Shown here: piece after piece, positions 1-64,000 of the stretch
Position numbering within the stretch: the stretch's first letter is position 1
Layout: each line of letters begins with the position of its first letter
DNA from: a virus
Strand: one strand, 5' to 3'
Virus genome (UHGV): UHGV-0211740
Length of the DNA stretch: 64,000 bases
The notes under the pieces: model-generated
What the model was told of the DNA's origin: nothing
The model's database searches: none
The model's input: the letters and a program-made list of their open reading frames with translations, nothing else
Position numbers and translations under genes: made by a program

Positions 1-63
1 TTGAGTGGGAGAACAGTAAAGATATCAACTTTATGTCCACAGATCTTTGGTAATTAAACTATG

Positions 64-90
64 TGGGGGGGCTCTGGCCCCCTTTATTTT
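64..90 (+). terminator. GC-rich hairpin followed by TTTATTTT; probable terminator of an upstream gene outside the window
   Basis: G-run / C-run inverted repeat then T-rich tract, read directly. Confidence 0.4.
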
Positions 91-97
91 ATCAGTG

Positions 98-126
98 TTG
101 TAAAAACGGCTATTTTATGATACAAT
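98..126 (+). promoter_or_regulatory. sigma70-like promoter TTGTAA-17-TACAAT
   Basis: Hexamers with 17-nt spacer about 35 nt upstream of the first ORF. Confidence 0.45.
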
Positions 127-159
127 ATCTAAATGGTATCGGAGTGTCCTGGAGAGGTT

Positions 160-1044
160 ATGCCAAGTAATATAGTTGATGAAAAAGACCTGTACAAGCC
201 TCAAGAGGTTAAATCTCCAAAGGCTGAAAAGGCAGAGCAGCAAACTGAAAGTGATGTAAAGTATACTATGTTTGTCAGCGGTCTTAACTACGGCGGTCGC
301 AATATAGAGATGAAGGGTAAAAACTTCACTAACGACCTTGCCATTATCTTCGATCAGGTTGAGAATTATTCTTTTAAACAAACGGTCGATAAGTCAGATT
401 TTGCAGTAGAAGATAAGTCTACCCTGTCAGATCATGCAGTGGTTAAGGATGGGGTATTTTCTTTCACTGGTCGGGTAAATACATCCCCTCATATAATTTA
501 TGAGCAAAACTACATTGATAGAAACACTGACTCCAAAAACCCTGCAGCGTCTATGCGACCTGGTGCGGCATTAGAAGCTTTGACAGAGATCATTAATAAG
601 CGACAGTTGGTTTCTTTAGTTACCGAGGAGAGACTCCTTGAAAACTACATTATAACCAGTCTTTCTGCCAACAAGTCTGTTGGTGAAGGTGCTGCAATGG
701 TGTTTGATGTGGAACTTACAGAATTCCGCACATTCTACTTGAACAAGGTTGTTAATGCAACTGTATACAGCAATCCTAAGAAGGTCGGCAAGACTCAGCA
801 AAAAGGTGCTGTCAACGATTGCAAGAATGGTAGTAACGTAGGTAACAAGAGAGACACAGGGGCATTTGCAGACACCGCGTCCACAAATGCTGCAGAAGAG
901 TGGCAGCCATACAAATCTATGATGTGGACAGATGAAAACGGTGTTACCCAATCGGCTGCAGATTGGTACTATCAGGAATATGGAAGACCTTCCACCATAG
1001 TCCCATCTGAGCAGGGAAACTACAACAAAGTTAACGGAAAATAA
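160..1044 (+). CDS. hypothetical virion-associated protein
   Basis: ORF track 133..1044; in-frame ATG at 160 preceded by GGAGAGG; first gene of a same-strand structural block. Confidence 0.55.
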   Translation: MPSNIVDEKDLYKPQEVKSPKAEKAEQQTESDVKYTMFVSGLNYGGRNIEMKGKNFTNDLAIIFDQVENYSFKQTVDKSDFAVEDKSTLSDHAVVKDGVFSFTGRVNTSPHIIYEQNYIDRNTDSKNPAASMRPGAALEALTEIINKRQLVSLVTEERLLENYIITSLSANKSVGEGAAMVFDVELTEFRTFYLNKVVNATVYSNPKKVGKTQQKGAVNDCKNGSNVGNKRDTGAFADTASTNAAEEWQPYKSMMWTDENGVTQSAADWYYQEYGRPSTIVPSEQGNYNKVNGK

Positions 1045-1056
1045 GGGGAGCGTGTA

Positions 1057-1437
1057 ATGGAGCTTAAAGATTGGTGCGTAATCACCTTTGTGTGGGACAT
1101 TGACGGCTTTCCTGATCAGACTATGCGTGTGGTTTTAGATAATGAAACCTATGAAATGCGTATGCAATGGAACGAGAGGGATGAGTCCTGGTGGTTATCT
1201 CTTGGTCCAGTAGGCGACAGTCCTTTAGTAACCAGAAAAGTAACAGCTTGTCAAGACATTTTAGACGGGCTGCATTACAGAGACGATTTACCGAAGGGTA
1301 GGCTAATGGCTCTGTCGTTTAAAGACGATCAATATTGGGGCAGGGTTGGAAGATACAACCTTGGGGCCAGATCTGAGCTACAACTTGTATACGGCACCCC
1401 GGTTGATCTTTACAAGGAACAGCAAGGGTTAGACTAA
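1057..1437 (+). CDS. hypothetical protein
   Basis: ORF track; AAGGGGAG RBS; tight packing. Confidence 0.55.
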   Translation: MELKDWCVITFVWDIDGFPDQTMRVVLDNETYEMRMQWNERDESWWLSLGPVGDSPLVTRKVTACQDILDGLHYRDDLPKGRLMALSFKDDQYWGRVGRYNLGARSELQLVYGTPVDLYKEQQGLD

Positions 1438-2441
1438 TGGCAGAGTATAGACGTAGAACATGGCGATTGTTGTTTGGTCGCCCTGTAGAACATGGCGGAA
1501 AATCAAAAACCAATATCCCAAAATCTGTTGAAAAGAAAGGAGAAAGTGATTCTGGAGTTTATGAGGTTAGCTCAGACACAGGTGCTGCCAATATAGAGTT
1601 CGACATACAAAAGGATAACACCAAAGAGCCAAACAAAGGCTATGTGATAGTTTACAACCTGTCTGACGATACGGTTAACTATCTGGACATGCACCAAGCT
1701 GATGCTCTTGCAGTGATGTTTGAGGCTGGCTATGATAATGAGAACCAGTTGATATTCTCAGGAACTGTAGAGTTTGTTGAAGATAGGTGGGAAGGCCCGA
1801 CTAGGAAAACTAAGTTCATCTTCGGAGACGGCACTGAGAATATCATTAAGTGCCAAAGCACCAGATCTTATCAGAAAGGCACACCTCTGGACTCTGTGCT
1901 TAATGACCTCCTGAAGGATATGAACTTACCAAAAGGTAGGGTTGTTGGTTTTGGAAACCAAACTTTGCAATACTCTATGGCTTTCTCTGGGAACACTGCA
2001 GAGAACCTCCGCAGATTTGCAAGACTGACCAACTCAACATTTAGCGTTCAGGATGGGGCTTTGTATTGGACCAAGGTTGGGAAAAGGTTCAAGGACTCTG
2101 TATTTGAAATCAGTGCAGAGTCTGGGATGCACGGATCGCCCACCCCTAAAAACCCAGAGCCTGCGAGAAAACGAAAAGCTAAAGCTGCTGCAAAAGGCGG
2201 TTCAACATCTAAAAAGAAAAAGAAAAACCCGAAAGAGGACGTTGGTCTTACCGTGACAACATGTCTTAACGGGGCTATCCTCCCAGAGTCAACCATCTAT
2301 CTTAAGAGCAGGCAATATACAGGCTTCTACAAGGTGATCACAGTGCACCACAAGGGCACCATCGAAGGAGGTGATTACATTACAGAGCTTGGACTTGGGG
2401 AAGCTGTTGGTGGGGTTGTTGACAAAACTGAGGAGGTATAA
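1437..2441 (+). CDS. hypothetical structural protein with lysine-rich segment
   Basis: ORF track; start overlaps upstream stop (TAATG); KRKAKAAAKGGSTSKKKKK tract. Confidence 0.55.
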   Translation: MAEYRRRTWRLLFGRPVEHGGKSKTNIPKSVEKKGESDSGVYEVSSDTGAANIEFDIQKDNTKEPNKGYVIVYNLSDDTVNYLDMHQADALAVMFEAGYDNENQLIFSGTVEFVEDRWEGPTRKTKFIFGDGTENIIKCQSTRSYQKGTPLDSVLNDLLKDMNLPKGRVVGFGNQTLQYSMAFSGNTAENLRRFARLTNSTFSVQDGALYWTKVGKRFKDSVFEISAESGMHGSPTPKNPEPARKRKAKAAAKGGSTSKKKKKNPKEDVGLTVTTCLNGAILPESTIYLKSRQYTGFYKVITVHHKGTIEGGDYITELGLGEAVGGVVDKTEEV

Positions 2442-3118
2442 TGGCAATAAACAGGAAAGATGCTGCTGTAAGATCCTTTATAGAAAAGATAATGAGGGAC
2501 TACCACACCAGTATTAGAGCCAGAGTTGTCAGTGTAGATTACAGTATCCCCTCTGCAGCCGTGCAGCCAATAGCCGAAACCATGTTTGACGATGGGGATG
2601 TAGAAAGGTACCCTCTTATCTATGATGTCCCAATTCAGGTGATGTCTGCAAATGGTGGTAAGGCAAGGTTAACACTTCCTATTAAAGCTGGTGATGTTGT
2701 AGGGCTGCAATTTTCAGAGAGAAATGAAAACAATAACGATGACCAGCAAACCCACGGCCTGTTTCCAGGATGGGCTATCACCTCTGTTCATTCTGACTCT
2801 AATGCCTTGCAGATCGACCCTGATAATGTAGAGTTATGGAACGACAGGGTTTATTTTAAACTAACACCTTCTGGTGATTTTGAGCTTCAAACACCGGGCG
2901 GAACATTACGGTGCGACAGTAGCGGGGAGTTTTCTTTTACTAACGGAGCTGCCAATTTACGCGCTGCCGTAGATGGGAATATTAGAATGAATGGTGCCAC
3001 AATAGATCCGTCAGGTAGAATCATAACGGCTGCTGGTGTGGATTTGGATTCATTCTATGCAGAATATAAAGGTCATACTCACTCTTGCCCTGATGGCGAG
3101 ACCAGTGGACCGCACTAA
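2441..3118 (+). CDS. putative baseplate or tail spike-like protein
   Basis: ORF track; GAGGAGG RBS; position ahead of baseplate-like gene; assignment tentative. Confidence 0.4.
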   Translation: MAINRKDAAVRSFIEKIMRDYHTSIRARVVSVDYSIPSAAVQPIAETMFDDGDVERYPLIYDVPIQVMSANGGKARLTLPIKAGDVVGLQFSERNENNNDDQQTHGLFPGWAITSVHSDSNALQIDPDNVELWNDRVYFKLTPSGDFELQTPGGTLRCDSSGEFSFTNGAANLRAAVDGNIRMNGATIDPSGRIITAAGVDLDSFYAEYKGHTHSCPDGETSGPH

Positions 3119-3130
3119 TAGAGGGCTTGC

Positions 3131-3847
3131 ATGGCTACGCTTTATAGTGATATATTGATGGACCCGCAGACAGGCGATTTGGCAATAGACAACGGTCTTG
3201 AGTTGATAGATTCAAACCAAATAAGTCTGCGCCAGCGCCTGTGGATGAGGTTTAACACATGGAAGGGGAGCTGGTACTTTGACGAGTTGTTTGGCTTCCC
3301 TTATATGGACTTTCTTAGTAAGAAGGTCATGAAGACTGTTCTTGATAACAAGATTATGGAGGTGGCAAGACAGGAGCCTGATGTGCTAAACATCATAAAC
3401 TTCCAGTCTACCATGGATCGAAGATCGAGAACATACCAGGCGTTCTTTGAGGTTGTTACCAAGGAGAACGAAATTGTAAGACTGGCCTTCGTAGGTCTTG
3501 ATCAGTTCACTTACCCACAACCTGATGATGGAGCAACTTCTCTTTGTGATGATGAAGGCTGGATTAAGTGGGCTAATAAGCTGTACTACCTAATCAACTT
3601 CAGACTACCGAGGACAGGTGATGCCACATGGTGGAACCAGTATGCTGGCCCTGAGATGGAAAACCCGATCCCTGTAGGCTCTTTGTTGACTCAGGATAAA
3701 GATCTGCTGATGACTGAGGCAGAACAAACCATTAACCGTAATACCTGGACGCTTGCTCCAGATGAGCGCGAATACTCTGGCGTTATTGCTACCTCTAATG
3801 ATGAGGCTATTGCCAACCAGTCTGGTCGTGCTATTGATGTTAACTAA
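3131..3847 (+). CDS. baseplate wedge-like protein (gp25/GPW-like N-terminal motif)
   Basis: N-terminal LYSDI...QRLWMRFNTWKGSWYFDELFGFPY resembles the gp25/GPW signature as recalled; no search run. Confidence 0.4.
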   Translation: MATLYSDILMDPQTGDLAIDNGLELIDSNQISLRQRLWMRFNTWKGSWYFDELFGFPYMDFLSKKVMKTVLDNKIMEVARQEPDVLNIINFQSTMDRRSRTYQAFFEVVTKENEIVRLAFVGLDQFTYPQPDDGATSLCDDEGWIKWANKLYYLINFRLPRTGDATWWNQYAGPEMENPIPVGSLLTQDKDLLMTEAEQTINRNTWTLAPDEREYSGVIATSNDEAIANQSGRAIDVN

Positions 3848-3856
3848 GGAGAAATC

Positions 3857-4525
3857 ATGGCTGTAGCTTATCCTACAATACCAATTCCAGATCTTGAAGA
3901 TGCAGAAACAGTCTTGAGCGATGACTTCTTGGTTGTCAACCAGACTGATGGGACAAGAAAGGCTAAGATTGATGATGTTGTCAATGATCTTAGTATTACT
4001 AAGATAGTTTATTTCACAGAGGGTGGTTATCTTAAAAGTAAGAAAGATTTTGCCTACGATCCTGAGACTAAGCGCTACTACACGTGGAACGGGGATTATC
4101 CTAAAATAATCCTTCCTGATTCCACTGTGGAGGGGGCAGGAGGGGTATCTGCAAAAGCCTGGTCTGTTTTTGGAGAGCTTGCTGCAACTTCTTCAGGCAG
4201 GATAGTTGACTACGGGTCTATCGGCGGTCAGTTGGACATGGATCTTAACGTTGCAGACACATTTAAAGTTAGGCTTACTTCGAATACCACAATCTCTTTT
4301 GAAAATCAAACAGAGGGGCTTAACGAGGTGGCAAGAACTGTGACTGTATGCATTACCCAGTCCTCTGGCGGCAACAAGGTTTATTGGCCTGACAATGTTA
4401 AATGGGCCTACGGAAGAGATCCTATCCTAACATTCACAGCTGGTGCAACAGACATTTTCAAGTTAGAAACCTACGATAATGGACTAACTTGGTACGGGGC
4501 ACTGATTATAGCAGGAGCTATCTAA
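3857..4525 (+). CDS. tail fibre/spike protein with shared N-terminal anchor domain
   Basis: AAGGAG RBS; N-terminal ~70 aa homologous to N-terminus of the 7160 gene (DDxLVVxQxDxTRxxKIxDVV ... FxEGG ... DFAY). Confidence 0.5.
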   Translation: MAVAYPTIPIPDLEDAETVLSDDFLVVNQTDGTRKAKIDDVVNDLSITKIVYFTEGGYLKSKKDFAYDPETKRYYTWNGDYPKIILPDSTVEGAGGVSAKAWSVFGELAATSSGRIVDYGSIGGQLDMDLNVADTFKVRLTSNTTISFENQTEGLNEVARTVTVCITQSSGGNKVYWPDNVKWAYGRDPILTFTAGATDIFKLETYDNGLTWYGALIIAGAI

Positions 4526-4526
4526 G

Positions 4527-7124
4527 ATGCGTATTCAACACAACATTGATAACGTATTTCAGATGATTGAGGGGCACAGGAAGTGCCTCGATAATAACAC
4601 AGGTATTACCAACACCACTACACAAAATAAGCTAGTAAACCCTGATGGTCTTATAGCTGCAGGGTGGGCAGGTAATAAGATAAACAATGATTGGGCAATG
4701 CATGAGGCCCAAGCTGTGTTGATTCTGGGGTACATTGAAGCATATAGGGCATCGAAAAGCGATTTCTATCTGGACAGGGCAAAAGAGGCTTGGGAAGCTT
4801 ACAATAGTCATCTCTTGGGAGTATACGCAGTAGAAAGTAAAATGCAAAGACTATCCCACTACCCGTTATCTACTGATGGGGTTCCATCCCATGGTGGGTT
4901 TAAAGATGTGGTGGTGTCTTTTAACAAAGGTAGAGGAAAAATTCCGGCGGGATCTCCGACATGGGGTGAATACCTGGATAAAGCATTCCAGGCGTATAAC
5001 GGTGTGTTGGGAAGAAACACAGTTGATGCGGATGTTTACGGCGGCACAGATGCTAACCCCAACTGGACAACATCCGGATTAAGTTGGTGGGTTGAATGGT
5101 ATATAGCGTGGGACGGTAACCGCTATTGGGCCAACGGCAGCATAGCTGACAGTGGGCACACATCTGCAGAGTTTGGCACAATACAGCTGCAAGATAAGGG
5201 CGTTACAGGTAGCCATAAGGTAACCTACTGTGTGAGATTGCCTCAAGAGCAAGGTGGATCTGTGATACCTTCAGGATCTCCAGTAGTTGTAAACCCTATA
5301 AACGTGGTTGCAGATAATCAGGCTCCGGAATTGGACGGAGAAGAGATGTGGTGTGACGCTTGTTATCAACTCTACTCTTTGACAGGCGAGGAGAAGTATT
5401 ACACTGCGTTTAAACAGTCTTACGACAAGCTGCTTAATTTCAGTGATATAAACGCCTACGACAAACTGTTTAGAAAGACCACGTTGATTAAGGCACCGTT
5501 TACAGATGGTACTTGTCTTGTTGCAGGAACAGTTCCTGCTATGAGCAGGGACAGTGACGGATATATCAACTTTAGAATGAACGCACGCCAGCCCTGCGAG
5601 ATAATTCAAAAAGGTACCACCTACAAAATAGGTAGAGATACTGAAATTGTTATGAATTTCGGGGGAGAAGGTGTTCTGTTCCAGCCTCATTTCATCATTA
5701 ACGATGGCAACAATAATAAAAAACAATACAGAATAGGGGTTCCTTTTGGTGCGGCAGATGTAACAGAGGTAGTTGCCAAAGTTACTGATTTCGTCGAGGT
5801 GGTGGGGAAGGATGGTAACCCGTACCTCCTGCCTGAGGAGGAGAACATTGTCGTAACTGGTGGCGCTAGTGTTAGTATGCAATACGCTACTGACATTTAC
5901 AACCACTCTGACAACTTCTCCCGTTGCAATATAGCAAAAGGTAAAGTAACTTTCAATTTCGGAAGAGAGATTTCTTTAAACTCAGTGACTTACCGATCAG
6001 ATGATGAAATGGTAAGAGTCAAATTCCTTGACAAAGATCGTTGGTTATGGTATGCTGATCTATATGCTACTAACGGACAATGGGTAACAGAAACTCTTAC
6101 TTTAGGGGATTTCAAACTAGACCCAACACAACCTCATCACACCGAGGAGGAGATTAAGCCTTTCTTTGCTAACACCAAAGGTATTACCTCTGTAGATTTC
6201 AGTCTGAGCGATAGACAGATAGGAAATGGCCTGTTTGATCTGTATTGCGTCAATACGCTGCCTCAATTCTATATTGCAGATATGGATGCTTACCTAATCT
6301 GGTTTAGTGTATGGATGGCAAGCAAGACAGAATCGGTTGCTAAAGTTGGCGATTGCTATGTCAGAAACTACAAGCAAGGGGCATACAGACACACTCCAGG
6401 TGTGTTCCCTGCAGGGAAGGTGATAGATAAGGAAAGTTATCTTCTGGAAGAAAAGCCAAATTGGCCCTACCCAGGCATGCAATACCCAGCGGTATATTGT
6501 ATGGGCGCGGAAAACATAGATCGCCTCAGGTTGTCAAATACAATTGGGTTTATGTACGACTCTCAAGTTTGGTATAATAACACATTTAAAACCGAAGGAC
6601 CAGTCGCATCCCGCTACGTGTGGCAGAGAGGTAATGAGGGATTGTCTGGTTGGTGGGAGATGGTAGATAACTCTAAACTCCAGTCAAGATCTTTTGTTGC
6701 TGCGTGCCGCACAATATATGAGCTCAAGAAACATAAAGAGCCTGTTGATGAAAAACTTTTCCTGTTCTGCCAGAGATGGGCATGGTTCCTCAACAGATTC
6801 CAATCATCTCATTCTGGAAATCTTCCCACAGACTTTAACACCTCTGGAGGATATTCTTATCAAGACAGAGGAGACAGGATGTGGGTGGTCGGTGAGTGGC
6901 TTGCAGGTTGCTGCTGGTTAGGCTTGTGTGGGTATTCAGAGACAATACCTCAAATAGATATTGTTGTAGAAGCTTGCATGAAGCTGCTGCAAAAGCACCA
7001 CTTCATTAATGGCGATAATGTTTTAAACGGCTGCTGGGCAGTTTCTGATCCGGTAGGCTATCACTCTGGCGAAATCCTTCGCGGTCTAGGCCTTTATGCT
7101 CAATACCGTGGATTGTACCTTTAA
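4527..7124 (+). CDS. large virion/tail protein, function unknown
   Basis: 865-aa ORF, Trp/Tyr/Gly-rich; GGAG RBS; sits between two anchor-domain proteins. Confidence 0.55.
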   Translation: MRIQHNIDNVFQMIEGHRKCLDNNTGITNTTTQNKLVNPDGLIAAGWAGNKINNDWAMHEAQAVLILGYIEAYRASKSDFYLDRAKEAWEAYNSHLLGVYAVESKMQRLSHYPLSTDGVPSHGGFKDVVVSFNKGRGKIPAGSPTWGEYLDKAFQAYNGVLGRNTVDADVYGGTDANPNWTTSGLSWWVEWYIAWDGNRYWANGSIADSGHTSAEFGTIQLQDKGVTGSHKVTYCVRLPQEQGGSVIPSGSPVVVNPINVVADNQAPELDGEEMWCDACYQLYSLTGEEKYYTAFKQSYDKLLNFSDINAYDKLFRKTTLIKAPFTDGTCLVAGTVPAMSRDSDGYINFRMNARQPCEIIQKGTTYKIGRDTEIVMNFGGEGVLFQPHFIINDGNNNKKQYRIGVPFGAADVTEVVAKVTDFVEVVGKDGNPYLLPEEENIVVTGGASVSMQYATDIYNHSDNFSRCNIAKGKVTFNFGREISLNSVTYRSDDEMVRVKFLDKDRWLWYADLYATNGQWVTETLTLGDFKLDPTQPHHTEEEIKPFFANTKGITSVDFSLSDRQIGNGLFDLYCVNTLPQFYIADMDAYLIWFSVWMASKTESVAKVGDCYVRNYKQGAYRHTPGVFPAGKVIDKESYLLEEKPNWPYPGMQYPAVYCMGAENIDRLRLSNTIGFMYDSQVWYNNTFKTEGPVASRYVWQRGNEGLSGWWEMVDNSKLQSRSFVAACRTIYELKKHKEPVDEKLFLFCQRWAWFLNRFQSSHSGNLPTDFNTSGGYSYQDRGDRMWVVGEWLAGCCWLGLCGYSETIPQIDIVVEACMKLLQKHHFINGDNVLNGCWAVSDPVGYHSGEILRGLGLYAQYRGLYL

Positions 7125-7127
7125 CAT

Positions 7128-7147
7128 AAGGGGGCTGTTTGCCCCCT
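7128..7147 (+). promoter_or_regulatory. intergenic GC hairpin (GGGGGC-loop-GCCCCC)
   Basis: Inverted repeat between stop of 4527 gene and RBS of 7160 gene; no T-tract. Confidence 0.35.
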
Positions 7148-7159
7148 TCAGGAGAAAGA

Positions 7160-9640
7160 ATGGCTGATATTAAAGTTGTCAGAATTGAATCTCTTCCTGC
7201 CACCACAGCAGTGGCAGAGGATGATTACCTGGTTGTTCAACAACCAGACCTGACCCGTCGTGTAAAAATTGGCGATGTTGTCCATGTGGATGGGACTGTT
7301 TCTCATGTGATCTCCTTTAAGGAAGGTGGTAAGTTAAATGGCCCAATGGATTTTGCCTACTTCGAAGAGGAAGACCTCTACCTGCGTTGGAAGGGCGAAT
7401 TCCCGCACACTGTTCCTGCACTGTCCTCACCATACTCTGATGGCGGTATTACTGATGCCACATGGATGGTATATACAGACCCTTCCTTAAGAGAGGAGCT
7501 GGAATCAACAATTGGCGCATCCATGATTATGACAGCCGAAGGGCAGTCTGTCCAGGATGTAATGGATGTTACAGTTAAGACAGCCAACGATGCTAAAGCG
7601 CTTGCACAGCGGGTGGATTTTGGCACTGTGCACACAGTGGGTGATGTTATTCACCTGGATAATTTTGTTGGCCCTGCAGTTATTGAAGAGGGAAGAACCA
7701 CCAACTATCCTTCTGAAGCCACTGGTGAAAAATTTCTGAACGGTGTGGTATCTCGTCGTGATACTACAACTGTTGATGGCATTTTCCGTGGCGCTACCTC
7801 TGGAGCTATGTACACCATTGCAGTAACCAACGGTGTCGCAACAACAAAAAGAATAGCCCTTCGTGATGAATTTAAACGCCTGGAGGCAAGCAACCCAACA
7901 AGAACAGTTATCCGTGCTGGAGATGATTTAAACACGGCAGGGTACTTGCAGCTTGATGCAACAGGCCGTTGGGGTATGTGGAACCAACAAACAGCTTCGT
8001 GGCAACCTCTTGCTATAGAGCAAGGCGGTACAGGGGCCAGAGATGCCGCAGGTGCACGTATTAACTTAGGGGCTTTCTATAAGCAACGTGCAGCCCTTGA
8101 GCCAAATTTCAATATCAATAACTTGACTGGTAATCAGGATGGTGTATACTACCAGCCGATGACTGCTTATGCAACCGAGGCAAATGGTTACCCTGCAGGT
8201 TCTGGTGCTGGTCACTTGATTGTTTGGCAGAACAATGCTAACGGCGGTACAGGTTGTCGTCAGGAATACTACCCGTTCTCTAACGTGGATGTTTGGTATC
8301 TGAGAACCTACCAAGCCAACACAAACCAGTGGACTGCATGGCAGCCGATGGTCAGACCTCGTAACGATGATACCTTTAGAGCGCACATCGGTCTTGGTTC
8401 CAGAAATTCCCCTACCTTCGGGCACCTTTACCTGTCTCAAAGCTCTGCGGATGTTAAGTCAGCATCAGGTATTGTTCACGGAGACAAATACAGTGCTGAC
8501 GGCGTTCTTGAGCATGGGTATAGAATTTACTCCGAGGTAAGAAACGACAATAAGGCTTGGTTGACAATCCACCTCCACAAAGGTGCAAAAGGGTCTGAAA
8601 CTCATAGATATTTAGGCTTCCGTGAAGACGGTGTGTTAGATTGTCCTAAATATATGCAGGTTGGTGATCTGAACGGTCAGCTGGCAAACTGGGGACTTGG
8701 AGAATGGATCCGCAGTTCAGGAGCAGAAAGAGGTTTCTGGGGATCCAAGAAAGCCGCCAAGATGGTCATCTGGGATGGCGGTATGGATGAGCAAGGTGAA
8801 GGCACTCTGGAATGGGGTGTTTATAACAACCGCAAGGCTAAATGGGAACCTTTGCCGATAGGTTGCGGTGGCACCAGTGCTAGGACTGTGGGAGATGCCC
8901 AGGCACAATTCAGAATCCCTCTTGCAGCAGGTGTCAGACCATATATAAACCTGCCTAGAACTGCAGCGATGCAGGATGGCAAGTATTATCCGATTATTGT
9001 CAGAACAGATCCTAACCATGCGCCAACAATCGGGACAGATTTAACCATCGTTACCAGATCTTCTTCTGGCAGCGATCCTATGAACTGTGCTACACTGCAG
9101 TGCCACTACAGAACTGGTGGCTGGACTGATCGTGGTGACTTCTTTACCGGGTCGATAAATTTCTACCAGAAGGAGAAGGCGATACTTGGGTGCGTTGCTC
9201 CAACAAGGGGTAAACAAGAGTATGTTGCGTTCTATGTAGAGGCACGTGCCTTCCCTGTAACAGTGTATGCCAGCGCTGACGTAATAGAGGTGTCAACAAG
9301 AGAGGCAGACTGGCAGGTTGGCAATGTAACAGACAACCAAGACGGTGTTAAATTCTGTGCACCTCTAGCATCTGCTGACTTGAATCTAGCAATCAAAGGT
9401 GACAATGTAACAAACACTCGACCTCTGGCTGAATTTAATGGTGTAACAGGTTTCTACACCAATCAGTGGATGTATCGTGGGTCTTCTGACAGATATTTCC
9501 TGTCCAATAAAACAGAGTTTGGCCTGACAGAGTTATGGTGCAACGGTCTTAACTACATCTGCCCAGGTAGTCAGACTACTCGAAAAGCACTGTTCTCTAA
9601 CGCAGGGTTCCAGGCTGATAGGAAAGAACAGAGGATCTGA
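7160..9640 (+). CDS. tail fibre/tailspike protein, N-terminal and central part
   Basis: ORF track 7139..9640; ATG at 7160 after AGGAGAAA; N-terminal anchor domain paralogous to 3857 gene; ends at TGA 9638-9640. Confidence 0.65.
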   Translation: MADIKVVRIESLPATTAVAEDDYLVVQQPDLTRRVKIGDVVHVDGTVSHVISFKEGGKLNGPMDFAYFEEEDLYLRWKGEFPHTVPALSSPYSDGGITDATWMVYTDPSLREELESTIGASMIMTAEGQSVQDVMDVTVKTANDAKALAQRVDFGTVHTVGDVIHLDNFVGPAVIEEGRTTNYPSEATGEKFLNGVVSRRDTTTVDGIFRGATSGAMYTIAVTNGVATTKRIALRDEFKRLEASNPTRTVIRAGDDLNTAGYLQLDATGRWGMWNQQTASWQPLAIEQGGTGARDAAGARINLGAFYKQRAALEPNFNINNLTGNQDGVYYQPMTAYATEANGYPAGSGAGHLIVWQNNANGGTGCRQEYYPFSNVDVWYLRTYQANTNQWTAWQPMVRPRNDDTFRAHIGLGSRNSPTFGHLYLSQSSADVKSASGIVHGDKYSADGVLEHGYRIYSEVRNDNKAWLTIHLHKGAKGSETHRYLGFREDGVLDCPKYMQVGDLNGQLANWGLGEWIRSSGAERGFWGSKKAAKMVIWDGGMDEQGEGTLEWGVYNNRKAKWEPLPIGCGGTSARTVGDAQAQFRIPLAAGVRPYINLPRTAAMQDGKYYPIIVRTDPNHAPTIGTDLTIVTRSSSGSDPMNCATLQCHYRTGGWTDRGDFFTGSINFYQKEKAILGCVAPTRGKQEYVAFYVEARAFPVTVYASADVIEVSTREADWQVGNVTDNQDGVKFCAPLASADLNLAIKGDNVTNTRPLAEFNGVTGFYTNQWMYRGSSDRYFLSNKTEFGLTELWCNGLNYICPGSQTTRKALFSNAGFQADRKEQRI

Positions 9641-10959
9641 TCAACAACACCTTTACCTCTAAATGTGGCAATGGTGCCGCGCTGAAAGGTCAGGCAGAGT
9701 TCAGATCTACTCCAGAGGCTGGTCAGGTTATTGTTCGTGATGTTGTAGGCACAGCCCATAGATTCTACAATTTCAACAAAGATGGCACTTTCTCAGCCCC
9801 TGGTGGTTTTGTATGCCACACGGGTGGTGACTGGAACAACCAGTTTGGGCCTAACAACCCGTCAAAAATAATGGCTGGTAATGTCAATGGGCCTGAGGGT
9901 TCGATGGTCGTTGGTGGATTGTCTGTGGCGTTTTCTGGAAACTATGCTTTCCAAATGGCTGGTCGCCTTGATCGATTATACACCAGGTCTATCGAGGGAG
10001 GTAACCATAGGGCGTGGAACAAAGTCATACAACACAGAGGCCAGGGTCTGGGGACAGACGATCTTAATAGCTATGATGGAACTCGTGACGGTATCTATCA
10101 TCAGGGTGCAAATTCTGACGCACTCACATCCCGTCATTATCCTGCTCCGTACGCTGGTACGCTGATTGTTTATCAGAACACTGCTAACCAGTTGACAGGG
10201 TGTGTGCAGGAGTATATAACCTATTTTGGTGACAGGTATACTCGTGCTGGCAACACGAATGGTGAAGATTTTGTTTGGGAAGAGTGGAGACACGATGCGG
10301 GTAAGGGAATCCAGTTAAGACCTAATTACACTTTTGGTGAAACCAGTAATCAACTGGAAATTCATGTCGGTGCTAATGGTCTTCCCTCCAACGCAGATGG
10401 CTTACCTAAGAATGATGCTGTACTCCATTATTGGGGTAACGGCAGCACAGGGGATCGTCCAAACGTGTTAGAGTTTAAGGTTCGTGACGAGTCTCAAGCA
10501 AATTGGGTATGGCATTGCGGTACCTTGCCAGATAACTCAAGATATCTTTCTGTAAATGGTGCTGTGAATTGCACATCTGTCAATCAGAGTTCTGACAGAG
10601 ACCTGAAAGATAACATATCTGTTATTCCTGATGCGTTAGAAGCTATCCGGAAGATGAAGGGTTATACTTACACTCTTAAAGAGAACGGTATGCCTTATGC
10701 AGGTGTTATAGCACAAGAGGTGCTTGAAGCGCTGCCGGAAGCAGTTAGCTCTTTCGTGCAAAGAAAGGAAATCCCAAACCCTGATCAAGATGGAACTCCT
10801 TTGATAACAGAGGAAAGATTCTACAGCGTGGATTACGCAGCCGTAACAGGCTTGCTTGTCCAGGTTTGCAGGGAACAGGATGATAAAATAACCGCCCTTG
10901 AGGAGCAGGTTAAAAAATTGACAGAGGTTGTTACTGGGTTGCAAGAGAAATTGAAGTAA
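9622..10959 (+). CDS. tail fibre C-terminal part with intramolecular chaperone (peptidase S74-like) domain; -1 frame relative to 7160..9640
   Basis: Frame open from 9622 with no start codon before ATG 9871 and no RBS there; C-terminus has SDRDLKDNI...GVIAQEV...coiled coil. Confidence 0.55.
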   Translation, partial: ERTEDLINNTFTSKCGNGAALKGQAEFRSTPEAGQVIVRDVVGTAHRFYNFNKDGTFSAPGGFVCHTGGDWNNQFGPNNPSKIMAGNVNGPEGSMVVGGLSVAFSGNYAFQMAGRLDRLYTRSIEGGNHRAWNKVIQHRGQGLGTDDLNSYDGTRDGIYHQGANSDALTSRHYPAPYAGTLIVYQNTANQLTGCVQEYITYFGDRYTRAGNTNGEDFVWEEWRHDAGKGIQLRPNYTFGETSNQLEIHVGANGLPSNADGLPKNDAVLHYWGNGSTGDRPNVLEFKVRDESQANWVWHCGTLPDNSRYLSVNGAVNCTSVNQSSDRDLKDNISVIPDALEAIRKMKGYTYTLKENGMPYAGVIAQEVLEALPEAVSSFVQRKEIPNPDQDGTPLITEERFYSVDYAAVTGLLVQVCREQDDKITALEEQVKKLTEVVTGLQEKLK

Positions 10960-10966
10960 CTGTTTT

Positions 10967-10996
10967 GCCCTCGCTTCGGCGGGGGCTTTTTGTTTG
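10967..10996 (+). terminator. rho-independent terminator
   Basis: 8-bp stem with TTCG loop followed by TTTTTGTTTG. Confidence 0.6.
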
Positions 10997-10998
10997 TA

Positions 10999-11027
10999 TT
11001 GCGTATTAACTTAAAATCTGGTAAAAT
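10999..11027 (+). promoter_or_regulatory. putative promoter with extended -10 (TGG TAAAAT)
   Basis: TAAAAT preceded by TG; weak -35 TTGCGT at 17-nt spacing. Confidence 0.35.
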
Positions 11028-11058
11028 AACTATCATACTTGTTTAACCTGGAGGCACA

Positions 11059-11649
11059 ATGTTTTTATGGGAAAGGCCTAGATACCTTCCAGATATTAGA
11101 TTAGAGTTGCTGGCAGATATTGTCACGTTTAAAAGCCCGTTTACAGGTAAAACGCAAAAAGTAACCTATGCCACACCTAACTGGAAAGGCACTTTGACGG
11201 TTTCCAATATTAGCGAATCGCAGTTGCTTGAGCTCAAGAGTTTTGTTGACCAAGTTTACAAAGATGGGAATATCTTTCTTATCAAAACTTATGGTCATTC
11301 GGTGACAGCCAATGAGCCAATCGCTCTCGGACCGACTGGTAACGACGATTTTTTGAAGACGGTTGGTTGGGAGCCGAACAGGGATATAGCCAGAGCTGGG
11401 GATAAGATATCTGTTAATGATGAGTTGAAAGTGGTAACAGCTCCAGTACGTAGTGATGGTGTTGGGGCCGCTGTTATAAACATATCTCCAAGACTTAGGA
11501 AACCTATTGCAGCAGGGGATACTATGAAGATAATAACTCAATCCCCGAAGGGTAGGTTTCATATCAGAGATATTTATAAAATTAAGCAAAAAGTTGATGC
11601 TATGCAAAAAGGCGATAATATAGTTATCAATTTCTTTGAGGATTTCTAA
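11059..11649 (+). CDS. tail tip module protein (distal tail/minor tail-like, tentative)
   Basis: GGAGG RBS; first of three small genes before the J-like gene. Confidence 0.5.
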   Translation: MFLWERPRYLPDIRLELLADIVTFKSPFTGKTQKVTYATPNWKGTLTVSNISESQLLELKSFVDQVYKDGNIFLIKTYGHSVTANEPIALGPTGNDDFLKTVGWEPNRDIARAGDKISVNDELKVVTAPVRSDGVGAAVINISPRLRKPIAAGDTMKIITQSPKGRFHIRDIYKIKQKVDAMQKGDNIVINFFEDF

Positions 11650-11650
11650 G

Positions 11651-12202
11651 ATGATCAGAGCTCCATTAGATAATTTATTTATTGAAAATATAGAGCTTGA
11701 TGGCGTTGAGATCTTAATTGCTGCAAAACTGGAGCTACCAACAGGAACTGTCAGGGTGTGCTCAGGCACTGGTGTTGTAGTAATTGAAGGGCAACATTTT
11801 ATAGGTATAGGTGGATCAGCTACATTAACTGCTGTGTCGGAGAAAGATGCCACCAACTTCGGATCTGTGGTAGCAACATTGAACGGGTTTGACCCTAAAT
11901 ATGTTGGTGATTTGTTGAAGACTGAGTATTCAGGTTGTCGTGCCACGTTATACATTACAGCCATGGAGAATGGTCTGCCAGTAACCACTAATGGCTTGTT
12001 TGACGGACTTATAACAGATATGGCTATTCAGACAGGAGAGAATAGTGCTCTATCTATATCCATATCTTCAATCTTCAACAGCTGGCTAAGAGGGTTCCCT
12101 TATCGCTACACAGAAGAAAGTCATAGCTCAAGAAACGACAACGATAGATTTTTTAAATATGTGGATCAGGTGGCTAGTCGCCCGATCATTTGGGAGGTTT
12201 AA
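11651..12202 (+). CDS. tail tip module protein
   Basis: ORF track 11636..12202; ATG 11651 right after upstream stop with GAGGA RBS. Confidence 0.5.
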   Translation: MIRAPLDNLFIENIELDGVEILIAAKLELPTGTVRVCSGTGVVVIEGQHFIGIGGSATLTAVSEKDATNFGSVVATLNGFDPKYVGDLLKTEYSGCRATLYITAMENGLPVTTNGLFDGLITDMAIQTGENSALSISISSIFNSWLRGFPYRYTEESHSSRNDNDRFFKYVDQVASRPIIWEV

Positions 12203-12630
12203 TGAGTATCATACATCCTCGTTTAGTAGACTGGCAAGAAAGATTGTTGAAGGTGTTTGACGAAGAGTCAGCCGTTCCGTTCGAGTGGGGATTTCACGAT
12301 TGTTGCACTTTTGCAGCCAAGTGTGTTGATGCTCAGTATGGAACAGATATTCTCTCTAACTTCGAAGGCACGTACAAAACAGAACTGGAAAGTAAGAGAT
12401 GGTGTATGTTACATTTCAAAACCACCAACTTGCCTACCATTTTTGATCTCTTTATGACCAGACTGGATACTCCTAAACAGGTTCAGCGTGGAGATATTGT
12501 TATTTTCAAAGGTCTGAACGGACTTACCGCTGGCGTGTTTTGGAACAATCAGATTTGGTCAAAAGGTGATAAAGGGGTCTTTATGTTTGACATGAAAGAT
12601 TCTATCGTTGTTGATGTCTGGAGGTATTAA
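12202..12630 (+). CDS. putative tail-associated cysteine peptidase (NlpC/P60-like, tentative)
   Basis: ORF track 12190..12630; ATG 12202 with GGGAGG RBS; FHDCCTF motif; position like lambda gpK. Confidence 0.35.
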   Translation: MSIIHPRLVDWQERLLKVFDEESAVPFEWGFHDCCTFAAKCVDAQYGTDILSNFEGTYKTELESKRWCMLHFKTTNLPTIFDLFMTRLDTPKQVQRGDIVIFKGLNGLTAGVFWNNQIWSKGDKGVFMFDMKDSIVVDVWRY

Positions 12631-15600
12631 TGCCAATTGCAATGATTGATAACATCGTTGCTTCTGCAAGATCTTCGAGCTATGACTGGAACGCATCCAA
12701 GGCGGCTCTGGCTGACAGTCTGAACACTGTTACCACCAGAACTCTGGATAAGATTTTTGAGGGCAACAAATCTTACAGAGGCCAGCAAGATAGACAAAAG
12801 CTTCTCAGATCTTCAGCTGCACCTTGTTCTGTAGTGTATGGGAAGACACGCACATCGGGATTGCTTGCGTTTTTGGAGCAGGACAGGGACAGAACCCTCC
12901 ATTGTGCCATTGTTCTTGCCAATCACCCTCTGGAAGGTGTAGAAGACATACTTATCGACGGTAATCCTATTTCTTCATATGGAGATTTGGTATCGTGGGA
13001 GCTGCATAACGACAGAAAAACATCTGATCCTTTCATGGGGACACACTGCCCTTCGTGGTCACCAGACATGATAGGTAGAGGGATCAGTTGGCTGCGTGCC
13101 AGCTTCAAATTTGACCCTAACAAGTTTCCTTTTGGGTTGCCAAACGTTACACTCGTCAAGGTTGGTAAAAAATGCTATGATCCTCGCATCAGCAAAGAGG
13201 TGTATACCAATAACGCGGCCTTGGTGATTCTGGACTATTTAAGAACATACCTTAAATGTCCTGACGAAACCATCAACTGGGAGTCCTTCAAGGAAGCTGC
13301 CAACATATGTGACGAGGCTGTAAGAAACGCTGACGGAACCAGTGAGCGTCGTTACACCATCAATGGTGAGTTCGACATGGATGAGGCTCCAGCAAGCATC
13401 ATGGCAGAAATGCTGAAAGCCTGTGGTGCAGATCTTAGCTATGTGGCTGGTAAGTATGGATTGCTGGTTGGGGCCTATTATGGACCAGCAACAATGACAC
13501 TGGGTGAGGATTGTGTTTGTGGTGAAGTCAAGATCTATCCAGAAGCTTCCTTTGACAAAAGATCCAACACAATAACTGGTAGATTCACCAGTCCTGCCAA
13601 AGGATACTCTGAAACAGATTTCCCATCAGTGTTTGTTCCAGAGTGGATAGAGAAGGATGGGGAAAGAAAGATAATCGATATAGATTATCGTTTTGTCACC
13701 AGTCCTTATCAGGCCCAGCGTGTTTCCGCGATATTCTTAAGACGTGCCAGAGCTGGTAGGATTATTGAAGTCACGTGCAATATGCGTGGTTTTAAATTTA
13801 AGCCTGGACGCTACGTCACAATGAACCTCCCAAGTATTGGCATAGTAGGCCAAGAGATGAGAGTTCTTGAGTGGGAGTTCACTAAAAAGGGCGGTGTTAA
13901 GGTAAAACTTCGTCAAGATGCGAAAGAGTGGAATGATGCCACAGGTCAACTTCCTGACTCTGGTGATGTAGATATTCCTGTGTCCCCATCTGGTGTGGCT
14001 CAACCGCAAAACTTCAGATTCTCTGTTCTTCAAGCTGGAGAAGTAACTCATGGTGTTTTAGCTTGGGACAACGTTGGGACTTACGCTCAAAACATTGTGC
14101 AGGTCAGGAAAAATGGAGAGATTGTCTGGACAGCACAGACAGTTGAGCAGTTTGTCCGTGTTGAAGGTCTGACTAAAGGGTCTTACACAGCCACTGTTGT
14201 TGCAACATCTTATAAAGGCGGTGTATCTCCAGAAGCGTACTGTGAGTTTAACATTCAGGCACCTGAGGCTCCGGTTTCTGTAGAAGTTAAGCAGGGATAT
14301 TTTGCTATCACCTTAATTCCGCACAGCAGGGATTTAGCAAGTGTCAGCACCCAGTATGACTTTTGGACATCCGGCATGACAAGGTTGCCTGACACTAGTG
14401 ATGCAACCGTCACTTCAAAAGCTACTCGCATGGGTGTTGGTTCAACTTGGACATCTGAAGGTCTGCAGAACGATAAGGTTTATTATTGGTATATTCGAAC
14501 CACAAACGCTTTTGGTAGTTCTCAGTTTGTAGAGTGTGCTGCACGCTGCTATACCTCTATTGAAGATTTGATGCCTCAGATAGATGCTGAATTTAAAAAG
14601 ACAGAGACTTATAAAGAGTTGATGAGCACTTTAGATTCTTCTATCGAAGAGGTTGAAAATCGGGTCACAGAACTTAACAAGTACATGGATGGTAGAGTTG
14701 ATGAAGCTTTTGATCACATGGAAAGTGAGTTCTCTAGAGTAGACAAGCTGTATGCTCAGCTGGGAGATAGGGTAGGGGTATTCATCCAAGAAACCAGTGA
14801 AAACTTCCAAGATGTTAATGGAACGCTTACCGCTCTCGACCAGAAACTGGTAGCCACTCAGAACAAGTTTACAGATGATCTCTCTAAAGAAAGTGGCAAG
14901 CTAACCTCTCTGATCCAGACCACTAACAAAGCTACAACTGATCTTCTTAATAAGAAAACAGAAGCTTTGGACGAGAAGATTGTTTCGACCAGGGGCGAGT
15001 TGGAAGATGCTTTAGCACAGGAAAGCGCTGAGCTGAACTCTCTGATTGTATCTACCAATAAAACGACTACAGATCTCCTTAATCAGAAAACCGAGGCACT
15101 GGACAATAAGCTGACGGCAACGAAAGGTGAGTTGACCAACAACTTGAATAATGAGAGTGCTAAACTGTCGTCGTTGATTGAGACAACCAACAAATCCACC
15201 ACTGATCTTCTTAACAAGAAAACAGATGCGTTGGATGAAAAACTGGTTGCTGCACAGGGTGAGCTAACTGAGCAGATTGGCGATGTTGAAAAAGGTTATC
15301 TGGCTGGAGATAAGAGCCTAGAAGGTAAGTTGAATACTCAGAGATCTGAGTTGGATGCAAGCATTCTGAGTACTAATCAGGCTACTGTGGATTTGCTGAA
15401 TAGAACTTCTCAGACTCTTGACCAGAAGATTAGCCAGACTAACGCCACGGTATCTAAAAACTACACCACTCTAGATGGCAAGATCAACACCACCAAATCT
15501 GATCTCAATACGTTGATCTCTACCACCAACAAGGCCACAACGGACCTGCTGAATCAGAAAACTGCAGCCTTATCTGAACAATTAACCTCTGCTAAAGGGC

Positions 15601-16775
15601 AGATTACAACCAACACCAATAATATTACGGGGTTGGATAATAAGCTTACCCAAGCTAAGAAAGATTTGTCTGCAAATATTTCTGAAACTAATCAGGCCAC
15701 TGTTGACCTGATTAACGGAACAGCGTCAGCTATTCGTCAAGAACTTGCTGTTGCTAAGCAGGAGATCATTGATGATGTTGGAGATGTGTCCGAGATCAGG
15801 GCTGCAGTAGCTACAACATCTAAGGCTGTAACCGACTTAGAGGGCAAAGTAAACGCTCAGTGGGGCACAAAAATACAGGTAGACTCCGCAGGGAATAAAT
15901 ATGTTGCAGGTATCCAGTTGGGGATGGAAGGGTCTGGGGGCCAAGTTCAATCCTACTTCATGGTTAGTGCAAACAATTTTGCGGTATATAACCCTGGGAA
16001 TGGAACAGCAACCCTTGCCTTTGCAATCAAGAACAACCAGGCGTTCTTGAAAGATGCCTTCATAGAGAATGGCACAATCTCTTCAGCCAAGATTGCACAA
16101 GAGATTTCGTCAAACAACTACGATGGCAACGGGTACCACAAATACGGCTGGTATATTAACAAGAATGGGCACGCCCAGTTTATGGATGTGTGGGTGAAAG
16201 GCAACATCAACGCTAGTGCAGGTAACTTCACAGGAGCAGTTAACGCCACCAGCGGTACCTTCCGTGGCGATGTTTATGCCAACAACGGTAGTTTTAGAGG
16301 TACCATAGACGCAACAGGTGGTACTTTCCGTGGGCGTGTAGAAGCTTCTGTTATCCGTGCCAACCAGTTTGAAGGTGCAATTGTTGCACACAGGACCTAT
16401 GGTGACTGTCCTCCGGTATATAACTCCCAGCAGAGGGTTTGCCGCTGGAAATGGAGATATGTGGATAACGTGCAAGGCCAAGGTAAGAACGTAACATTCT
16501 TCTTTAAACTGAACGGTACGCTCGCCAGCTCCCAGCTTAACGTTTGGATAGCCGGACATCAAATCCTTGCAGGTAAGAAGTACGGAAACGACAACAACGG
16601 CATGTGTGCGGTAGGGATAACGGGTCTAGGTGAACAGACCATAGACATTATCGTTGAAATTTACACACCATGGTCAACGTCAAGCGTGACAGGAGTTACA
16701 ATATCTTGTCCTACTGTTGTGGTGAGCCGATCCAACTCAAGTTTCCAAGGCCCTTGGAACGAGTCTCACGACTAA
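12630..16775 (+). CDS. host specificity / central tail fibre protein (lambda gpJ-like)
   Basis: 1381 aa; N-terminal region with gpJ-like motifs (VILDYLRTYL); six ~44-aa coiled-coil repeats; C-terminal GxFRG repeats. Confidence 0.6.
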   Translation: MPIAMIDNIVASARSSSYDWNASKAALADSLNTVTTRTLDKIFEGNKSYRGQQDRQKLLRSSAAPCSVVYGKTRTSGLLAFLEQDRDRTLHCAIVLANHPLEGVEDILIDGNPISSYGDLVSWELHNDRKTSDPFMGTHCPSWSPDMIGRGISWLRASFKFDPNKFPFGLPNVTLVKVGKKCYDPRISKEVYTNNAALVILDYLRTYLKCPDETINWESFKEAANICDEAVRNADGTSERRYTINGEFDMDEAPASIMAEMLKACGADLSYVAGKYGLLVGAYYGPATMTLGEDCVCGEVKIYPEASFDKRSNTITGRFTSPAKGYSETDFPSVFVPEWIEKDGERKIIDIDYRFVTSPYQAQRVSAIFLRRARAGRIIEVTCNMRGFKFKPGRYVTMNLPSIGIVGQEMRVLEWEFTKKGGVKVKLRQDAKEWNDATGQLPDSGDVDIPVSPSGVAQPQNFRFSVLQAGEVTHGVLAWDNVGTYAQNIVQVRKNGEIVWTAQTVEQFVRVEGLTKGSYTATVVATSYKGGVSPEAYCEFNIQAPEAPVSVEVKQGYFAITLIPHSRDLASVSTQYDFWTSGMTRLPDTSDATVTSKATRMGVGSTWTSEGLQNDKVYYWYIRTTNAFGSSQFVECAARCYTSIEDLMPQIDAEFKKTETYKELMSTLDSSIEEVENRVTELNKYMDGRVDEAFDHMESEFSRVDKLYAQLGDRVGVFIQETSENFQDVNGTLTALDQKLVATQNKFTDDLSKESGKLTSLIQTTNKATTDLLNKKTEALDEKIVSTRGELEDALAQESAELNSLIVSTNKTTTDLLNQKTEALDNKLTATKGELTNNLNNESAKLSSLIETTNKSTTDLLNKKTDALDEKLVAAQGELTEQIGDVEKGYLAGDKSLEGKLNTQRSELDASILSTNQATVDLLNRTSQTLDQKISQTNATVSKNYTTLDGKINTTKSDLNTLISTTNKATTDLLNQKTAALSEQLTSAKGQITTNTNNITGLDNKLTQAKKDLSANISETNQATVDLINGTASAIRQELAVAKQEIIDDVGDVSEIRAAVATTSKAVTDLEGKVNAQWGTKIQVDSAGNKYVAGIQLGMEGSGGQVQSYFMVSANNFAVYNPGNGTATLAFAIKNNQAFLKDAFIENGTISSAKIAQEISSNNYDGNGYHKYGWYINKNGHAQFMDVWVKGNINASAGNFTGAVNATSGTFRGDVYANNGSFRGTIDATGGTFRGRVEASVIRANQFEGAIVAHRTYGDCPPVYNSQQRVCRWKWRYVDNVQGQGKNVTFFFKLNGTLASSQLNVWIAGHQILAGKKYGNDNNGMCAVGITGLGEQTIDIIVEIYTPWSTSSVTGVTISCPTVVVSRSNSSFQGPWNESHD
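14900..15770 (+). repeat. in-frame tandem repeats (~132 bp units, degenerate later) encoding coiled-coil segment
   Basis: Repeated L(N/S)SLIxTTNKATTDLLNxKTxALDxKL units visible in DNA and protein. Confidence 0.7.
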
Positions 16776-16783
16776 CCTTTAAA

Positions 16784-16810
16784 GCCCCGCTTCGGCGGGG
16801 TTTATTTTTA
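16784..16810 (+). terminator. rho-independent terminator
   Basis: GCCCCGC-TTCG-GCGGGGT hairpin followed by TTTATTTTTA. Confidence 0.65.
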
Positions 16811-16818
16811 TGCTCAGA

Positions 16819-16847
16819 TTGACTATTGTTACAAAATTTGGTAAAAT
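16819..16847 (+). promoter_or_regulatory. sigma70-like promoter TTGACT-17-TAAAAT with TG extended -10
   Basis: Read directly upstream of GTG 16881. Confidence 0.5.
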
Positions 16848-16880
16848 ACCTTGTAGAGATTTTCATACCGGAGGAGTGAA

Positions 16881-18371
16881 GTGGCTAAGTATGGATTGAC
16901 AGAGGCTGGTTTCGTTATACCAACCCTAAATGACCTGATCGTTGAAACTAAGCAAAGCCTGATCCGTGCTTTTGGCGAAAACTTCAACGTACAGAGTAAC
17001 TCAGTTGCAGATAAGCTGACCACTATCTTCAACGAGCGAGAGTATCAACTTATTCTTATGGCAGCGTCTGTGTATGCATCGCAGACACTGTATGGGGCAG
17101 AGGGTATTTACCTTGATGAACTTCTTGGAAGACAAGGTATTTACCGAAGAGGTCGTTCTAAATCATCAGGTACCTGCCAGTTGACAATTAACACAACTGT
17201 GCCGTACAATATGATTTATGATTCCAAAACTTACACGCTGGACAGTGGCAACTTTGTCCTCAGTAATGACGTGCAGGTAGCTGGGAATCTGATTGCTCAC
17301 AGAATAAACGCTCCAGACCTAAGAATTGGGAAATACAATTTTCAAATTACCAACCAGACAGATGGAAGTATCAAAACAAAAAGTCTGGTTTTAACAGATA
17401 AGGCCCTGGACTCTTCTGATCTTCCCAGCTTTTACGGGGAGATTAAGCAATTTATTGTCGATAATACAACCCTGTTGAACGACGATTTGATCCAGATCGA
17501 TATGTTGACAGGTACGTTGTGGATAGGTTACAATTCTAACCTTGATCAAGTTGGGCTTAATAGTAGGGTGGATTTCAGAGTATCTCCGATTGTAGGGGAA
17601 AGAACTATCACCCTGGATGTTATCGCTAACGAGGCTGGTGAGCTGTCAAGAGAGGCAGAAACTGTAACAACAATGTCACCTACCCCTAGTGGGTTTATTA
17701 AACTCACCAACCGAGAAAGATTCAATGAGGGCAGGGATGTTGAGAAAGACTCTGAGTATCGCTTAAGAGCTACCAGCACTAAACAGCTGACATCTAAAGC
17801 TACTCGCCCTGCAATCCTTAGCGCCGTAAGCGAGGTGAAAGGTGTTGAGAAAGTGAGAGTGTTCTCTAACAACACCGATAAAACGGATGCGAAAGGTATA
17901 CCACCTTACAAATTTCAAGTGGTGGTGTTTGGTGGTACAACAGAGGATATCTGTCAAGCATTGTATCAAACCATAGCTTGCACAAACAGAACTTATGGTA
18001 ATATCTTCTACGATATTAATACATCAGACGGTCAAACTGAAAGGATTTATTATTCTAAGGCAAACACTTACCGTCTGGATATGAGGATTACCTACTCAGG
18101 TGCTGCGCTTTCCACGACTGAAAAAGATGCTATTACAGAGGCCCTTCTGCAGGTTGTTAATGGACTAGATGTTGCCGATACGTTGTATAATATCCAATTG
18201 GTTGGTGCTGCATCTGCGGCTGTTTCTATAGGCAGATTTAACAGACTGGTAATTCAAGTTAAACCTGTAGGGGCTTCTGATGAAGCTTACACCACAAACG
18301 ACATTGTTGCAAACATGACCGAGGTGTTTGACCTCGACGAAAGTAATATAACTTTCCAACAAACTATTTAA
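16881..18371 (+). CDS. structural protein (possibly baseplate-associated), function unknown
   Basis: GTG start with GGAGG RBS; 496 aa; no recognised motif. Confidence 0.5.
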   Translation: MAKYGLTEAGFVIPTLNDLIVETKQSLIRAFGENFNVQSNSVADKLTTIFNEREYQLILMAASVYASQTLYGAEGIYLDELLGRQGIYRRGRSKSSGTCQLTINTTVPYNMIYDSKTYTLDSGNFVLSNDVQVAGNLIAHRINAPDLRIGKYNFQITNQTDGSIKTKSLVLTDKALDSSDLPSFYGEIKQFIVDNTTLLNDDLIQIDMLTGTLWIGYNSNLDQVGLNSRVDFRVSPIVGERTITLDVIANEAGELSREAETVTTMSPTPSGFIKLTNRERFNEGRDVEKDSEYRLRATSTKQLTSKATRPAILSAVSEVKGVEKVRVFSNNTDKTDAKGIPPYKFQVVVFGGTTEDICQALYQTIACTNRTYGNIFYDINTSDGQTERIYYSKANTYRLDMRITYSGAALSTTEKDAITEALLQVVNGLDVADTLYNIQLVGAASAAVSIGRFNRLVIQVKPVGASDEAYTTNDIVANMTEVFDLDESNITFQQTI

Positions 18372-18382
18372 GGCGGCGAGAT

Positions 18383-19069
18383 ATGGCAGAGATTAAGTCG
18401 GATGTCAACCACATCCACACTCTGCCAGATTTTGTTCAGGGAGGTCTTGACTACCTGCCTGGAGATTTTCTGGCTGAGAAGGTTAATTTGGTCACATTCT
18501 TAACCGTGTACCTTAAAAGGTTGGAGGATGTTGATAAGATGCTGGTAGGTTTGGCTGAAGGAAGATTGCTTAACAATGCCAGCGGAAGATACCTTGACGA
18601 GGTAGGAAATCAGCTTGGCATTCTTAGGAACGGGCTTTCAGATGCCGATTTTCGTGCCACACTAATTATTCAGCAGGCAGCATCCTCAAGGGGTGGGACT
18701 AGAGAAGATGTCATCTCCACTTTGCGACAATTGTTCGGAAGAAATAATTTCGATACGTGGAAAGGTGACAACTTCAGGTTTGACATAAATATTAGAAAAA
18801 CTTGCTTTGATATACTGCAGTCTATCGATCAGATCTTAGATATGCTACCGCTGCCTTGCCATTTGCGGCTTACAGAGTCGCAGGGGCAAGCTTTTGGCTT
18901 TGAAGGGGACTCAACAGCTCTCGGTTTCGGATCAGTGTGGGAAGAAAACCAGTTCGGAGTTGGTGGATTGGCTACTTTATTGTACGTTCCTGACGTAAGA
19001 CCTGATTGGGACACCACAACCATTTATTGTGAAAGTATTACAGTGAACGCAACTAGACAGGAGGGTTAA
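18383..19069 (+). CDS. hypothetical structural protein
   Basis: ORF track; operon context. Confidence 0.5.
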   Translation: MAEIKSDVNHIHTLPDFVQGGLDYLPGDFLAEKVNLVTFLTVYLKRLEDVDKMLVGLAEGRLLNNASGRYLDEVGNQLGILRNGLSDADFRATLIIQQAASSRGGTREDVISTLRQLFGRNNFDTWKGDNFRFDINIRKTCFDILQSIDQILDMLPLPCHLRLTESQGQAFGFEGDSTALGFGSVWEENQFGVGGLATLLYVPDVRPDWDTTTIYCESITVNATRQEG

Positions 19070-21141
19070 TGGCAACAGCTATTTTTAAACCTTACCGTGA
19101 TTACTCTACAATGGCTGCACGGTTTCATTACCGCACAGTTCAGGATACTGCCGTTCCAGGTAGGGATTATGATCATGTTGAGGGAGATGTAACTATTCCG
19201 GTTGGAGCAACCAGCATTGAGATCCCAGTAGAAATTGTTGACAAATTGCCCAACAGGTTGCCAAGAAGCTTCTTCATGGAGTTTTCATCAGAGTCTCAAG
19301 GGGTGATGATCGGGACGCAAAAAGCAAAATGCACAATAGTCTCGGATGAGAATCTTGACAGATTATCCTGGGATACTGTTGAGGAGAGAATGTTCCACCC
19401 AAGGTATTGGGTTACAACCACTCAACAAACTGAAAGTACCTGTATTGTTGCAGATAACAACTGTTGTATTAACCGTTTGGTGTCAAGAACGTATGGGGGT
19501 ATGGCAGGTTGCATTTGGGAAACAGTTGACAAGTATGACCATTTCGGTATTGGATTTGATGATCATTATGAAATGAGAAACACCAAGCTTTGGTTCAGAA
19601 TGTCAATAAACAACGCCACCAACTTCTCCACCCCTGAAAAGATGATTATGACTGTGGACCTTGTTGATGGCACAATCATCTATGTTCCTTTAGCTCAATA
19701 TGCCGCCAGCATTTCAGAAGATAAAAATGTTGCAGAGATTCATATTGACTTTGAGGATTGCATTGGGATGGACCAGCACAACAACATGATGGGTGTTGAT
19801 CCTCGGCAGGTGAGAAGGATTCTAATTCCGCTTATGCCTAAAGATTGGGTAAGCAACAGCACAGACCCAAGGACGGAAAATGTAGAGTGCGAGTTGCGCC
19901 TAGACCTGCTTCAGCCAGACACAGGCTGGAAAATGATGCAACTTAACAATATTCAGGTGAAAGAGCACGACGTCGGGATCTGCACTGCATATGATGATAT
20001 GTGGAACGTATCACCTTTGAGAGTGTTGAACAATATTAAGCGTTTGGGCTACACGGGGATCATAAATCACTATGTTGGGATGAGTCATTACTATGACTAC
20101 ACGTGGACTGGTACTCAATGGTCTATAAACAAAACAGGGGCCTTGAACGCAGCAGCTTATAAATGGCATGATGACTTTATGTATAATGCCAAACAGCATG
20201 GCTTCGAGGTTATGCAATCTGTAAGTTTTGAGCTTTACAGTGATGCCTGCCCGTTAGAATGGACCCAAAGAGATTGGAATGATAACTATGCTAAAACAGG
20301 GTACACCCCTTGCAGCTACCTTCTATCTCCGACCATTGAAGAGGGTATGAATTTCCTTACGGCAGTGTTTAAGAATTTTGCATCGGCAGCTATGCGAAAC
20401 AATCTGCCAGTGATTATGCAGATCGGGGAGCCGTGGTGGTGGTTCAACACCGACACTCGTAAACCTTGTATTTATGATTATCCTACAAAACAAGCGTTTT
20501 ATGACGAGACTGGAGAATATGCGCTAGATATTGGAACTATTGACGATCCTAAAACTGGCGGGGTTTACGACAAGTATGTAGCATTTTGTCGTGGCAAGCT
20601 CGGAGCTCGTATTGCAGCCATTTCAAAAGCAATCAAGGCACACGCTGCATCGGCTCAGATGACAGCTTTGCTGTTTTTCCCAACCATTATGGAAACCGAG
20701 CTTACGCAGAAACTGAACCTTGCTGACCAATATAAAAAGGAAGCAGGAGCTCTTGATTTCTTCTGCACTGAGTGCTACGATTGGGTGATGCAGGGCGGTA
20801 TTGAAAAGGCAAAAGAGTCTGTAAACATACCTATCGTTAAGTTAGGTTGGCAACCGTCTGAAATACAATACCTTGCAGGGTTCGTTCCTAGTAAAGAGCT
20901 TGCTCCGGTATATGGCTACGACCCAACCAGGAATTACCAAGAATTTTTATGGAGATGTATTTGCGGAAACATGGCAACCATAGAGTATAGATACCCTGAG
21001 GTAAAACAGTATGTGTGGGCATACCCACAAGTGATGTCTGATAGTATTACTGTTACTGCCAGGGAGTCTACTGTGCTTCATATGGGGCAGGTTGCTCTGA
21101 AAGGGTATGTAGAAGATGTTGTTCCGCCAGACTTCTCATAA
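19069..21141 (+). CDS. hypothetical large structural protein
   Basis: ORF track; AGGAGGG RBS; start overlaps upstream stop. Confidence 0.5.
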   Translation: MATAIFKPYRDYSTMAARFHYRTVQDTAVPGRDYDHVEGDVTIPVGATSIEIPVEIVDKLPNRLPRSFFMEFSSESQGVMIGTQKAKCTIVSDENLDRLSWDTVEERMFHPRYWVTTTQQTESTCIVADNNCCINRLVSRTYGGMAGCIWETVDKYDHFGIGFDDHYEMRNTKLWFRMSINNATNFSTPEKMIMTVDLVDGTIIYVPLAQYAASISEDKNVAEIHIDFEDCIGMDQHNNMMGVDPRQVRRILIPLMPKDWVSNSTDPRTENVECELRLDLLQPDTGWKMMQLNNIQVKEHDVGICTAYDDMWNVSPLRVLNNIKRLGYTGIINHYVGMSHYYDYTWTGTQWSINKTGALNAAAYKWHDDFMYNAKQHGFEVMQSVSFELYSDACPLEWTQRDWNDNYAKTGYTPCSYLLSPTIEEGMNFLTAVFKNFASAAMRNNLPVIMQIGEPWWWFNTDTRKPCIYDYPTKQAFYDETGEYALDIGTIDDPKTGGVYDKYVAFCRGKLGARIAAISKAIKAHAASAQMTALLFFPTIMETELTQKLNLADQYKKEAGALDFFCTECYDWVMQGGIEKAKESVNIPIVKLGWQPSEIQYLAGFVPSKELAPVYGYDPTRNYQEFLWRCICGNMATIEYRYPEVKQYVWAYPQVMSDSITVTARESTVLHMGQVALKGYVEDVVPPDFS

Positions 21142-21153
21142 TCAGGAGATAAA

Positions 21154-22194
21154 ATGTCAAAACCTAGTTTTCCATTAGAGATTTGGGCAGAGGAGGATCA
21201 GGTTCTGCCTAACACCCACAGACAGAACAGGCTGCGCCCGATTGATGATTTGTGGAGAAAAGGTTGGGATCTTGGTCAAAAGCCCTCATGTGAAGAGCTT
21301 AACTATATTTTTAATATGCTTGGAACTTGGGCAAAATATATTGCTGACGAGCAGATCCCCGCTCAAGAAGGTCGCTATCTGGTACGGGATAATAACTTGA
21401 GCGATCTTTTGAACATCCCTGTTGCCCGTAAAAACCTTGGGATTATTACTAAGGAAGAGGCAGATGCCCGGTATGTAAAAGTTACAGGGGATACAATGAC
21501 AGGCCCTTTAGGTCTGCAACGTATCAACTTTAAAGCTGCCGAGACGGACAAGGCTTGGATAGAGACAACCATTGGTCCAGACAAGACAACTCTTGATTTT
21601 GGTTTGAGTGACAATACAGGGTCGTTCGATGATGGTGGAACATCTACAGTAGACGCATTCCGCTGGAGATTTCAACCAACTCAGCCGGACATTAACCCTG
21701 AGTTTACCTTGATGTACCTGAATGCCATCACAGCTAACCGTGCACTGCTGAAAGTGATAGGTAATGTTGAAATTGTAGACAACATGAGGTGCAATAACCT
21801 TACCATTACCAGCACAGCAACATTCACCAACTGCAATGTGGGAAGCCAGTTAACTACAGGGTCACTGTATGTCAATGGAGGCACCAGCTGCGATAGTTTG
21901 GTTGTGAGAAGTCAGCACTGTGTTGTTGGTAACCGAAATGTGGTCCGCTCTGTGAACGGTGTAACCGCCAACGGCAACGGCGATGTGACGATCACTATTC
22001 CGCAAACAGGTGTGCAAGACATCAGAATTGGTGCAAGACTTGTTGACGGTGTTTCTGAATCTCCAGTCCGCAATGGCTACGTTGTCACAGGATGGCATTT
22101 TGGTGATAAAAAAGAAATGCGTGGTTCAACTTACTGGGCAGGACCTTTACAAAAACTTGTAAACGGTCAATGGATCACTGTTAATTATGCGTAG
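21154..22194 (+). CDS. tail fibre / receptor-binding protein, paralog A
   Basis: AGGAGA RBS; N-terminus and C-terminal 14 aa (QKLVNGQWITVNYA) shared with 23209 gene; followed by Tfa-like chaperone. Confidence 0.6.
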   Translation: MSKPSFPLEIWAEEDQVLPNTHRQNRLRPIDDLWRKGWDLGQKPSCEELNYIFNMLGTWAKYIADEQIPAQEGRYLVRDNNLSDLLNIPVARKNLGIITKEEADARYVKVTGDTMTGPLGLQRINFKAAETDKAWIETTIGPDKTTLDFGLSDNTGSFDDGGTSTVDAFRWRFQPTQPDINPEFTLMYLNAITANRALLKVIGNVEIVDNMRCNNLTITSTATFTNCNVGSQLTTGSLYVNGGTSCDSLVVRSQHCVVGNRNVVRSVNGVTANGNGDVTITIPQTGVQDIRIGARLVDGVSESPVRNGYVVTGWHFGDKKEMRGSTYWAGPLQKLVNGQWITVNYA

Positions 22195-22208
22195 ATCGGA
22201 GGACTAGC

Positions 22209-22793
22209 ATGAAAATACTTCAAGAGTTTAAGCTTTACCAGCCAGGATCTGGCGAATACTCCGCCAATGAGGAAACCAAAGAGTTGACCCCTCAAGAGGT
22301 TGAGGATTACACTGCATACACAGGGTATTTTTTACGTAATGATGATGGAGATTGGTATGTGCAGTCCAGAACATTACGACAAGAAAACCCAGGGTGTATC
22401 TTCCTACTTGTTGACGAGAAGGGTATTCTTAAGACATCTACAGAAGAGCCTGATGCCTTATGGCCTGCTCCAGGTCTTCGTGTGGTTATCGCCAAAAAAG
22501 AAGAGGTACCAGAAAACATTATGCTCCACCACGACGCTTTGCGTTTAGTTGGTGATGAATTTGTCACAGATAATGAATTCTTTGTTCAACAGGCAGAGGG
22601 TGTCATAGAGACAGAACTTGCTTGGGCTACTGCTAGAATTGGTGCCTATCAAGACATGATTGACCTTGAATATGATCTTACTGATGACCAAAAACGCAAC
22701 ATCAGAGATTTGAAAATGTACAGGGTAAAACTTCTTGAAATAGATACATCTAAAGCCCCTGACATTTTCTTCCCGGAACGACCTACCCTCTAA
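22209..22793 (+). CDS. tail fibre assembly chaperone (Tfa/Caudo_TAP-like)
   Basis: C-terminal W..YR..LL..D...APDIFFPERP motif; immediately downstream of a fibre gene. Confidence 0.55.
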   Translation: MKILQEFKLYQPGSGEYSANEETKELTPQEVEDYTAYTGYFLRNDDGDWYVQSRTLRQENPGCIFLLVDEKGILKTSTEEPDALWPAPGLRVVIAKKEEVPENIMLHHDALRLVGDEFVTDNEFFVQQAEGVIETELAWATARIGAYQDMIDLEYDLTDDQKRNIRDLKMYRVKLLEIDTSKAPDIFFPERPTL

Positions 22794-22804
22794 GAGGAGG
22801 TGTT

Positions 22805-23119
22805 GTGGAGTTGGATTTGGCGGCGTTGTACGGTATCTGCATGGGTACCGTTGTCCCGATCTGTGTATGGGCTTTCAACCAGTGGCACACCAAATGGAAA
22901 GGTATTTCCAAGAGGTTGGATGAGCTGGAGAAAGACCTCATCCTAGTGAAAAATAGCATGGTTACAAAAGATAGACTTGATTCCATTATCGAGACCCGGT
23001 TAAGTAAGCTAGAGGCCGATATTAACGACCTTAAGCAAGATGTCAGAACAGATGTCTCCGGTATCCGAGCTGACGTGCAAAAGATTTTGCACATGCTTGT
23101 AGAGCATAGTAAAAGGTAA
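22805..23119 (+). CDS. membrane-anchored coiled-coil protein (possible i-spanin-like or assembly factor)
   Basis: GTG start after GAGGAGG; N-terminal hydrophobic helix then charged coiled coil. Confidence 0.4.
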   Translation: MELDLAALYGICMGTVVPICVWAFNQWHTKWKGISKRLDELEKDLILVKNSMVTKDRLDSIIETRLSKLEADINDLKQDVRTDVSGIRADVQKILHMLVEHSKR

Positions 23120-23129
23120 ACAAAGGTCA

Positions 23130-23160
23130 GGACGGAAAGGACTCCGTTCTTGCATTTTGT
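23130..23160 (+). terminator. hairpin plus T-rich tract, weak terminator
   Basis: GGACGG-loop-CCGTTC then TTGCATTTTGT. Confidence 0.35.
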
Positions 23161-23178
23161 TCTCTAAAGTGTTAAAAT
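23150..23178 (+). promoter_or_regulatory. sigma70-like promoter TTGCAT-17-TAAAAT
   Basis: Read directly upstream of the second fibre paralog. Confidence 0.45.
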
Positions 23179-23208
23179 AGTCCTAAGGAATTTTCTCAGG
23201 AGAACGTG

Positions 23209-24252
23209 ATGGCTAAACCAGTTATCCCTCTTGATATTTGGGCCAATCAGGATGTTGTGCTTGAAAATACAGGAGAGTTGAATAAGTCTCAACCAAAAAA
23301 AGAAGAGAGACTGAAAGGTTGGGATATGACACAAAGGGTGGCATGTGAAGTTGTTAACTTTGAACTTCACATGCTCTCTGCGTGGTTAAGACATTTAACA
23401 GAAGATGTTATTCCAGGGTGGGATAATAGATTTTTAAGGGTTACCAATAATCTAGCAGACGTTCCAGACAAAGCTGCTGCACGCCAAGTCCTCAATGTAT
23501 ACTCCCCTGAAGAAATGGACGACCTATATGTTGACAAATCTGGGGACACAATGACCCAAACTCAAACTTTAGGTCTTCAAAGAATACAGTTCGCATCTGC
23601 GTCCACAGATAGTGCGGCAATATATACCACTATAACTCCAGACAAGACGCTGATGGATTTCTGGATTATGGACAATATTGGTGGTGCAGACGGTGCAGAT
23701 CTTGATGATTCTTCTAATCAAATAGATGGGTTTCGTTGGAGATTCCAGCCTTCTGGTGGACAGCCTGTATTTTCTGCCATGAAGCTTAATGCTATAACTG
23801 CCAATCGTGCAAGACTGGCTATTCAGGGGAATCTTGAATGCAACGACGCAAAAAGTTCCTCTGCAAATGCTAATGCGGTCACGATACCAAGAGCTACCGT
23901 CAATGGACAACAATCTTGCGGTAATGCCCAAGTTGGTGGAAGATTGGATTGTAATGATGGAACTGTACGAGGTCAGTATTCGATAGTCGGCGGTAGAAAC
24001 GTGGTTCGTAGGGTGAACGGTAATAGTGCAGACAGCAGCGGTAACCTTACTATTCCTATGCCAAGTAGGGGAGTTGACGATGTAAGGATAGCAAACCGCT
24101 TCAGAACCACCTACAGAGAATCAAGAGTCTACGTAGGACATGTAATGTGTTCTGGTAATTACGCTTACAAACACCCATATCAAGGCGACTATTGGACAGG
24201 TGCTATCCAAAAACTTGTAAACGGTCAATGGATCACTATATCTTATGCTTAA
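23209..24252 (+). CDS. tail fibre / receptor-binding protein, paralog B
   Basis: ORF track 23206..24252; ATG 23209 after AGGAGA; shares conserved N-terminal motifs and C-terminus QKLVNGQWITISYA with paralog A. Confidence 0.6.
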   Translation: MAKPVIPLDIWANQDVVLENTGELNKSQPKKEERLKGWDMTQRVACEVVNFELHMLSAWLRHLTEDVIPGWDNRFLRVTNNLADVPDKAAARQVLNVYSPEEMDDLYVDKSGDTMTQTQTLGLQRIQFASASTDSAAIYTTITPDKTLMDFWIMDNIGGADGADLDDSSNQIDGFRWRFQPSGGQPVFSAMKLNAITANRARLAIQGNLECNDAKSSSANANAVTIPRATVNGQQSCGNAQVGGRLDCNDGTVRGQYSIVGGRNVVRRVNGNSADSSGNLTIPMPSRGVDDVRIANRFRTTYRESRVYVGHVMCSGNYAYKHPYQGDYWTGAIQKLVNGQWITISYA

Positions 24253-24263
24253 AAAGAGGGTAA

Positions 24264-24530
24264 ATGAAACTAACTCAGTTTTTATGGGGACTGGTTGCGG
24301 CATCTGATGACCCTACAAAAGTGTCCCAATCTAAGCTATGGTCGAACATCGGCATGGCAGTGATGACTGGGGTGTTTATTCACATGGGGTACAATGATAC
24401 ACTTCCTGAATGGTATGCGTGGATATACGCACCATCGGTAGCCTGTCCCCAGCTTATTAGCAAATTCATCTCGCTCCGGTGGGGTTGCCAGCACCCTGAC
24501 CACGTTAAAAGCGAAGAGCAAAAAGCTTAA
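24264..24530 (+). CDS. small protein with hydrophobic segments
   Basis: ORF track; AGAGGG RBS; function unknown. Confidence 0.4.
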   Translation: MKLTQFLWGLVAASDDPTKVSQSKLWSNIGMAVMTGVFIHMGYNDTLPEWYAWIYAPSVACPQLISKFISLRWGCQHPDHVKSEEQKA

Positions 24531-24539
24531 GGAGAAATC

Positions 24540-26285
24540 ATGGCGCAAGACATGACAAGCTTCGAGCAGGCGGTAGATCAAGTAATTGTGGATTCTGAAC
24601 GTCTGCACTTGGTTGTCAACGGTAACGCTGTGGATGAAGTTGTCGTAGAGGATGGTACCACCATCCCTACGGTACGGAAAGCCATGCTTGACAACCTTTA
24701 TTTTAAAACGCCACCGATTCCTTGGGCGTACGGGGCATCCACAACAGTTTTTAACCAACTTTATGAGTTTAAAGGTGACACAGGTCCTCAGTGGTGGTAC
24801 GCGCCTGCGGCATCAAAAGCTAATCCGGTTAGAATGCCAGCAGACCCTTCACAATCTGCAAACTGGAGATTGTATACCGACTCTGCAGTAATGGCAAAGT
24901 ACTATGCAAAACTTAACAGCCCGAGGTTTGAAGGTGACCCGCGAGTACCTACACCTCCAATGGATGATAAGTCAGAGTCTATAGCAAACACGGAGTTTGT
25001 TGTTGACTACGTGGATAGTATATTTGAAGCTATGGAGGGGATGAAAGTTACCGTAGGTTCTTTGGTGGTAAAAGGTCTTTCAGAGCTTGCCAATACCATA
25101 GTTGGAGGGACTCTTACCTTACAAGGGCCTGTCAACGGAGCAGACTCTACGGCACGCTTCAGAAACCTAATCCTCACGGCAAATACTTCTACACTTACCT
25201 TCGCTTGGAGCGATCCTAAGCATACGGACTGGAAAAGCACAGAACTGCAGCCTCACGAGGTGTCAACGCACAGGGTTATAGCTGACACTATAACATCTGG
25301 AAAACCTGTGGCAAACAACAATGATGTGCATTTTAATGGTCTTGGAAACAACTTCTTTGACTATGTGTATATCCGTGGTAATGCCATGAAGGCGGCGACC
25401 GAACCAACACTGCAGGTTGATGGTATCACCAGGGTTAAAAACCTGGAAGTGACAGGCACTGTTACAGGGATAACCTACTCTGTTGATGGCACCATGATTT
25501 ACCCTAGCTACATCGAAAGCACAGGGGATGCACTGATCAATGGAGATTTAGAGGTTGGCGGGGCAATAGTTATTCGTGGTACAGCCTCTGTGCAGAACTT
25601 GTCCTTAAACACTCTGAGTGTGAACGAGCGTGCCACTTTTGAAGGAGAAGGAATTACAGCCAATAAGGGTGCAATTACCTCCCTGACTGCCACCACTTTA
25701 ACGGCAACAACTGCAAACGCTGAAAACTGCAACGTTAGCAGAAACTTGCAAGTTAATGGGGATGTGAGTTTGAACGCAGCAGGGACTGGAACTACCTACC
25801 TCCACAACCTTGAAATATCAGGTGCCGTCACCGGGTGGTTGCCAGACTTCTCTAATGTTAACTTTGTCTGTAATGGTATCAACTCTAGTGGTAAGATAAC
25901 CACCTCTCAAGGAATTGAGGCTGGTAAAACTATCACTGCCCCTGCTTTCCACGCAGGAAAAGTAGACTTTGACTTAGAAGAGGTTGATGCATCCAGTGGG
26001 ACATGGACACCTAACGGGCAGGCCAATATGTATGTTGTCCACGCAAAAGGTGACTTTACAATAGGTCAGTGGCCTGGAACATCGGCTGAAGATAAACCTT
26101 ACCCGTTCACTGCAATCATCTATGTCATTCAGGATGCTGTAGGTCACAACGTGACTTTACACGATAAGTATGCCATCTTGTCGGCAACGCCTGTTATTAA
26201 CAACAAGGCCAACAGCGTCACCTTACTACAATTGACATATTGTGGTGTTGGTGATATTGTGGATGTGGTTATTGCACAACGTTAA
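24540..26285 (+). CDS. tail fibre protein
   Basis: AAGGAG RBS; N-terminal region ending SIANTEFV as in long tail fibre proximal domains; Gly/Thr-rich body. Confidence 0.6.
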   Translation: MAQDMTSFEQAVDQVIVDSERLHLVVNGNAVDEVVVEDGTTIPTVRKAMLDNLYFKTPPIPWAYGASTTVFNQLYEFKGDTGPQWWYAPAASKANPVRMPADPSQSANWRLYTDSAVMAKYYAKLNSPRFEGDPRVPTPPMDDKSESIANTEFVVDYVDSIFEAMEGMKVTVGSLVVKGLSELANTIVGGTLTLQGPVNGADSTARFRNLILTANTSTLTFAWSDPKHTDWKSTELQPHEVSTHRVIADTITSGKPVANNNDVHFNGLGNNFFDYVYIRGNAMKAATEPTLQVDGITRVKNLEVTGTVTGITYSVDGTMIYPSYIESTGDALINGDLEVGGAIVIRGTASVQNLSLNTLSVNERATFEGEGITANKGAITSLTATTLTATTANAENCNVSRNLQVNGDVSLNAAGTGTTYLHNLEISGAVTGWLPDFSNVNFVCNGINSSGKITTSQGIEAGKTITAPAFHAGKVDFDLEEVDASSGTWTPNGQANMYVVHAKGDFTIGQWPGTSAEDKPYPFTAIIYVIQDAVGHNVTLHDKYAILSATPVINNKANSVTLLQLTYCGVGDIVDVVIAQR

Positions 26286-26293
26286 TATATCTG

Positions 26294-26320
26294 ACCGCTC
26301 CTGACGGGGCGGTTTTCTTA
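26294..26320 (+). terminator. rho-independent terminator
   Basis: 8-bp stem with TGAC loop then TTTTCTT. Confidence 0.55.
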
Positions 26321-26333
26321 TCTGGAGAACACA

Positions 26334-29300
26334 ATGCTTCCAATCCCTTTGCTAAAACTTGGTCGTCATTTCCTCGATAAGAGGGGTGGAGTTAAGGAAC
26401 TTGCTGTTCTGTCATACCCAATAGACAACAGTGACGGTACAAGCACTACAGTAGCCTATGTAAATAGCTTAGCTATACTTTTTGATAACGGTCAACTCAA
26501 TATTACAGGTTACAACAGGTTCGGGGAGTGCAGGACTGGAGATCTTGACACGATAAACTACCCAAATGAGGCTGCCTGGAACGTTGACCATGTGTGGAGA
26601 GCAGACCGTGCGTTTGTGATCCGAACTTTTGATAATCAGTTTTTCTACATCGGCTGCACTGCAGGGCTTATTGGGTCTGATGCTGCAGGTGGTAATGATG
26701 TTTGTGTAAGGGAGTGGACACCTCTTCCTGAACAGATTGTTAAAGGATTGCACCTTGACACCCACCCAGAGCGCCTTGTTGAGGTGATGGGCGGTATTAA
26801 CAACACCGTCTGGGTTATGGCAGAGGCAGAAGGCACTGGCATTTTACACCTGTACGGATCTGGTAACAACACCTACGGATCTTTGCATGTGGATAAAAAC
26901 CAGCATGCAACCCCTGTAAAGATTGGTGAAACATCGGAAAATCCTGAAACAGGTCCTTGGAAAAACCCAAGCATCAACTGTGAGGTGCATGATAACTCTG
27001 TTATTTTCGGCGGTCCTAGAGGTTTCTGGATTGCGGGATACGACTTTCTGAGAAACAACAGCAGAAACGACCTTGTTTGGCCTCCTGCTCAGATTACCCG
27101 TGACGATTTGAGAGGTATTCCTGCAGATGAGGAGTGGAAAGGGTTCATGTGCGGTCCGAACGGGGCAGTGGTTGTAACACAAAGAATGCACAGACCTGAT
27201 GACCAGCAACTTGTTAACGTATTCTACGGGCAAAACATCTGGGGAGATGATACATGGCGTTCCTTAAATCTTACCTACACCCATGAAGTAATAATGGCGC
27301 GTGGGTACGGAACAAGCGGCATTTTCTTCAATAATGGCACTAAGCAGTATCGTGGATTCTCTCGCAACTTATGTAATGATATTGGTGCACAGTCTGCAAA
27401 CAATAGCCCTAGGGATAATTTTATCCACTATCAAGCCCTTGCCACAGCTAAATATGTTGAGCAAAGACTGCCAGTCAGCTGGACAGAGAGTGTTTATTTC
27501 CAGGGCATTCACAGAGAGGGTTTTTTAGGGACCTTTACTGTTGTTAATGGTAAACTTTGGTGGTCAGGTATCCCAAGGGGAAGTTTTGCAGGCTCTAATA
27601 ACTTGTTTGGGGGTAGACTTAATAGTCAAGGGTTCACAGAGGTTCCTGAGAATTGGTATAAAAATGTTCCAGTAGACAGTTGGGATATTGAGGATATTTT
27701 TGACGTTAACGGTGTTAGCAGCGTTAGCAATATTTACATTGGTGACACGGTCAAGATGAAATTGAAGCCTCAGCCAGAGGGTGCTACGTTCATTATTGAC
27801 AAGATTGAACTGGTAAATGCTGCAGGCACGGTTGTTACAGATGCAAATTATCAATTCTCCACCAACTGGAACCACGGTGGTGCCAACGAAGTTATTGTTA
27901 CCCAGTATAACAGGAATGTTAACAGACGTGGCCTGTACTCTGTAAAAATAACCTATCATGACAAGCATGGCACAGGTAGAACTCACACGACAAGGACTTT
28001 GAACTGGAACACCATAGTTCCTGCGTATCCGTCTAACGGTAAGTGGCATACTGTCGGTAGAAACAAGCAGTTCCATGTTAACGATACTGTGTACTTTGGG
28101 CTGAATGGTACTCAGCCTGCAGTAGAAGGGGATACATCGTATATGGTCAGACTCCATAGAATGGATGCTGGATCAGTAACTTATGATGTTACCCAAGAGA
28201 TTTATGATCAGCGACGAAATACCTACAATAACTTGGTGCAGACACAGGCCTTATGGGAGTTCAACCCCAACGGCAGAGGTGGTAAAATGTTGCAGGTCAA
28301 CGAACAAAACGGGACATCGTTGACTGTACACGAACATTCAGATCCTTGGCCTGATCCTGGAAAACCTCACCCAGGCGCTCGTACACTAAAAATTGTCAGC
28401 CATGACGTAGGATATTTCGGAATACGCTGGGAAGCTACGGTAAGATATGCCGACGGGACGACAAACAATATTGGGATTACTCTTGGCGGCACCAGTGAGG
28501 ATAACTCGCTGAAAATTGCCTACACACCCAGAGGCATCTCTATTGACAATATGGATGTTGTTCGCAATGGTTACGGAGATGTAAACATCAAAGTTACTCT
28601 TGGTGAGCATCTCGGCGGAGAGAGGATCATTATGTATGCCTTTGATCATGACCCGCGAACCAACGGAACTTATGCGAATCAGGCCTGGAGTTACCTGATA
28701 AGTGCGCCTGAGCCAAATACTAAAGAATTCTACTACGGTATGAAGCGAGATGTGTGCAAGAAAACAGGAACACATGACTGGATTGCTATCTGCGTTAAAG
28801 ATGAGAGAACAGCTTGGGATGAGCCTGTTAACAGATGGTTCATAGGTATTCCCACTCGAAGTGATAAATACGTTGAAGAATATATTGTGTGCATGGGTGG
28901 CACCAACCTCAATATGTGTTGGAACGAGGATGCAAACAAATACTCTGATTATGACTATATGAGGGACTACTCTTGCAATCAATGGTTTAACCAAACCGGG
29001 TATGCTAATCGGCAGTCAAGAGTAAACCCTGCAATCTTTACAGATACGCAGGTTTTCTTGACAAAACAGGCAAACGAGGTTCAGACCTTCAAGAACAACT
29101 ATGACCCTAACAAGTGGTTCTATAACTGCTATGGGGCATTTTTCTGGGGACCCGGGGAATTACCTGGTGGTGGCTCTTGTTTTGAGGCTGCAACTTACGC
29201 CAGTGACAGATTTATGGGCCAGGTCAAGAAATACAAGATAATTCCAGGGCCTGAAACTTTAGGTAACGCTGTCGACCCCTATATCATCATGAGTGATCTA

Positions 29301-31967
29301 AGATCGAACATGGATGGAACATCCATATCTATGCAAGTTCCGGTAACAAACGGATACAAGCGTGTTGTGATGATCATTAAGTGCGATCTGATAGGTAAGC
29401 AAGTTCTTGCAGAGAACGGAACTTCCACCCACCTATTTGAGACTGCTCTGCACTATCAGTTTGCTGATTCCCCTTTTGCAGGGGATAAGAGAATATCTGA
29501 CACAGACGCTGTGCGATGCAAGAAATTTATGCTAGGTGGTGGGTGGTGGTGGTATGAATTTGACTTAACAGACAAATTCACCGACACGTCTAAAGTAGTG
29601 ACGGGGCTTCGTCTAGACCTTGGCGAAAACATGCACAAAAGTGTTTGTGATGGCACCTACGGTGACCCAACAATCTACTTAAAGTATGTCTCTTTTGAGC
29701 ACCCAGAGGATGTTGTTTATGGTCCAAAACTGAGACTGTTTGGCAATTGGATTGCTAAAGACAGGGTAGGTATGGGCAAGAAGGTAAGAGGTTTCTTAAT
29801 GGATGCCGGTACAGAGGACATGCTAGTTAATGCAGTGTGGCCTGAATTACCCGGAACTCAGTGGAACAACTCCGCTAAATCTATAAACTGGTTCAATATC
29901 CACAGGGCTATGTGGACAACCAACTGTTATCTGTGGAAAGAGCTGAATGACGGCGCTTTCGGGTTCACAGGTGGCAGAAGAATGGCAATCATTTGCTGGA
30001 CAACGTTGCAAAGATGTTATGAACATGACTACGAGATTGGAGGTAGGGCATGGAAAAATATTAGGGATAGAATCATAACCAACTTTGCAGATCCTAACGG
30101 TGGTGGAGCGTATGGCTTTGACTGCAGCAGGCTCATCCATTTGAACGGATCCTCTGCCTACAAGAAAGAAGGTTACTCTGGGTCTATGATAGAATGGGGC
30201 CTGGTGAAAGATGCTCGCGTGCTGATGGGTCAACAACTTGCTGCTGCAATAGGTCCTAATGCAGTGCAATCTGTTAAACCTGCGTGGTTTGATATCCCAT
30301 TGTGGTCATCCGGTACACCAGGGACCGCTGCAATCAACCCGACCACGGGGGATCTGGAAATATCTTGGGAGGACTTGAAGCAGGTTGGAGGCTGGGATAA
30401 AACAGGGTATCAGGTTCAGTGGTGGAGGGCTGACGGATCTTTAGCTGCTGATGAGTTTGTTAAGGACAACTTCTACACCATGTCCTCTGCAAAAGCACAG
30501 CAACTGTTTGGTCAGGCTACTCCGTCAACGATTACCATGTCCATGTGCTGTAAAGACAACAGGACTGGAGCTTTGGGGCCAAGGGTTGCTAAAGTTTTCT
30601 CAGGTATTAAATGGAATCTCCCTGTTCAAAGTGTTTCATGGAAGCAAATAGGTGATAACAAGCTACTAGTTACTCCTGCCTGCCAGTTCAACGCAACCCT
30701 CAACGTTGATCCGGCTGTTGCAGCAAACTCAGCTAAAGCTTCTGACTTCTCTGTGTCTAACACTGCCATGGCAGATGTGAGAAAGATTGATACACTGAAT
30801 GCCAGAATTACCTGTAAAAACACTTACGGCACATTCCAGATCATCAACAACTTCACAGATACTGATTCTAAGGTAGTGAGGACAGCAAGCCAGACTATGC
30901 AGTTGGGAACTCTGGCATACTCTGCCCTGATCACTGAACAATCTCCTACCCTTCAGGGTGGAGGTGTTGGTAAGTTGATCACAACACCTGTGTGGAAGCC
31001 AAATGAGTGGGTTGTGTTTGATTTGACTGTAGACTTCTCCAGTGACAATAACTGGACATGGGTAAGGAATTGCTTGTCACAGTTGATGGGTGGTCCAAGC
31101 TCTGTTAGTGATAGCCACGACTCTACGGACCCGAGCGTGTTCCAGGTGGGTAAAACTCATCCAGAAACTGGGGCACAGTTGCCTGACAGGAAGTATGCTT
31201 TGGTTTGCATCTCCAACGGCAAGGCAGATGTAACCTTCTCAGGGACACACGCATATAACGGCACTTACAACTTCTCTAAAAAGTACAGCCTCAAGGCAGG
31301 TAACATTGTAGATGAAGTTGGTGCGTTGTATAATCCAGGTAACGGCATAGGGATTGTGGGTGGTAAACTGCAGATGCAGGAACCTTCTATTACCCCTTCC
31401 AATGTGCCAGGGATTAGAAAGACTTGGGAAAGTAGTAATACTAACATTGCAACAGTGGATGCTACCACAGGATTGGTAACATTTAAAGCCCCTGGTAATG
31501 TCACTATAAAGTTTGTAGTTACGGATGATGCAGGCCGCAAAACGTCTTCAACATCTTTCACTGTAAGACAGATGGCACCTCAGTGGAGAATGTGGATAGG
31601 CACAGCAACAAACGGGGCATACCCTAATCCGGCAGGGACTTCTGGTATGAAGACTTTCTCTACAAGCAAGCCGATGGAGTACGGCAGCGGTCCTAAGGTA
31701 GGGCAGATGGTGTACTTTGGTGCATATATTCCTGAAATTATAGGGCTTCCGAGAAGTCAGCTTCAGTTGCTGTTTGGGGCTGGTGTTGACGATCTTGCCA
31801 CTTTCGGGTATAGCGACAACATCGAGGCTGCAAGAAGTTCAGGATGGGTAGGGTTCAGAATGGAGTCTGGAAAGGAAGGCAGGATTCTAGGGACAGCCTC
31901 TATAGGTGTTATGTTCCCTGGTGACCAGCAGTATCGTCTGGGAGCCTACGCAACTTTCTCTCTTTAG
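26334..31967 (+). CDS. giant virion protein (1877 aa) with C-terminal Big_2-like Ig domain
   Basis: Single uninterrupted ORF; segment IRKTWESSNTNIATVDATTGLVTFKAPGNVTIKFVVTDDAGRKTSSTSFTV matches Big_2 pattern. Confidence 0.6.
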   Translation: MLPIPLLKLGRHFLDKRGGVKELAVLSYPIDNSDGTSTTVAYVNSLAILFDNGQLNITGYNRFGECRTGDLDTINYPNEAAWNVDHVWRADRAFVIRTFDNQFFYIGCTAGLIGSDAAGGNDVCVREWTPLPEQIVKGLHLDTHPERLVEVMGGINNTVWVMAEAEGTGILHLYGSGNNTYGSLHVDKNQHATPVKIGETSENPETGPWKNPSINCEVHDNSVIFGGPRGFWIAGYDFLRNNSRNDLVWPPAQITRDDLRGIPADEEWKGFMCGPNGAVVVTQRMHRPDDQQLVNVFYGQNIWGDDTWRSLNLTYTHEVIMARGYGTSGIFFNNGTKQYRGFSRNLCNDIGAQSANNSPRDNFIHYQALATAKYVEQRLPVSWTESVYFQGIHREGFLGTFTVVNGKLWWSGIPRGSFAGSNNLFGGRLNSQGFTEVPENWYKNVPVDSWDIEDIFDVNGVSSVSNIYIGDTVKMKLKPQPEGATFIIDKIELVNAAGTVVTDANYQFSTNWNHGGANEVIVTQYNRNVNRRGLYSVKITYHDKHGTGRTHTTRTLNWNTIVPAYPSNGKWHTVGRNKQFHVNDTVYFGLNGTQPAVEGDTSYMVRLHRMDAGSVTYDVTQEIYDQRRNTYNNLVQTQALWEFNPNGRGGKMLQVNEQNGTSLTVHEHSDPWPDPGKPHPGARTLKIVSHDVGYFGIRWEATVRYADGTTNNIGITLGGTSEDNSLKIAYTPRGISIDNMDVVRNGYGDVNIKVTLGEHLGGERIIMYAFDHDPRTNGTYANQAWSYLISAPEPNTKEFYYGMKRDVCKKTGTHDWIAICVKDERTAWDEPVNRWFIGIPTRSDKYVEEYIVCMGGTNLNMCWNEDANKYSDYDYMRDYSCNQWFNQTGYANRQSRVNPAIFTDTQVFLTKQANEVQTFKNNYDPNKWFYNCYGAFFWGPGELPGGGSCFEAATYASDRFMGQVKKYKIIPGPETLGNAVDPYIIMSDLRSNMDGTSISMQVPVTNGYKRVVMIIKCDLIGKQVLAENGTSTHLFETALHYQFADSPFAGDKRISDTDAVRCKKFMLGGGWWWYEFDLTDKFTDTSKVVTGLRLDLGENMHKSVCDGTYGDPTIYLKYVSFEHPEDVVYGPKLRLFGNWIAKDRVGMGKKVRGFLMDAGTEDMLVNAVWPELPGTQWNNSAKSINWFNIHRAMWTTNCYLWKELNDGAFGFTGGRRMAIICWTTLQRCYEHDYEIGGRAWKNIRDRIITNFADPNGGGAYGFDCSRLIHLNGSSAYKKEGYSGSMIEWGLVKDARVLMGQQLAAAIGPNAVQSVKPAWFDIPLWSSGTPGTAAINPTTGDLEISWEDLKQVGGWDKTGYQVQWWRADGSLAADEFVKDNFYTMSSAKAQQLFGQATPSTITMSMCCKDNRTGALGPRVAKVFSGIKWNLPVQSVSWKQIGDNKLLVTPACQFNATLNVDPAVAANSAKASDFSVSNTAMADVRKIDTLNARITCKNTYGTFQIINNFTDTDSKVVRTASQTMQLGTLAYSALITEQSPTLQGGGVGKLITTPVWKPNEWVVFDLTVDFSSDNNWTWVRNCLSQLMGGPSSVSDSHDSTDPSVFQVGKTHPETGAQLPDRKYALVCISNGKADVTFSGTHAYNGTYNFSKKYSLKAGNIVDEVGALYNPGNGIGIVGGKLQMQEPSITPSNVPGIRKTWESSNTNIATVDATTGLVTFKAPGNVTIKFVVTDDAGRKTSSTSFTVRQMAPQWRMWIGTATNGAYPNPAGTSGMKTFSTSKPMEYGSGPKVGQMVYFGAYIPEIIGLPRSQLQLLFGAGVDDLATFGYSDNIEAARSSGWVGFRMESGKEGRILGTASIGVMFPGDQQYRLGAYATFSL

Positions 31968-31980
31968 CAAGCAGTAAATA

Positions 31981-32010
31981 AAAAAGGGGCCGTTTGGCCC
32001 CTTTCTTTTT
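31981..32010. terminator. bidirectional terminator between convergent gene blocks
   Basis: AAAAA-GGGGCC-GTTT-GGCCCC-TTTCTTTTT between + gene ending 31967 and - gene ending 32015. Confidence 0.65.
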
Positions 32011-32014
32011 ATAG

Positions 32015-32215
32015 TTAGTAATACTCCCAACATGCCCCATCTTCAGACGGCTTGACTCGCTTACCCTTGTGGTCCACATAGGTGTAACCGCAACCTTCAC
32101 AAATAACAGGTGCTGCATAACCTTCTTTCCACTGATCCTCAGTGATCAGACCTTCCAAATCTTTGCAGTCAAAGCCAAACAACTCTTCAGAACAATTTTT
32201 GCAAAAATCAGCCAT
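32015..32215 (-). CDS. small zinc-ribbon protein (CxxC...CxxC)
   Basis: ORF track; GAGGA RBS; four-cysteine pattern. Confidence 0.5.
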   Translation of the reverse strand: MADFCKNCSEELFGFDCKDLEGLITEDQWKEGYAAPVICEGCGYTYVDHKGKRVKPSEDGACWEYY

Positions 32216-32218
32216 TTC

Positions 32219-32626
32219 TCAGTCCTCGCATTTAACAAATTTTTCTACAGATCCACCAAGCACAGCTTGTTGTTTGATGGCACTTTCTTCATCATAGTGG
32301 ATAGACTTATGTTCCGTACCTCCGAACTTACCTGTGTGGAAGGTGTGCACCCAAATCTCTTTGGGAAGGGATTTATTCTCTTCTTCCACCAATTCCCACA
32401 TACCCCACAAGTGATCTGTGATATCTTTGATGAAATATCCCTCGCCGAGGTTTGTATTCACACTATAGGCCGATTCGTGATCTCCGTGAATATAACGGAA
32501 GGCAGTATACTCTTTCCCTGGCGTGAAGTGGGTATCCATCAGTATGGCTGTTAAAGAATTAGGGTCTCGAAATCCCAAGAACTTTAGTTTAACAATTTCG
32601 ACGTTTACACTTGCAAGATTCTCCAT
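32219..32626 (-). CDS. hypothetical protein with metallophosphoesterase-like motifs (MDTH, GDHE)
   Basis: ORF track; GAGGAG RBS; motif assignment weak. Confidence 0.4.
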   Translation of the reverse strand: MENLASVNVEIVKLKFLGFRDPNSLTAILMDTHFTPGKEYTAFRYIHGDHESAYSVNTNLGEGYFIKDITDHLWGMWELVEEENKSLPKEIWVHTFHTGKFGGTEHKSIHYDEESAIKQQAVLGGSVEKFVKCED

Positions 32627-32656
32627 GACAGTCTCCTCTGTTTGGTAGGTGAGAGA

Positions 32657-32685
32657 ATCATATACAAACCCGGTGTCGGTGTCAA
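32657..32685 (-). promoter_or_regulatory. sigma70-like promoter on minus strand, TTGACA-17-TATGAT
   Basis: Reverse complement read directly upstream of the 32219..32626 gene. Confidence 0.5.
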
Positions 32686-32762
32686 GCTTAATTTTAAGGG
32701 ATCTGAGAGGGTATTTTATTCAGGAAGGTAATCACACAGGGTGGGGCAATTTATGAAGGCAC

Positions 32763-32780
32763 AGGCCTCGTTTGAGGCCT
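32763..32780. promoter_or_regulatory. intergenic hairpin AGGCCTC-GTTT-GAGGCCT
   Basis: 7-bp stem just downstream of the 32790..33170 stop; T-rich on the plus-strand side only. Confidence 0.3.
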
Positions 32781-32789
32781 TAAATTTTA

Positions 32790-33170
32790 TTATGGCACCT
32801 TGACATAGCGCTCTGACAAAGCTGGGAAGCCAAAAGTGGTGCCTATACTGCCGTACGCTATCCACCATTGAAGTTCATCGTGACACCATTTTCCGATCAG
32901 AAAGGTGCTGGGGTATCGGGTCAGTATTTTGGCATAATCTTTAGGATCTGCACCTTCTGGGATAATGATGCTTGGAACATCTTTGTTATGACCGCAGCAG
33001 CAGTTTAGCGTTTTCAAACCTGCTGCCCACAAGCTCATGATAGGCTTAGCCATACACTTATCAAGGCACACACGTTTTTTGCCGTCACGAAGATTTTTAG
33101 GCACATCAACGATAACATTTGGGCGCTTGGCACCTTTCACTTTCCAATTGTAGGATTTACACTTACACAT
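32790..33170 (-). CDS. cysteine-rich hypothetical protein
   Basis: ORF track; GGAG RBS. Confidence 0.5.
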   Translation of the reverse strand: MCKCKSYNWKVKGAKRPNVIVDVPKNLRDGKKRVCLDKCMAKPIMSLWAAGLKTLNCCCGHNKDVPSIIIPEGADPKDYAKILTRYPSTFLIGKWCHDELQWWIAYGSIGTTFGFPALSERYVKVP

Positions 33171-33220
33171 TTCATTAGTCTCCGTCTAGAAAGCCGCACT
33201 ATATGTTTTTGAGGTATATT

Positions 33221-33391
33221 TTACTTAAAGTCTTTATCACCTGCCACGATTGCATGAATCCACTCGTTGTGATGCTTAATGGCGGTGAGGTGTAGCATAA
33301 TGTAGTGATTGTCATTACCAAGCATGGTGAGATAAGCTTTAGCAGCACCATGATATAACTTCCACATTAAGTAATGATACCTTCGTTTCAT
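33221..33391 (-). CDS. small ORF (56 aa), hypothetical
   Basis: Not in ORF track (below 60 aa); ATG overlaps stop of upstream HAD gene (ATGA); fills an otherwise empty 217-nt gap. Confidence 0.3.
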   Translation of the reverse strand: MKRRYHYLMWKLYHGAAKAYLTMLGNDNHYIMLHLTAIKHHNEWIHAIVAGDKDFK

Positions 33392-33867
33392 GGCTCTTTC
33401 TCCGGTTCAGGATCTGGGTAATCTTCAATAATAAAAGGCCATCCATTACGCTTTGCGTCAGACTTATACTTAATCTCCTTCATTGCGAACTCTAACTGAT
33501 TTTTAGCAGGAATGCAAGCCGGAGAATCATCCACCCAGATGTCAGGGTAGATATCGAACTGTGCCAAGTAGGCTGCCTTTTGTACACCGCCTGTGTAGAA
33601 CACACCTACATCCAACTCCTTGCGCCAATACTCAATGTCCACGTTGTCTTGAGTGATGAACCGAGAAGTCACAAGGTATACTGTCCACCCTTCCTTTTTC
33701 AAGTCCTTAATCAGGCGGGAGAAGATGAAAGGACTCGCATTAAACGTTCCATCAAAGTCAATGGCAATGATGTGTGTGCCGTGGCGAGTCTCATATGGAT
33801 TGCTCGTGGTGAGATTGCTGTAGTTAAAAGGGACCTCTTCCCCGCAGTAGCTGTAGTCCATATTCAC
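33388..33867 (-). CDS. HAD-superfamily phosphatase / nucleotidase-like
   Basis: Motif I IAIDFDGTF and motif IV WVDDSP. Confidence 0.6.
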   Translation of the reverse strand: MNMDYSYCGEEVPFNYSNLTTSNPYETRHGTHIIAIDFDGTFNASPFIFSRLIKDLKKEGWTVYLVTSRFITQDNVDIEYWRKELDVGVFYTGGVQKAAYLAQFDIYPDIWVDDSPACIPAKNQLEFAMKEIKYKSDAKRNGWPFIIEDYPDPEPEKEP

Positions 33868-34193
33868 ACCTTCTCGTTGATAAATTTACGGGCGGTTTGG
33901 TGAGTTGTTTCTGCTGTCTTCAGGATGATATTAATTTTATCGTCAAGATCATTCATCTCAGCAGTTAATTCAGGAATCTCTCCGGCATGCATGGTGAAAT
34001 CATACATAGACATACCCAGGATCTCGTTGATTCGGCGGTTGCATTCTGCAGCACGCTGGTTCATTTTCCAGGCTAACACTAAAGCCTCTTGTGTAGCCTC
34101 CAGTGCAAAGTCTAATACGTCAGCTTCTTCTTTCGTCATCTCAGTCTCTCTTGTTGTATTTGTTGGTAGGTGCATGAACACCTTATATCTCAC
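33864..34193 (-). CDS. hypothetical protein
   Basis: ORF track; true start may be the internal ATG at 34139. Confidence 0.4.
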   Translation of the reverse strand: MRYKVFMHLPTNTTRETEMTKEEADVLDFALEATQEALVLAWKMNQRAAECNRRINEILGMSMYDFTMHAGEIPELTAEMNDLDDKINIILKTAETTHQTARKFINEKV

Positions 34194-34195
34194 TT

Positions 34196-34768
34196 TTATT
34201 CAAACTGCAATAGCAAGTCCACCACCGCACTAGGCCTGTCAACAAATTCCCCAGGTCCACATGCCCATAGAGGGTATCCGTCAACATACCTCCATATCCA
34301 ACCTGCAGTGTGGAGCTCAAGCAGGGCAGTGCCGTCCTTACTGTCAACCACTCTTTCCCACAGTGTTGGGCAGCGAAGCTTGAGAATCGGGTCCCCGCCC
34401 TTATACCCGTCCATGTAGATACCCATTGCAAAGTTCAGCATCATCTTTTTGTGCATAGATCTTTTACTGAGGGTGCTCATCACTTCCTCTTTGTGAATGC
34501 TTGTAAGCTTCTCCTTAGCTATCCGTAGATCGTTGCAACCATTGTTCAGCAGATCTTCCAGGCACTTGATCCGAAGGTCGTGAATGTCTTTGTCGTGTAC
34601 CGTTGGCACAGGGTCGTAGCGATATAGCACTGTTGATACAAGGTTGCTAGGGTGTGGGTCTGATAGCAACCCATACCCCCAGTACTCTTCTGTATCTGAA
34701 AGGACAAGACACCCAATGTCTCTGTCAAGCTTTCCTGTGTTGTAAGCCACATTGACCGCCATGATCAT
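34196..34768 (-). CDS. hypothetical protein
   Basis: ORF track; overlaps neighbours by 4 nt. Confidence 0.5.
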   Translation of the reverse strand: MIMAVNVAYNTGKLDRDIGCLVLSDTEEYWGYGLLSDPHPSNLVSTVLYRYDPVPTVHDKDIHDLRIKCLEDLLNNGCNDLRIAKEKLTSIHKEEVMSTLSKRSMHKKMMLNFAMGIYMDGYKGGDPILKLRCPTLWERVVDSKDGTALLELHTAGWIWRYVDGYPLWACGPGEFVDRPSAVVDLLLQFE

Positions 34769-35010
34769 AACTCCACTAGCAAAGTACTTTCAAAATGCCT
34801 CTCATGTAGACCATTATAAGGAACCACTTCCACAACACCATCACGGATATATGGAGTCATCATAGTGATATAATCCCCGAACGGGTTGGTATTATCACTA
34901 ACCACAACAACATGCTGCCCTTCCTTGGCAGAGTGCCAGATAGATCTGCACTTCATCATGTGCTCTAGGGCACCTGGTAAAATTTTGTTACGTTCTTTAC
35001 GAGTTTTCAT
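34765..35010 (-). CDS. hypothetical protein
   Basis: ORF track; operon context. Confidence 0.45.
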   Translation of the reverse strand: MKTRKERNKILPGALEHMMKCRSIWHSAKEGQHVVVVSDNTNPFGDYITMMTPYIRDGVVEVVPYNGLHERHFESTLLVEL

Positions 35011-35453
35011 AATAGAAATAGCTCCTTATGAAAATGGGCTTTCAATTTCTCACCAAGAAACTTCTTAATGCCTTCTTCAAGGGTGTTCTCGATGTAGTCC
35101 AACTTAACCGCTTCGATGGACATATCATAGATCGCCAGCTCTAAGCTGTCAAGCCCCATCATAGCATGAACCATAAGATTTTCATCTTCAGATACGTTCA
35201 GTGGGCTACCTATAACATCTGTAGGTAGAATAGTCTCCCAGTTATTCTGGGAGGTTCTATCACCATCCACTTTACGGCGGAGCTCGAAGGTATTCTTAGT
35301 GTAAAACACTTCATAAGAAACGATACGGCTGTCGCTCTCGTAATAAACGAAGTTCAGGTAGGAGCCGAGCCGCAGACGGCAAACTTCTACCCCAAACCAT
35401 TGTTTCTTATAGGAATTCAGGCTAATGCTGTCGCATTCACGTTTGCTCAACAC
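35007..35453 (-). CDS. hypothetical protein
   Basis: ORF track; operon context. Confidence 0.5.
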   Translation of the reverse strand: MLSKRECDSISLNSYKKQWFGVEVCRLRLGSYLNFVYYESDSRIVSYEVFYTKNTFELRRKVDGDRTSQNNWETILPTDVIGSPLNVSEDENLMVHAMMGLDSLELAIYDMSIEAVKLDYIENTLEEGIKKFLGEKLKAHFHKELFLL

Positions 35454-35469
35454 GGCTCTCTCCTTTTTG

Positions 35470-35703
35470 TTAATCTTCGTAAATAAGGATTTCTGCTTTA
35501 GGTTTTCGTGCTTTCAGGTCCAGCTCTATCCAGTGTACCATAGCTGTTTCAAGAAAAACAGCCTGGATACATCCGTCCTCAGCGTGACCAACCAGCATAA
35601 CAAGATCTTCAACTTCATCATCTGCATCACGAACATACAGAATCTCTCCAGATTCAAAGTCTTTCACAACCTGATTGTTGGATAATTTACGAATTTTTGC
35701 CAT
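35470..35703 (-). CDS. hypothetical small protein
   Basis: ORF track 35470..35754; internal ATG at 35703 has GGAGGG RBS and avoids overlap with next gene. Confidence 0.45.
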   Translation of the reverse strand: MAKIRKLSNNQVVKDFESGEILYVRDADDEVEDLVMLVGHAEDGCIQAVFLETAMVHWIELDLKARKPKAEILIYED

Positions 35704-35704
35704 A

Positions 35705-35968
35705 TTAGAAGCCCTCCAGGAAGCTTTTATAGAGGATGATTTCAGTGTCAACACCTGTTACAATCTTATCGTTGCGGATCTCGTCGGTAAGATAGGTGTC
35801 GAAACGCAGCACCTGTGTGGTATTGTCACACATCCACTCTGAGGTAACCATAGCGAAGATTTTGGTGTCTTCGTTGTCTGGTGTGAATGTTACAACTTCA
35901 CCACCCTTAAATTTTTCAATAGGTTGTGTGTTGGCTTTCGGTTCTGCTACAGTGATTTTCGTGGTCAT
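35705..35968 (-). CDS. hypothetical small protein
   Basis: ORF track; operon context. Confidence 0.45.
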   Translation of the reverse strand: MTTKITVAEPKANTQPIEKFKGGEVVTFTPDNEDTKIFAMVTSEWMCDNTTQVLRFDTYLTDEIRNDKIVTGVDTEIILYKSFLEGF

Positions 35969-36225
35969 TACTCTTCCTCCGTAGTTTCACCAAATACCTC
36001 GATACGAGCATCAAGCTCAGTTACTTTCAGCTCTCCAACAAAATCTTTCAGTTCTTTCTCGTCCAGATCGTAAGCCCATACACAAGAAGAGCATGCAGAT
36101 TTCACAATCAGTAGAGTAGATACACGGCCTGACTCTGTAATCATGCTCACAATGGTTCCAACAGGGAACGTGTTGATGGCCTTTTTAACTGGACGTTCAG
36201 TTTTAATTACTACCTCTGTTGCCAT
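35968..36225 (-). CDS. hypothetical small protein
   Basis: ORF track; operon context. Confidence 0.45.
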   Translation of the reverse strand: MATEVVIKTERPVKKAINTFPVGTIVSMITESGRVSTLLIVKSACSSCVWAYDLDEKELKDFVGELKVTELDARIEVFGETTEEE

Positions 36226-36236
36226 AAAATCCTCTC

Positions 36237-37697
36237 TTACTTAGCATACTCGATTAACTCTACAGTTTTCCCAAAGCTTGGGATATAATTTTTATTATAC
36301 CCCTCTGTGAGAACCCACAAAGTATCGTACTTTTTCCACTTGTTGTCAACAGCCTTTTGTTCAAAGTTATGCTCAAAGTATAGGTCGGTCAGGACGATGA
36401 CATCTTTTGCATTTGGTATGTTGGCATCCAGATACTCGAACACGCAAGCGGCTGTTGTGCCCCATGTTGAGTGGACCCCATAATTAATCATCTCGTCGAT
36501 GTTGCCACGAGTGTATACTTTGACCTCTCCAACCTCAGTTGACCAACAGAACATCGTAACCTTAAACTCTTTATACAGATTGCACAATCCAGTGATCTCA
36601 TTGAACATTTTCTTTAAAGTTCTTTGAGAGATCGAGCCAGAAACGTCTAAAGCCACCACAATATCTATCGTGTTTTCCGGATTACGCCCAGGAACAATAA
36701 CGTGCTGATTCTTGTTTATAGCTCCAACTTTCCGCATTGTGCTGGTCAAAGATCCGGATCGGCGACCAGGCTTTCTGTAGGTCAGTTCAGCCTTTCGTTT
36801 AGACAACATACGTTGCTTAATGATGTCTATATAGTTGATTACAGGCTTACCTCTATTCTTGACAAACTCTCGCACAGCCTCAGGGCAACGACCTCCGGAA
36901 GCTTGCATTGCTGCCTCCAGCATGTCACCAGAGTCCTGCATGGCCTGATCTTTATCAGATTGGCTAATTACAGGTTGTGGCTGATCATACCCCATAGCCT
37001 TTCCGAGATCATCACTGGCCCCACCGTTTCCACTCATGTGATCATCGGTTTGTCGCTTATCTCCTTGAGGGTTCTCACCTTTGCCATTCTTACTTTTACT
37101 GTTATTCTGGTCTCTTTGCTTGTCAAGAACTGCATAGACGTTCTCAGCAATCCATCCATGAAACCTCATATCACAGTAGCAACTGGCTAAGAAGCCAAAA
37201 GGCTTACCTTTTACGAAGGTAGTGCTTTTCCCCTTCGGGAAGAAAACACAAGGTGGCTTGCTAAAGTCAACCACAAGACCTGTATTGATAACGTGATCAC
37301 AAGCAATATTGAACAGTTCCGGTTCAAAGCTTTTACCACGGACCAGATGATCACAGATAATATGTCCAACCTCATGCGACAGAAGAAAGGCCACCTCTTT
37401 CACAGATTTTGGGGAATAGAAAACCTCAGCCATCTCAAACTGCTCGTCAGTAAGAGAGGCTTTAAGAATAGCCCTGCGCTCATCAGCCAACCCCATAATG
37501 AACTCAGGGCTGTAATAGATGCGTTTATGGTCGGTTGCCATGGTGGAGCACCATGTGTGGTTTTCTACGAACTGCAACCCTGACAACAGTGTGCCATAAA
37601 ACGGCAGCTTTTCAAGGAGATACATACGTGCAGCCTGCAACATTCTCAGGGCATCATCTTTTTGCGAGGCAATGATTTCTGAACTTCTGCTATCCAT
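36237..37697 (-). CDS. putative metallopeptidase (HExxH) fused to von Willebrand factor A domain
   Basis: N-terminal LSHEVGHIICDH; C-terminal DIVVALDVSGSIS (MIDAS DxSxS); GGAG RBS. Confidence 0.6.
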   Translation of the reverse strand: MDSRSSEIIASQKDDALRMLQAARMYLLEKLPFYGTLLSGLQFVENHTWCSTMATDHKRIYYSPEFIMGLADERRAILKASLTDEQFEMAEVFYSPKSVKEVAFLLSHEVGHIICDHLVRGKSFEPELFNIACDHVINTGLVVDFSKPPCVFFPKGKSTTFVKGKPFGFLASCYCDMRFHGWIAENVYAVLDKQRDQNNSKSKNGKGENPQGDKRQTDDHMSGNGGASDDLGKAMGYDQPQPVISQSDKDQAMQDSGDMLEAAMQASGGRCPEAVREFVKNRGKPVINYIDIIKQRMLSKRKAELTYRKPGRRSGSLTSTMRKVGAINKNQHVIVPGRNPENTIDIVVALDVSGSISQRTLKKMFNEITGLCNLYKEFKVTMFCWSTEVGEVKVYTRGNIDEMINYGVHSTWGTTAACVFEYLDANIPNAKDVIVLTDLYFEHNFEQKAVDNKWKKYDTLWVLTEGYNKNYIPSFGKTVELIEYAK

Positions 37698-37710
37698 TAA
37701 AACTCCAGAA

Positions 37711-37725
37711 GGGGCCGTTGGCCCC
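37711..37725 (-). promoter_or_regulatory. intergenic hairpin GGGGCC-GTT-GGCCCC
   Basis: Between the stop of 37731..38717 and the start of 36237..37697; same motif family as the 31986 and 7130 hairpins. Confidence 0.35.
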
Positions 37726-37730
37726 TGTCA

Positions 37731-38717
37731 TTATTTAACGTGTTTGAAAATACTCGCCAACTCGGTCATCGTCATGCGGGTAGTCTTCATAAGGTCTGTC
37801 ATAGCTTTTTCCATAATCGGTGATACTACCATGAAGTTGCCTTTAGCGAAACCTTTGTTCCAGTCGGTCACCAACAGAGGTTTGATCCCAGCCCCAAGAC
37901 GCTCACCAGTTAAAGCACAGTATTTGCGAATATACGAACTCTTGAATTGGCTAAAGGATAGATCAACTTTCATACCTGCATCGTAGAATGTTTGGCAATA
38001 GAAAGTGTAAGCCTTGGCAATCTCAACATCATCAGGCAGTGCAGGAACCTCTTCTGCAACCTCCTCTTCGACCTCCTGAGGCTCTTTTTCCTCTTCAGAG
38101 GTCTGTTGCACCATTTCTTCAATTTCTTCTGCCACAGGCTCGTTTACGATGTCTGAAATGTGTTTGTTGGCTGCACGCTCTGCCATAAAATTCTTAAAGT
38201 CCTGCATTGGTGACATATCTTCCTCCTCTTCGTCAAATAGTGCTAGTTTATCTTCTTCTGTCCCATATTGCAAGATGAAATCTTCAAAAGTATATTCATC
38301 TTTTAATTCCTCCATCCTCTCTTCGCTCAGGTGGAGCATCATTTGTTGGACAATTTTTCGATCAGTTTTGTCCTTAATCAAGATTGCGGTCGTTTTATCT
38401 ACCAGACAATCCTTAAGGGAGTTGCACCGAAGTCCAACCACACAACAGTTATCGATTGCATAAGGACCTTCATCGTTTATCCGCTCCAAAGATGGGTAGA
38501 ACGGATTCCCCAGTCCGTTTTCATCTGTGTGCATGTCAAAAGGAATAAGGGTGTAGTCGCACACCCCCTCTCCTAAAAGTTTTTTACCAAATAGGAGGTA
38601 TTCTTCCCATGACAGGTTGAACTCTATATCTCGTTTCCGTGCATTATTCTGTTTACGTCTATATTTTTTGAGCAGGCGCTCTAACTCTTCTGGTGTATAA
38701 TATTTTTCAAGATTCAT
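37731..38717 (-). CDS. hypothetical protein with acidic glutamate-rich central region
   Basis: ORF track 37731..38912; start placed at ATG 38717 so the gene does not run through the divergent promoters. Confidence 0.45.
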   Translation of the reverse strand: MNLEKYYTPEELERLLKKYRRKQNNARKRDIEFNLSWEEYLLFGKKLLGEGVCDYTLIPFDMHTDENGLGNPFYPSLERINDEGPYAIDNCCVVGLRCNSLKDCLVDKTTAILIKDKTDRKIVQQMMLHLSEERMEELKDEYTFEDFILQYGTEEDKLALFDEEEEDMSPMQDFKNFMAERAANKHISDIVNEPVAEEIEEMVQQTSEEEKEPQEVEEEVAEEVPALPDDVEIAKAYTFYCQTFYDAGMKVDLSFSQFKSSYIRKYCALTGERLGAGIKPLLVTDWNKGFAKGNFMVVSPIMEKAMTDLMKTTRMTMTELASIFKHVK

Positions 38718-38748
38718 GAGTTGTCTCTTGTGCTCTGTAGGTGAAGAA

Positions 38749-38777
38749 ATCTTATCAAGTGCCTCGACAGATGTCAA
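38749..38777 (-). promoter_or_regulatory. sigma70-like promoter on minus strand, TTGACA-17-TAAGAT
   Basis: Reverse complement read directly; drives the leftward block. Confidence 0.5.
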
Positions 38778-38790
38778 CCTCAAAAACGTA

Positions 38791-38819
38791 TTGACTTTAC
38801 TATAAATCCACGATATAGT
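38791..38819 (+). promoter_or_regulatory. sigma70-like promoter TTGACT-17-TATAGT
   Basis: Back-to-back with the minus-strand promoter; drives the rightward block. Confidence 0.5.
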
Positions 38820-38859
38820 GCACCCATTCGAAAGAAAACGAACACAGGAGCACTTAATC

Positions 38860-39759
38860 ATGGCAAATCTTAACAGCTTTAGCACTCGGTGGAAACAAGA
38901 TATCACAACCAATCTCTCAGCAGGTGATATCCTTTCTGCAATTTACGAGGCTTTGGATGATAAAGCTACTTCAAAATCGGTTTGTACCAACCCGCTAATT
39001 CCTATAGTAATGAAGGTTATTGAGCGTAGACTGGTATCCGGATCTGATAAGTGGACATATCTGGATAATGGAGGCCACACTTACTCCAACGGCTATGTCG
39101 ATATAAAAGTAGAATATGCGGTATCATATCGCCGGAGCGGCTCTGTAACTTTCAACTTCTCTGGTGGTTTCCGATCTCTGGCAACTTCACCTTTTGTTTC
39201 CTCAGAGGAGAAGTTTGAACTTCCGTTCCTTTGGATGATGGCTAACGCGACAGGCAAAACCCCCGTAAGCATTCGCGTAAAATACAACTACAACGGATCT
39301 AGTAAGATCTATGCCGAGAGTGTCTCAGCAAGTTTTTATTTTGTGATGGGGGATGGAATCCTCAAACATATAAAGATGTGCGATATGCATGATGTTATAA
39401 ATGAAGTGACTGATAAGAATGTTCTGGTGAAGGATCTCAACAATTTTTATACACCTGGGGACTATTACGTCAACCGTCCACTGTGCATCTTTAATGCCGC
39501 ACACCCTTTAGGTGAGTATTTGATCGCCAATAGCGATATTGCCAATAACCGCTTCGAGGTAGCAAGAGTACAGAATGAGGTGTTGACATCTTGCAAGAGC
39601 GGTGATAAGTTTACCGAAGAGGAGATGGGTGTTTTAGAAATGATGGGATATAAGTGTAGCCTTTGGGTAGATGAGGTGTTTAATGACGGCATCTATGGAC
39701 AGGATATTTACCCGTTAAAGAAGTATACTGATTCCAGTTTAATTTACGCGGAGATTTGA
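38860..39759 (+). CDS. hypothetical protein
   Basis: ORF track 38818..39759; ATG 38860 with AGGAG RBS downstream of promoter. Confidence 0.55.
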   Translation: MANLNSFSTRWKQDITTNLSAGDILSAIYEALDDKATSKSVCTNPLIPIVMKVIERRLVSGSDKWTYLDNGGHTYSNGYVDIKVEYAVSYRRSGSVTFNFSGGFRSLATSPFVSSEEKFELPFLWMMANATGKTPVSIRVKYNYNGSSKIYAESVSASFYFVMGDGILKHIKMCDMHDVINEVTDKNVLVKDLNNFYTPGDYYVNRPLCIFNAAHPLGEYLIANSDIANNRFEVARVQNEVLTSCKSGDKFTEEEMGVLEMMGYKCSLWVDEVFNDGIYGQDIYPLKKYTDSSLIYAEI

Positions 39760-40034
39760 CTATGATGAAGGCATGTGGTAGTGTATATTACGTCGGTGAA
39801 CATGTTCAGGCAGACAGTGTGTGGAAATCTATTAAGTCTACCACTGATGATGCCTTTCTGAGTAGCCTATGTTTCCCCAACCCTGGGGACATCCTTCCCC
39901 ACCAGGGGGATTTCGTTGTTAACAAAGCGGATGGCTATACTGTGTGCCTGATGGTTGAAAAAATCTTTTTAGACCCTCGACACAATCACCGTCTTGTGTT
40001 AAAATTCCAAGAATGTAAAATGACAGTCGCCTAA
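39756..40034 (+). CDS. hypothetical small protein
   Basis: ORF track; 4-nt overlap with upstream gene. Confidence 0.45.
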   Translation: MTMMKACGSVYYVGEHVQADSVWKSIKSTTDDAFLSSLCFPNPGDILPHQGDFVVNKADGYTVCLMVEKIFLDPRHNHRLVLKFQECKMTVA

Positions 40035-40046
40035 GGAGGCCTATCA

Positions 40047-40385
40047 ATGTCAAAAGTTACTTACCGTGCAGCTATTTACTGTAACGAACACCGTGTGAAG
40101 GACGGCGAAGTATGCCTGTTTGAGGAAGGTCAATTGGGGTGTGTCGCCTTGCCGGAGGAAGGAGAGGGCTACCTGATAGCCTTAACAGGTTTTGATGCAG
40201 ATGCCTTAGAGGATAACTTAGATTACCTCGTAGAGAAAGGGGCTGCAGATATCATTGCCAATGGATGCTCACGCAGTCTAGATGAAATTGTTAATTTCAT
40301 GGGCGACTATAAGGTTGTACGTGAATTTACCGTAGAGGTGGAAACCTCAGAGTGGGGTAGTGCAGAAGAAGAGGAGGCAGAATAA
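40047..40385 (+). CDS. small acidic protein (C-terminal EEEEAE)
   Basis: AAGGAGG RBS; strongly acidic composition. Confidence 0.5.
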   Translation: MSKVTYRAAIYCNEHRVKDGEVCLFEEGQLGCVALPEEGEGYLIALTGFDADALEDNLDYLVEKGAADIIANGCSRSLDEIVNFMGDYKVVREFTVEVETSEWGSAEEEEAE

Positions 40386-40642
40386 TGAAAGTACAGATCT
40401 TGACTAATGCCGAGAAGATGTTTATTGAAGATACACCTTTCGAGGCTGGTGAGCTGCAGTTTGTATATTTTGTTGAGGCAGATAAGGTTTTCCCTGCACT
40501 GAATCTGGGACTGGATGAAGTCCCTTATAAAGTTCTACGCCAAGTTGTCCGTGCCCTGGCGGCAGACGGGGAGTTCCACACCCTTGAAGATGTCCAGGCT
40601 TATGGGTATCTTGAGCTGCAGCGAGAAGAAGAGGTGGACTAA
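40385..40642 (+). CDS. small acidic protein
   Basis: ORF track; start overlaps upstream stop. Confidence 0.45.
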   Translation: MKVQILTNAEKMFIEDTPFEAGELQFVYFVEADKVFPALNLGLDEVPYKVLRQVVRALAADGEFHTLEDVQAYGYLELQREEEVD

Positions 40643-40644
40643 TA

Positions 40645-41025
40645 ATGGCACAGTGGAAGACGACAGTCGATCTCCATGAGCAGTGGTTAGGACGCATCGC
40701 CGAAGACGGGAAACTGGTGGATTGGGATAATAAGCATGTTAGTGAGCTGGCAAGTATCGTGGCTGAAAAGTTACGTGCCAAGTTTCCTGAGCAGCTGGAT
40801 CCTGATAATTCAAAGTTTGATCCTGAATTGGAAGATGTTGTATATTACTTCGACACTGTAGATGATTATGATTCGTGGTTTGCAGCAATGAATCATTTTC
40901 CTCAGGGTTCTGCCATGCGCCGGATGGAGGAGGACTATCCACCGTCCGAGCAATTCAATAGTGCAATGACTTGCCTTTATGATTGGGCAGATAAAAACCT
41001 TGTTTGGATTAGAACTGCATTCTAG
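40645..41025 (+). CDS. hypothetical protein
   Basis: ORF track. Confidence 0.45.
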   Translation: MAQWKTTVDLHEQWLGRIAEDGKLVDWDNKHVSELASIVAEKLRAKFPEQLDPDNSKFDPELEDVVYYFDTVDDYDSWFAAMNHFPQGSAMRRMEEDYPPSEQFNSAMTCLYDWADKNLVWIRTAF

Positions 41026-41043
41026 CAGGTGGTGGTGGCAAGG

Positions 41044-41334
41044 ATGCCGCTTAAAAGAGTAATAAATATGTTATATCAGAAACACGTAACGCGTGCAGAA
41101 AAAGAGTTAAATTTTGACAAAGTTATCCACAGATGTTGTTATGGAAAAATCGGAAGACAGTTAAGAGGGTGCCCCACATTCTTTCACTCCAGTAGACGGC
41201 TAAGTCCTGAAGAGGCAACAGCAGAAATGGTTGCATATAACTGGGAAGTTGTGTACGATATTGACAGATCCGATGTGACATCTGTTTTGGAAAACTTTGA
41301 AAACACTTACACACAAGTAGAGGACTTTTACTAA
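41044..41334 (+). CDS. hypothetical small protein
   Basis: ORF track 41029..41334 (GTG); ATG 41044 chosen. Confidence 0.4.
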   Translation: MPLKRVINMLYQKHVTRAEKELNFDKVIHRCCYGKIGRQLRGCPTFFHSSRRLSPEEATAEMVAYNWEVVYDIDRSDVTSVLENFENTYTQVEDFY

Positions 41335-42518
41335 TGTCAAGAAACGTATTTGAAAGTGGTCAAATTACTGTCCGCGAGTTGCCAGCTATTATTAAGTTTG
41401 CCCAACGGCATAATCGATCTGTTCTGATTTTAGGACCGATGGGTGTTGGGAAGAGCCAAGTGATGAAGCAGATCGCTGACAGCATGTTCGGTGAGCGAGA
41501 TGACAACCTGGTTGATGTTCGGCTGTCAGATAAAGACCCTGCTGACTTGTCTGGGTTACCTATCCCTGTAGAGTCGGATGGGACTACACGCACAGTGTTT
41601 GCAATTCCAGAATTTTGGCCTGCAGATCCGGACTGGAGCGGAATTATCTTCCTAGATGAGCTTACTCATGCAGATAACTACCTGCAGAAGGTTGCAATGC
41701 AAATTATGCTCGACCACAAGTGTGGCACCTATGCATTCCCTAAGAGTTCTGTTTTTGTAGCTGCAGGAAACCGTGCTACAGACGGTGCTGTTCTTTCGGC
41801 GCTAGAAGCTCCTCTAGCTAACCGCTTTATCATTGTAGAAGTTACAAGCAATGCAGAGGTGTTTATTGAGGACTATGCATTCCTTAATGGGGTGCACTCC
41901 TCGGTAATTGGATATCTGAAAAGAGTCCCATCAGCCATCGATAATTATGAGGCCATGGCTGAGATTAATTGTCCAGCTTTTGCTACACCGCGATCTTGGG
42001 TTGCTGCATCTGACATCCTGCACGATTTTGACAGCGGTATTATTTCTGACGCTATGGCTCGTGTTCTTCTGCAAGGTGCTATCGGTCACACTGCAGCGGT
42101 AGAAATCTGGACCTACCACACCAAGAAACGAAACTTGCCAGAAATCGGTCGGATTATGGCAGGGGGTTGCAAAGAGTATGTAGGTCCTAAGCAGCCAGAT
42201 ATTTTGTGGATTCTGGGGTCTGAAGGGTGTATCGCTATTCGTAACATGATGGAAAATGCAAGTATCTCCGACGAAGATCTTGTCAGCTGTGTGGCAAACT
42301 TCCTTGATTTCCTTTGGGAAAATTTCAAGGATGAGAACCGAGACTTTGTATTCTCAGTCTTTATGGCGATGATGAAACCCAACGCCCTAGGAAATGCCTT
42401 ACTTATTGGTAAAGGCCGGGACAAGATCGTTGCTCAGCTGATCAAAGCATACCCGAACCTGATGAAGATTGTAAAAGAGTTTGGTGAAGAGTTTAGCGCC
42501 ATTTTAGCTAAAGCTTGA
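41334..42518 (+). CDS. AAA+ ATPase, MoxR/AAA_5-like
   Basis: Walker A GPMGVGKSQ; Walker B IIFLDELTHA. Confidence 0.6.
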   Translation: MSRNVFESGQITVRELPAIIKFAQRHNRSVLILGPMGVGKSQVMKQIADSMFGERDDNLVDVRLSDKDPADLSGLPIPVESDGTTRTVFAIPEFWPADPDWSGIIFLDELTHADNYLQKVAMQIMLDHKCGTYAFPKSSVFVAAGNRATDGAVLSALEAPLANRFIIVEVTSNAEVFIEDYAFLNGVHSSVIGYLKRVPSAIDNYEAMAEINCPAFATPRSWVAASDILHDFDSGIISDAMARVLLQGAIGHTAAVEIWTYHTKKRNLPEIGRIMAGGCKEYVGPKQPDILWILGSEGCIAIRNMMENASISDEDLVSCVANFLDFLWENFKDENRDFVFSVFMAMMKPNALGNALLIGKGRDKIVAQLIKAYPNLMKIVKEFGEEFSAILAKA

Positions 42519-42527
42519 GGAGGTTGT

Positions 42528-42908
42528 ATGGCTAAAGTAGGTAAGCGGGGAAACTACTTGGTGGTATTGACCGAGGAGCCGGAGAAGGAGTACGAATGCA
42601 GCTCCACTTGCGTGATCGATATCCGAGAAAAAGATGTAGATGAAATCTGGTTTAAAATATTGGACGCTTGCGACAGCAGTGACTATTTCTTCATCTATGT
42701 CAACGATAAAGCGGGGTTCTTCCATGACGATGGAGAGTTACCGTATGAAATCTATGAACTTGTAGAGGCTTGCCATCGTGGAGATGCGGAGTTGTTTGGT
42801 CTACGGCTGAAAAGCGGTAAGTTCTTCTACCAAGACGAATGCATGAATCTTCACAACTTCGTAGAGGGAACTTGCAACGATGGAGAGATTCTGGCACACT
42901 ACGACTAA
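42528..42908 (+). CDS. hypothetical protein
   Basis: ORF track; GAGGAGG RBS. Confidence 0.5.
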   Translation: MAKVGKRGNYLVVLTEEPEKEYECSSTCVIDIREKDVDEIWFKILDACDSSDYFFIYVNDKAGFFHDDGELPYEIYELVEACHRGDAELFGLRLKSGKFFYQDECMNLHNFVEGTCNDGEILAHYD

Positions 42909-42922
42909 TTTCTAAGACCACC

Positions 42923-42950
42923 CCCCGCTTCGGCGGGGATTTTCTATTTG
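42923..42950 (+). terminator. rho-independent terminator
   Basis: CCCCGC-TTCG-GCGGGG then ATTTTCTATTT. Confidence 0.55.
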
Positions 42951-42958
42951 GAGTTATT

Positions 42959-43459
42959 GTGAAAATTAAAATCTTTGCTATTATTTTGAGCGCATTTTTA
43001 TCGCTGCCTGTTGTTGCAGCACCAAAACAAAAAGTATATCACACCTGCAAGCCATCGGATACTAAGGAAAACATTCTAGCATGCAATATCTACAGGGAGG
43101 CTAGAGGGGATGGCACGATGGGTATGCTGGCATCAGGGTTTGCCACACTAAACAGGAAATCTCACCCCAAATACCCGGACACCATAAGAAAGATTGTCTA
43201 CCAACCTAACCAGTTTTCGTGGACAAACCACGGCAAAACTTTTAAGGTGATAGAAAAAGATTCATGGGATCACGCTAAAAGTCTTGCAAAGATGCTTCTA
43301 AAGGTCTATAATAACAACCATGTTGCATACATGGCTATGGATATAACAGGTGGAGCAACACACTATCATACAACAAAAGTACGACCGAAATGGGCAAAAA
43401 AGATGCAGAGGACAGCCCAATTCGGGAGTCATATCTACTACAAGGAGCGCAATAAATGA
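42959..43459 (+). CDS. SleB/CwlJ-type cell wall hydrolase with N-terminal signal peptide
   Basis: ORF track 42839..43459; GTG 42959 after GGAG; signal-like KIKIFAIILSAFLSLPVVAAP; motifs NIYREARGDG...LNR...QFSW. Confidence 0.65.
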   Translation: MKIKIFAIILSAFLSLPVVAAPKQKVYHTCKPSDTKENILACNIYREARGDGTMGMLASGFATLNRKSHPKYPDTIRKIVYQPNQFSWTNHGKTFKVIEKDSWDHAKSLAKMLLKVYNNNHVAYMAMDITGGATHYHTTKVRPKWAKKMQRTAQFGSHIYYKERNK

Positions 43460-45438
43460 TTGTAAACAGTAATGAAACTAAAGCAGTGCTAACTGGGAAT
43501 TTGGAGGTCACAAGGGGATCAATTTCTCTGAACAAAGAGACTTTTGGGTTAATCATTAAAGGGATTTATGAAGATAAGGTGCTGGCAAGCTGCCGTGAAC
43601 CAATCTTCAATGCTGTGGACTCCCATGTTGAGTCTGGACGTGGTGATGTTCCGATCATCATTCACTCCCCTACAGATCTTGAACCATACTTCTTTGTGCA
43701 GGACGTTGGCCTCGGTATGTCAGAAGAGATGGTCCGCAACACTTTCATGAACCTCGGTGAGTCAACCAAGCGCAACAGCAACGCTCTGGTAGGCAATAAA
43801 GGTGTTGGTTCAAAGGCCCCGTTCAGCATGGTAGACACTTTCGATGTAATCAGTGTGCACAATGGTGTGGAAAGCACATACCTATTGTTCTTGGATCAGG
43901 GCATCCCAAATGTCACCAAGATCCGTGAGCGGAAGACTGAAGAGCACAACGGGGTAAAAGTTCAGTTTCATGTTAAGAAAGAGCATGTTCTGAAATATCG
44001 CACTGCTATTGCATCATGTCTGCGCTATGCAAAATTCCCGTTCACCGTCACCGATCCAATGACGAGCAAAATGCTGGAGGGGGATAAGGTAGAGGCGCAG
44101 TATTATTATGAAAAAGATGGTTGGAAGATGACCATCCTGAAGGGCTATACCAGCTCTGACGAGAGTCGTGTGGTAATGGGTCACCAACCTTACCGTTCTA
44201 AGTTCCTGGAAACACTAACAGATTATCCTGCAATTTGTGTAGAGATCCCTATCGGAGACTGCAATATTAACCCAGGGCGTGAATGGACCATAGAAGGTCA
44301 CGATGATGGTGGATTCCAAGAGCGTTTGGAAGCTTTTGTCAAAGAAGGTATTCGCCTTCGTGGAGCAGAAGTTGTTGCAGAACTGGAGACAGCAAAAACA
44401 TCCTCAGAAGCACGCGAGATGATGAAGAACAGTGGAGTGTTCGGGCACATTTTCGGTAAGAATTTTATGTATAACCGTTGGGAAGAAACAGGGTTAGGTA
44501 GTTTGGGGGACTGCGAGATCTTCGCGGGTGGCTTAAATAAAGGCCGCATAGGCTACGCTTGTTACGGAAAGGTAGAATTCTTACGAGGAGTCTATTTAGT
44601 ATTTAACGACGGAGACGGTAAATATAACCGAAATAAGTGTAACTACTTAAGCGAGATCACCGGACGCAACGTTTTCTATTGCCGGAACACGGATCTGGTA
44701 AAAGAGTTTAAAGAGGCGGCACACCATCCGTTCTTTGCAGATACGGTCAAATTGTTATCAGAGCTCCCTCGCCGACCTGTGAAGAAAGGTGAAACAAAAA
44801 CTCGTTATGAGCCCGGTTATTGGGTTAAAAAACTTGAGAAGGATGGTTACTTCCGTCGTGAGCGTATTACCAAGGCAGAGTTCAGGAAGATTAAGCACTG
44901 CATACCGTATGAGGGGGATATCCAACGTGGAAGTTGTTGGCTAGGTCAGATGAGCAACATCTACCAGCAAGATTATGACCGTGTGCGTGCAGCACTTCAG
45001 ATCCCTGAAGGGGAAGATCTGTACCTGGTATCGGAATCTCGTCTGCTTTGGACTGATCCTAATTGCCAATATGTTACAGAGAAGAATGTGGAACATTTGT
45101 TGAAAGAGGATGCTTGGAAATTCTTACTGACTCGCGCAGCAAATGAAACTTCATACGACAGCCTGTACAGACAGTTAGGTAAAATTATACCCATGCAGGA
45201 TTTTGGAAATTATCGGCCACATTTCCACAAGTGGGAAGGTAGCACCACGTGGAAGTACGGTGAGCTGAATCATCGTGCCAAAGTCTTAATCGCCAACCGA
45301 GTTAAGTGCGGGAAGGCCTATATTGCAAGATTGGAAAAGAAATATCCACTTTTAAAGCATGTGGGCTTGAAATATTGGGACACTCCTGCTATGATTGAAT
45401 ACCGTGAACTGATTGATACAAAGAATAACATCAAATAA
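43456..45438 (+). CDS. GHKL-family ATPase domain protein (Hsp90/MORC/histidine-kinase-like fold)
   Basis: Bergerat-fold motifs in order: EPIFNAVDS, DVGLGMS, GNKGVGSKAPFS. Confidence 0.5.
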   Translation: MIVNSNETKAVLTGNLEVTRGSISLNKETFGLIIKGIYEDKVLASCREPIFNAVDSHVESGRGDVPIIIHSPTDLEPYFFVQDVGLGMSEEMVRNTFMNLGESTKRNSNALVGNKGVGSKAPFSMVDTFDVISVHNGVESTYLLFLDQGIPNVTKIRERKTEEHNGVKVQFHVKKEHVLKYRTAIASCLRYAKFPFTVTDPMTSKMLEGDKVEAQYYYEKDGWKMTILKGYTSSDESRVVMGHQPYRSKFLETLTDYPAICVEIPIGDCNINPGREWTIEGHDDGGFQERLEAFVKEGIRLRGAEVVAELETAKTSSEAREMMKNSGVFGHIFGKNFMYNRWEETGLGSLGDCEIFAGGLNKGRIGYACYGKVEFLRGVYLVFNDGDGKYNRNKCNYLSEITGRNVFYCRNTDLVKEFKEAAHHPFFADTVKLLSELPRRPVKKGETKTRYEPGYWVKKLEKDGYFRRERITKAEFRKIKHCIPYEGDIQRGSCWLGQMSNIYQQDYDRVRAALQIPEGEDLYLVSESRLLWTDPNCQYVTEKNVEHLLKEDAWKFLLTRAANETSYDSLYRQLGKIIPMQDFGNYRPHFHKWEGSTTWKYGELNHRAKVLIANRVKCGKAYIARLEKKYPLLKHVGLKYWDTPAMIEYRELIDTKNNIK

Positions 45439-45448
45439 GGAGACCAAG

Positions 45449-46654
45449 ATGATTTTCATCTACGAACATTTCAAAACCCGTAAAGAAGCACGAGACCGCC
45501 GTGCAGAACTTGAGAAGAAGGGTTTCACATGTGCCATTGAGAAAGGAGACACAACCTGGACACTGGCAGTGGGTGCCCCAGAGTTGTTCGATCCTGACCG
45601 TGACAGCGTCTGCTACACCCGTGAGGATTTTGAAACCCGTGAAGAGGCCCGTTTATTTCGATATGGACTGGAAGATAACGGTAAGTACGCCATGATCTTA
45701 GACTTAGGCGAAGGTTCCGTTAAACGTTGGGGCGTGGTATACCCACTGTGTGTTGTTCACGGTGTGGGGTTCACTGGGGTAGCAGTTAAGTCAGAAGAAC
45801 CTTCGGTAGAAGTCAAAGACCCGGTGCTGGAGGTGGTGAGCAGTGTGTCTCAGCAACAGACTCGAAGCATCGAGCCTTTGGTAGTTATTTGTGGAGAACT
45901 CCTCCAGATCACCTGCAACGAAGGTATTTTTGAAATTCGCCGTAGCGAAAGTGAGGAAGTTTACCAGAAAGTCTTCGACCATATCTCTGTTCAGGAATAT
46001 GACGAGGCAATTGGTGAAATCCTTATCTGGCTGGAACGCAAGAATGAGTTCACTACACTGGCAGACAACCTGATCATGAAAGATGGTAAGCTCTACTACT
46101 ACGGTGTAGAGATGCGATCTACCATTGCAAAGAAAATTGAGAAAGATTATGCAGATGGAACACTGGATGACCGCTATGTGAAATTCCTAGTTCGCCTGTT
46201 ACGCAATCCGTCTGCAAAATCTGTAAACATGCTCTACGATTTTATGCAGGCAAACGACATTCAGATTGCAGAAGATGGTCGAATCATTTGCTACAAAGGG
46301 GTTCAGTTTAACGGCGACAAGTGGGTGGATTGGCACAGTGGTAAAGTCCCACAATACCAGGGAGCTTTTGTATCCATGCCTCGTAACTTTGTAGAGGATG
46401 ATCCGGAAGCTGCATGCTCTTATGGTCTGCACTGTGCCAGCAAAGAGTATGCAAAGAGCTACGGCACTGTGATGACGGTTATGGTTGACCCTGCCGATGT
46501 AGTCAGTGTACCTTACCAACACAACAGCGCTAAGTGCCGTGCATGCCGCTACGAAATCGTAGTAGCTCCAGAATCGCGCAAAGATGGAGACCCAATCGAG
46601 TACGTGGTTGACCGCGACGGTAACACTATCGACATTATCTACGAGGAGGCGTAA
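45449..46654 (+). CDS. hypothetical protein with two N-terminal ~45-aa repeats
   Basis: ORF track 45413..46654; ATG 45449 after AAGGAG; repeated FKTRKEARDRRAELEKKGF / FETREEARLFRYGLEDNGKY modules. Confidence 0.5.
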   Translation: MIFIYEHFKTRKEARDRRAELEKKGFTCAIEKGDTTWTLAVGAPELFDPDRDSVCYTREDFETREEARLFRYGLEDNGKYAMILDLGEGSVKRWGVVYPLCVVHGVGFTGVAVKSEEPSVEVKDPVLEVVSSVSQQQTRSIEPLVVICGELLQITCNEGIFEIRRSESEEVYQKVFDHISVQEYDEAIGEILIWLERKNEFTTLADNLIMKDGKLYYYGVEMRSTIAKKIEKDYADGTLDDRYVKFLVRLLRNPSAKSVNMLYDFMQANDIQIAEDGRIICYKGVQFNGDKWVDWHSGKVPQYQGAFVSMPRNFVEDDPEAACSYGLHCASKEYAKSYGTVMTVMVDPADVVSVPYQHNSAKCRACRYEIVVAPESRKDGDPIEYVVDRDGNTIDIIYEEA

Positions 46655-48024
46655 TGGAAAAAGGGCAGTACGATGTAGGCACAGATGCTGCCCTTGTTGC
46701 AATCATGAGTGGTGAGAATGTCTTCGTAAGTGGACCTGGTGGAACCGGGAAGACATATCTTATCAACATGATCCAGTCCATGTATGGAGACTCTTGCATA
46801 ACGGTTGCCCCGACAGGGGTAGCCGCTTTAAACGTTAATGGAGCAACAGCGCACCGAACTTTCGATCTTGCCGCAGGTGTGAGCATGGAGTCAGACTGGA
46901 CAGCAATAAGGGCAAAAACAGCAAAGCCTCTGAAAAGCAAGGCATTTACCATCCTAATTATCGATGAAATCTCTATGATCCGTGCTGACAAGTTCATAGA
47001 GATGGATAGAAAACTCCGCTTTCTTCGGAAAAATGACAAACCTTTCGGAGGCATTCAGGTGTTATTGTTTGGAGATTTCTACCAAGCTCCTCCAGTTGTC
47101 TCTTCTATGGAGAAAGAAGCCTACTTCAACTTCTACCACACAGATCTGTGTTGCTATACAGAGTCTTGGGAGGATCTTAATCTTCACAATATAGCTTTAG
47201 TAGACCAGTTCCGTCAGGAATCTGTTCGCTTCGCCACAATGTTGAACTGTGTTCGTGAAGGTCGTCGCATAAAAGAGGTTGTAGCAGAGCTTAACACTCG
47301 TTGCTATCATGGTGGTGTCCCAACAGATGCCTTGACCATCTGTGCCACCAATAAGCAAGCAGAGGAGGTGAACAGACGTTTCTATGATGCCATCAAGGCT
47401 CCAGAGAAGACCTACATTGGTAAAATGAAAGGTAAGTTCCCCTCCACACTGCCTGTGGAGCAGGAAATGAGGCTGAAGATAGGGATGAAGGTTATGATAA
47501 CCTCAAACGATGTTGACCCGACACACAAAGTTCCGTACTATGTCAACGGGACACGCGCCACAGTGGTAAAATTCAAGACCAAGTCTGTGGTGGTTGAGCT
47601 GGAAGACGGGACACAGGTTGAAATTGAGCCGAGATTGTGGGAGAATAACGAGTACAAACCTTCCCAGAGGTACAATATTGCCGAAAGGAAGATGGAGAAG
47701 TTCATAGAGAGGGTTGTGATCGGGTCTTATGAGCAACTTCCTTTGAAATCTGGGTACGCAGTAACATCGCATAAAAGTCAAGGACTTACGTTAGATTGTT
47801 ACAACCTAGACCTCGGAAAGAACGGAGCTTTCTCTCCCGGAATGACGTATGTTGCCTTGAGTCGGGTTAAGACGATACAAGGAATAAACTTGTTGCGTCC
47901 ATTAAGAGAGGTGGATATTATTGTTGACCCGAGAGTCGTAGAGTTTTATAATACAACTTTCCCTGGCTTAGACGAGAAAGTCAGGAAAGATTTTGAAACT
48001 AGAGCAGAAAAGGGGGACGTATGA
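46654..48024 (+). CDS. SF1B helicase, Dda/RecD/Pif1-like
   Basis: Walker A GPGGTGKT; Walker B ILIIDEISM; GDFYQAPPV; VTSHKSQGLT. Confidence 0.75.
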   Translation: MEKGQYDVGTDAALVAIMSGENVFVSGPGGTGKTYLINMIQSMYGDSCITVAPTGVAALNVNGATAHRTFDLAAGVSMESDWTAIRAKTAKPLKSKAFTILIIDEISMIRADKFIEMDRKLRFLRKNDKPFGGIQVLLFGDFYQAPPVVSSMEKEAYFNFYHTDLCCYTESWEDLNLHNIALVDQFRQESVRFATMLNCVREGRRIKEVVAELNTRCYHGGVPTDALTICATNKQAEEVNRRFYDAIKAPEKTYIGKMKGKFPSTLPVEQEMRLKIGMKVMITSNDVDPTHKVPYYVNGTRATVVKFKTKSVVVELEDGTQVEIEPRLWENNEYKPSQRYNIAERKMEKFIERVVIGSYEQLPLKSGYAVTSHKSQGLTLDCYNLDLGKNGAFSPGMTYVALSRVKTIQGINLLRPLREVDIIVDPRVVEFYNTTFPGLDEKVRKDFETRAEKGDV

Positions 48025-48362
48025 GTTTGTGGAGAAATATAGTTAACTACGTGTGCGGTAATCCAAATCCTGAAGAGAAGGATGTTGTGATTCACGATTT
48101 TACTAAAAGATCTCGTGAAAAAGACCTACTGCTAATGAGAGTTGTTGATAAAGATCCTGCAGTAGGGGACTGGGCAGGTTTTGCGTTCACATCGGACAAA
48201 TATACCTTTAACAAAGGTGACTATCTTGTTGTGGATTTTAACGAAGACATCGAGGGTGCTGAACCTTACTACCAAACCCTTATTGTTGCAGAGTGTATCG
48301 AGCTCTCTGCAACCGCGCACAGTTTAATTCTTTTTGAGCTTGACTCTGAAGATCTTCAGTAG
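48021..48362 (+). CDS. hypothetical protein
   Basis: ORF track; 4-nt overlap with helicase. Confidence 0.45.
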   Translation: MSLWRNIVNYVCGNPNPEEKDVVIHDFTKRSREKDLLLMRVVDKDPAVGDWAGFAFTSDKYTFNKGDYLVVDFNEDIEGAEPYYQTLIVAECIELSATAHSLILFELDSEDLQ

Positions 48363-48379
48363 TAAGATGTGAGTATAAA

Positions 48380-48397
48380 GGGGAGGAACTCCTCCCC
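48380..48397. promoter_or_regulatory. intergenic hairpin GGGGAGG-AACT-CCTCCCC
   Basis: 7-bp perfect stem; no T-tract; same GGGAGG...CCTCCC family as the hairpin before the polymerase gene. Confidence 0.35.
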
Positions 48398-48422
48398 ACA
48401 AAACTAAGGAGAGCACCAAACG

Positions 48423-48725
48423 ATGAAGCGTTATAAACCCTATACTTTTGAAATCGATTTCGAACTGGATGATATGTTTACTGTGGAGGCTCAGGCGGTT
48501 GTCCAGTTGCCAGACCCTGAGTGTCATGATTCCGATGTTGATTATTATGGATTTAGACAGATCACGGATGTGCATGTTTACCACAACGGTGAAGAGATTG
48601 ACTTTCACCAACTACCAAACGATCTGCGCCACTCGATTTACAAACGTGCAGCCCGTGAACTGGAGTCTTATCTAGATGCAGCGACAACAGCGGCTGCATT
48701 TGCTGAAGAGGTAGGAGGTTTCTGA
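48423..48725 (+). CDS. hypothetical small protein
   Basis: ORF track; AAGGAGAG RBS. Confidence 0.5.
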   Translation: MKRYKPYTFEIDFELDDMFTVEAQAVVQLPDPECHDSDVDYYGFRQITDVHVYHNGEEIDFHQLPNDLRHSIYKRAARELESYLDAATTAAAFAEEVGGF

Positions 48726-49120
48726 TGATTACTGATGTGAAGATTCTCCAATACTCCTTAACCAAGCTAGAAGATGCTGAAAAAGAGCTTGCAGAAGTCC
48801 TTAACAACGGATACACTATGCTGACCTGCTCCTGCTCAGACTCCTACGCCGTGTGGACACTTATTAAGAAGGAAGAGCCTGCAGGGATCTTGGTGTCTAA
48901 CCCCAAGATTATTAGCGAGATGGATGAATACTCTCAGGACGGGCTGCCAGAAGGCTGGGAAGTGTGGGAAGGTGGTGAAAACCCTGCGCCAGGTAAGTGG
49001 GTAAAATACAAGCTACGGAGTGGTGCACAGTACGCTGACTTCTCCGATGATTTGGACTGGAGTCATTCCTCACCTGGATCATCTGCAAGTTTGTACGATA
49101 TCGTAGCTTTTCAAGAATGA
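48725..49120 (+). CDS. hypothetical protein
   Basis: ORF track; start overlaps upstream stop. Confidence 0.45.
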   Translation: MITDVKILQYSLTKLEDAEKELAEVLNNGYTMLTCSCSDSYAVWTLIKKEEPAGILVSNPKIISEMDEYSQDGLPEGWEVWEGGENPAPGKWVKYKLRSGAQYADFSDDLDWSHSSPGSSASLYDIVAFQE

Positions 49121-49132
49121 GGAGAAGGAGTT

Positions 49133-49615
49133 ATGTCGGATTTTATGTGGAAAGTAGGTTACGCTTCTCCGGAAATGTGTGAGGCCTGTTTTGTAAAAAT
49201 AGGACGAGAAGATATTGACAAAGTGATCCTTAAGTTTCGTGATGTAGCTGTGATCGGCAACCGAGTGCTTAAGCACTTAAAGAATCTGAAGCTCACCAAA
49301 AAGAAGTTCTTTGGGCTTTTCGAAGAAAAAGTCGATGCTTGGACCCATTGCATCCAGGAAGCTAAATCTCACTACAGTGCTATCGTTACTCCAGAACGGG
49401 TAGCCAAGATGGAAGGATTTATCAACAGCACAGAGTTTGAGTGCCTAAAGGCTGCCCTTAATAGTTATCCAAAATGCCTCAAACACCTTGACAAATATGT
49501 AGAAAAGGATGGGGAAATGTATCTCACCCTTGACGCATACTATGAGATGCAAGAAATTTTAAATTTAGATTTGACATTGGTATCCACCGAGTATACAATA
49601 GGTATCCGGGTTTAA
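49133..49615 (+). CDS. hypothetical protein
   Basis: ORF track; GAGGAGAAGGAG RBS. Confidence 0.5.
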   Translation: MSDFMWKVGYASPEMCEACFVKIGREDIDKVILKFRDVAVIGNRVLKHLKNLKLTKKKFFGLFEEKVDAWTHCIQEAKSHYSAIVTPERVAKMEGFINSTEFECLKAALNSYPKCLKHLDKYVEKDGEMYLTLDAYYEMQEILNLDLTLVSTEYTIGIRV

Positions 49616-49620
49616 CACTA

Positions 49621-49648
49621 GGCCCTGCCCGAAAGGGTGGGGCTTTTT
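49621..49648 (+). terminator. rho-independent terminator (GGCCCTGCC-GAAA-GGGTGGGGC-TTTTT)
   Basis: GNRA-loop hairpin then T5; near-identical copy at 60037. Confidence 0.6.
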
Positions 49649-49666
49649 GCATTAGGAGACAGCAAA

Positions 49667-50431
49667 TTGAAATTTATCTATAAAGAACACTACCACAAAG
49701 GTGTTGTGTGGAGTCTATTTGACGGGTCTGGCGGTGCAGTCATTGACTGGGCAAAAGCTGGGTATCTGTGCCTGTGCTTTAACGCAGAAGGTGCTGACCA
49801 CGGCAGTTATGCAGAGGTGATAACCGATCATCCAAATATTCACTATGTAGATTATTGGATTGATCCATGGTTTCCTCAGGAAACTTTCTGCATGTACCCA
49901 GCTCCGGACTTTGTTCTTGCATTTCCTCCGTGCACTCACTTAGCGGTGTCCGGTGCTGCACACTTTAAGAAGAAACTGGCTAAGGATCCGCTGATCCAAA
50001 TTAATGCTGTAAAGGATGCTCGGGTTGCGGAAGAGTTGGGAGAGATTTACGATTGCCCGTGGCATGTAGAGAATCCTGTTGGAGTTATGTCCACATTGTG
50101 GCGCAAACCTGACTACCGTTTTCACCCTTCTGATTATGGCGGGTATTTACCGGAAGATGATGTAAACCCATGGTTTCCTGAATTTATAGCTCCACGTGAT
50201 GCCTATCCAAAAATAACTTGCGGATGGATAGGTAATGGATTTATAATCCCAGCCACAAAACCTGTCCCGCAAATAGTTGATGTGGTTAGCGGTTATTCCA
50301 TGCAACACGCTAAGCTAGGTGGAAAAAGTGCAAGGACGAAGATGATTCGAAGCCTTACACCACGTGGCTGGGCAAAAGCAGTATTCTTAGCAAACGAGCC
50401 TGCAGTAAGGAGCAGAATTAATGGGAAGTAA
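49667..50431 (+). CDS. DNA cytosine-5 methyltransferase-like protein (short, atypical)
   Basis: ORF track 49637..50431; TTG 49667 after AGGAG; motif I LFDGSGG, motif IV-like FPPCTHLAVSG, motif VI-like VENPVG; start uncertain. Confidence 0.4.
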   Translation: MKFIYKEHYHKGVVWSLFDGSGGAVIDWAKAGYLCLCFNAEGADHGSYAEVITDHPNIHYVDYWIDPWFPQETFCMYPAPDFVLAFPPCTHLAVSGAAHFKKKLAKDPLIQINAVKDARVAEELGEIYDCPWHVENPVGVMSTLWRKPDYRFHPSDYGGYLPEDDVNPWFPEFIAPRDAYPKITCGWIGNGFIIPATKPVPQIVDVVSGYSMQHAKLGGKSARTKMIRSLTPRGWAKAVFLANEPAVRSRINGK

Positions 50432-52499
50432 ATTCATGGCATCTGCATATAACCGTTTCGGTGAGCCAAACCCGAAAGCAACTAAGTATAAAAGTGGGGG
50501 AAGTGTGAAACGAGACTATCGTGATGAAAAAGAAGTTGAAACTGTAGAGACTGTTTTAGAAAATACTAAAATTGTTCCTGTTCCACAACAAAATATCGGA
50601 CTGATGGCTGCACAGTATTTCGGTGTACGATCATCCCTATCCCAAGAGGATGGTGTAACTGTTACTGCCACCTACTTCCCGTATTATGACCGCTACGGGA
50701 ATCTATCTGGCTTTAAAAAGCGCGACTGGACAATCCCTAAAGAGCAAAGGGGCCATTTCTCAGTTGTTGGCATAGTAAAAGCCAACTCCCAGATGTTTGG
50801 TCAAAAGCTGTGTGCATCCTCCAACAACCGTAAGCAGATTAACGTTTGTGAGGGGGAAGGTGATGTTATTGCAGCGTGGCAGGCTGCATATCAGATACAA
50901 GTAAAAGGAATTCTCACCAATGCCAAGGCCCCAGCAAAGGTTAAGCAGTGGGCTAAAGAGGTCCAGGACGGGATCGATGCAGTTATCAACGGGGGTGATC
51001 TGGCAGGAAAACCATGTCTACCTTTTGTTGGAATTAACTGTGGGTGTGCAAACGCAGTAGATACTTTTGCAAACAATGAGAAATTTATCCGTAGCTACGG
51101 AACAGTGGTCCTTGCAATGGACAACGATGCAGCTAACGAGGTAGAGAAGCAAAAACACGTTATCAAAGGTGTTGAAGCCACACATAATATTGCAGCATTT
51201 TTGATGGCTGATAATGTTTACCATGTGGAATACCCTGGTGAGGTGAACGACCCTGACGGTGTAAAAGATATCCGTGACATGCTGAAGGCTAAAAAGCTGG
51301 AAGATATTGTCAACATGTTCCGTCACCCAGTTAAATATGTGCCTGATGCTGTATCTGATTTAGAAGACTTTTCCATTGAATCTCTTCGTAAGAAGACTTC
51401 CAATGGCGTGGATATCAGTGCAGAGTTCCCTAAACTACAGAAGATGCTGAAAGGACTCCACAAAGGCACCTTGATGATGCTGACAGGCCCATCTGGTGGT
51501 GGTAAAACAACTGTAGCCAAGAAACTGGAACACTGCATTGCAAGATATTTGATGGATCCGACATGCCCTAAAGCCGATGATTATGAAGAGGATGATCGCC
51601 TGTGTATGATCCACCTTGAAGAGGATCCTGAGGAAGCAATAAACTCTCTATACGCTAACCAGTTGGGGTTTGATGTTAAAGAGTTTGTTGAAGACCCTAG
51701 TCAGTTCCTGACCGATCAGGAGCATGCTGAGATTCACCAATCTTGGGCCAAAGCTGGAAAAATCAAAGTGTTCAAGCATTTTGGTTCTATCCCTGTAGAT
51801 GAGCTGATCACTAAGCTTAAACAAATGGTGTGTCTGTATCACTGCCGTTACATTGTGCTGGATCACCTGTCCATGGTAATTTCAGGGCTTAATGTTAAGG
51901 ATGAGCGAAAAGAACTTGACATGGCTATGACTCAACTAGCCGCGTTCTGTAAGCAGTTTAATGTATTTATCTTGGTGATCGCTCACCTGAAACGCACAGA
52001 GATTGTGCCTCCAAAGGACAAGGATGGGAATCCGTTACCTTTCTGGTATCCTGTACGAAAAGAGAACCTTCGAGGTAGTGCTGGATTGGAACAACTTAGC
52101 TGGGTAGTTGTTGGGGTAGAGGCAGAAGAGATGGTGGATCGTTCCCGTGGACGTGTCCGGCTGGTAGGTCTTAAAAACCGCCCAGCAAAAACGTTAGGCA
52201 TTGCGGACACCTTAGTTATGGATCCTCACACAGGTAAGTTCCATGATGCCAGCAATTGGTACTGGGACAAAGAAATGCAGATGTTCACAGACGGCGAAGG
52301 TGGGGAGGTTGTTTGGAGACCTCAAGCTATGTTTGAGGATCAAGAGCACGCAGTTGTAGAAACACCTGTAGGCAGGGTTGTGGCTGATAAGGTTGTAACT
52401 CCTACTGTTAACCCTGTTGACACACAAGAAGACCTTCCGTATGATGATCCGTCCTCTGACCCTGTTCCCGGTTTTGAAGACGATGAAACACCTTTTTAA
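50421..52499 (+). CDS. primase-helicase (TOPRIM plus DnaB-family SF4 helicase)
   Basis: TOPRIM CEGEGD and MDNDAANE; helicase Walker A GPSGGGKTT, Walker B IVLDHLS. Confidence 0.7.
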   Translation: MGSKFMASAYNRFGEPNPKATKYKSGGSVKRDYRDEKEVETVETVLENTKIVPVPQQNIGLMAAQYFGVRSSLSQEDGVTVTATYFPYYDRYGNLSGFKKRDWTIPKEQRGHFSVVGIVKANSQMFGQKLCASSNNRKQINVCEGEGDVIAAWQAAYQIQVKGILTNAKAPAKVKQWAKEVQDGIDAVINGGDLAGKPCLPFVGINCGCANAVDTFANNEKFIRSYGTVVLAMDNDAANEVEKQKHVIKGVEATHNIAAFLMADNVYHVEYPGEVNDPDGVKDIRDMLKAKKLEDIVNMFRHPVKYVPDAVSDLEDFSIESLRKKTSNGVDISAEFPKLQKMLKGLHKGTLMMLTGPSGGGKTTVAKKLEHCIARYLMDPTCPKADDYEEDDRLCMIHLEEDPEEAINSLYANQLGFDVKEFVEDPSQFLTDQEHAEIHQSWAKAGKIKVFKHFGSIPVDELITKLKQMVCLYHCRYIVLDHLSMVISGLNVKDERKELDMAMTQLAAFCKQFNVFILVIAHLKRTEIVPPKDKDGNPLPFWYPVRKENLRGSAGLEQLSWVVVGVEAEEMVDRSRGRVRLVGLKNRPAKTLGIADTLVMDPHTGKFHDASNWYWDKEMQMFTDGEGGEVVWRPQAMFEDQEHAVVETPVGRVVADKVVTPTVNPVDTQEDLPYDDPSSDPVPGFEDDETPF

Positions 52500-52514
52500 T
52501 GTTTAACCAAGAGT

Positions 52515-52540
52515 GGGAGGGGTAGTACAACCGCCTCCCC
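52515..52540. promoter_or_regulatory. intergenic hairpin GGGAGG(GG)-loop-(CC)CCTCCC
   Basis: Between primase-helicase stop and polymerase RBS. Confidence 0.3.
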
Positions 52541-52557
52541 TTTAAGGAGAACTGTAT

Positions 52558-54981
52558 ATGAGTATGTGGTCTTTCGACCTGGAGGCCTCTGGTTTACTAG
52601 AAGACCTAGATCTTTATTATCACTGCGGCTTGTTTAAAGAGTTGAATAAGAACCGTTTTATGCTGTTCCTTCCTCTAAATGACCGCACACACTACTCTGA
52701 AGAGGATATAGAGAAGGCTAAGAACTTTATTCTGGCAAAGAAAACTCTTTATAAAGATTTTGAAGTTCGCATAGCAGATTTTTCAGAGTTGGAAGGTTGG
52801 CTTACAGGCAATTCTGACTGGTCACCCACAGCTTTGAACTGCCACAACTGCTACAGCTACGACTTTATGCTGATGGAGAGATTGTCCGGTATTCATTTTG
52901 ATATGTTCCGTGATCCTAAGTGTATGGGAACTATCAACGACCACCAGGTTAATCTGTTTGATACATTGGCTATGAGCCGAATCTTGTGGCCTGACCGACC
53001 TTTGCCAAAAGGTTGTCCAGACTCAGTATTCAACCCAGTTACTAAGAAAATGCAACCTGTTGGACCTCACGGTCTTATGGCATGGGGCTATGCTCTTGGT
53101 AACCAAAAAGTTCAAATTGATGACTGGCGCGAGCTTCCGTTGTGGAAGTATGTGGATCGTGTGTTCGAGGACGTTATCATCCAAGAGCTACTCTGGAAAG
53201 AGTTGGTAGCGGAATCAAAAGGTGTATTCTACGGCAAATCTGACATGCAGAACTTTATGTACGATCCTGCCAAAGAGAAGCCGAAAGGGTTCAAAAAGAT
53301 CACCTGGAAGAATGCATTGCGTCGAGGCATGCTGCAGCACTTCCTGATGGAGCTGCAGGCCCGTCAGGGTGTGTATTTTGACATAGACGGGGCTATTGCT
53401 TTACGTGACCGCTGTGATGCGTGGATGAAGGAGATCGCTGATCGTGTTGAACCTCAACTCCCTTTAAAAGAGTTATCAATATCTCAGCGGCCTAAATTCC
53501 CTGAAAAGCCGTTTAACCAAGATGGGACAATTTCCAATAACGGCTGGAAATGGTTAAAAGATAAACTTGGCTATCCTGTGGACATGAGCGCTTTAGAGTT
53601 CAAAGCCCCGCCTAAGCGAGCATTTACCTCCACAGGAGATGTCAGTAAAATGGGGATAAAATGGTGTGAAGAGATGGGCTGCAAAGACCCAGACAAGATG
53701 GCTGATTTCTTGAGGGGGTATATTAAAGGCACCTCCACACCACACCCTTTACCTAAAGAGCTGATGGATCAGGCAATAAGTGATCTGCAGCAGAAGCGAA
53801 TGCCGGAATGCAAGATACCTATGAAAATCAGCAATCAGGACGATATTAAGCGATACCTGATCAGTGCTGGTTGGCTTCCAACAATGTGGAGAACTAAAGA
53901 TGTAACTAAAGACAGTAAGAAGAAAGCTTTACCTGATGCAGATGTTGATGCACGAGTATATGCATATATGGACGAGCTTTTAGAGTCAGAGTATTGTGAC
54001 CTGATTATCAACTTCTGGAACAAAACTGATGCTAAGTTCCAGACAACTGTGCACAAGTTCCGAAGCTTCCCTAACTCCGAAAGGATTAAAAAAGAAGTAT
54101 TCGGGAAAATACGTAGAAAAGCCAGGGCACTTATCACTTCTCCACAACTGAAAGATACGTTTGGGCACCTGTGCCCGAATCTTGAAAAATTGAACGGAGA
54201 AATGGCTAAGGACATCGTCTTGTGGTTATCCTTGCGAAACCGCAGGTCGGTCCTTGATCCAATCAAGGAGGATAAGGTTGATACTGGTCTTCTTAATCAT
54301 CCACGTTTGAAGATTGACCATAAGCTTCCTGCTAAAAGCTCTGGATTAACAAACACTTCCAGACAGAAACACAGTATTTGTGCAAACATGCCTAAACCAT
54401 CTCCGAAAGTGGTTATGGGTAAAGAGATGCGTAGTCTGTGGGGTGTTCCTCCTGGATACTTTGAGATCGGTATTGACGGGTCCAACTTAGAGCAGCTTAT
54501 CGGGGCTTGGGGTGCCTTTGAGTTCGACAACGGCCTGTATTATGATGTTGTAAGTAACGGGGACGCGCACCAAAACAATGCTGAGGCGTATACAAAAGTA
54601 GCAGGAAGAGAGGTATCTCGTAATGACGGTAAACCTATCACGTATGGGGTTATGTACGGGGCACAAAAAGATAAAGTTGCAGACATGCTGGATATCTCTC
54701 CAGAATTGGGACAAAAGGTAATCGATGCTCTCTGGGATGCTAACCCCGGCCTTAAGGGGCGTAAAGAGGACTTGGAGAAATTCTGGGAAGCAACAGGTAA
54801 GAAATTTATCTACTCTTTTGATGGTCATGCCATCTGGACCCGCTCTAAACACTCTTTGCTTAATGCATACCAACAAAATGGCGGTGCATCGTTGTGTGAC
54901 TTGGTTGGGATACTCATGCACCACCAGATGGTGAAGCGTGGGTGGTATGATGAAGGTGTTCGTCGTATTATTTATTACCAT
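52558..54981 (+). CDS. DNA polymerase, family A, exon 1 (3'-5' exo domain to first half of motif C)
   Basis: Exo I SFDLEASG; motif B RNDGKPITYGVMYGAQ; ends ...RRIIYYH then an in-frame stop. Confidence 0.75.
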
Positions 54982-55257
54982 AAATAACATTGTGGCTTCA
55001 TAGAGCAATCTATGTCGAATAACCTCTTTAACTGCGGGAAGCCTAAACCTTATGGCAAGGTAATCCGCAACGAAGCGCTCAAAAGAGCGAACGCTCAGAG
55101 GCCATTCCGAAAGGAAGTAGACCAGCAAGTGCGGTCGAAATGGGAGGGTTCCTATGGTTGTTTACCCTAGGAATGTGAGATGGTCCGATCCTACGTGAAA
55201 ACGTATGGCTATGCACGTAATGGTGCGGGGTAGCTTAACGACCTACCTGAACTATTG
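54982..55257 (+). other. putative group I self-splicing intron (276 nt, no ORF) in the DNA polymerase gene
   Basis: Exons in the same frame; joining gives RRIIYYH-DEYQLQV (motif C); 5' exon ends in U, intron ends in G; IGS GUGG; P-like ACUGCGGGAA and Q-like AAUCCGCAAC. Confidence 0.6.
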
Positions 55258-55611
55258 GATGAGTACCAACTTCAAGTACCTGATACACCTAAATATAAAA
55301 CTGTGTACACCTTCGACACAATTGAAGAGTTGGAGGAGTTCAAAGCCAAGCAGGAAGCCAAACTTCATGTGTTCGACGGTCATAAGTACAAAAAGGCACG
55401 CAAGGATGAGGATGGAAACGAAGTAGTTGACAGTAATGGGAATACGGTATACGATCCTATCCTGAACGATGACGGAAAGCTTGAACTTATCTGGAGCCCT
55501 GTGGGTGAAATGGTGGTACATTGCTTCTGGCAAGCGTCTAAAATGATGGGAGTCCCATTCCAGATCACAGGTGAGTACTTGTGTGGTCGTAACTGGGGTG
55601 ATTGTCACTAA
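55258..55611 (+). CDS. DNA polymerase, family A, exon 2 (second half of motif C to C-terminus)
   Basis: In frame with exon 1; begins DEYQLQV; ends GRNWGDCH, like the Pol I terminus. Confidence 0.65.
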   Translation, partial: DEYQLQVPDTPKYKTVYTFDTIEELEEFKAKQEAKLHVFDGHKYKKARKDEDGNEVVDSNGNTVYDPILNDDGKLELIWSPVGEMVVHCFWQASKMMGVPFQITGEYLCGRNWGDCH

Positions 55612-55660
55612 TGTAAACTATCAGCACAGGGAGGTGCTGTTGAGCAGAGAGGAGACTTTT

Positions 55661-55945
55661 ATGGTAGTAGAACCAACAAAAACATTTACATCCATGACTA
55701 TTCCTGTTATTATGCAGGTGAAATGCGTTCAGGTGTCCCAAGTATGGCCAGGTACTAAAATACCAACAGGGCCAGATTTCTTTCAAGTTGACAAAGTGTA
55801 CAATGTCTGGAAGGCACCAGACTGCTACCCTTTCATTAAAGATGACCGTGGAATGCTGTGGTATCTGGGAAATGATTTGACACTACATCTCGGAAATGCT
55901 ATTATTGCAGTGTTCCAGCTTAATAAGAAGGAGACAGATCAATGA
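55661..55945 (+). CDS. hypothetical small protein
   Basis: ORF track 55571..55945; ATG 55661 after GAGAGGAG. Confidence 0.45.
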   Translation: MVVEPTKTFTSMTIPVIMQVKCVQVSQVWPGTKIPTGPDFFQVDKVYNVWKAPDCYPFIKDDRGMLWYLGNDLTLHLGNAIIAVFQLNKKETDQ

Positions 55946-56169
55946 TAACTTTTGTTAAAGCTACGTTTGTAGAAGAAAAGATGACAGACCTATCGTTCTT
56001 TAAAGAAGGTAAGGTCTACAAGGTTTATTACGACAAGGATCGCAGAAACAATATGATCGAAGACGAGGAAGGTATCGCCTGGTTTATCTCCCATCTGGCA
56101 AACGGTGAGTATCATATCTATGGGACCACCCTGCTTGCCAAGTTTGTAGCTGTGGAAGAGAGCCTATGA
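55942..56169 (+). CDS. hypothetical small protein
   Basis: ORF track; AAGGAGA RBS. Confidence 0.45.
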   Translation: MITFVKATFVEEKMTDLSFFKEGKVYKVYYDKDRRNNMIEDEEGIAWFISHLANGEYHIYGTTLLAKFVAVEESL

Positions 56170-56360
56170 AAGTAAAGTATCTGGCTGAGGGCATGAGTAG
56201 GTATTTTACCCTTGGAGAGGAATATTGGCCCTTTACAAGTAACGGCGATGTCTACGTGAAAGATAATTTCGGCACGCCGTGGTTTCTGCACTCTAATGGG
56301 CTGGGATACTCCATTTACTGCGGTGCAGTGAACAACACAACTCTTGCAGAGTTTGTATAG
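56166..56360 (+). CDS. hypothetical small protein
   Basis: ORF track; 4-nt overlap. Confidence 0.4.
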   Translation: MKVKYLAEGMSRYFTLGEEYWPFTSNGDVYVKDNFGTPWFLHSNGLGYSIYCGAVNNTTLAEFV

Positions 56361-56370
56361 AGGAGGTAGA

Positions 56371-56742
56371 ATGTTAGTAAAAGGTACCCACACAGTCAAA
56401 CAACGTATCGAAGTTGAGATCGATGACTGCGAGCTGAAGCATATTTTACGGTCATGCTCCAACGTTTTGCTCCTTAGTATTCTCCAGGAGCGAGCGGAGA
56501 ACGAGTTCTTAAATGCACTGGCAGGCCGCCCTGGTGACTTCTGTGTGCGTAAGCGTGGTGACAACAAGTCATGGTTGTGGGAAATCGATGCCGACTGGGA
56601 TTACCACAAAAATGAGGGTATAGATGAGCCTATTCGTGAATTGACAGACAAAGAGGTGCAGATGTACAATGAAGTTTGTCATTGGGCAACACGCCAACAA
56701 ATTTACCTCGACCCTGTGTGGCTGATTGAAAATAGCCATTGA
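56371..56742 (+). CDS. hypothetical protein
   Basis: ORF track 56344..56742; ATG 56371 after AGGAGG. Confidence 0.5.
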   Translation: MLVKGTHTVKQRIEVEIDDCELKHILRSCSNVLLLSILQERAENEFLNALAGRPGDFCVRKRGDNKSWLWEIDADWDYHKNEGIDEPIRELTDKEVQMYNEVCHWATRQQIYLDPVWLIENSH

Positions 56743-56767
56743 CAAGAAGTAAGATTAGATATAAGAT
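56739..56767 (+). promoter_or_regulatory. sigma70-like promoter TTGACA-17-TAAGAT
   Basis: Read directly; -35 overlaps upstream stop. Confidence 0.5.
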
Positions 56768-56818
56768 GCTTCACACAAACAGAGCGTTGATTTTTAAATA
56801 ACCAAGGAGACTGCCAAG

Positions 56819-57001
56819 ATGAAAATTACTTTGAAGCCAGAATGCGTTGCAAATGACCGAGCTTTTAAAGATTGCACAGTCGGTGCAATTTATGAAGCAG
56901 AGTTTTGTGAGAACCCTCTGGTAAAAGCCCTTCTGGAAGAAGGGGCCCCTTTATCACAAGAAGAGATTGATGGAAAACTCAGCACAGTGCCTTACCTTTA
57001 A
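56819..57001 (+). CDS. hypothetical small protein
   Basis: AAGGAGA RBS; downstream of promoter. Confidence 0.45.
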   Translation: MKITLKPECVANDRAFKDCTVGAIYEAEFCENPLVKALLEEGAPLSQEEIDGKLSTVPYL

Positions 57002-57071
57002 AGATGATGAAGGAGACTCTGTCTGGTGCACTGTTAATGAAGTAGTTTTTGTAAAACCTGAACATTAATAC

Positions 57072-57100
57072 TTGACAACAGTGATGGGGCCTAATATAAT
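57072..57100 (+). promoter_or_regulatory. consensus sigma70 promoter TTGACA-17-TATAAT
   Basis: Perfect hexamers with 17-nt spacer. Confidence 0.6.
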
Positions 57101-57131
57101 GGCCCTATCAAAACGAAAGGGGACCACAGCA

Positions 57132-57392
57132 ATGACCAAACAATATCAACGAATTAAAGCCAAGGTTAAGCCAGACTATCTGGAGAAGGACTCTGCTTTT
57201 CGGGACTGCACAGCTGACAAAGTTTACACAGGGGCCGTCCTGTTGAACGATGAACTTGAAGTAGGTGTGCTTGGCAAAGAGGCCGTCATCGAGGATGACA
57301 AAGGGGACTGTGTTTTCTGCACCACACGTGAGCTAGAAGTCTTAGAATACTTCGGTGAAATCTTCAACTCCTTAGATGACGAGGCAGAGTGA
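57132..57392 (+). CDS. hypothetical small protein
   Basis: ORF track 57072..57392 begins inside the promoter; ATG 57132 with AAAGGGGA RBS. Confidence 0.5.
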   Translation: MTKQYQRIKAKVKPDYLEKDSAFRDCTADKVYTGAVLLNDELEVGVLGKEAVIEDDKGDCVFCTTRELEVLEYFGEIFNSLDDEAE

Positions 57393-57793
57393 TGAAAAAC
57401 ATTTGGGATATTAATATCTTTGAAGCCTCTGAGCTTGACGGTGCTGATGGGGTTATTATGGTTTCTGATGGAAAGGCCACGCTGACCTCTGGACTGACCT
57501 ATAATGACACTACCTACGTACTGGGAGATCTTGCCTTGTTGAAATCGACAGGTGACTCTCTGGAAGAACGTCTGCAAGGATTTGCCTTTAAAGAAGGCAC
57601 AAACACCACGCTAATGTGCACCACACGCACTGTTCAGTTGGGCAACGGGGTATATATGGTCATTGCAGTGTGTCCTAAATTCAGCAACGTCAACAAAGAT
57701 GATGCTGACGCTGTCAACGATGTGGTTGTTCTCTTCGTGGGTGACGCTATGGCAGATTTGATGAATGCAGGAGAAGCAGCAAATGAAGACTGA
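57389..57793 (+). CDS. hypothetical protein
   Basis: ORF track; 4-nt overlap. Confidence 0.45.
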   Translation: MMKNIWDINIFEASELDGADGVIMVSDGKATLTSGLTYNDTTYVLGDLALLKSTGDSLEERLQGFAFKEGTNTTLMCTTRTVQLGNGVYMVIAVCPKFSNVNKDDADAVNDVVVLFVGDAMADLMNAGEAANED

Positions 57794-58085
57794 AAACATC
57801 ACCCCCGCAGGGTTCTTAAAAGTATACCGTGAACTGCTATATACTACAGAGGACAGTGTTCTAGAGTATCCAGAATATCTTTTGCTGTATAAGTATCTGC
57901 AGGAGGCGGGTGAAAATTTGCCAGTTAGTGCAGAAGGTGGTCCGAACTGGGTATACAGCGCATGGAGAAAGGTTGACATTCTCCCAGACCCAGGTAAAGA
58001 TATGGTAGTTTGGCAGCTAATTAATAACATCGGGGTTCCAATCTTCGATGAGGCTGTTAAGATTTATTTTGAACTTGACGATTGA
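57783..58085 (+). CDS. hypothetical small protein
   Basis: ORF track 57765..58085; ATG 57783 after AGGAG. Confidence 0.45.
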   Translation: MKTENITPAGFLKVYRELLYTTEDSVLEYPEYLLLYKYLQEAGENLPVSAEGGPNWVYSAWRKVDILPDPGKDMVVWQLINNIGVPIFDEAVKIYFELDD

Positions 58086-58102
58086 TATCAGGAGACCTTA
58101 AG

Positions 58103-58348
58103 ATGGCTGAAGTAGTTGCTCGCGCAGGACAGAAAGTACGTTGTGTTGAAGTAGGTTTCGGCGGTAAAGGTTGCCAGAACCTGACACAAGATAAGGAATA
58201 TACTGTTATTGCTGGAGGTGGTGACGAAAGCATTGTGTTTGATGACCACATTCTTGATGCTGAAAACTTTGAAATACTTGACGACGATGGTGATCCAATC
58301 ACCTGCCTGTTGGATGGCTCTTGGGGCACTTTTGAAGTAGTCGGTTAA
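58103..58348 (+). CDS. hypothetical small protein
   Basis: ORF track 58082..58348; ATG 58103 after AGGAGA. Confidence 0.5.
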   Translation: MAEVVARAGQKVRCVEVGFGGKGCQNLTQDKEYTVIAGGGDESIVFDDHILDAENFEILDDDGDPITCLLDGSWGTFEVVG

Positions 58349-58357
58349 TAATAAATG

Positions 58358-58386
58358 TTGTAATTTACAGAAGGGGATGCTAAAAT
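58358..58386 (+). promoter_or_regulatory. sigma70-like promoter TTGTAA-17-TAAAAT
   Basis: Read directly; -10 overlaps the first ATG of ORF 58385. Confidence 0.45.
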
Positions 58387-58429
58387 GGTATCTCCTTTAT
58401 GTTGTTCAAATAAAATCGGAGATTCCACA

Positions 58430-58795
58430 ATGGAACAAATGAACGATCAAGCGTCGGTTGCGATGAACGAGCAAGAACAACCTCAAGAATTTTTCTTAGG
58501 GTTAAGCAAAGATCAAGTGTCTCTTCTGCTGGTGCTTTCCTCTTTCATGGGAAGACTACAGGAGCTCACACAACAACCAGAGGCTGAACAATTATTTCAG
58601 GCTCTGCGTGAAGAAGAAAAATATCGTCGTTTGGACTATGCCTTGGGTTGGGTAGCTCAACAACGGGATATGCTAATGGCCCTCTCTGGGACCACAAGTT
58701 TTGCAATGGGCCTGTTGGCTCAAGTCCAGGACAAATTGATTCAAGCAGGGTTTGCACACACGGCAAACACCAATGAAGAACAAGGAGACAAATAA
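58430..58795 (+). CDS. hypothetical protein
   Basis: ORF track 58385..58795; ATG 58430 with GGAGA RBS lies downstream of the promoter. Confidence 0.45.
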   Translation: MEQMNDQASVAMNEQEQPQEFFLGLSKDQVSLLLVLSSFMGRLQELTQQPEAEQLFQALREEEKYRRLDYALGWVAQQRDMLMALSGTTSFAMGLLAQVQDKLIQAGFAHTANTNEEQGDK

Positions 58796-60021
58796 TGAGC
58801 GTTATTCAGCAATTTGCTAACCCGATGAATCCACGTGAGACTGTTTTACTGGCTCACGGTATGATTAAACGTGTCAGCATCAAGCCTATCAAAGGTGCTG
58901 ATCCCACAACAGGTATTAAAACCACTGTGTGGCAAGGTAAGAAAATTGAATCCAGCCACACCGTCTCTTTACTTATTTCTGAACTGGACTCCTCCGATAA
59001 CCCGCTCCAGGGTGGTGAAGAAATCTGGATCAGCATGGGAGATAAACTGCTTAAACCAGGTCATCAAGACTCTGTTTCTGTCAAAATTGATGATAAGTGG
59101 GAAACCGTAACGCCGGGATGGATCGTAAATATCCCTTTGAAGGCAAACGAGCATAATGGTAAGACCTACTACAAAGGCTCGCTGGCTAAGATGGTTAAAC
59201 TGGGGGCAGGAGAGGCTCCAGCAGCTACTCAGCAGCAAAAACAGCAACAAGGTGCACAATCACAAGGCCAGAAGCAGAAACCTCAGCAGAATGCCAATCA
59301 GGACGTTTTACGCATCTATGGTGATGTAACTCAGATTGTTGGCAACGTGGTTACTGTTAACGACCACAAGATTGGCGAAGGTGCTATGGTTGTCTCTGAT
59401 GAGCAGCTTAAAGACCTGGTGGTGGGTGGTCGTGTTGCAGCTATTGTTGACAAAGACACTGGTAACATTATTAGTGGTTTTAAAGCCTACCCACCTAAAG
59501 CAGAGAGCGGCACCCAAGGCTCTGGTGGCAAGCGTAAATCCTCTTACGATCCTATTGGTGTAGAAACAGGGCATAGTATCAATGCGTTGCAAATCATCTT
59601 GGATCGCGGGTTTAAGGTAGATAGTCCTTTGGATGTGGCTAAAACACTGCACGTGGTCACTATTGAGCTTAAGAAAGAGTATGCTCAAGCCACCAACCGA
59701 ACTGAGGATGAAGTAGGTGCCAGTGTCGGTAATGCTGTGTTGAACGCTTGTCGCCGTATTGACAAGAAAACGAAAGTTGATGATTTTGCAGTGGCAATTA
59801 CTGCAGAAGCAAAAGATGTCTTGACTAATCTGGCTGAGCCGTTGTACGATTGGATCAAGAACGGTGCTGGGTCAACTAGCTATCAAGAACCTCAAGCTAC
59901 CAAACAGGAAGCCGCTCCACAGCAAAACACTGTAGACGCTCCCCCTGTAAGTGATGGGGAAGATGACCCGATGGATCAGAATCCGGCGCAATATGCCTTT
60001 GATGATGACATACCTTTTTAA
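58795..60021 (+). CDS. putative single-stranded DNA-binding protein with SSB-type C-terminal tip (FDDDIPF)
   Basis: C-terminal ...AFDDDIPF; Gln-rich linker; body not recognisable by eye as canonical OB fold. Confidence 0.45.
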   Translation: MSVIQQFANPMNPRETVLLAHGMIKRVSIKPIKGADPTTGIKTTVWQGKKIESSHTVSLLISELDSSDNPLQGGEEIWISMGDKLLKPGHQDSVSVKIDDKWETVTPGWIVNIPLKANEHNGKTYYKGSLAKMVKLGAGEAPAATQQQKQQQGAQSQGQKQKPQQNANQDVLRIYGDVTQIVGNVVTVNDHKIGEGAMVVSDEQLKDLVVGGRVAAIVDKDTGNIISGFKAYPPKAESGTQGSGGKRKSSYDPIGVETGHSINALQIILDRGFKVDSPLDVAKTLHVVTIELKKEYAQATNRTEDEVGASVGNAVLNACRRIDKKTKVDDFAVAITAEAKDVLTNLAEPLYDWIKNGAGSTSYQEPQATKQEAAPQQNTVDAPPVSDGEDDPMDQNPAQYAFDDDIPF

Positions 60022-60036
60022 CATTTAGTTAACATG

Positions 60037-60066
60037 GCCCTGCCTGAAAGGGTGGGGCATTTTTGT
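60037..60066 (+). terminator. rho-independent terminator (GGCCCTGCC-TGAAA-GGGTGGGGC-ATTTTTG)
   Basis: Near-identical to the terminator at 49621. Confidence 0.6.
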
Positions 60067-60083
60067 ATAAGAGGATCTGAAAA

Positions 60084-60500
60084 ATGACATTAGAAGATAT
60101 TATTGTTAAACCTGAGAACTATGACCAATACAACCTATCAACTCAATCTGTAGACCTAGGATGCGCCACAGTCAGTGCATGGCTGGTTAACGGAAAAGAG
60201 CTTGACGCGTGCCTGGAAGCACACATGTCGGTGAATAAATTTCTCGATGAAAATACCCACTGGCTAGAGGGTGCAGGTGTGTACGCTTCGTGGCTGGAGA
60301 GCATGGGATTTGACTACCAATCTGAAGAGGGATGGTGGAGCTATTTAGCTGTCTGTCCAGAGACGCTGCAATGCTTCATGAAATATTCTGAAGATTTGGA
60401 GTATCGCGAGGTGGTTGACGGAGCTATCGCTCGTTATAGTCGTAAACCTTTTTCCCACGACATCAAAACTGTGGAAGAATTTATTGAAGTTTTCTGTTGA
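60084..60500 (+). CDS. hypothetical protein
   Basis: ORF track; AAGAGGA RBS. Confidence 0.5.
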   Translation: MTLEDIIVKPENYDQYNLSTQSVDLGCATVSAWLVNGKELDACLEAHMSVNKFLDENTHWLEGAGVYASWLESMGFDYQSEEGWWSYLAVCPETLQCFMKYSEDLEYREVVDGAIARYSRKPFSHDIKTVEEFIEVFC

Positions 60501-60525
60501 CACAGGCTGAAAGGTGTGCCATTAT
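60497..60525 (+). promoter_or_regulatory. possible promoter TTGACA-17-CATTAT
   Basis: Good -35, weak -10. Confidence 0.3.
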
Positions 60526-60596
60526 GGCTTAATAAAACGGGAGGATGTGATGAACGAAGAAAACTGGGATGTATAACTGACAGGAGACCGCTGCCC

Positions 60597-60794
60597 ATGA
60601 TTTATCGAATCCGTGTAAGAGAAGATGCACCAGGTTGTTACTTTGACTGGCGTGGGTGGTGGTTTCTCCACCCAATGGATGGACTCACAGATAGAATGCT
60701 GGATGCCGCCATTTATACAGATACCGACATAGAGTATAATCTCTATCTGAAGGACGGTATAGATAACGGTCTGTTTGAAGCAATTCCTGTGTAA
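60597..60794 (+). CDS. hypothetical small protein
   Basis: ORF track 60516..60794; ATG 60597 after CAGGAGA. Confidence 0.4.
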   Translation: MIYRIRVREDAPGCYFDWRGWWFLHPMDGLTDRMLDAAIYTDTDIEYNLYLKDGIDNGLFEAIPV

Positions 60795-60861
60795 GAGACT
60801 GTATAACTATGTTTTATGATCTTCCTGTAGCACCACCACCTGTTGAACCCGGAGAACTAAG

Positions 60862-61287
60862 ATGATCTATGAAATGCCAAAACTGATTCGTGACGATGCC
60901 CAAAACGCTCACACCATTATTATGGGCAAACGCATGGATATTATTTGTCATAAAGATTTCTGGGAAGGAAGTTACTTCACAGAGTATTTTGGTAAACTGG
61001 ACAATGGTCTGCTGATCCAGTTCTACACCGATGCGGAAAACAACATTCACTGGGAGTTCGAAACTGAAGATATCCATAAACTTTTCACCTTCCTCGGTAT
61101 TAAGGTTGAGGCCAAGTTTGAAGAAGGTGAGTGCGACGATTGTGGATTCTACGAGGTAACAGATTTCTATCTTCCAAGTGGTAAAAATCTCTACTACGAA
61201 AGCCACTTCGGTAACTCCAATATGCCACAGTGCTGGACTGAGTTTTTGGAAATTGCAGAAGAGGAGTTGTCATACCATGATTATTGA
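60862..61287 (+). CDS. hypothetical protein
   Basis: ORF track; GGAGAA RBS. Confidence 0.5.
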   Translation: MIYEMPKLIRDDAQNAHTIIMGKRMDIICHKDFWEGSYFTEYFGKLDNGLLIQFYTDAENNIHWEFETEDIHKLFTFLGIKVEAKFEEGECDDCGFYEVTDFYLPSGKNLYYESHFGNSNMPQCWTEFLEIAEEELSYHDY

Positions 61288-61735
61288 TACTGTAGAGGGA
61301 GATCTAATCTCCCTTTTCAAGAAAGGGGCAGGACACATGATCCACGGTTGTAACTGCTTTCACACAATGGGGGCAGGTATAGCGAAAGATATTGCCCGTG
61401 AGTTCCCTCAAGCATTGGCAGCCGACAAAGAGACTGCTTATGGCAATCTGGACAAGCTGGGCATGTTTTCTTGTTGGGAGCATTTTGCCAAGAACAGGGT
61501 TGTATATGGAATCAACCTGTATACTCAGTTCTACCCTGGGCCCAATGCTGAATACTTCTCAATCATGAAAGGTTTTGAGCGAGTCAACGAGGTATTCAAA
61601 GGTGTGTCATTGCCGTTCTACATTCCTAAAATCGGATGCGGTATTGGTGGTCTAAAGTGGGAACACGTAGAAGATGTCATTAATCTTGCAACCACGGATA
61701 TTGATGTGGTTGTAGTAGAGTACAAAAAGTGTTGA
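61277..61735 (+). CDS. macrodomain protein, TARG1/DarG-like (putative ADP-ribose glycohydrolase)
   Basis: ORF track 61178..61735; ATG 61277 after GAGGAG; GDLISLF...MIHGCNCFHTMGAGIAKDIAREFP resembles the TARG1/DarG macrodomain signature as recalled. Confidence 0.5.
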   Translation: MIIDTVEGDLISLFKKGAGHMIHGCNCFHTMGAGIAKDIAREFPQALAADKETAYGNLDKLGMFSCWEHFAKNRVVYGINLYTQFYPGPNAEYFSIMKGFERVNEVFKGVSLPFYIPKIGCGIGGLKWEHVEDVINLATTDIDVVVVEYKKC

Positions 61736-61760
61736 CGACCATCTTCTGAGGTGATATAGT
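61732..61760 (+). promoter_or_regulatory. sigma70-like promoter TTGACG-17-TATAGT
   Basis: Read directly; -35 overlaps upstream stop. Confidence 0.5.
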
Positions 61761-61799
61761 CTCCACAACAACTAAGAGAGGAGAGCACTGTGGAGACTA
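61757..61799. promoter_or_regulatory. 11-bp perfect inverted repeat (TAGTCTCCACA ... TGTGGAGACTA, 21-nt spacer), operator-like
   Basis: Left arm overlaps the -10; right arm overlaps the GTG of a small ORF. Confidence 0.45.
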
Positions 61800-61960
61800 A
61801 AATCTTAATTCTTGCTGTGGTAGATACAACCGAAGGAGCTATATTCGAATCTGCAGGAGGGTATTTCTACCTACCATACGGAAAAAGAACTTCCGAGCCA
61901 AGTAAAGATTCAATCCTTGAAGTGTTCCCGTGCGCTTTCTGGCTGGAGATTTTGGTATAA
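61790..61960 (+). CDS. small ORF (56 aa), hypothetical
   Basis: Not in ORF track (below 60 aa); GTG start after AGAGAGGAGAG. Confidence 0.3.
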   Translation: METKILILAVVDTTEGAIFESAGGYFYLPYGKRTSEPSKDSILEVFPCAFWLEILV

Positions 61961-61986
61961 GATTACAGAGGATTTTGGAGAGAATT

Positions 61987-62181
61987 ATGAGAAACAAGAG
62001 AGAGCTTTACTCTGGCGAGTGGATAAACGATCAACAGGTTGGAGAGGTAACCTGCTTCCGGTGTTTTACTCGGTACAATCTTAAAACTGCACCAAAAAGT
62101 GTTCCAAAGACTGACGGTTATTACATAAAAGAACCTCATTGCCCAAAATGTAAATGCCGATTATACTGGAGTAACCTGTAA
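61987..62181 (+). CDS. small zinc-ribbon protein
   Basis: ORF track 61930..62181; ATG 61987 after GGAGAG; CFRCF...CPKCKC. Confidence 0.45.
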   Translation: MRNKRELYSGEWINDQQVGEVTCFRCFTRYNLKTAPKSVPKTDGYYIKEPHCPKCKCRLYWSNL

Positions 62182-62185
62182 AAGA

Positions 62186-62213
62186 TTGACATCTGAAAAC
62201 TGCGGTGTATAAT
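62186..62213 (+). promoter_or_regulatory. consensus sigma70 promoter TTGACA-16-TATAAT
   Basis: Perfect hexamers with 16-nt spacer. Confidence 0.55.
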
Positions 62214-62244
62214 ACAAGCATAGACTGGCAGAGAGGGATATATT

Positions 62245-62436
62245 ATGGTAATTTTTAATCGAGACGGTATCATAGTTAGACAGCACCCATTCCTTGAATA
62301 CTACCAAATTGAGCAATGGTGCTACGGAGATTGCAGTCACTCCTATGGGCAAAGTTGGGGATATCGCACAGTTTTTGAATCAACAGATCTTGATAAAGTA
62401 AGACAGAAAGTTTTAGAACTTCTTAACAACAAGTGA
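62245..62436 (+). CDS. hypothetical small protein
   Basis: AGAGGGA RBS; downstream of promoter. Confidence 0.45.
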   Translation: MVIFNRDGIIVRQHPFLEYYQIEQWCYGDCSHSYGQSWGYRTVFESTDLDKVRQKVLELLNNK

Positions 62437-62446
62437 GTATCGTGCC

Positions 62447-62779
62447 ATGGTAACATTAGAAAGACGTAAAGCTAACGCCGCTACACTGGCAGACATCTTT
62501 TGGGATTGCAATTTAAAAGATACCCGAAATTGTGGCGCATCTGTAGATGTATTATTTCCACGACCTACCATTGTTGCGATGGGTAACCTGCTGGATACAG
62601 TTACAGGTGCATGGGATAAGGAGGGCGGTTTCTATATCTGGCAACCTGTCTACGGAGCCTGGAAAGAGGTAAGGGGTGCTGACGACTTTGGGCCTACAGC
62701 TGCTAAGATGGATGGCTGGAAAATTTATGTTGGAAACGATATGAAGCTGAAAGGCGAGATTGTTTATTGGTTACCTTAA
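62447..62779 (+). CDS. hypothetical protein
   Basis: ORF track; weak RBS. Confidence 0.4.
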   Translation: MVTLERRKANAATLADIFWDCNLKDTRNCGASVDVLFPRPTIVAMGNLLDTVTGAWDKEGGFYIWQPVYGAWKEVRGADDFGPTAAKMDGWKIYVGNDMKLKGEIVYWLP

Positions 62780-62799
62780 TAAAACGCAGGAGATAAAGT

Positions 62800-63045
62800 A
62801 TGAACAAAGAATGGACATTAGTAGACGGCGTTAAAAACATGCCTCTTGGAAAGTATATCGTAGCCATGGCTGATGAAGATGGTGATATCGATTTCGGAGC
62901 TTGTGAAGTTGTTCTTGCAGGTTCAGGTGATCATATGTGTAAAACTGGGATAATTAACGGTCAGTTCTACTTTGATCACAACCCTGTTGTAGCGTATATG
63001 GCTATGCCAGAGTTCAAGCTCCCAAAGGAGTGCGCCAATGTTTAA
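62800..63045 (+). CDS. hypothetical small protein
   Basis: CAGGAGA RBS. Confidence 0.45.
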   Translation: MNKEWTLVDGVKNMPLGKYIVAMADEDGDIDFGACEVVLAGSGDHMCKTGIINGQFYFDHNPVVAYMAMPEFKLPKECANV

Positions 63046-63232
63046 GCTAAAATCCGCATGGAACATTGCTGTAGGAGATGAGATCCGCATCCCAGGCGGG
63101 AAGACCATTATGAAGATATCTCGTATTGAGTACGAAGGTGACCGTGTATTCCACATCTTTGCAGAAGATGGTCGAGAAATTTATATACAGGCAGGATCAC
63201 ACATCTATATTCGTAAAGGGGATGACAAATGA
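63038..63232 (+). CDS. hypothetical small protein
   Basis: GGAG RBS; overlaps upstream gene. Confidence 0.4.
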   Translation: MFKLKSAWNIAVGDEIRIPGGKTIMKISRIEYEGDRVFHIFAEDGREIYIQAGSHIYIRKGDDK

Positions 63233-63558
63233 CAGAGATCATCATTTCAACTGCAGGGTATGTATTCCTGACAATCATTGCGCTGATCATCTTGGTGGTG
63301 GTGTATGGATTTGTTATCCTGCCTATTCTTGAGACATTTAGTTTGTGTCGGTGTTGGAGAAAGGCTTACGGTCCACAGCCGTGGAAAGACTGGCCCCATC
63401 TGTTACGCATAGCGTTCTCTTATGCCTATGATCACTCCAGCAGTGCATGCATAACCGGATACCACGCCCACAATTGGAGCTGGGAAGGGTTGAGGAAGTG
63501 GAATGTTACAAAGACTATACCTCTCCGCATGTATAAACCTAAAAACAAAGATAGCTGA
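63229..63558 (+). CDS. small membrane protein (N-terminal transmembrane helix)
   Basis: AGGGGA RBS; hydrophobic stretch YVFLTIIALIILVVVYGFVILPIL. Confidence 0.45.
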   Translation: MTEIIISTAGYVFLTIIALIILVVVYGFVILPILETFSLCRCWRKAYGPQPWKDWPHLLRIAFSYAYDHSSSACITGYHAHNWSWEGLRKWNVTKTIPLRMYKPKNKDS

Positions 63559-63561
63559 TAC

Positions 63562-63590
63562 TTGAAAATTTCTGACATATCAAGTATAAG
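63562..63590 (+). promoter_or_regulatory. possible promoter TTGAAA-17-TATAAG
   Basis: Read directly at the start of the terminal non-coding region. Confidence 0.3.
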
Positions 63591-63869
63591 GGGGATTTCT
63601 AAAATGGATTTCCCCCTTTTTGATATTTTACCCAGCCAGATATTTTAAAATTCTTAGAAAATCAGAAAATGGATCGAAAACTAAAATGGATTTTTTCAGG
63701 ACGGGCGTGGCAAATTGTGCCAATCTCTCCAGCCATTTGCACCATATCCGAGATCACCATTTCAGATTTCCCACACATACACACCTCTCCCCACTACCTT
63801 TCTCTACCTGCTCTTGGTGCTTTATGACGGAAAGCTCATCACTGTTAGTGAGCTGCGGTACAATCTTTC

Positions 63870-63981
63870 CAGTACTCGATCTACTTTTCATTTCAGGGCT
63901 TGGATTTTCTGAAAATTTTTCTCGATAGATTTCTCAGTACTCGATCTGTTTTTCGTTTTCTGAATTGGATTTTCTGGAAAT
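63870..63981. repeat. two imperfect ~47-bp direct repeats in non-coding DNA
   Basis: CAGTACTCGATCT...GGATTTTCTG(A/G)AAAT at 63870-63916 and 63935-63981. Confidence 0.55.
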
Positions 63982-64000
63982 CCAAGCCCCCCAAACACAC

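What the first reader, a model, noticed from the sequence alone, without database searches (positions are those of the whole stretch)
38718..38860. Back-to-back divergent promoters separate the two gene blocks
A minus-strand TTGACA-17-TAAGAT and a plus-strand TTGACT-17-TATAGT lie with their -35 elements 13 bp apart. The ORF-track starts of both flanking ORFs run through this region, so the shorter starts (38717 and 38860) are preferred.
Basis: seen in the sequence. Interest (0 to 1): 0.45.

Follow-up and report, generated by a model that had tools for sequence, protein, structure and literature searches.

The report
Divergent early promoters of rV5-like phage
The 142-bp gap between two oppositely oriented gene blocks of this rV5-like E. 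coli phage holds two conserved host-type (sigma-70) promoters facing away from each other, an ordinary arrangement whose counterpart was already predicted in the 2013 rV5 genome paper.

Summary
On the minus strand, TTGACA (38777-38772), a 17-nt spacer and TAAGAT (38754-38749) follow a TG extended -10. On the plus strand, TTGACT (38791-38796), 17 nt and TATAGT (38814-38819). The two -35 hexamers are 13 bp apart, inside the 142-bp intergenic region 38718-38859.

The window is a Vequintavirus (rV5-like coliphage, about 93% identical to rV5 and FV3). The flanking genes match rV5 gene 11 (Srd-like "anti-sigma factor", minus strand) and gene 10 (plus strand).

Both sites look like real promoters:
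- Each matches 10 of 12 consensus positions. The chance of one such site on each strand of a given 142-bp stretch is about 2e-4.
- Across 12 distinct Vequintavirus sequences, only 2 of 24 hexamer columns vary, against 22 of 34 spacer columns (p about 1e-5).
- A back-to-back pair sits at the Srd-like gene in other Vequintavirinae genera.

The short starts are right. Relatives carry in-frame stops upstream of both ATGs, and most annotations use 38717 and 38860.

This is not new. Kropinski et al. [quoted passage not shown] I found no transcript mapping for this genus, so function remains predicted. Interest is low.

The parts
38772..38777 (-). -35 hexamer TTGACA of the leftward promoter (orthologue of rV5 P011)
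   Evidence: Invariant in 12 distinct Vequintavirus sequences. TTGACA is kept upstream of the Srd-like gene in other Vequintavirinae genera, TTGACT in one.
38749..38757 (-). Extended -10 of the leftward promoter: TG (38757-38756), one base, then TAAGAT (38754-38749)
   Evidence: flags TG before the second hexamer. Only position 3 of the hexamer varies (TAAGAT or TACGAT) and the TG is invariant. rV5 Table S4 lists TGATACGAT as P011.
38718..38742 (-). Predicted 5' leader of the Srd-like gene: inferred start at A 38742, 7 nt after the -10, with an AAGAGA Shine-Dalgarno-like site at 38729-38724
   Evidence: Inferred from -10 geometry. An RBS is annotated at the matching place in phage Murica. The fold is not significantly stable.
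38778..38790 (.). 13-bp segment between the two -35 hexamers, containing a conserved A5/T5 tract (38782-38786)
   Evidence: The AAAAA run is conserved, with A6 in one relative making the gap 14 bp. An UP-element-like role is inference only.
38791..38796 (+). -35 hexamer TTGACT of the rightward promoter (orthologue of rV5 P010)
   Evidence: Invariant in 12 distinct sequences. rV5 Table S4 P010.
38814..38819 (+). -10 hexamer TATAGT of the rightward promoter
   Evidence: There is one variant (TACAGT) among 12 sequences, while 13 of 17 spacer columns vary.
38826..38859 (+). Predicted 5' leader of the gene-10 homologue: inferred start at A 38826, AGGAG at 38846-38850, then 9 nt to the ATG
   Evidence: Inferred from -10 geometry. 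An RBS is annotated at the matching place in Murica. The stretch 38820-38840 is nearly invariant, 3 of 21 columns varying. No significant RNA fold.
37731..38717 (-). Srd-like gene (rV5 gene 11 homologue), first gene of the minus-strand block; true start is ATG 38717
   Evidence: PHROG 3118, 1400 (Srd anti-sigma factor) and 4592. Annotations. In-frame stops upstream in most relatives. Alignment with distant homologues.
38860..39759 (+). rV5 gene 10 homologue (PHROG 12338, unknown function), first gene of the plus-strand block; true start is ATG 38860
   Evidence: A TAG lies 4 codons upstream in 7 relatives.

Best explanation
The 142-bp intergenic region holds two separate host sigma-70-type promoters placed back to back. 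They are the starting points of two divergent transcription units of an rV5-like phage.

On infection, unmodified E. coli RNA polymerase holoenzyme (E-sigma70) would bind each -35/-10 pair.
- Leftward: initiation near 38742, transcribing the Srd-like gene and the rest of the minus block (rV5 genes 11-26).
- Rightward: initiation near 38826, transcribing the gene-10 homologue and the plus block beyond it.

The two inferred start sites are about 84 bp apart. The core contacts (-35 to +20) therefore do not overlap. Each polymerase's upstream zone (-40 to -60) lies over the other promoter's -35 and spacer, with a shared A5/T5 tract in the middle.

What is shown: the motifs, their geometry, their conservation pattern and the correct gene starts. 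What is inferred: the start sites, early timing, any use of the A-tract by the alpha subunit, and any coupling between the two promoters (competition, or mutual help through negative supercoiling).
For: Motifs and geometry.

Statistics: about 2e-4 for a 10-of-12 site on both strands of one 142-bp stretch. Sites of 10 or more matches are enriched only on the sense strand of the two non-structural blocks (5 against 0.78, and 17 against 3.1, with 0 of 100 shuffles reaching either). They are not enriched on antisense strands or in the structural block at 1-32 kb.

Footprint within the genus: 2 of 24 hexamer columns vary, against 22 of 34 spacer columns (Fisher p 1.2e-5) and 49 of 118 other intergenic columns (p 0.001). 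The TG of the extended -10 never varies.

Other genera: Seunavirus, Mydovirus, Henunavirus, TH18-like phages, a Serratia phage and a clade about 65% identical in the protein keep a strong promoter aimed at the Srd-like gene (TTGACA, in one TTGACT, with 16-17 nt to an xATAAT-like -10), and in the same relative position an outward-facing TTGNNN, 16-17 nt, TAxxxT.

Gene starts.

[quoted passage not shown] GenBank DQ832317 annotates P11.

The late-type motif TGGTAAAATA is enriched elsewhere in the window but absent from this region.
Against: I found no experimental 5'-end, RNA-seq or reporter data for any Vequintavirus, so function is predicted only.

The consensus scan is permissive: at 9 of 12 matches the local excess is small, 14 found against 10 expected.

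In the distant genera the outward-facing partner is a weak match (8-9 of 12). Part of its conservation (AATCAAGTG next to TTGACA) could instead belong to the extended upstream consensus of the Srd-side promoter, AAAA(N3)TGTTGAC.

Two -35 hexamers facing apart necessarily form an inverted repeat, which could also serve as a protein-binding site.
Confidence: 0.82

Rival explanations
1. Only the leftward (Srd-side) promoter works. The rightward TTGACT-17-TATAGT is a conserved but non-functional or very weak match, and the plus block is driven mainly by the many internal promoters further downstream.
For: The Srd-side promoter is the better conserved across genera, at 9-11 of 12 matches with TTGACA (TTGACT in one). 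The original GenBank record annotates only P11. The plus block has many further strong sites, for example at 39977, 43284, 47924 and 49571.
Against: Within the genus the rightward hexamers are as invariant as the leftward ones, while 13 of 17 of its spacer columns vary. The gene-10 homologue has no other promoter-like site ahead of it. The rV5 paper lists P010 among its stringent 10-of-12 set.
Confidence: 0.08
2. The conserved TGTCAA-N13-TTGACT inverted repeat is mainly an operator for a dimeric phage or host regulator, or part of a replication origin, and not two -35 elements.
For: The two hexamers form a 5-of-6 inverted repeat. A related palindrome, TCAA-GTG-TTGA, is conserved in other genera. 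The GC skew changes sign here.
Against: The properly spaced -10 hexamers and the TG are conserved as well, which an operator model does not require. The gap between the arms differs between clades (3-4 or 13-14 bp), which a single dimeric binder would not tolerate. I found no iterons, other repeats or operator-like palindromes. The rV5 authors found that skew changes track transcription direction.
Confidence: 0.05
3. The matches are chance, and the long ORFs (TTG 38912 on the minus strand, GTG 38818 on the plus strand) are the real genes, so the region is coding.
For: In this window both long ORFs are open through the region. One record (NHEP1) even calls a small CDS across it.
Against: Relatives have in-frame stops 4 codons upstream of the plus ATG (7 relatives) and 26-30 codons upstream of the minus ATG in most. 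The substitution pattern in the region follows promoter elements and not codon positions. Distant homologues start at the short N-terminus. Both ATGs have Shine-Dalgarno sites.
Confidence: 0.02

Closest known systems
rV5 promoters P010 and P011 (Kropinski et al. 2013, Virol J 10:76, PMC3606486, Table S4; P11 also in GenBank DQ832317)
   Same: Orthologous position between genes 10 and 11, the same hexamers (TTGACT-17-TATAGT; TTGACA-17-TGATACGAT against TGATAAGAT here) and the same 13-bp gap. The paper calls them bidirectional promoters.
   Different: The intergenic region differs by about 12%, mostly in spacers and leaders. One -10 position differs (TAAGAT against TACGAT). rV5's deposited gene 11 start is 14 codons shorter than the one used by most later annotations.
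Certrevirus early promoter consensus AAAA(N3-4)TGTTGAC(N17-19)TATAAT (Pectobacterium phage CB7 paper, PMC7344957)
   Same: Same subfamily and the same sigma-70-like class, with an A-tract upstream of -35. Most Vequintavirus versions of the rightward promoter read AAAAACGTGTTGACT, which fits this consensus.
   Different: This window has TATTGACT where the consensus has TGTTGAC. The leftward promoter has a T-tract and GG ahead of its -35 and does not fit the upstream part of the consensus.
Back-to-back divergent promoter pairs of E. coli, such as ilvY/ilvC (Beck and Warren 1988 classification; supercoiling coupling reviewed in PMC4469952)
   Same: Two separate promoters on opposite strands whose upstream regions abut. 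Transcription from one would put negative supercoils into the other.
   Different: No regulator site is evident here, both promoters are near-consensus, and coupling has not been tested.
Symmetry-based bidirectional promoters (Warman et al., bioRxiv 10.1101/2020.01.31.928960)
   Same: Divergent transcription from one short region.
   Different: That class has start sites 7-25 bp apart, most often 18, around overlapping -10 elements. Here the -10 elements are 59 bp apart and the inferred start sites about 84 bp apart. These are two promoters, not one symmetrical one.

Membership tests
Sigma-70 (-35/-10) promoter | -35 hexamer close to TTGACA | tested here: met
   TTGACA (6 of 6) and TTGACT (5 of 6). 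Both are invariant in 12 relatives.
Sigma-70 (-35/-10) promoter | -10 hexamer close to TATAAT, with A at position 2 and T at position 6 | tested here: met
   TAAGAT (4 of 6, plus a TG extension) and TATAGT (5 of 6). Only position 3 varies among relatives.
Sigma-70 (-35/-10) promoter | Spacer of 17 +/- 1 bp | tested here: met
   17 bp in both, and kept at 17 in all 12 Vequintavirus sequences despite heavy spacer substitution.
Sigma-70 (-35/-10) promoter | Transcription initiates 6-9 nt downstream of the -10 and depends on E-sigma70 | not testable with these tools
   I found no transcript 5'-end data for this genus. It needs dRNA-seq or in vitro transcription.
Back-to-back divergent promoter pair | Two promoters on opposite strands, pointing apart, with non-overlapping core elements, each followed by a gene in its own direction | tested here: met
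   The -35 hexamers are 13 bp apart and facing outward, with genes starting at 38717 (minus) and 38860 (plus).
Symmetry-based bidirectional promoter (Warman type) | Divergent start sites 7-25 bp apart with overlapping -10 elements | tested here: not met
   The -10 elements lie at 38749-38754 and 38814-38819, giving inferred start sites about 84 bp apart.
Orthologue of rV5 P010/P011 | Same position between gene 10 and gene 11 homologues, with alignable sequence | tested here: met
   The alignment to DQ832317 is 91.5% identical over 201 bp, with the same hexamers and gap.
Vequintavirinae early promoter AAAA(N3-4)TGTTGAC(N17-19)TATAAT | A-tract, 3-4 nt, then TGTTGAC | tested here: inconclusive
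   The rightward promoter reads AAAAACGTATTGACT here and AAAAACGTGTTGACT in most relatives, a near fit. The leftward promoter reads TTTTTGAGGTTGACA and does not fit the upstream part.

The most novel reading that the evidence does not exclude
The two -35 elements may form one coupled module and not two independent promoters. Wherever the Srd-like gene heads a divergent junction in Vequintavirinae, the gap between the back-to-back -35 hexamers is either 3-4 bp or 13-14 bp and never in between. That difference is one helical turn, and the longer form carries a conserved central A5/T5 tract.

This could mean the two polymerases must sit on fixed faces of the helix. They might share or compete for the central tract, setting the ratio between Srd-like host-takeover expression and the opposite early operon.
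Probability: 0.1. Interest if true: 0.35.

Novelty: already known. Interest (0 to 1): 0.13.

Why it matters
It matters little beyond annotation. The result fixes the true starts of the two flanking genes and gives comparative support for a promoter pair that the rV5 genome paper predicted from one genome. It also shows that the Srd-like gene heads a divergent, sigma-70-driven unit in several Vequintavirinae genera. That is useful for anyone mapping the early transcription programme of these therapeutic-candidate phages or borrowing compact bidirectional promoters. It does not change any current view of phage transcription.

Tried and rejected
- **Known RNA family:** the Rfam scan of 38300-39300 gave only a sub-threshold chance hit outside the region.
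- **Structured leaders or riboregulators:** neither predicted leader folds better than shuffled sequence, z = +0.42 and -1.43.
- **Operators, iterons or origin repeats:** only short two-copy matches turned up. The DnaA-box-like AAATCCACG lies in the variable spacer and is not conserved.
- **T4-late-like TATAAAT inside the plus spacer:** not conserved; rV5 has TCTAAAT there.
- **rV5 late motif TGGTAAAATA:** enriched elsewhere in the window but absent from this region.
- **Long ORF starts:** rejected because of in-frame stops in relatives.
- **Transcriptome or start-site data for Vequintavirus:** three literature searches found none. The one candidate paper concerned a T5-like phage.
- **Metagenome scan for more lineages, to test the helical-phase idea:** it added no new gap classes and no new independent transitions, so the idea stays untested.
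- **A 3-bp back-to-back layout at rV5's other divergence point (genes 81/82):** the -35 pair is there, but the rightward one lacks a usable -10 at 16-18 bp.

Full report
**1. Observation**

- Minus strand: TTGACA at 38777-38772, a 17-nt spacer, then TAAGAT at 38754-38749. A TG at 38757-38756 makes it an extended -10 (TGATAAGAT).
- Plus strand: TTGACT at 38791-38796, 17 nt, then TATAGT at 38814-38819.
- The -35 hexamers face away from each other, with 13 bp (38778-38790) between them.

Both sites match 10 of 12 consensus positions and are the top two hits in 36-42 kb. The mechanical ORF list extends both flanking ORFs through the region: TTG at 38912 for the minus ORF and GTG at 38818 for the plus ORF. 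The internal ATGs are at 38717 and 38860.

**2. What the window is**

The region is 90-95% identical to 118 phage records, all of genus Vequintavirus (rV5, FV3, slur16, BASEL phages and others).

The minus-strand gene 37731-38717 is the homologue of rV5 gene 11. It is Srd-like and carries the labels "anti-sigma factor", "anti-termination protein" or "HNH endonuclease" in different records. It hits PHROG 3118, 1400 and 4592 and has no Pfam hit.

The plus-strand gene 38860-39759 is the homologue of rV5 gene 10. It is labelled a putative fucosyltransferase, but it has no Pfam hit and its PHROG 12338 has unknown function.

ORF orientation and GC skew show a short minus-strand block from about 32.2 kb to 38.7 kb, set between plus-strand blocks. 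This matches the rV5 units "11-26" and "10-1-238-164".

**3. More than chance?**

At 10 or more matches of 12, the window holds 36 sites against 15.8 +/- 3.5 in dinucleotide shuffles. That density gives about 0.014 for a hit on one given strand of a 142-bp stretch, and about 2e-4 for both strands.

The excess is strand- and region-specific:

| Block | Strand | Observed | Expected | Shuffles reaching observed (of 100) |
|---|---|---|---|---|
| 32.0-38.7 kb | sense (minus) | 5 | 0.78 | 0 |
| 38.7-64 kb | sense (plus) | 17 | 3.1 | 0 |
| 1-32 kb (structural) | plus / minus | 7 / 6 | about 4 each | 14 / 23 |

The antisense strands of the two non-structural blocks show no excess. This phage region therefore uses many sigma-70-type promoters, and the pair under study belongs to that set.

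**4. Conservation within the genus**

I aligned 38690-38890 with 14 relatives, giving 12 distinct sequences at 85-98.5% identity.
- Of the 24 hexamer columns, only 2 vary, each at position 3 of a -10.
- 22 of the 34 spacer columns vary (Fisher p 1.2e-5).
- 49 of the 118 other intergenic columns vary (p 0.001).
- The TG of the extended -10 never varies, and both spacers stay at 17 bp.

This is the expected footprint of two functional promoters. The first 21 bases after the plus -10 (38820-38840) are also nearly invariant. I did not find a reason for this. The leader has no significant fold and no Rfam match.

**5. Gene starts**

Seven relatives have a TAG four codons upstream of the plus ATG. 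Most relatives have a stop 26-30 codons upstream of the minus ATG. Neither long ORF is therefore conserved.

Nine of the eleven annotated records I read use the starts equivalent to 38717 and 38860. The exceptions are rV5's own record, whose gene 11 starts 14 codons further in, and V18. Srd-like proteins of other genera align from the short N-terminus. Shine-Dalgarno sites sit at 38846-38850 (AGGAG) and 38729-38724 (AAGAGA), where phage Murica annotates ribosome-binding sites. The GTG at 38818 overlaps the -10 itself.

**6. Beyond the genus**

The Srd-like gene heads a divergent junction in several other lineages: Seunavirus (SSE121, GAP31), Mydovirus (KB57), Henunavirus (pEa_SNUABM_55), TH18-like phages and an uncultured clade about 65% identical in the protein. 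In Serratia phage ChuuTotoro the junction lies four genes upstream of it.

All of these keep a strong promoter on the Srd side (TTGACA, in one TTGACT, then 16-17 nt to GATAAT, CATAAT or GATACT; 9-11 of 12 matches). In a fixed relative position on the other strand they also keep TTGNNN, 16-17 nt, TAxxxT (8-10 of 12).

The gap between the two -35 hexamers falls into two classes:
- 13-14 bp in Vequintavirus and the 65% clade.
- 3-4 bp everywhere else.

That is one helical turn of difference, but it looks like a single evolutionary event, so it proves nothing about constraint.

One caution applies. In the 3-bp genera, part of the conserved AATCAAGTG may belong to the extended consensus AAAA(N3)TGTTGAC described for Certrevirus early promoters, and not to an opposing -35.

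**7. Mechanism**

The most likely reading is two independent host-type promoters.
- E-sigma70 initiates near A 38742 (minus) and A 38826 (plus).
- The leaders are 25 and 34 nt long.
- The inferred start sites are about 84 bp apart.
- Core contacts do not overlap, but each polymerase's -40 to -60 zone lies over the other promoter, with a conserved A5/T5 tract (38782-38786) in the middle.

The following points are inferred and not shown: early timing, any alpha-subunit use of the tract, and any competition or supercoiling-mediated help of the kind described for ilvY/ilvC.

T4 Srd, the namesake of the leftward gene, stimulates RNase E against host mRNA (Qi et al. 2015, as cited in PMC4980113). 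The rV5 authors speculated that gene 11 might act in an early-to-late switch. Neither function is tested for this phage.

**8. Comparison with what is known**

[quoted passage not shown] Its Table S4 lists both:
- P010 at 6636..6681, minus strand: TTGACT-17-TATAGT.
- P011 at 6685..6713, plus strand: TTGACA followed by TGATACGAT.

These are the orthologues of the two sites here. GenBank DQ832317 annotates P11.

The pair is not a symmetry-type bidirectional promoter. In that class the start sites are 7-25 bp apart around overlapping -10 elements. I found no start-site or RNA-seq data for the genus.

**9. Verdict**

Both flanking gene starts are resolved in favour of the short ATGs. The feature is ordinary and already published as a prediction for the type phage. 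What this analysis adds is comparative support and the subfamily-wide picture. Interest is low.

Noticed in passing
window 37710-37726 and 31983-32004: Two nearly identical GC-rich hairpins. AGGGGCCGTTGGCCCCT lies between the Srd-like gene and the next minus-strand gene. [quoted passage not shown] The first has no clean U-run on the minus strand, so it may be a partial terminator or an RNA-stabilising hairpin.
   Followed up: partly
window 36237-37697 (-) and 41334-42518 (+): A DUF2201 metallopeptidase/VWA-like protein and a MoxR-type AAA ATPase, which usually work as partners, sit on opposite arms of the divergent promoter region and not in one operon.
   Followed up: no
window 37731-38717 and 38860-39759: Public annotation is inconsistent. 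The Srd-like gene is called anti-sigma factor, anti-termination protein or HNH endonuclease in different records. The 'alpha 1-3 fucosyltransferase' label on the gene-10 homologue has no Pfam support, and its PHROG has unknown function.
   Followed up: partly
window 38820-38840: The first 21 bases downstream of the plus -10 (GCACCCATTCGAAAGAAAACG) are almost invariant across 12 distinct relatives, more conserved than the neighbouring coding sequence. No fold or known RNA family explains this.
   Followed up: partly
window, mostly + strand within 1-32000: The rV5 'late promoter' motif TGGTAAAATA (at most 1 mismatch) occurs 19 times against 5.6 expected. Most copies lie on the plus strand of the structural-gene block, and exact copies are at 11019 and 16839.
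   Followed up: partly
L006, L007, L008, L010 and L018-L031, about 15-30 nt upstream of the Srd-like start codon: In Seunavirus, Mydovirus and Henunavirus the leader of the Srd-like gene carries a conserved ACGGG-N5-CCCA hairpin just 5' of the Shine-Dalgarno site. The stem is fixed and the loop varies (AACAA, TAAGA, ATTGT, AATAA). It is absent from Vequintavirus.
   Followed up: no
L059 431-445 (rV5 DQ832317, junction of genes 81 and 82; outside the window): rV5's other divergence point has the same back-to-back layout with a 3-bp gap (TTTCAA-GTG-TTGACA). The 2013 paper reported only P081 there. The rightward TTGACA has no canonical -10 at 16-18 bp, and gene 82 may really start at a downstream ATG preceded by GAGGA.
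   Followed up: partly
L013 compared with the window (IMGVR_UViG_3300045988_173923): This viral contig encodes a gene-10 protein 100% identical to the window's, but its Srd-like protein is only about 93% identical. Its -35 gap is 14 bp (A6 in place of A5). This suggests a recombination breakpoint at or near the intergenic region.
   Followed up: no

What the first reader, a model, noticed from the sequence alone, without database searches (positions are those of the whole stretch)
42923..43459. Secreted SleB-type cell-wall hydrolase inside the DNA metabolism block
The product has a signal-peptide-like N-terminus and SleB/CwlJ motifs (EARGDG ... NR ... QFSW). It follows a terminator and uses a GTG start, which may keep expression low. 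It is far from the structural genes and no holin is adjacent.
Basis: partly seen in the sequence, partly recalled or inferred. Interest (0 to 1): 0.45.

Follow-up and report, generated by a model that had tools for sequence, protein, structure and literature searches.

The report
Secreted second cell-wall hydrolase of rV5-like phage
This is the already annotated "cell wall hydrolase" (gp2) of rV5-like E. coli phages, a small exported enzyme with the SleB fold that is additional to the phage's ordinary endolysin and appears wired for very low expression.

Summary
A 166-codon gene (42959-43459, + strand) starts at GTG behind a GGAG ribosome-binding site. It encodes a typical cleavable signal peptide followed by one Hydrolase_2 (SleB/CwlJ-type) domain: Pfam E=3e-19, AlphaFold pLDDT 95, and SleB catalytic domains are the only structural matches. 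The reported start, 42923, is the first base of an intrinsic terminator, not of the gene.

The window is a Vequintavirus (rV5-like coliphage). The gene is rV5 gp2, annotated "cell wall hydrolase, PF07486" in 2013, and the terminator is rV5 t003. A signal peptide and toxicity on expression have been reported for the Pectobacterium phage CB7 homologue. So the finding is correct but already known.

It is not the main endolysin. These phages carry a separate, biochemically verified lysozyme (gp89/LysECP26) and spanins elsewhere in the genome.

What I add is comparative. Across related genera the gene sits directly after a terminator, usually starts with GTG or TTG, and carries a sigma70-like promoter in its 3' half that would serve the downstream genes. 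The ancestral order is hydrolase, small two-helix membrane protein, rIIA, rIIB; this phage lacks the membrane gene.

Best reading: an accessory, Sec-exported peptidoglycan-cleaving enzyme kept at very low dose. Enzyme activity and biological role are untested.

The parts
42923..42948 (+). Intrinsic terminator-like hairpin: a 6 G-C pair stem with UUCG loop at 42923-42938, then the tail ATTTTCTATT. It ends the MoxR/gp3 transcript.
   Evidence: Found by the scan. It forms in the RNA fold. The sequence is identical to terminator t003 predicted in rV5 (PMC3606486 Table S4). Hairpins in the equivalent position occur in Mydovirus, Seunavirus, Certrevirus, Pakpunavirus and uncultured relatives.
42950..42953 (+). 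Shine-Dalgarno GGAG, five bases before the GTG start.
   Evidence: Read from the sequence. The same GGAG-spacer-start layout is seen in relatives.
42959..43459 (+). Hydrolase gene (166 aa, GTG start, TGA stop), equal to rV5 gp2.
   Evidence: It is 98.8% identical to about 116 phage records annotated as cell wall hydrolase, SleB or endolysin. rV5 Table S3 lists gene 2 as 166 aa with PF07486.
42959..43018 (+). Predicted cleavable Sec signal peptide (residues 1-20, cleavage VVA|AP).
   Evidence: n-region charge +2; h-region IFAIILSAFLSLPVV with Kyte-Doolittle mean 2.6; 59% I/L/V/F/M and 35% G/A/S/T residues; one -3/-1 site; no lipobox. Of 105 relatives with room for a leader, 98 have an N-terminal hydrophobic segment.
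43064..43447 (+). SleB-fold catalytic domain (residues about 36-163). It contains the catalytic-type Glu47 (43097-43099), NR (43151-43156) and QFSW (43211-43222).
   Evidence: phmmer aligns residues 38-160 to the B. cereus SleB catalytic domain 4F55, with E47 opposite the Glu of YGESRGE. The AlphaFold model has pLDDT 95.1. Foldseek matches only 4F55 and 4FET, with probability 1.0 and target-normalised TM 0.74-0.80. E47 and R66 are invariant in 92 sequences.
43046..43084 (+). Cys30 (43046-43048) and Cys42 (43082-43084), a candidate periplasmic disulfide pair.
   Evidence: C42 is invariant and C30 at least 90% conserved in the close subfamily. In the 92-sequence alignment C30 occurs only together with C42, in 21 of 21 cases. 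The disulfide itself is an inference.
43284..43312 (+). Sigma70-like promoter TTGCAA-17-TATAAT (10 of 12) inside the 3' half of the gene, a candidate promoter for rIIA-rIIB.
   Evidence: Found. In a relative with 58 of 501 nucleotide differences in the gene, the stretch 43252-43318 has a single change and both hexamers are intact. An analogous TTGACA-17-TATTAT (11 of 12) lies inside the hydrolase gene of a Seunavirus-like locus, and a weaker one in a Mydovirus-like locus. It is not experimentally mapped.
43456..45438 (+). rIIA homologue. Its ATG overlaps the hydrolase stop (ATGA).
   Evidence: PHROG 612 RIIA E=6e-124. Pfam HATPase_c_3. Annotated as rIIA in relatives.
45449..46654 (+). rIIB homologue.
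   Evidence: PHROG 609 RIIB E=1.3e-61. Annotated as rIIB in relatives.
42528..42908 (+). Upstream 126-aa acidic protein (rV5 gp3, T5.083-like), the last gene before the terminator.
   Evidence: PHROG 12370, unknown function. rV5 Table S3. It is not conserved next to the hydrolase in other genera.

Best explanation
The gene encodes the rV5 gp2-type accessory lysin, a 19-kDa precursor.

Shown by sequence features: the N-terminal signal peptide has the properties that direct export through Sec. Inferred: it is cut after Ala20, releasing a basic (pI about 10), 146-residue, single-domain enzyme into the periplasm.

Shown by sequence, profile and predicted structure: the domain has the SleB/CwlJ (Hydrolase_2) fold with the conserved catalytic-type glutamate (E47). 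Inferred by homology with SleB, a lytic transglycosylase: it most likely cleaves the glycan strands of peptidoglycan.

It is a second wall-degrading enzyme, not the phage's principal endolysin. That role belongs to a cytoplasmic lambda-R-like lysozyme (rV5 gp89/LysECP26) encoded elsewhere.

Inferred, with comparative support: a freely soluble periplasmic hydrolase has no holin gate and no membrane tether, so the phage limits it by dose. The gene sits directly after an intrinsic terminator with no room for a promoter of its own. It uses a weak GTG start. The next promoter-like site lies inside its own 3' half and would serve rIIA/rIIB. The enzyme would therefore be made only from terminator read-through of the early/middle operon.

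Inferred with low certainty: this low periplasmic dose weakens or remodels the sacculus during infection and contributes to the timing or completeness of lysis.
For: Identity:
- Pfam Hydrolase_2 E=3.4e-19 and PHROG endolysin family 938.
- Alignment to the SleB catalytic domain with Glu conserved.
- pLDDT 95 model whose only PDB matches are SleB.
- Invariant E47 and R66.

Export:
- Signal-peptide anatomy.
- Leaders in 98 of 105 relatives.
- Conserved Cys pair.
- A signal peptide and toxicity on expression are reported for the CB7 homologue (PMC7344957).

Accessory status:
- A separate 156-aa lysozyme and Rz/Rz1 lie at other loci of the same genus.
- rV5 gp89 is named as the lysin (PMC3606486).
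- LysECP26 was purified and is lytic (PMC9728275).
- T5-like and Pakpunavirus phages also carry this hydrolase among early or nucleotide-metabolism genes.

Low-dose design:
- Terminator immediately upstream.
- Only about 10 nt between the T-tail and the Shine-Dalgarno site.
- A GTG or TTG start in nine diverged lineages, against about 10% non-ATG in neighbouring genes.
- Internal promoter-like site under nucleotide-level conservation, with an analogue in a Seunavirus-like locus.
Against: - No enzymatic activity, export, cleavage, transcript map or knockout phenotype exists for this protein or a close homologue. The CB7 toxicity is 'data not shown'.
- Bacillus SleB needs muramic-delta-lactam, which E. 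coli peptidoglycan lacks, so bond specificity cannot simply be transferred.
- The signal-peptide call is rule-based.
- Promoter and terminator calls are consensus matches. In the 5-kb scan their number equals the shuffle expectation.
- The non-ATG lineages are phylogenetically related, so the enrichment is not nine independent events. Certrevirus, T5-like and Pakpunavirus homologues use ATG.
- Many database records simply call the protein 'endolysin'.
Confidence: 0.6

Rival explanations
1. It is the phage's principal endolysin, as many GenBank and RefSeq records label it. It would be exported by Sec ahead of time and triggered at the end of infection, as with the secreted endolysin Lys44 of Oenococcus phage fOg44.
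For: PHROG 938 is an 'endolysin' family. RefSeq re-annotations name the gene endolysin. The homologue CR3_087 is said to be implicated in host lysis. In small phages, such as the 44-kb Vibrio phage VEN, a Hydrolase_2 protein may be the only lysin. More distant relatives carry SAR-like N-termini typical of true endolysins.
Against: The same genomes encode a lambda-R-like lysozyme that has been purified and shown to be lytic. The hydrolase lies in the early/middle operon, behind a terminator and with a weak start codon. The rV5 authors did not include it in their lysis section.
Confidence: 0.15
2. It forms part of an ancestral envelope and lysis-timing module together with rIIA/rIIB, and with a small two-helix membrane protein in sister genera. 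The hydrolase would damage or remodel the wall and the rII proteins would counteract or sense the consequences. Its purpose would be control of timing or superinfection rather than bulk lysis.
For: The order hydrolase, 51-77 aa membrane protein, rIIA, rIIB is conserved across Mydovirus, Seunavirus and uncultured relatives. In this genus the hydrolase and rIIA overlap directly at ATGA. The membrane protein has holin-like features: two hydrophobic helices, and a charged C-terminus in Seunavirus.
Against: Synteny alone does not show function. Certrevirus keeps the hydrolase and membrane gene without rII. T5-like and Pakpunavirus homologues are not next to rII. The internal promoter suggests that the hydrolase and rII are transcriptionally uncoupled.
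Confidence: 0.15
3. It is a SAR (signal-anchor-release) endolysin. The N-terminal helix would stay uncleaved in the membrane and hold the enzyme inactive until a pinholin depolarises the membrane.
For: Predicted signal sequences in lysins of Gram-negative phages are usually read as SAR domains (PMC8223927). Distant family members do look SAR-like.
Against: The h-region is strongly hydrophobic (59% I/L/V/F/M, 35% G/A/S/T), not Gly/Ala-rich. It is followed by a Pro-containing c-region with a canonical VVA|A site. No pinholin-like gene lies nearby in this phage.
Confidence: 0.05
4. It is a virion-associated lysin used to pierce the wall during DNA injection.
For: Phage particles often carry peptidoglycan hydrolases. 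The window contains the tail module.
Against: A Sec signal peptide sends the protein out of the cytoplasm where virions assemble. The gene is about 11 kb from the tail genes, in the early/middle operon. gp2 is not among the virion proteins named from rV5 mass spectrometry. A gp25-like baseplate lysozyme is the proposed virion lysin in this subfamily.
Confidence: 0.03

Closest known systems
rV5 gp2 'cell wall hydrolase' and its Vequintavirinae orthologues (for example CB7_83, CR3_087)
   Same: It is the same gene: 166 aa, 98.8% identity, the same position upstream of rIIA, and the same upstream terminator t003. The signal peptide and toxicity on expression are already noted for CB7_83.
   Different: Nothing of substance. 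The published descriptions stop at annotation. The conserved layout of terminator, weak start codon and internal promoter, and the loss of the adjacent membrane gene in Vequintavirus, are not described in the papers I read.
Bacillus SleB catalytic domain (PDB 4F55, 4FET; Pfam PF07486), a germination-specific lytic transglycosylase
   Same: The fold is the same (Foldseek probability 1.0, target-normalised TM 0.74-0.80). The catalytic-type Glu lies in the conserved Y-x-E-[AS]-R-G motif. The NR and QFS[WY] motifs are present.
   Different: Identity is only 23-24%. There is no N-terminal PG_binding_1 domain. The host has no spores, so the substrate cannot be muramic-delta-lactam cortex. There is no YpeB partner. 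Export uses a simple signal peptide.
Sec-exported, signal-peptide endolysins such as Lys44 of Oenococcus phage fOg44 (recalled from my own knowledge, not read here)
   Same: A lysin with a cleavable N-terminal signal peptide that reaches the wall compartment without a holin.
   Different: Lys44 has a different catalytic family and a Gram-positive host, and it is that phage's only endolysin. Here the protein is additional to a cytoplasmic lysozyme and sits in an early/middle operon.
SAR endolysins (P1 Lyz, phage 21 R21; recalled from my own knowledge)
   Same: Sec-dependent, holin-independent delivery of a lysin to the periplasm of a Gram-negative host. Distant Hydrolase_2 relatives appear to use this mode.
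   Different: The leader here is strongly hydrophobic and has a signal-peptidase site. It is not a weakly hydrophobic, releasable anchor.
rV5 gp89 / LysECP26, the canonical endolysin of the same phages
   Same: It targets the same wall in the same infection cycle.
   Different: It belongs to an unrelated family (lambda-R-like lysozyme), has no signal sequence, is encoded about 68 kb away in APECc02 coordinates and outside this window, and has been biochemically verified.

Membership tests
Pfam Hydrolase_2 (PF07486, SleB/CwlJ catalytic domain) | Profile match above the curated gathering score | tested here: met
   69.8 bits against a cut-off of 27, E=3.4e-19, residues 51-161 covering profile positions 2-100 of 100.
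Pfam Hydrolase_2 (PF07486, SleB/CwlJ catalytic domain) | Conserved catalytic-type glutamate in the Y-x-E-[AS]-R-G motif | tested here: met
   E47 aligns with the Glu of YGESRGE in 4F55 and 4FET. It is invariant in 92 of 92 relatives.
Pfam Hydrolase_2 (PF07486, SleB/CwlJ catalytic domain) | SleB catalytic-domain fold | tested here: met
   AlphaFold model with pLDDT 95.1. Foldseek against the PDB returns only 4F55, 4FET_A and 4FET_B with E<=1.6e-4, probability 1.0 and target-normalised TM 0.74-0.80.
Bacillus SleB proper (spore cortex-lytic enzyme) | N-terminal peptidoglycan-binding domain (PG_binding_1) before the catalytic domain | tested here: not met
   Pfam finds only Hydrolase_2. Only about 15 residues separate the predicted signal-peptide cleavage site from the catalytic domain.
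Bacillus SleB proper (spore cortex-lytic enzyme) | Lytic transglycosylase activity that depends on muramic-delta-lactam | not testable with these tools
   This needs muropeptide analysis. The host E. coli has no cortex peptidoglycan, so this specificity is implausible (established knowledge).
Phage endolysin (functional class) | Degrades host peptidoglycan and is required for lysis at the end of the cycle | not testable with these tools
   The only indirect evidence is toxicity of the CB7 homologue on expression ('data not shown'). A separate verified endolysin exists in this genus.
Phage endolysin (functional class) | Located in a lysis cassette or late operon with a holin and spanins | tested here: not met
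   The gene lies in the MoxR-rIIA-rIIB-helicase operon. No holin-like, spanin or lysozyme homologue is in the window. The spanins sit next to the terminase elsewhere in the genome.
Signal-peptide (Sec-secreted) lysins | Cleavable N-terminal signal peptide with n-, h- and c-regions and a -3/-1 site | tested here: met
   MKIK / IFAIILSAFLSLPVV / PVVA|AP, with a single candidate cleavage site and no lipobox. This is rule-based; SignalP was not available.
SAR endolysins | Weakly hydrophobic, Gly/Ala/Ser-rich N-terminal transmembrane domain without a signal-peptidase site | tested here: not met
   The h-region is 59% I/L/V/F/M and 35% G/A/S/T, with Kyte-Doolittle mean 2.6 over 15 residues and a canonical cleavage site.

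The most novel reading that the evidence does not exclude
In Vequintavirinae and allied large myoviruses the secreted Hydrolase_2 enzyme is deliberately held in a transcriptional and translational 'shadow'. It sits directly behind a terminator, has a GTG/TTG (in one lineage possibly ATC) start, and the next promoter is embedded in its own 3' end. It also belongs to an ancestral module of hydrolase, small membrane protein, rIIA and rIIB that sets envelope integrity or lysis timing. That would give the long-enigmatic rII proteins a physically linked enzymatic partner outside T4.
Probability: 0.2. Interest if true: 0.55.

Novelty: already known. Interest (0 to 1): 0.25.

Why it matters
As stated, the finding adds nothing new. 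The gene, its Pfam domain and its terminator were published with the rV5 genome, and the signal peptide was noted for a homologue.

Its residual value is practical and comparative:
- Rule-based automatic annotation mislabels this protein as 'the endolysin', or truncates it to an internal ATG that removes the signal peptide. This matters for groups mining rV5-like phages for enzybiotics.
- Several unrelated families of virulent phages keep a second, exported wall hydrolase among early genes, and nobody knows why.
- The conserved low-expression layout and the linkage to rIIA/rIIB give a concrete, testable handle on that question.

Tried and rejected
- Single-sequence AlphaFold gave an unusable model (pLDDT 47.7). 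It was replaced by the alignment-based run.
- The word-indexed homologue search returned only 10 proteins. The exhaustive representative search was needed.
A 16-sequence subfamily alignment worked.
- Rfam found nothing in 42400-43600. The 5' region fold is no more stable than shuffles (z=-0.77), so I make no claim for a riboregulator beyond the terminator hairpin. An MFE pairing that occludes the GGAG was seen but is weak and was not pursued.
- I considered whether the upstream gp3 (T5.083-like) and the hydrolase form a conserved pair, because T5-like phages also have the hydrolase. I rejected this: the T5-like, Mydovirus and Pakpunavirus upstream genes are unrelated.
- I considered a relocated copy of the small membrane gene in the window. 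tblastn found none.
- Literature searches for transcriptomes of Vequintavirinae found nothing usable.

Full report
**What is at the coordinates**

The + strand carries a 166-codon ORF that starts at GTG 42959 and ends with TGA at 43457-43459. GGAG at 42950-42953 lies five bases upstream of the start. A longer in-frame ORF from ATG 42839 exists. It can be dismissed because it runs through the 3' end of the preceding gene and through a hairpin, and because the GTG start yields a textbook secretory N-terminus.

The finding's start coordinate, 42923, is the first base of that hairpin. The stem-loop is CCCCGCTTCGGCGGGG, with six G-C pairs and a UUCG loop, followed by ATTTTCTATT. The hairpin forms in the predicted RNA fold. 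So the finding's span covers terminator plus gene.

**Is it a SleB-type hydrolase?**

Yes, by every computational test available.
- Pfam Hydrolase_2 scores 69.8 bits against a cut-off of 27 (E=3.4e-19).
- The best PHROG is the 'endolysin' family 938 (E=2.9e-27).
- phmmer against PDB sequences finds only the SleB catalytic domains of B. cereus and B. anthracis.
- An exhaustive search finds 11,195 cluster representatives at E<=0.001.
- In a 92-sequence alignment E47 and R66 are invariant.
- AlphaFold failed on the single sequence (pLDDT 48). With the alignment it gives pLDDT 95.1. Foldseek against the PDB then returns only 4F55 and 4FET, with probability 1.0 and target-normalised TM 0.74-0.80.

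**Is it secreted?**

The N-terminus reads MKIK (+2 charge), then a 15-17 residue strongly hydrophobic core (IFAIILSAFLSLPVV), then a Pro-containing c-region. There is a single site that satisfies the -3/-1 rule, VVA|AP after residue 20, and no lipobox.

The leader is not Gly/Ala-rich like SAR domains. The mature protein would be 146 residues with pI about 10.

Of 105 relatives that have room for a leader, 98 have an N-terminal hydrophobic segment. Cys30 and Cys42 are conserved as a pair in the close subfamily, which is consistent with a periplasmic disulfide. No dedicated signal-peptide predictor was available, so this call is rule-based.

**What genome is this, and is the gene known?**

The window is 93-96% identical to more than 100 Vequintavirus (rV5-like) coliphage genomes. 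The protein is 98.8% identical to about 116 records, annotated variously as 'cell wall hydrolase', 'SleB' or 'endolysin'.

In the rV5 paper it is gene 2: 'cell wall hydrolase', 166 aa, PF07486 (PMC3606486 Table S3). The hairpin is that paper's terminator t003, with identical sequence (Table S4).

For the Pectobacterium phage CB7 homologue, Buttimer et al. report three things (PMC7344957). Homologues occur in all genera of Vequintavirinae. The protein has a signal peptide. It is toxic when expressed in E. coli (data not shown). The finding is therefore correct but already known.

**Is it the endolysin?**

Probably not the principal one. The same genus encodes a 156-aa lambda-R-like lysozyme beside the DNA ligase gene and an Rz/Rz1 pair beside the terminase. 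Both lie far outside this window.

The rV5 authors named that lysozyme (gp89) as 'an obvious lysin' and did not mention gp2 in their lysis section. Its orthologue LysECP26 has been purified and lyses EDTA-treated Gram-negative cells (PMC9728275).

The hydrolase lies in the + strand operon that runs MoxR ATPase, gp3, hydrolase, rIIA, rIIB, helicase, primase, DNA polymerase. The rIIA start overlaps the hydrolase stop (ATGA at 43456).

More precisely, the gene sits at the head of that block, next to the rII genes.

T5-like Epseptimavirus and Pseudomonas Pakpunavirus phages also carry a leader-bearing Hydrolase_2 gene among early or nucleotide-metabolism genes. A second, exported hydrolase is thus a recurrent feature of large virulent phages.

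**Regulatory anatomy (the part that goes beyond the literature I read)**

Only about 10 nt separate the terminator's T-tail from the Shine-Dalgarno site, which leaves no room for a promoter. The rV5 promoter table lists none between gene 10 and gene 231 on this strand.

I compared eight annotated genera and 80 IMG/VR loci.
- A GC-rich hairpin with a T-run directly precedes the gene in Vequintavirus, Mydovirus, Seunavirus, Certrevirus, Pakpunavirus and several uncultured lineages.
- In Justusliebigvirus and Phapecoctavirus a terminator is followed by a promoter-like site.
- The start codon is GTG or TTG in nine diverged lineages (38-98% protein identity to the window).
- It is ATG in Certrevirus, T5-like phages and Pakpunavirus.
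- Annotated neighbouring genes use non-ATG starts about 10% of the time (4 of 57; 11 of 89).
- More distant relatives with Gly/Ala/Ser/Thr-rich, SAR-like leaders use ATG.

Inside the gene, a sigma70-like site, TTGCAA-17-TATAAT at 43284-43312, lies in a patch of unusual nucleotide conservation. A relative differs at 58 of 501 positions in the gene, yet the 67 nt from 43252 to 43318 carry a single change, and that change is in the spacer. This is a post hoc observation.

A Seunavirus-like locus has TTGACA-17-TATTAT (11 of 12) in the same half of its hydrolase gene. A Mydovirus-like locus has a weaker site.

Taken together, the hydrolase appears to sit between a terminator and the promoter for the next genes. 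It would be expressed only by read-through and from a weak start codon. All of this is inference from consensus matches and comparison. In the 5-kb scan the number of promoter-like and terminator-like sites equals the shuffle expectation, and the lineages are not independent.

**Synteny**

In Mydovirus, Seunavirus and two uncultured lineages the order is hydrolase, a 51-77 aa protein with two hydrophobic helices, rIIA, rIIB. In Seunavirus the small protein has a charged C-terminus, which is holin-like. Certrevirus has the hydrolase and a membrane protein but no rII genes. The CB7 paper proposed that membrane protein as a class II holin.

Vequintavirus, including this window, lacks the small gene. 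No homologue is found in rV5-like records or in the window. So 'no holin adjacent' is true here but is a derived state.

**Mechanism and rivals**

I commit to the following model.
- The protein is a Sec-exported, signal-peptidase-processed, soluble periplasmic glycan-strand-cleaving enzyme of the SleB fold.
- It acts as an accessory lysin.
- Because it has no holin gate and no membrane tether, the phage limits it by dose rather than by compartment.

Identity and export are well supported. Bond specificity, timing and biological role are inferred. SleB's own substrate, muramic-delta-lactam, is absent from E. coli, so specificity cannot simply be transferred.

The rivals are:
- principal endolysin (0.15);
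- partner in an rII-linked envelope or lysis-timing module (0.15);
- SAR endolysin (0.05; the leader test was not met);
- virion lysin (0.03; it has a signal peptide, lies in an early operon, and is not among the virion proteins named from rV5 mass spectrometry).

**Verdict**

The novelty class is 'already known' (rV5 gp2). Interest is low to moderate. It rests on the unexplained recurrence of a second exported hydrolase in virulent phages and on the conserved low-expression architecture described here.

Noticed in passing
L014, L015 and L092 (Klebsiella phages BIS47 and KNP2); L092:1621-1660: In this Mydovirus lineage an extra 200-aa gene (BIS47_240) replaces the terminator and runs into the hydrolase 5' end. 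The intact hydrolase reading frame has no ATG, GTG or TTG before its signal peptide. The only candidate start is ATC at L092:1637, five bases after GGGAGG. GenBank annotates the gene from an internal ATG, which drops the leader.
   Followed up: partly
L008:2501-3031 (Salmonella phage KE22) and L092:1787-2170 (BIS47): Deposited annotations start the hydrolase at an internal ATG (at 'MYREARGE' in KE22). This removes the TTG-initiated signal peptide. The adjacent 51-57 aa two-helix membrane gene is unannotated in many Mydovirus records (feature listed as 'none').
   Followed up: partly
phage collection hits H21-H30, H59-H64 (MG0656xx records): Sixteen to 23 GenBank records named 'Campylobacter phage', with host given as C. 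jejuni, are 93-99% identical to rV5-like coliphages over this region. This looks like mislabelled or contaminating phages rather than true Campylobacter viruses.
   Followed up: no
window 42959-43029: The signal-peptide coding stretch and the upstream terminator and Shine-Dalgarno site are almost free of substitutions in a relative that differs at 11.6% of positions over the gene (2 changes in the first 71 nt, none in 42971-43029). This suggests constraint on the translation-initiation region at the nucleotide level.
   Followed up: no
L003:17967-18437 (APECc02 canonical endolysin, outside the window): Pfam hmmscan returned no family at E<=0.01 for this 156-aa lysozyme, although the rV5 paper cites pfam00959 and LysECP26 is biochemically active. 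In APECc02 the following 68-aa 'lysozyme' CDS may be a separate fragment.
   Followed up: no
window about 53900-57500 (by offset from APECc02 10946-14565; not verified in the window): The DNA polymerase gene of relatives is split. It is joined from two pieces in MaxTheCat, and an HNH endonuclease lies between the fragments in APECc02. This indicates an intron or intein-like insertion that is probably also present in the window.
   Followed up: no
L010:2400-2500 and L011:2390-2482 (Justusliebigvirus, Phapecoctavirus): Here the hydrolase (TTG start) is preceded by a terminator hairpin and then a promoter-like TTGCAA-N17-TTACAAT/TATACT. This is a different solution from the promoter-less arrangement in the window.
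   Followed up: no
window 42528-42908: The gene before the terminator encodes a 126-aa, acidic, Cys-rich protein. It is rV5 gp3, in PHROG 12370, and similar to T5.083. Its function is unknown, and it is not linked to the hydrolase in other genera.
   Followed up: partly

What the first reader, a model, noticed from the sequence alone, without database searches (positions are those of the whole stretch)
43456..48024. GHKL ATPase, tandem-repeat protein and Dda-like helicase in one tight operon
The 660-aa protein has the three ATP-binding motifs of the GHKL fold in the right order, but the remaining ~500 residues are unassigned. It is followed within 11 nt by a protein with two ~45-aa N-terminal repeats and then, with overlapping stop and start, by a Dda/RecD-like helicase. 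GHKL ATPases are rare in phage replication modules.
Basis: partly seen in the sequence, partly recalled or inferred. Interest (0 to 1): 0.65.

Follow-up and report, generated by a model that had tools for sequence, protein, structure and literature searches.

The report
rIIA–rIIB pair plus Pif1 helicase
The three genes are the classic phage rIIA and rIIB genes followed by a Pif1-type DNA helicase in an rV5-like E. coli phage; they are already annotated and, in a 97%-identical phage, already tested, so the finding is ordinary.

Summary
Three tightly packed + strand ORFs lie at 43456-48024. The first has the three GHKL ATP-binding motifs. The second has two N-terminal ~45-aa repeats. The third is an SF1B helicase.

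The interpretation misses what they are. The window comes from a Vequintavirus (rV5/FV3-like E. coli myovirus). The 660-aa protein is rIIA (PHROG 612 over its full length, E 6e-124; T4 rIIA E 4e-21). The repeat protein is rIIB (T4 rIIB 36% identity, E 6e-39; Pfam Phage_T4_rIIB). The helicase belongs to the Pif1 family, not to Dda proper.

GenBank records of near-identical phages already carry these names. rIIA homologues occur in 2,643 of 50,697 phage records, so they are not rare. Phage EdH4 has 97%-identical RIIA and RIIB, and knockdown showed they are needed on lambda RexAB-expressing hosts.

The rIIA-rIIB pairing is kept in distant phages. The helicase adjacency is specific to the rV5-like lineage.

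Two smaller points go beyond the papers I searched:
- rIIA looks specifically Hsp90-like. It has an ATPase domain plus a transducer domain, with an invariant Arg-Glu that aligns to the Hsp90 catalytic loop.
- This rIIB replaces T4's HTH-like N-terminus with two beta-alpha-beta-beta units that weakly resemble SPOR repeats.

The parts
42923..42938 (+). Terminator-like GC hairpin (CCCCGCTTCGGCGGGG followed by a T-run), the likely upstream boundary of the transcription unit
   Evidence: The equivalent site is annotated as a terminator in phage EdH4.
42959..43459 (+). SleB/CwlJ-like secreted cell-wall hydrolase (166 aa from GTG 42959, with an N-terminal signal-like segment). It is the first gene of the unit and overlaps the rIIA start by ATGA.
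   Evidence: Pfam Hydrolase_2 E 5.8e-19. Hydropathy 2.29 at residues 3-21 and the junction sequence. Annotated SleB or cell wall hydrolase in near-identical phages.
43456..45438 (+). rIIA (660 aa)
   Evidence: PHROG 612 'RIIA lysis inhibitor' E 6e-124, residues 1-658 on profile 1-724/725. T4 rIIA BLASTP 28% identity over 198 aa, E 4e-21. FV3 rIIA 99.5% identical. EdH4 97% identical.
43456..44040 (+). rIIA N-terminal GHKL (Bergerat-fold) ATPase domain, about residues 1-195. Motif I is at 43597-43620, motif II at 43702-43716 and motif III at 43792-43809.
   Evidence: The family profile hits only Hsp90-family chains among the best 60 PDB sequences, E 1.4e-8. hhalign against E. coli HtpG gives Prob 96.6, E 4.7e-10.
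44041..44388 (+). rIIA second (transducer-like) domain, about residues 196-311. It carries the invariant R275-E276 (R275 codon 44278-44280) in the motif IGDCNINPGRE.
45437..45442 (+). Shine-Dalgarno-like AAGGAG, 6 nt upstream of the rIIB ATG. It supports ATG 45449 rather than TTG 45413 as the start.
   Evidence: The same start is annotated in SYGMH1 and EdH4.
45449..46654 (+). rIIB (401 aa)
   Evidence: PHROG 609 'RIIB lysis inhibitor' E 1.2e-61. T4 rIIB 36% identity over 204 aa, E 6e-39. Homologues carry Pfam PF26926 Phage_T4_rIIB. EdH4 97% identical.
45455..45574 (+). rIIB N-terminal repeat 1 (residues 3-42, beta-alpha-beta-beta)
   Evidence: Pfam SPOR E 0.0014, 19.3 bits, below the cut-off of 21.
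45611..45751 (+). rIIB N-terminal repeat 2 (residues 55-101, beta-alpha-beta-beta)
45878..46603 (+). Conserved rIIB core (about residues 144-385), the part shared with T4 rIIB
46654..48024 (+). Pif1-family SF1B DNA helicase (456 aa)
   Evidence: Pfam PIF1 E 1.8e-33. PDB 8bns E 3.4e-65 and bacterial Pif1 5fhd E 4.5e-57, nearly full length. PHROG 325 E 6.9e-111.
48021..48362 (+). 113-aa ORF of unknown function. Its start overlaps the helicase stop (ATGA).
   Evidence: PHROG 11869 E 6.8e-74, no function assigned. Junction sequence.
49620..49645 (+). Strong terminator-like hairpin (11 pairs followed by a T-run), the likely downstream end of the unit
   Evidence: The equivalent site is annotated as a terminator in EdH4.

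Best explanation
This is the rII locus of a Vequintavirus (an rV5/FV3-like E. coli myovirus). It is followed by a lineage-specific neighbour, a Pif1-family helicase that opens the replication gene block.

rIIA is an ATPase of the GHKL superfamily with two recognisable domains: an ATP-binding Bergerat fold, then a transducer-like domain that supplies an invariant arginine (R275). rIIB has the conserved rIIB core preceded by two beta-alpha-beta-beta repeats.

Shown by homology and by published experiments on 97%-identical orthologues: the pair is dispensable on ordinary hosts but needed to grow on cells expressing the lambda RexAB abortive-infection system.

Inferred: rIIA works as an ATP-driven dimerising clamp, as Hsp90, MutL and GyrB do. 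Together with rIIB it acts early in infection at the membrane or replisome to stop Rex-type systems from collapsing the cell. In T-even phages rIIB itself is the protein that other defences (Tmn, CARD-gasdermin) detect.

The genes are probably co-transcribed from a unit bounded by hairpins at 42923-42938 and 49620-49645, together with a secreted SleB-like hydrolase upstream.
For: - Identity of the phage: 121 phage records match at 80-99% nucleotide identity, almost all Vequintavirus. rIIB is 99.2% identical (DNA) and rIIA 99.5% identical (protein) to phage FV3.
- rIIA: PHROG 612 full length, E 6e-124; T4 rIIA E 4e-21.
- rIIB: T4 rIIB E 6e-39; PF26926 Phage_T4_rIIB on homologues.
- GHKL motifs are invariant in the family.
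- Function: EdH4 RIIA and RIIB are 97% identical to the window proteins. PMC11879866 reports that knockdown of RIIA or RIIB in T4, MM02, EdH4, SUSP1 and N4 lowers plating efficiency on RexAB-expressing E. coli but not on Rex-free cells.
- rIIB as a trigger of defences: PMC10312443 and PMC13001434.
- Pairing: rIIA-rIIB adjacency is kept in loci with about 30% identity and in T4.
- Helicase: Pfam PIF1 and solved Pif1 structures.
Against: - The molecular mechanism of rII proteins is still unknown in the literature I read. PMC8594841 calls the locus 'poorly understood' and PMC7824862 lists rIIA among poorly understood counter-defence systems.
- No ATPase assay or structure of any rIIA or rIIB turned up. 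The PDB sequence searches show no rII entry.
- The clamp model is an inference from the fold.
- The Rex result is stated in the paper's text for the five phages together. I did not inspect the EdH4 panels.
- The promoter scan is at chance level (19 found against 17.3 expected), so the operon boundaries rest on hairpins and gene packing only.
Confidence: 0.92

Rival explanations
1. One reading: the GHKL ATPase, the repeat protein and the helicase form one three-component machine of the replication module. For example, an ATP-driven clamp and an adaptor might load or regulate the helicase.
For: - Start and stop codons overlap or lie 10 nt apart.
- The order rIIA-rIIB-PIF1 helicase is kept in relatives with only 35-49% rIIB identity.
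- The primase/helicase and DNA polymerase lie 2.4-4.5 kb downstream.
- PMC13001434 cites older work describing RIIB as a membrane anchor of the T4 replisome.
Against: - In more distant phages rIIA and rIIB stay adjacent with no helicase nearby.
- In T4, dda lies 7 kb from rIIA with 16 annotated genes between them.
- rII knockdowns, including EdH4, have no effect on Rex-free hosts. That is not expected of a replication component.
- The conserved order in rV5-like phages can simply reflect collinear genomes.
Confidence: 0.07
2. rIIA acts on DNA like its MutL, MORC or type II topoisomerase relatives (a DNA-entrapping clamp) rather than on proteins or membranes.
For: - The EdH4 record's note for this CDS reads 'identical to putative DNA-biding rIIA protein [Escherichia phage APCEc02]'.
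- T4 rIIB has an HTH-like N-terminus, and PMC7824862 regards rIIB as a transcription factor.
Against: - No Toprim, DNA-gate, MutL C-terminal or CW/S5-specific Pfam domain appears at E<=0.1.
- The sequence profile prefers Hsp90: all of the best 60 PDB sequences, as does Foldseek (top 50).
- This phage's rIIB lacks the HTH.
Confidence: 0.12
3. The pair is a lysis-timing device, as the database name 'RIIA/RIIB lysis inhibitor' implies, working with the adjacent secreted cell-wall hydrolase.
For: - PHROG and GenBank names.
- The SleB-like hydrolase gene overlaps the rIIA start, and a Hydrolase_2 gene is also upstream in Klebsiella-phage relatives.
- The rIIB repeats weakly resemble peptidoglycan-binding SPOR repeats.
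Against: - One clade of relatives lacks the hydrolase next to rIIA.
- rIIB has no signal peptide or conserved hydrophobic segment, so it would not reach the peptidoglycan.
- The SPOR match is below Pfam's cut-off and seen in only 2 of 23 homologues.
- From my own knowledge of T4: the rapid-lysis phenotype of rII mutants depends on the host and is not part of the rI/holin lysis-inhibition pathway.
Confidence: 0.05

Closest known systems
Phage T4 rIIA/rIIB (Benzer's rII locus), and specifically the RIIA/RIIB of Vequintavirus EdH4, FV3 and rV5
   Same: - Two adjacent genes in the same order.
- rIIA has an N-terminal GHKL ATPase.
- The rIIB C-terminal core is conserved (36% identity to T4).
- 97-99% identical to the EdH4 and FV3 proteins.
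- Anti-RexAB function shown for EdH4 (PMC11879866).
   Different: - Against T4, rIIA is 65 aa shorter and alignable by BLASTP only over the first ~200 residues.
- rIIB is 89 aa longer and carries two beta-alpha-beta-beta repeats where T4 has an HTH-like segment.
- The neighbours differ: a SleB-like hydrolase and a Pif1 helicase here.
Hsp90 family (HtpG, TRAP1, Grp94) and sacsin Hsp90-like domains
   Same: - N-terminal motif RE(P/L)I.NA.D(S/A), plus D.G.GM and G..GVG boxes.
- Profile E 1.4e-8 to Hsp90 N-domains; HtpG hhalign E 4.7e-10.
- The Foldseek top 50 are all Hsp90-family chains.
- A second domain carries an invariant (S/G)RE loop that aligns to the HtpG catalytic loop NVSRE.
   Different: - Far below family thresholds: NCBIfam HSP90 17.9 bits against 455.
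- The middle-domain alignment is statistically weak (E 0.002, Prob 14%).
- No recognisable Hsp90 C-terminal dimerisation domain.
- No evidence of chaperone activity.
Pif1-family SF1B helicases (bacterial Pif1, e.g. PDB 5fhd, 6s3e) and T4 Dda
   Same: Walker A and B motifs. Nearly full-length alignment to bacterial Pif1 (E about 1e-57). Same superfamily as Dda and RecD.
   Different: Only a marginal pairwise match to T4 Dda itself (E 2e-5 over 162 aa), so 'Dda-like' holds at superfamily level only.
SPOR domain (FtsN, DamX, RlpA, CwlC)
   Different: Below Pfam's cut-off and seen in only 2 of 23 homologues. No export signal, so septal peptidoglycan binding is implausible.

Membership tests
rIIA | Sequence membership in the rIIA family, including homology to T4 rIIA | tested here: met
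   PHROG 612 E 6e-124 over the full length. T4 rIIA BLASTP E 4e-21. tblastn hits are annotated rIIA across many genera.
rIIA | N-terminal GHKL ATPase domain with motifs I-III | tested here: met
   Motifs located and invariant in 26 sequences. HATPase_c_3 is above its cut-off. Fold matches.
rIIA | Encoded directly upstream of rIIB | tested here: met
   10-nt gap. The same pairing is seen in distant loci.
rIIA/rIIB | Required for growth on Rex+ (lambda RexAB) hosts and dispensable otherwise | not testable with these tools
   Reported for EdH4 among five phages in PMC11879866. The EdH4 proteins are 97% identical to the window's.
rIIB (Pfam PF26926 Phage_T4_rIIB) | Conserved rIIB core domain | tested here: met
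   T4 rIIB 36% identity over 204 aa, E 6e-39. PHROG 609 E 1.2e-61. PF26926 is precomputed on the 98%-identical P0001 and all listed homologues. This model was not returned by my own Pfam scan.
Hsp90 | Score above the curated family threshold | tested here: not met
   NCBIfam PRK14083 'HSP90 family protein' 17.9 bits against a cut-off of 455. No Pfam HSP90 hit at E<=0.1.
Hsp90 | Hsp90-type N-domain signature | tested here: met
   The best 60 PDB sequences hit by the family profile are all Hsp90, TRAP1, Grp94 or HtpG, E 1.4e-8. hhalign against HtpG gives Prob 96.6.
Hsp90 | Middle domain with a catalytic-loop arginine (yeast R380, HtpG R336) | tested here: inconclusive
   The invariant R275-E276 aligns to HtpG NVSRE. 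The T4 rIIA to HtpG local alignment is reached by 2 of 500 shuffles. But hhalign on the middle region alone gives E 0.002 and Prob 14%, and I could not superpose coordinates.
Hsp90 | C-terminal dimerisation domain | tested here: not met
Type II topoisomerase ATPase subunit / MutL / MORC | Family-specific domains beyond the ATPase module (Toprim, DNA gate, MutL C-terminal domain, CW zinc finger) | tested here: not met
   No such Pfam or NCBIfam hits. The structural match covers only about 250-270 residues of the ATPase plus transducer module.
Pif1 helicase (Pfam PF05970) | Score above the gathering threshold, with SF1B motifs | tested here: met
   116.4 bits against 25.9. Walker A and B motifs. 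Solved Pif1 structures at E 1e-54 to 1e-65.
T4 Dda | Close homology to Dda itself | tested here: not met
   BLASTP E 2e-5, 28% identity over 162 aa only. The PHROG 325 label 'Dda-like helicase' is a family name.
SPOR domain | Pfam PF05036 above its cut-off | tested here: not met

The most novel reading that the evidence does not exclude
rIIA is a very divergent viral offshoot of the Hsp90/sacsin branch of GHKL ATPases. On this reading it has an Hsp90-type N-domain plus a middle domain whose invariant (S/G)-R-E loop is the counterpart of the Hsp90 catalytic loop, and it counters Rex-type abortive infection by ATP-driven clamping or remodelling of a protein partner rather than of DNA.

Alongside it, rIIB is a modular adaptor. 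Its conserved core is combined with interchangeable N-terminal heads: HTH-like in T4, and two SPOR-like beta-alpha-beta-beta units in rV5-like phages.

No paper in the library I searched makes the Hsp90 link. One GenBank record does call an rIIA homologue 'ATP-dependent molecular chaperone'.
Probability: 0.35. Interest if true: 0.45.

Novelty: already known. Interest (0 to 1): 0.15.

Why it matters
As a discovery it does not matter. The locus is the textbook rII pair, annotated in dozens of near-identical genomes and functionally tested in a 97%-identical phage.

What remains of interest is that the biochemical mechanism of rIIA/rIIB is still unsolved almost seventy years after Benzer. The analysis gives concrete handles for it:
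- an invariant arginine (R275) in a transducer-like domain;
- Hsp90-type ATP-site residues (E48, N52, D83) that make ATPase-dead mutants easy to design;
- a domain swap at the rIIB N-terminus. This may bear on recognition by rIIB-sensing defences such as Tmn or CARD-gasdermin, but neither has been tested on this phage.

Tried and rejected
- Topoisomerase, MutL and MORC membership: rejected. Only the ATPase plus transducer module matches structurally, and no family-specific domains are found.
- Hsp90 membership proper: rejected on thresholds and on the missing C-terminal domain. Kept as a 'works like' hypothesis.
- Transmembrane segments: none convincing in rIIA. rIIB has a borderline hydrophobic stretch at residues 95-113 (Kyte-Doolittle 1.68) that is not conserved in homologues.
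- Promoter scan: at chance level.
- tRNA scan of the window: none found.
- Literature searches for an rIIA-Hsp90/HtpG/MORC/Bergerat link: only Fc-receptor and unrelated papers came back.
- Two literature calls failed on term syntax, as did one reading call (51).
- I did not use the search of protein representatives, the third homologue search or the collection scans. The answer did not depend on them.
Full report
**What is in the sequence**

The ORF list confirms three consecutive + strand ORFs: 43456-45438 (660 aa), 45413/45449-46654 and 46654-48024 (456 aa). I read the junctions directly.
- The first ORF ends with TAA at 45436-45438. AAGGAG lies at 45437-45442 and an ATG at 45449, which gives a 10-nt gap and a 401-aa second protein.
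- That protein's TAA shares its last base with the ATG of the third ORF.
An upstream SleB-like gene (GTG 42959) overlaps the first ORF by ATGA. The third ORF overlaps a 113-aa ORF by ATGA.
- A GC-rich hairpin with a T-run lies just upstream at 42923-42938, and a strong one at 49620-49645. Both positions are annotated as terminators in phage EdH4.
- The promoter scan is at chance level.

**Where the window comes from**

Megablast of 43456-48024 finds 121 phage records at 80-99% identity, nearly all Vequintavirus, the rV5-like E. coli myoviruses. The closest is phage FV3, at 99.5% protein identity for the first ORF and 99.2% DNA identity for the second. In these records the three genes are already named rIIA, rIIB and helicase.

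**Identity of the three proteins**

*First protein: rIIA.*
- It matches PHROG 612 'RIIA lysis inhibitor' over its whole length (E 6e-124) and Pfam HATPase_c_3 above its cut-off.
- It aligns to T4 rIIA at 28% identity over the first 198 residues (E 4e-21).

*Second protein: rIIB.*
- It matches PHROG 609 'RIIB lysis inhibitor' (E 1.2e-61) and T4 rIIB at 36% identity over 204 residues (E 6e-39).
- Its homologues carry Pfam PF26926, Phage_T4_rIIB.

*Third protein: a Pif1-family SF1B helicase.*
- Pfam PIF1 scores 116 bits against a cut-off of 25.9.
- Solved Pif1-type helicases align nearly end to end at E 3e-65 to 5e-57.
- T4 Dda itself gives only E 2e-5.

The three GHKL motifs are present in order (E48xxxN52xxD55, D83xG85xG87, G113xxG116xG118). 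They are invariant in a 26-sequence alignment reaching 18% identity.

The rIIB repeats are real.
- The self-alignment scores 44 against 20.7 +/- 4.1 for shuffles, and 2 of 2000 shuffles reach it.
- The pattern F..R..AR...W is invariant in both copies across 23 homologues.
- The model shows two beta-alpha-beta-beta units at residues 3-42 and 55-101, followed by a low-confidence linker (residues 100-141) and the conserved core.

**How common the family is, and what is linked to what**

tblastn finds rIIA homologues in 2,643 of 50,697 phage records, across Escherichia, Klebsiella, Vibrio, Pseudomonas, Streptomyces and other hosts. So this GHKL ATPase is not rare in phages.

The order (hydrolase)-rIIA-rIIB-Pif1 helicase is kept in relatives with 35-49% rIIB identity. 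In more distant loci rIIA and rIIB remain adjacent without a helicase. In T4, dda lies 7 kb away. The conserved unit is therefore the rIIA-rIIB pair. The helicase is a lineage-specific neighbour at the head of the replication block, with primase/helicase at 50421-52499 and DNA polymerase after it.

**What is known about function**

- PMC11879866 reports that knockdown of RIIA or RIIB in T4, MM02, EdH4, SUSP1 and N4 has no effect on Rex-free E. coli but lowers plating efficiency on cells expressing lambda RexAB.
- EdH4 is a Vequintavirus. Its RIIA and RIIB are each 97% identical to the window proteins.
- HIDEN-SEQ confirms the T4 result.
- T-even rIIB is also what two defence systems sense: the CARD-gasdermin system (PMC10312443) and Tmn (PMC13001434).
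- PMC8594841 calls the locus long-known yet poorly understood.

**What the unassigned ~500 residues of rIIA look like**

The model (26-sequence alignment, pLDDT 84) gives two kinds of structural result.
- Foldseek: the top 50 hits are all Hsp90-family chains (TRAP1 E 5e-17).

So the first ~310 residues are a GHKL domain plus the transducer-type second domain shared by gyrase, Hsp90, MutL and MORC.

Sequence evidence points to Hsp90 within that group.
- The rIIA family profile hits only Hsp90, TRAP1, Grp94 and HtpG among the best 60 PDB sequences (E 1.4e-8).
- hhalign against E. coli HtpG gives Prob 96.6 and E 4.7e-10 for the N-domain.
- Weak Pfam and NCBIfam hits are to sacsin and 'HSP90 family protein'.
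- In the second domain, R275-E276 is invariant.
- Its context is IGDCNINPGRE here, IGDLDVAASRE in distant members and LDIAPSREAL in T4. That resembles the HtpG catalytic loop DLPLNVSRE and aligns to it.

The statistics for the second domain alone are weak (E 0.002, Prob 14%). No Hsp90-like C-terminal domain is detectable. rIIA is therefore not a member of the Hsp90 family by any threshold. It may, however, work like a GHL clamp with an arginine supplied by the second domain. Residues ~310-660 remain without a confident match.

**rIIB**

- rIIB has no export signal.
- T4 rIIB has an HTH-like segment at the corresponding place. The family thus has a conserved core with exchangeable N-terminal heads.

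**Verdict**

It misses that this is the well-known rII locus. The function is known at the phenotypic level for a 97%-identical pair. The mechanism remains inferred. I rate the novelty as already known and the interest as low. The Hsp90-like reading of rIIA and the N-terminal swap in rIIB are modest leads for anyone working on the rII mechanism.

Noticed in passing
window 48362-48423: SYGMH1 and EdH4 carry a ~1.3-kb adenine methyltransferase gene between the 113-aa ORF and the next small ORF. The window has only a 60-nt spacer there, containing a GC hairpin at 48380-48397. This is a presence/absence polymorphism of a methylase gene within the genus.
   Followed up: partly
hits to window 43456-48024 and 45449-46654: Sixteen records named 'Campylobacter phage', fifteen of them with host C. 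jejuni. The seven listed are MG065647-MG065682 and are unannotated. The listed ones are about 94% identical to this E. coli Vequintavirus locus. This looks like mislabelled or contaminating phage genomes.
   Followed up: no
window 42959-43459: A SleB/CwlJ-like cell-wall hydrolase with a signal-peptide-like N-terminus overlaps the rIIA start. A Hydrolase_2 gene also sits upstream of rIIA in Klebsiella-phage relatives (L006, L007) but not in another clade (L008).
   Followed up: partly
L006 7236-9518 versus L007 7236-8543: The Pif1 helicase orthologue is 760 aa in one Klebsiella-phage relative and 435 aa in another. This suggests an insertion, possibly an intein or homing element, in the longer gene.
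   Followed up: no
protein P0005: A 498-aa database protein joins TPR repeats to a segment 100% identical to 55% of this rIIB. It comes from a single 3.3-kb contig and may be a chimeric assembly or a gene-calling artefact.
   Followed up: no
window 49637-50431: A 264-aa ORF matches PHROG 757 'DNA methyltransferase' (E 1e-86) but no Pfam family at E<=0.1. It overlaps the start of the primase/helicase gene.
   Followed up: no
hit H42, Erwinia phage Ea9-2 KF806588 22363-22848: The feature under this tblastn hit to rIIA is annotated 'ATP-dependent molecular chaperone'. This may be an annotation-level echo of the Hsp90 resemblance.
   Followed up: no
window 41334-42518: A MoxR-like AAA+ ATPase (PHROG 1297, E 3e-110) lies two genes upstream of the rII unit. 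A 126-aa ORF and the hairpin at 42923-42938 separate them.
   Followed up: no
window ~32000-39700: GC and AT skew change sign and the long ORFs run on the - strand. In SYGMH1 this block is annotated with a holin and an 'anti-sigma factor'. The + strand early/replication block that contains rII starts right after it.
   Followed up: no
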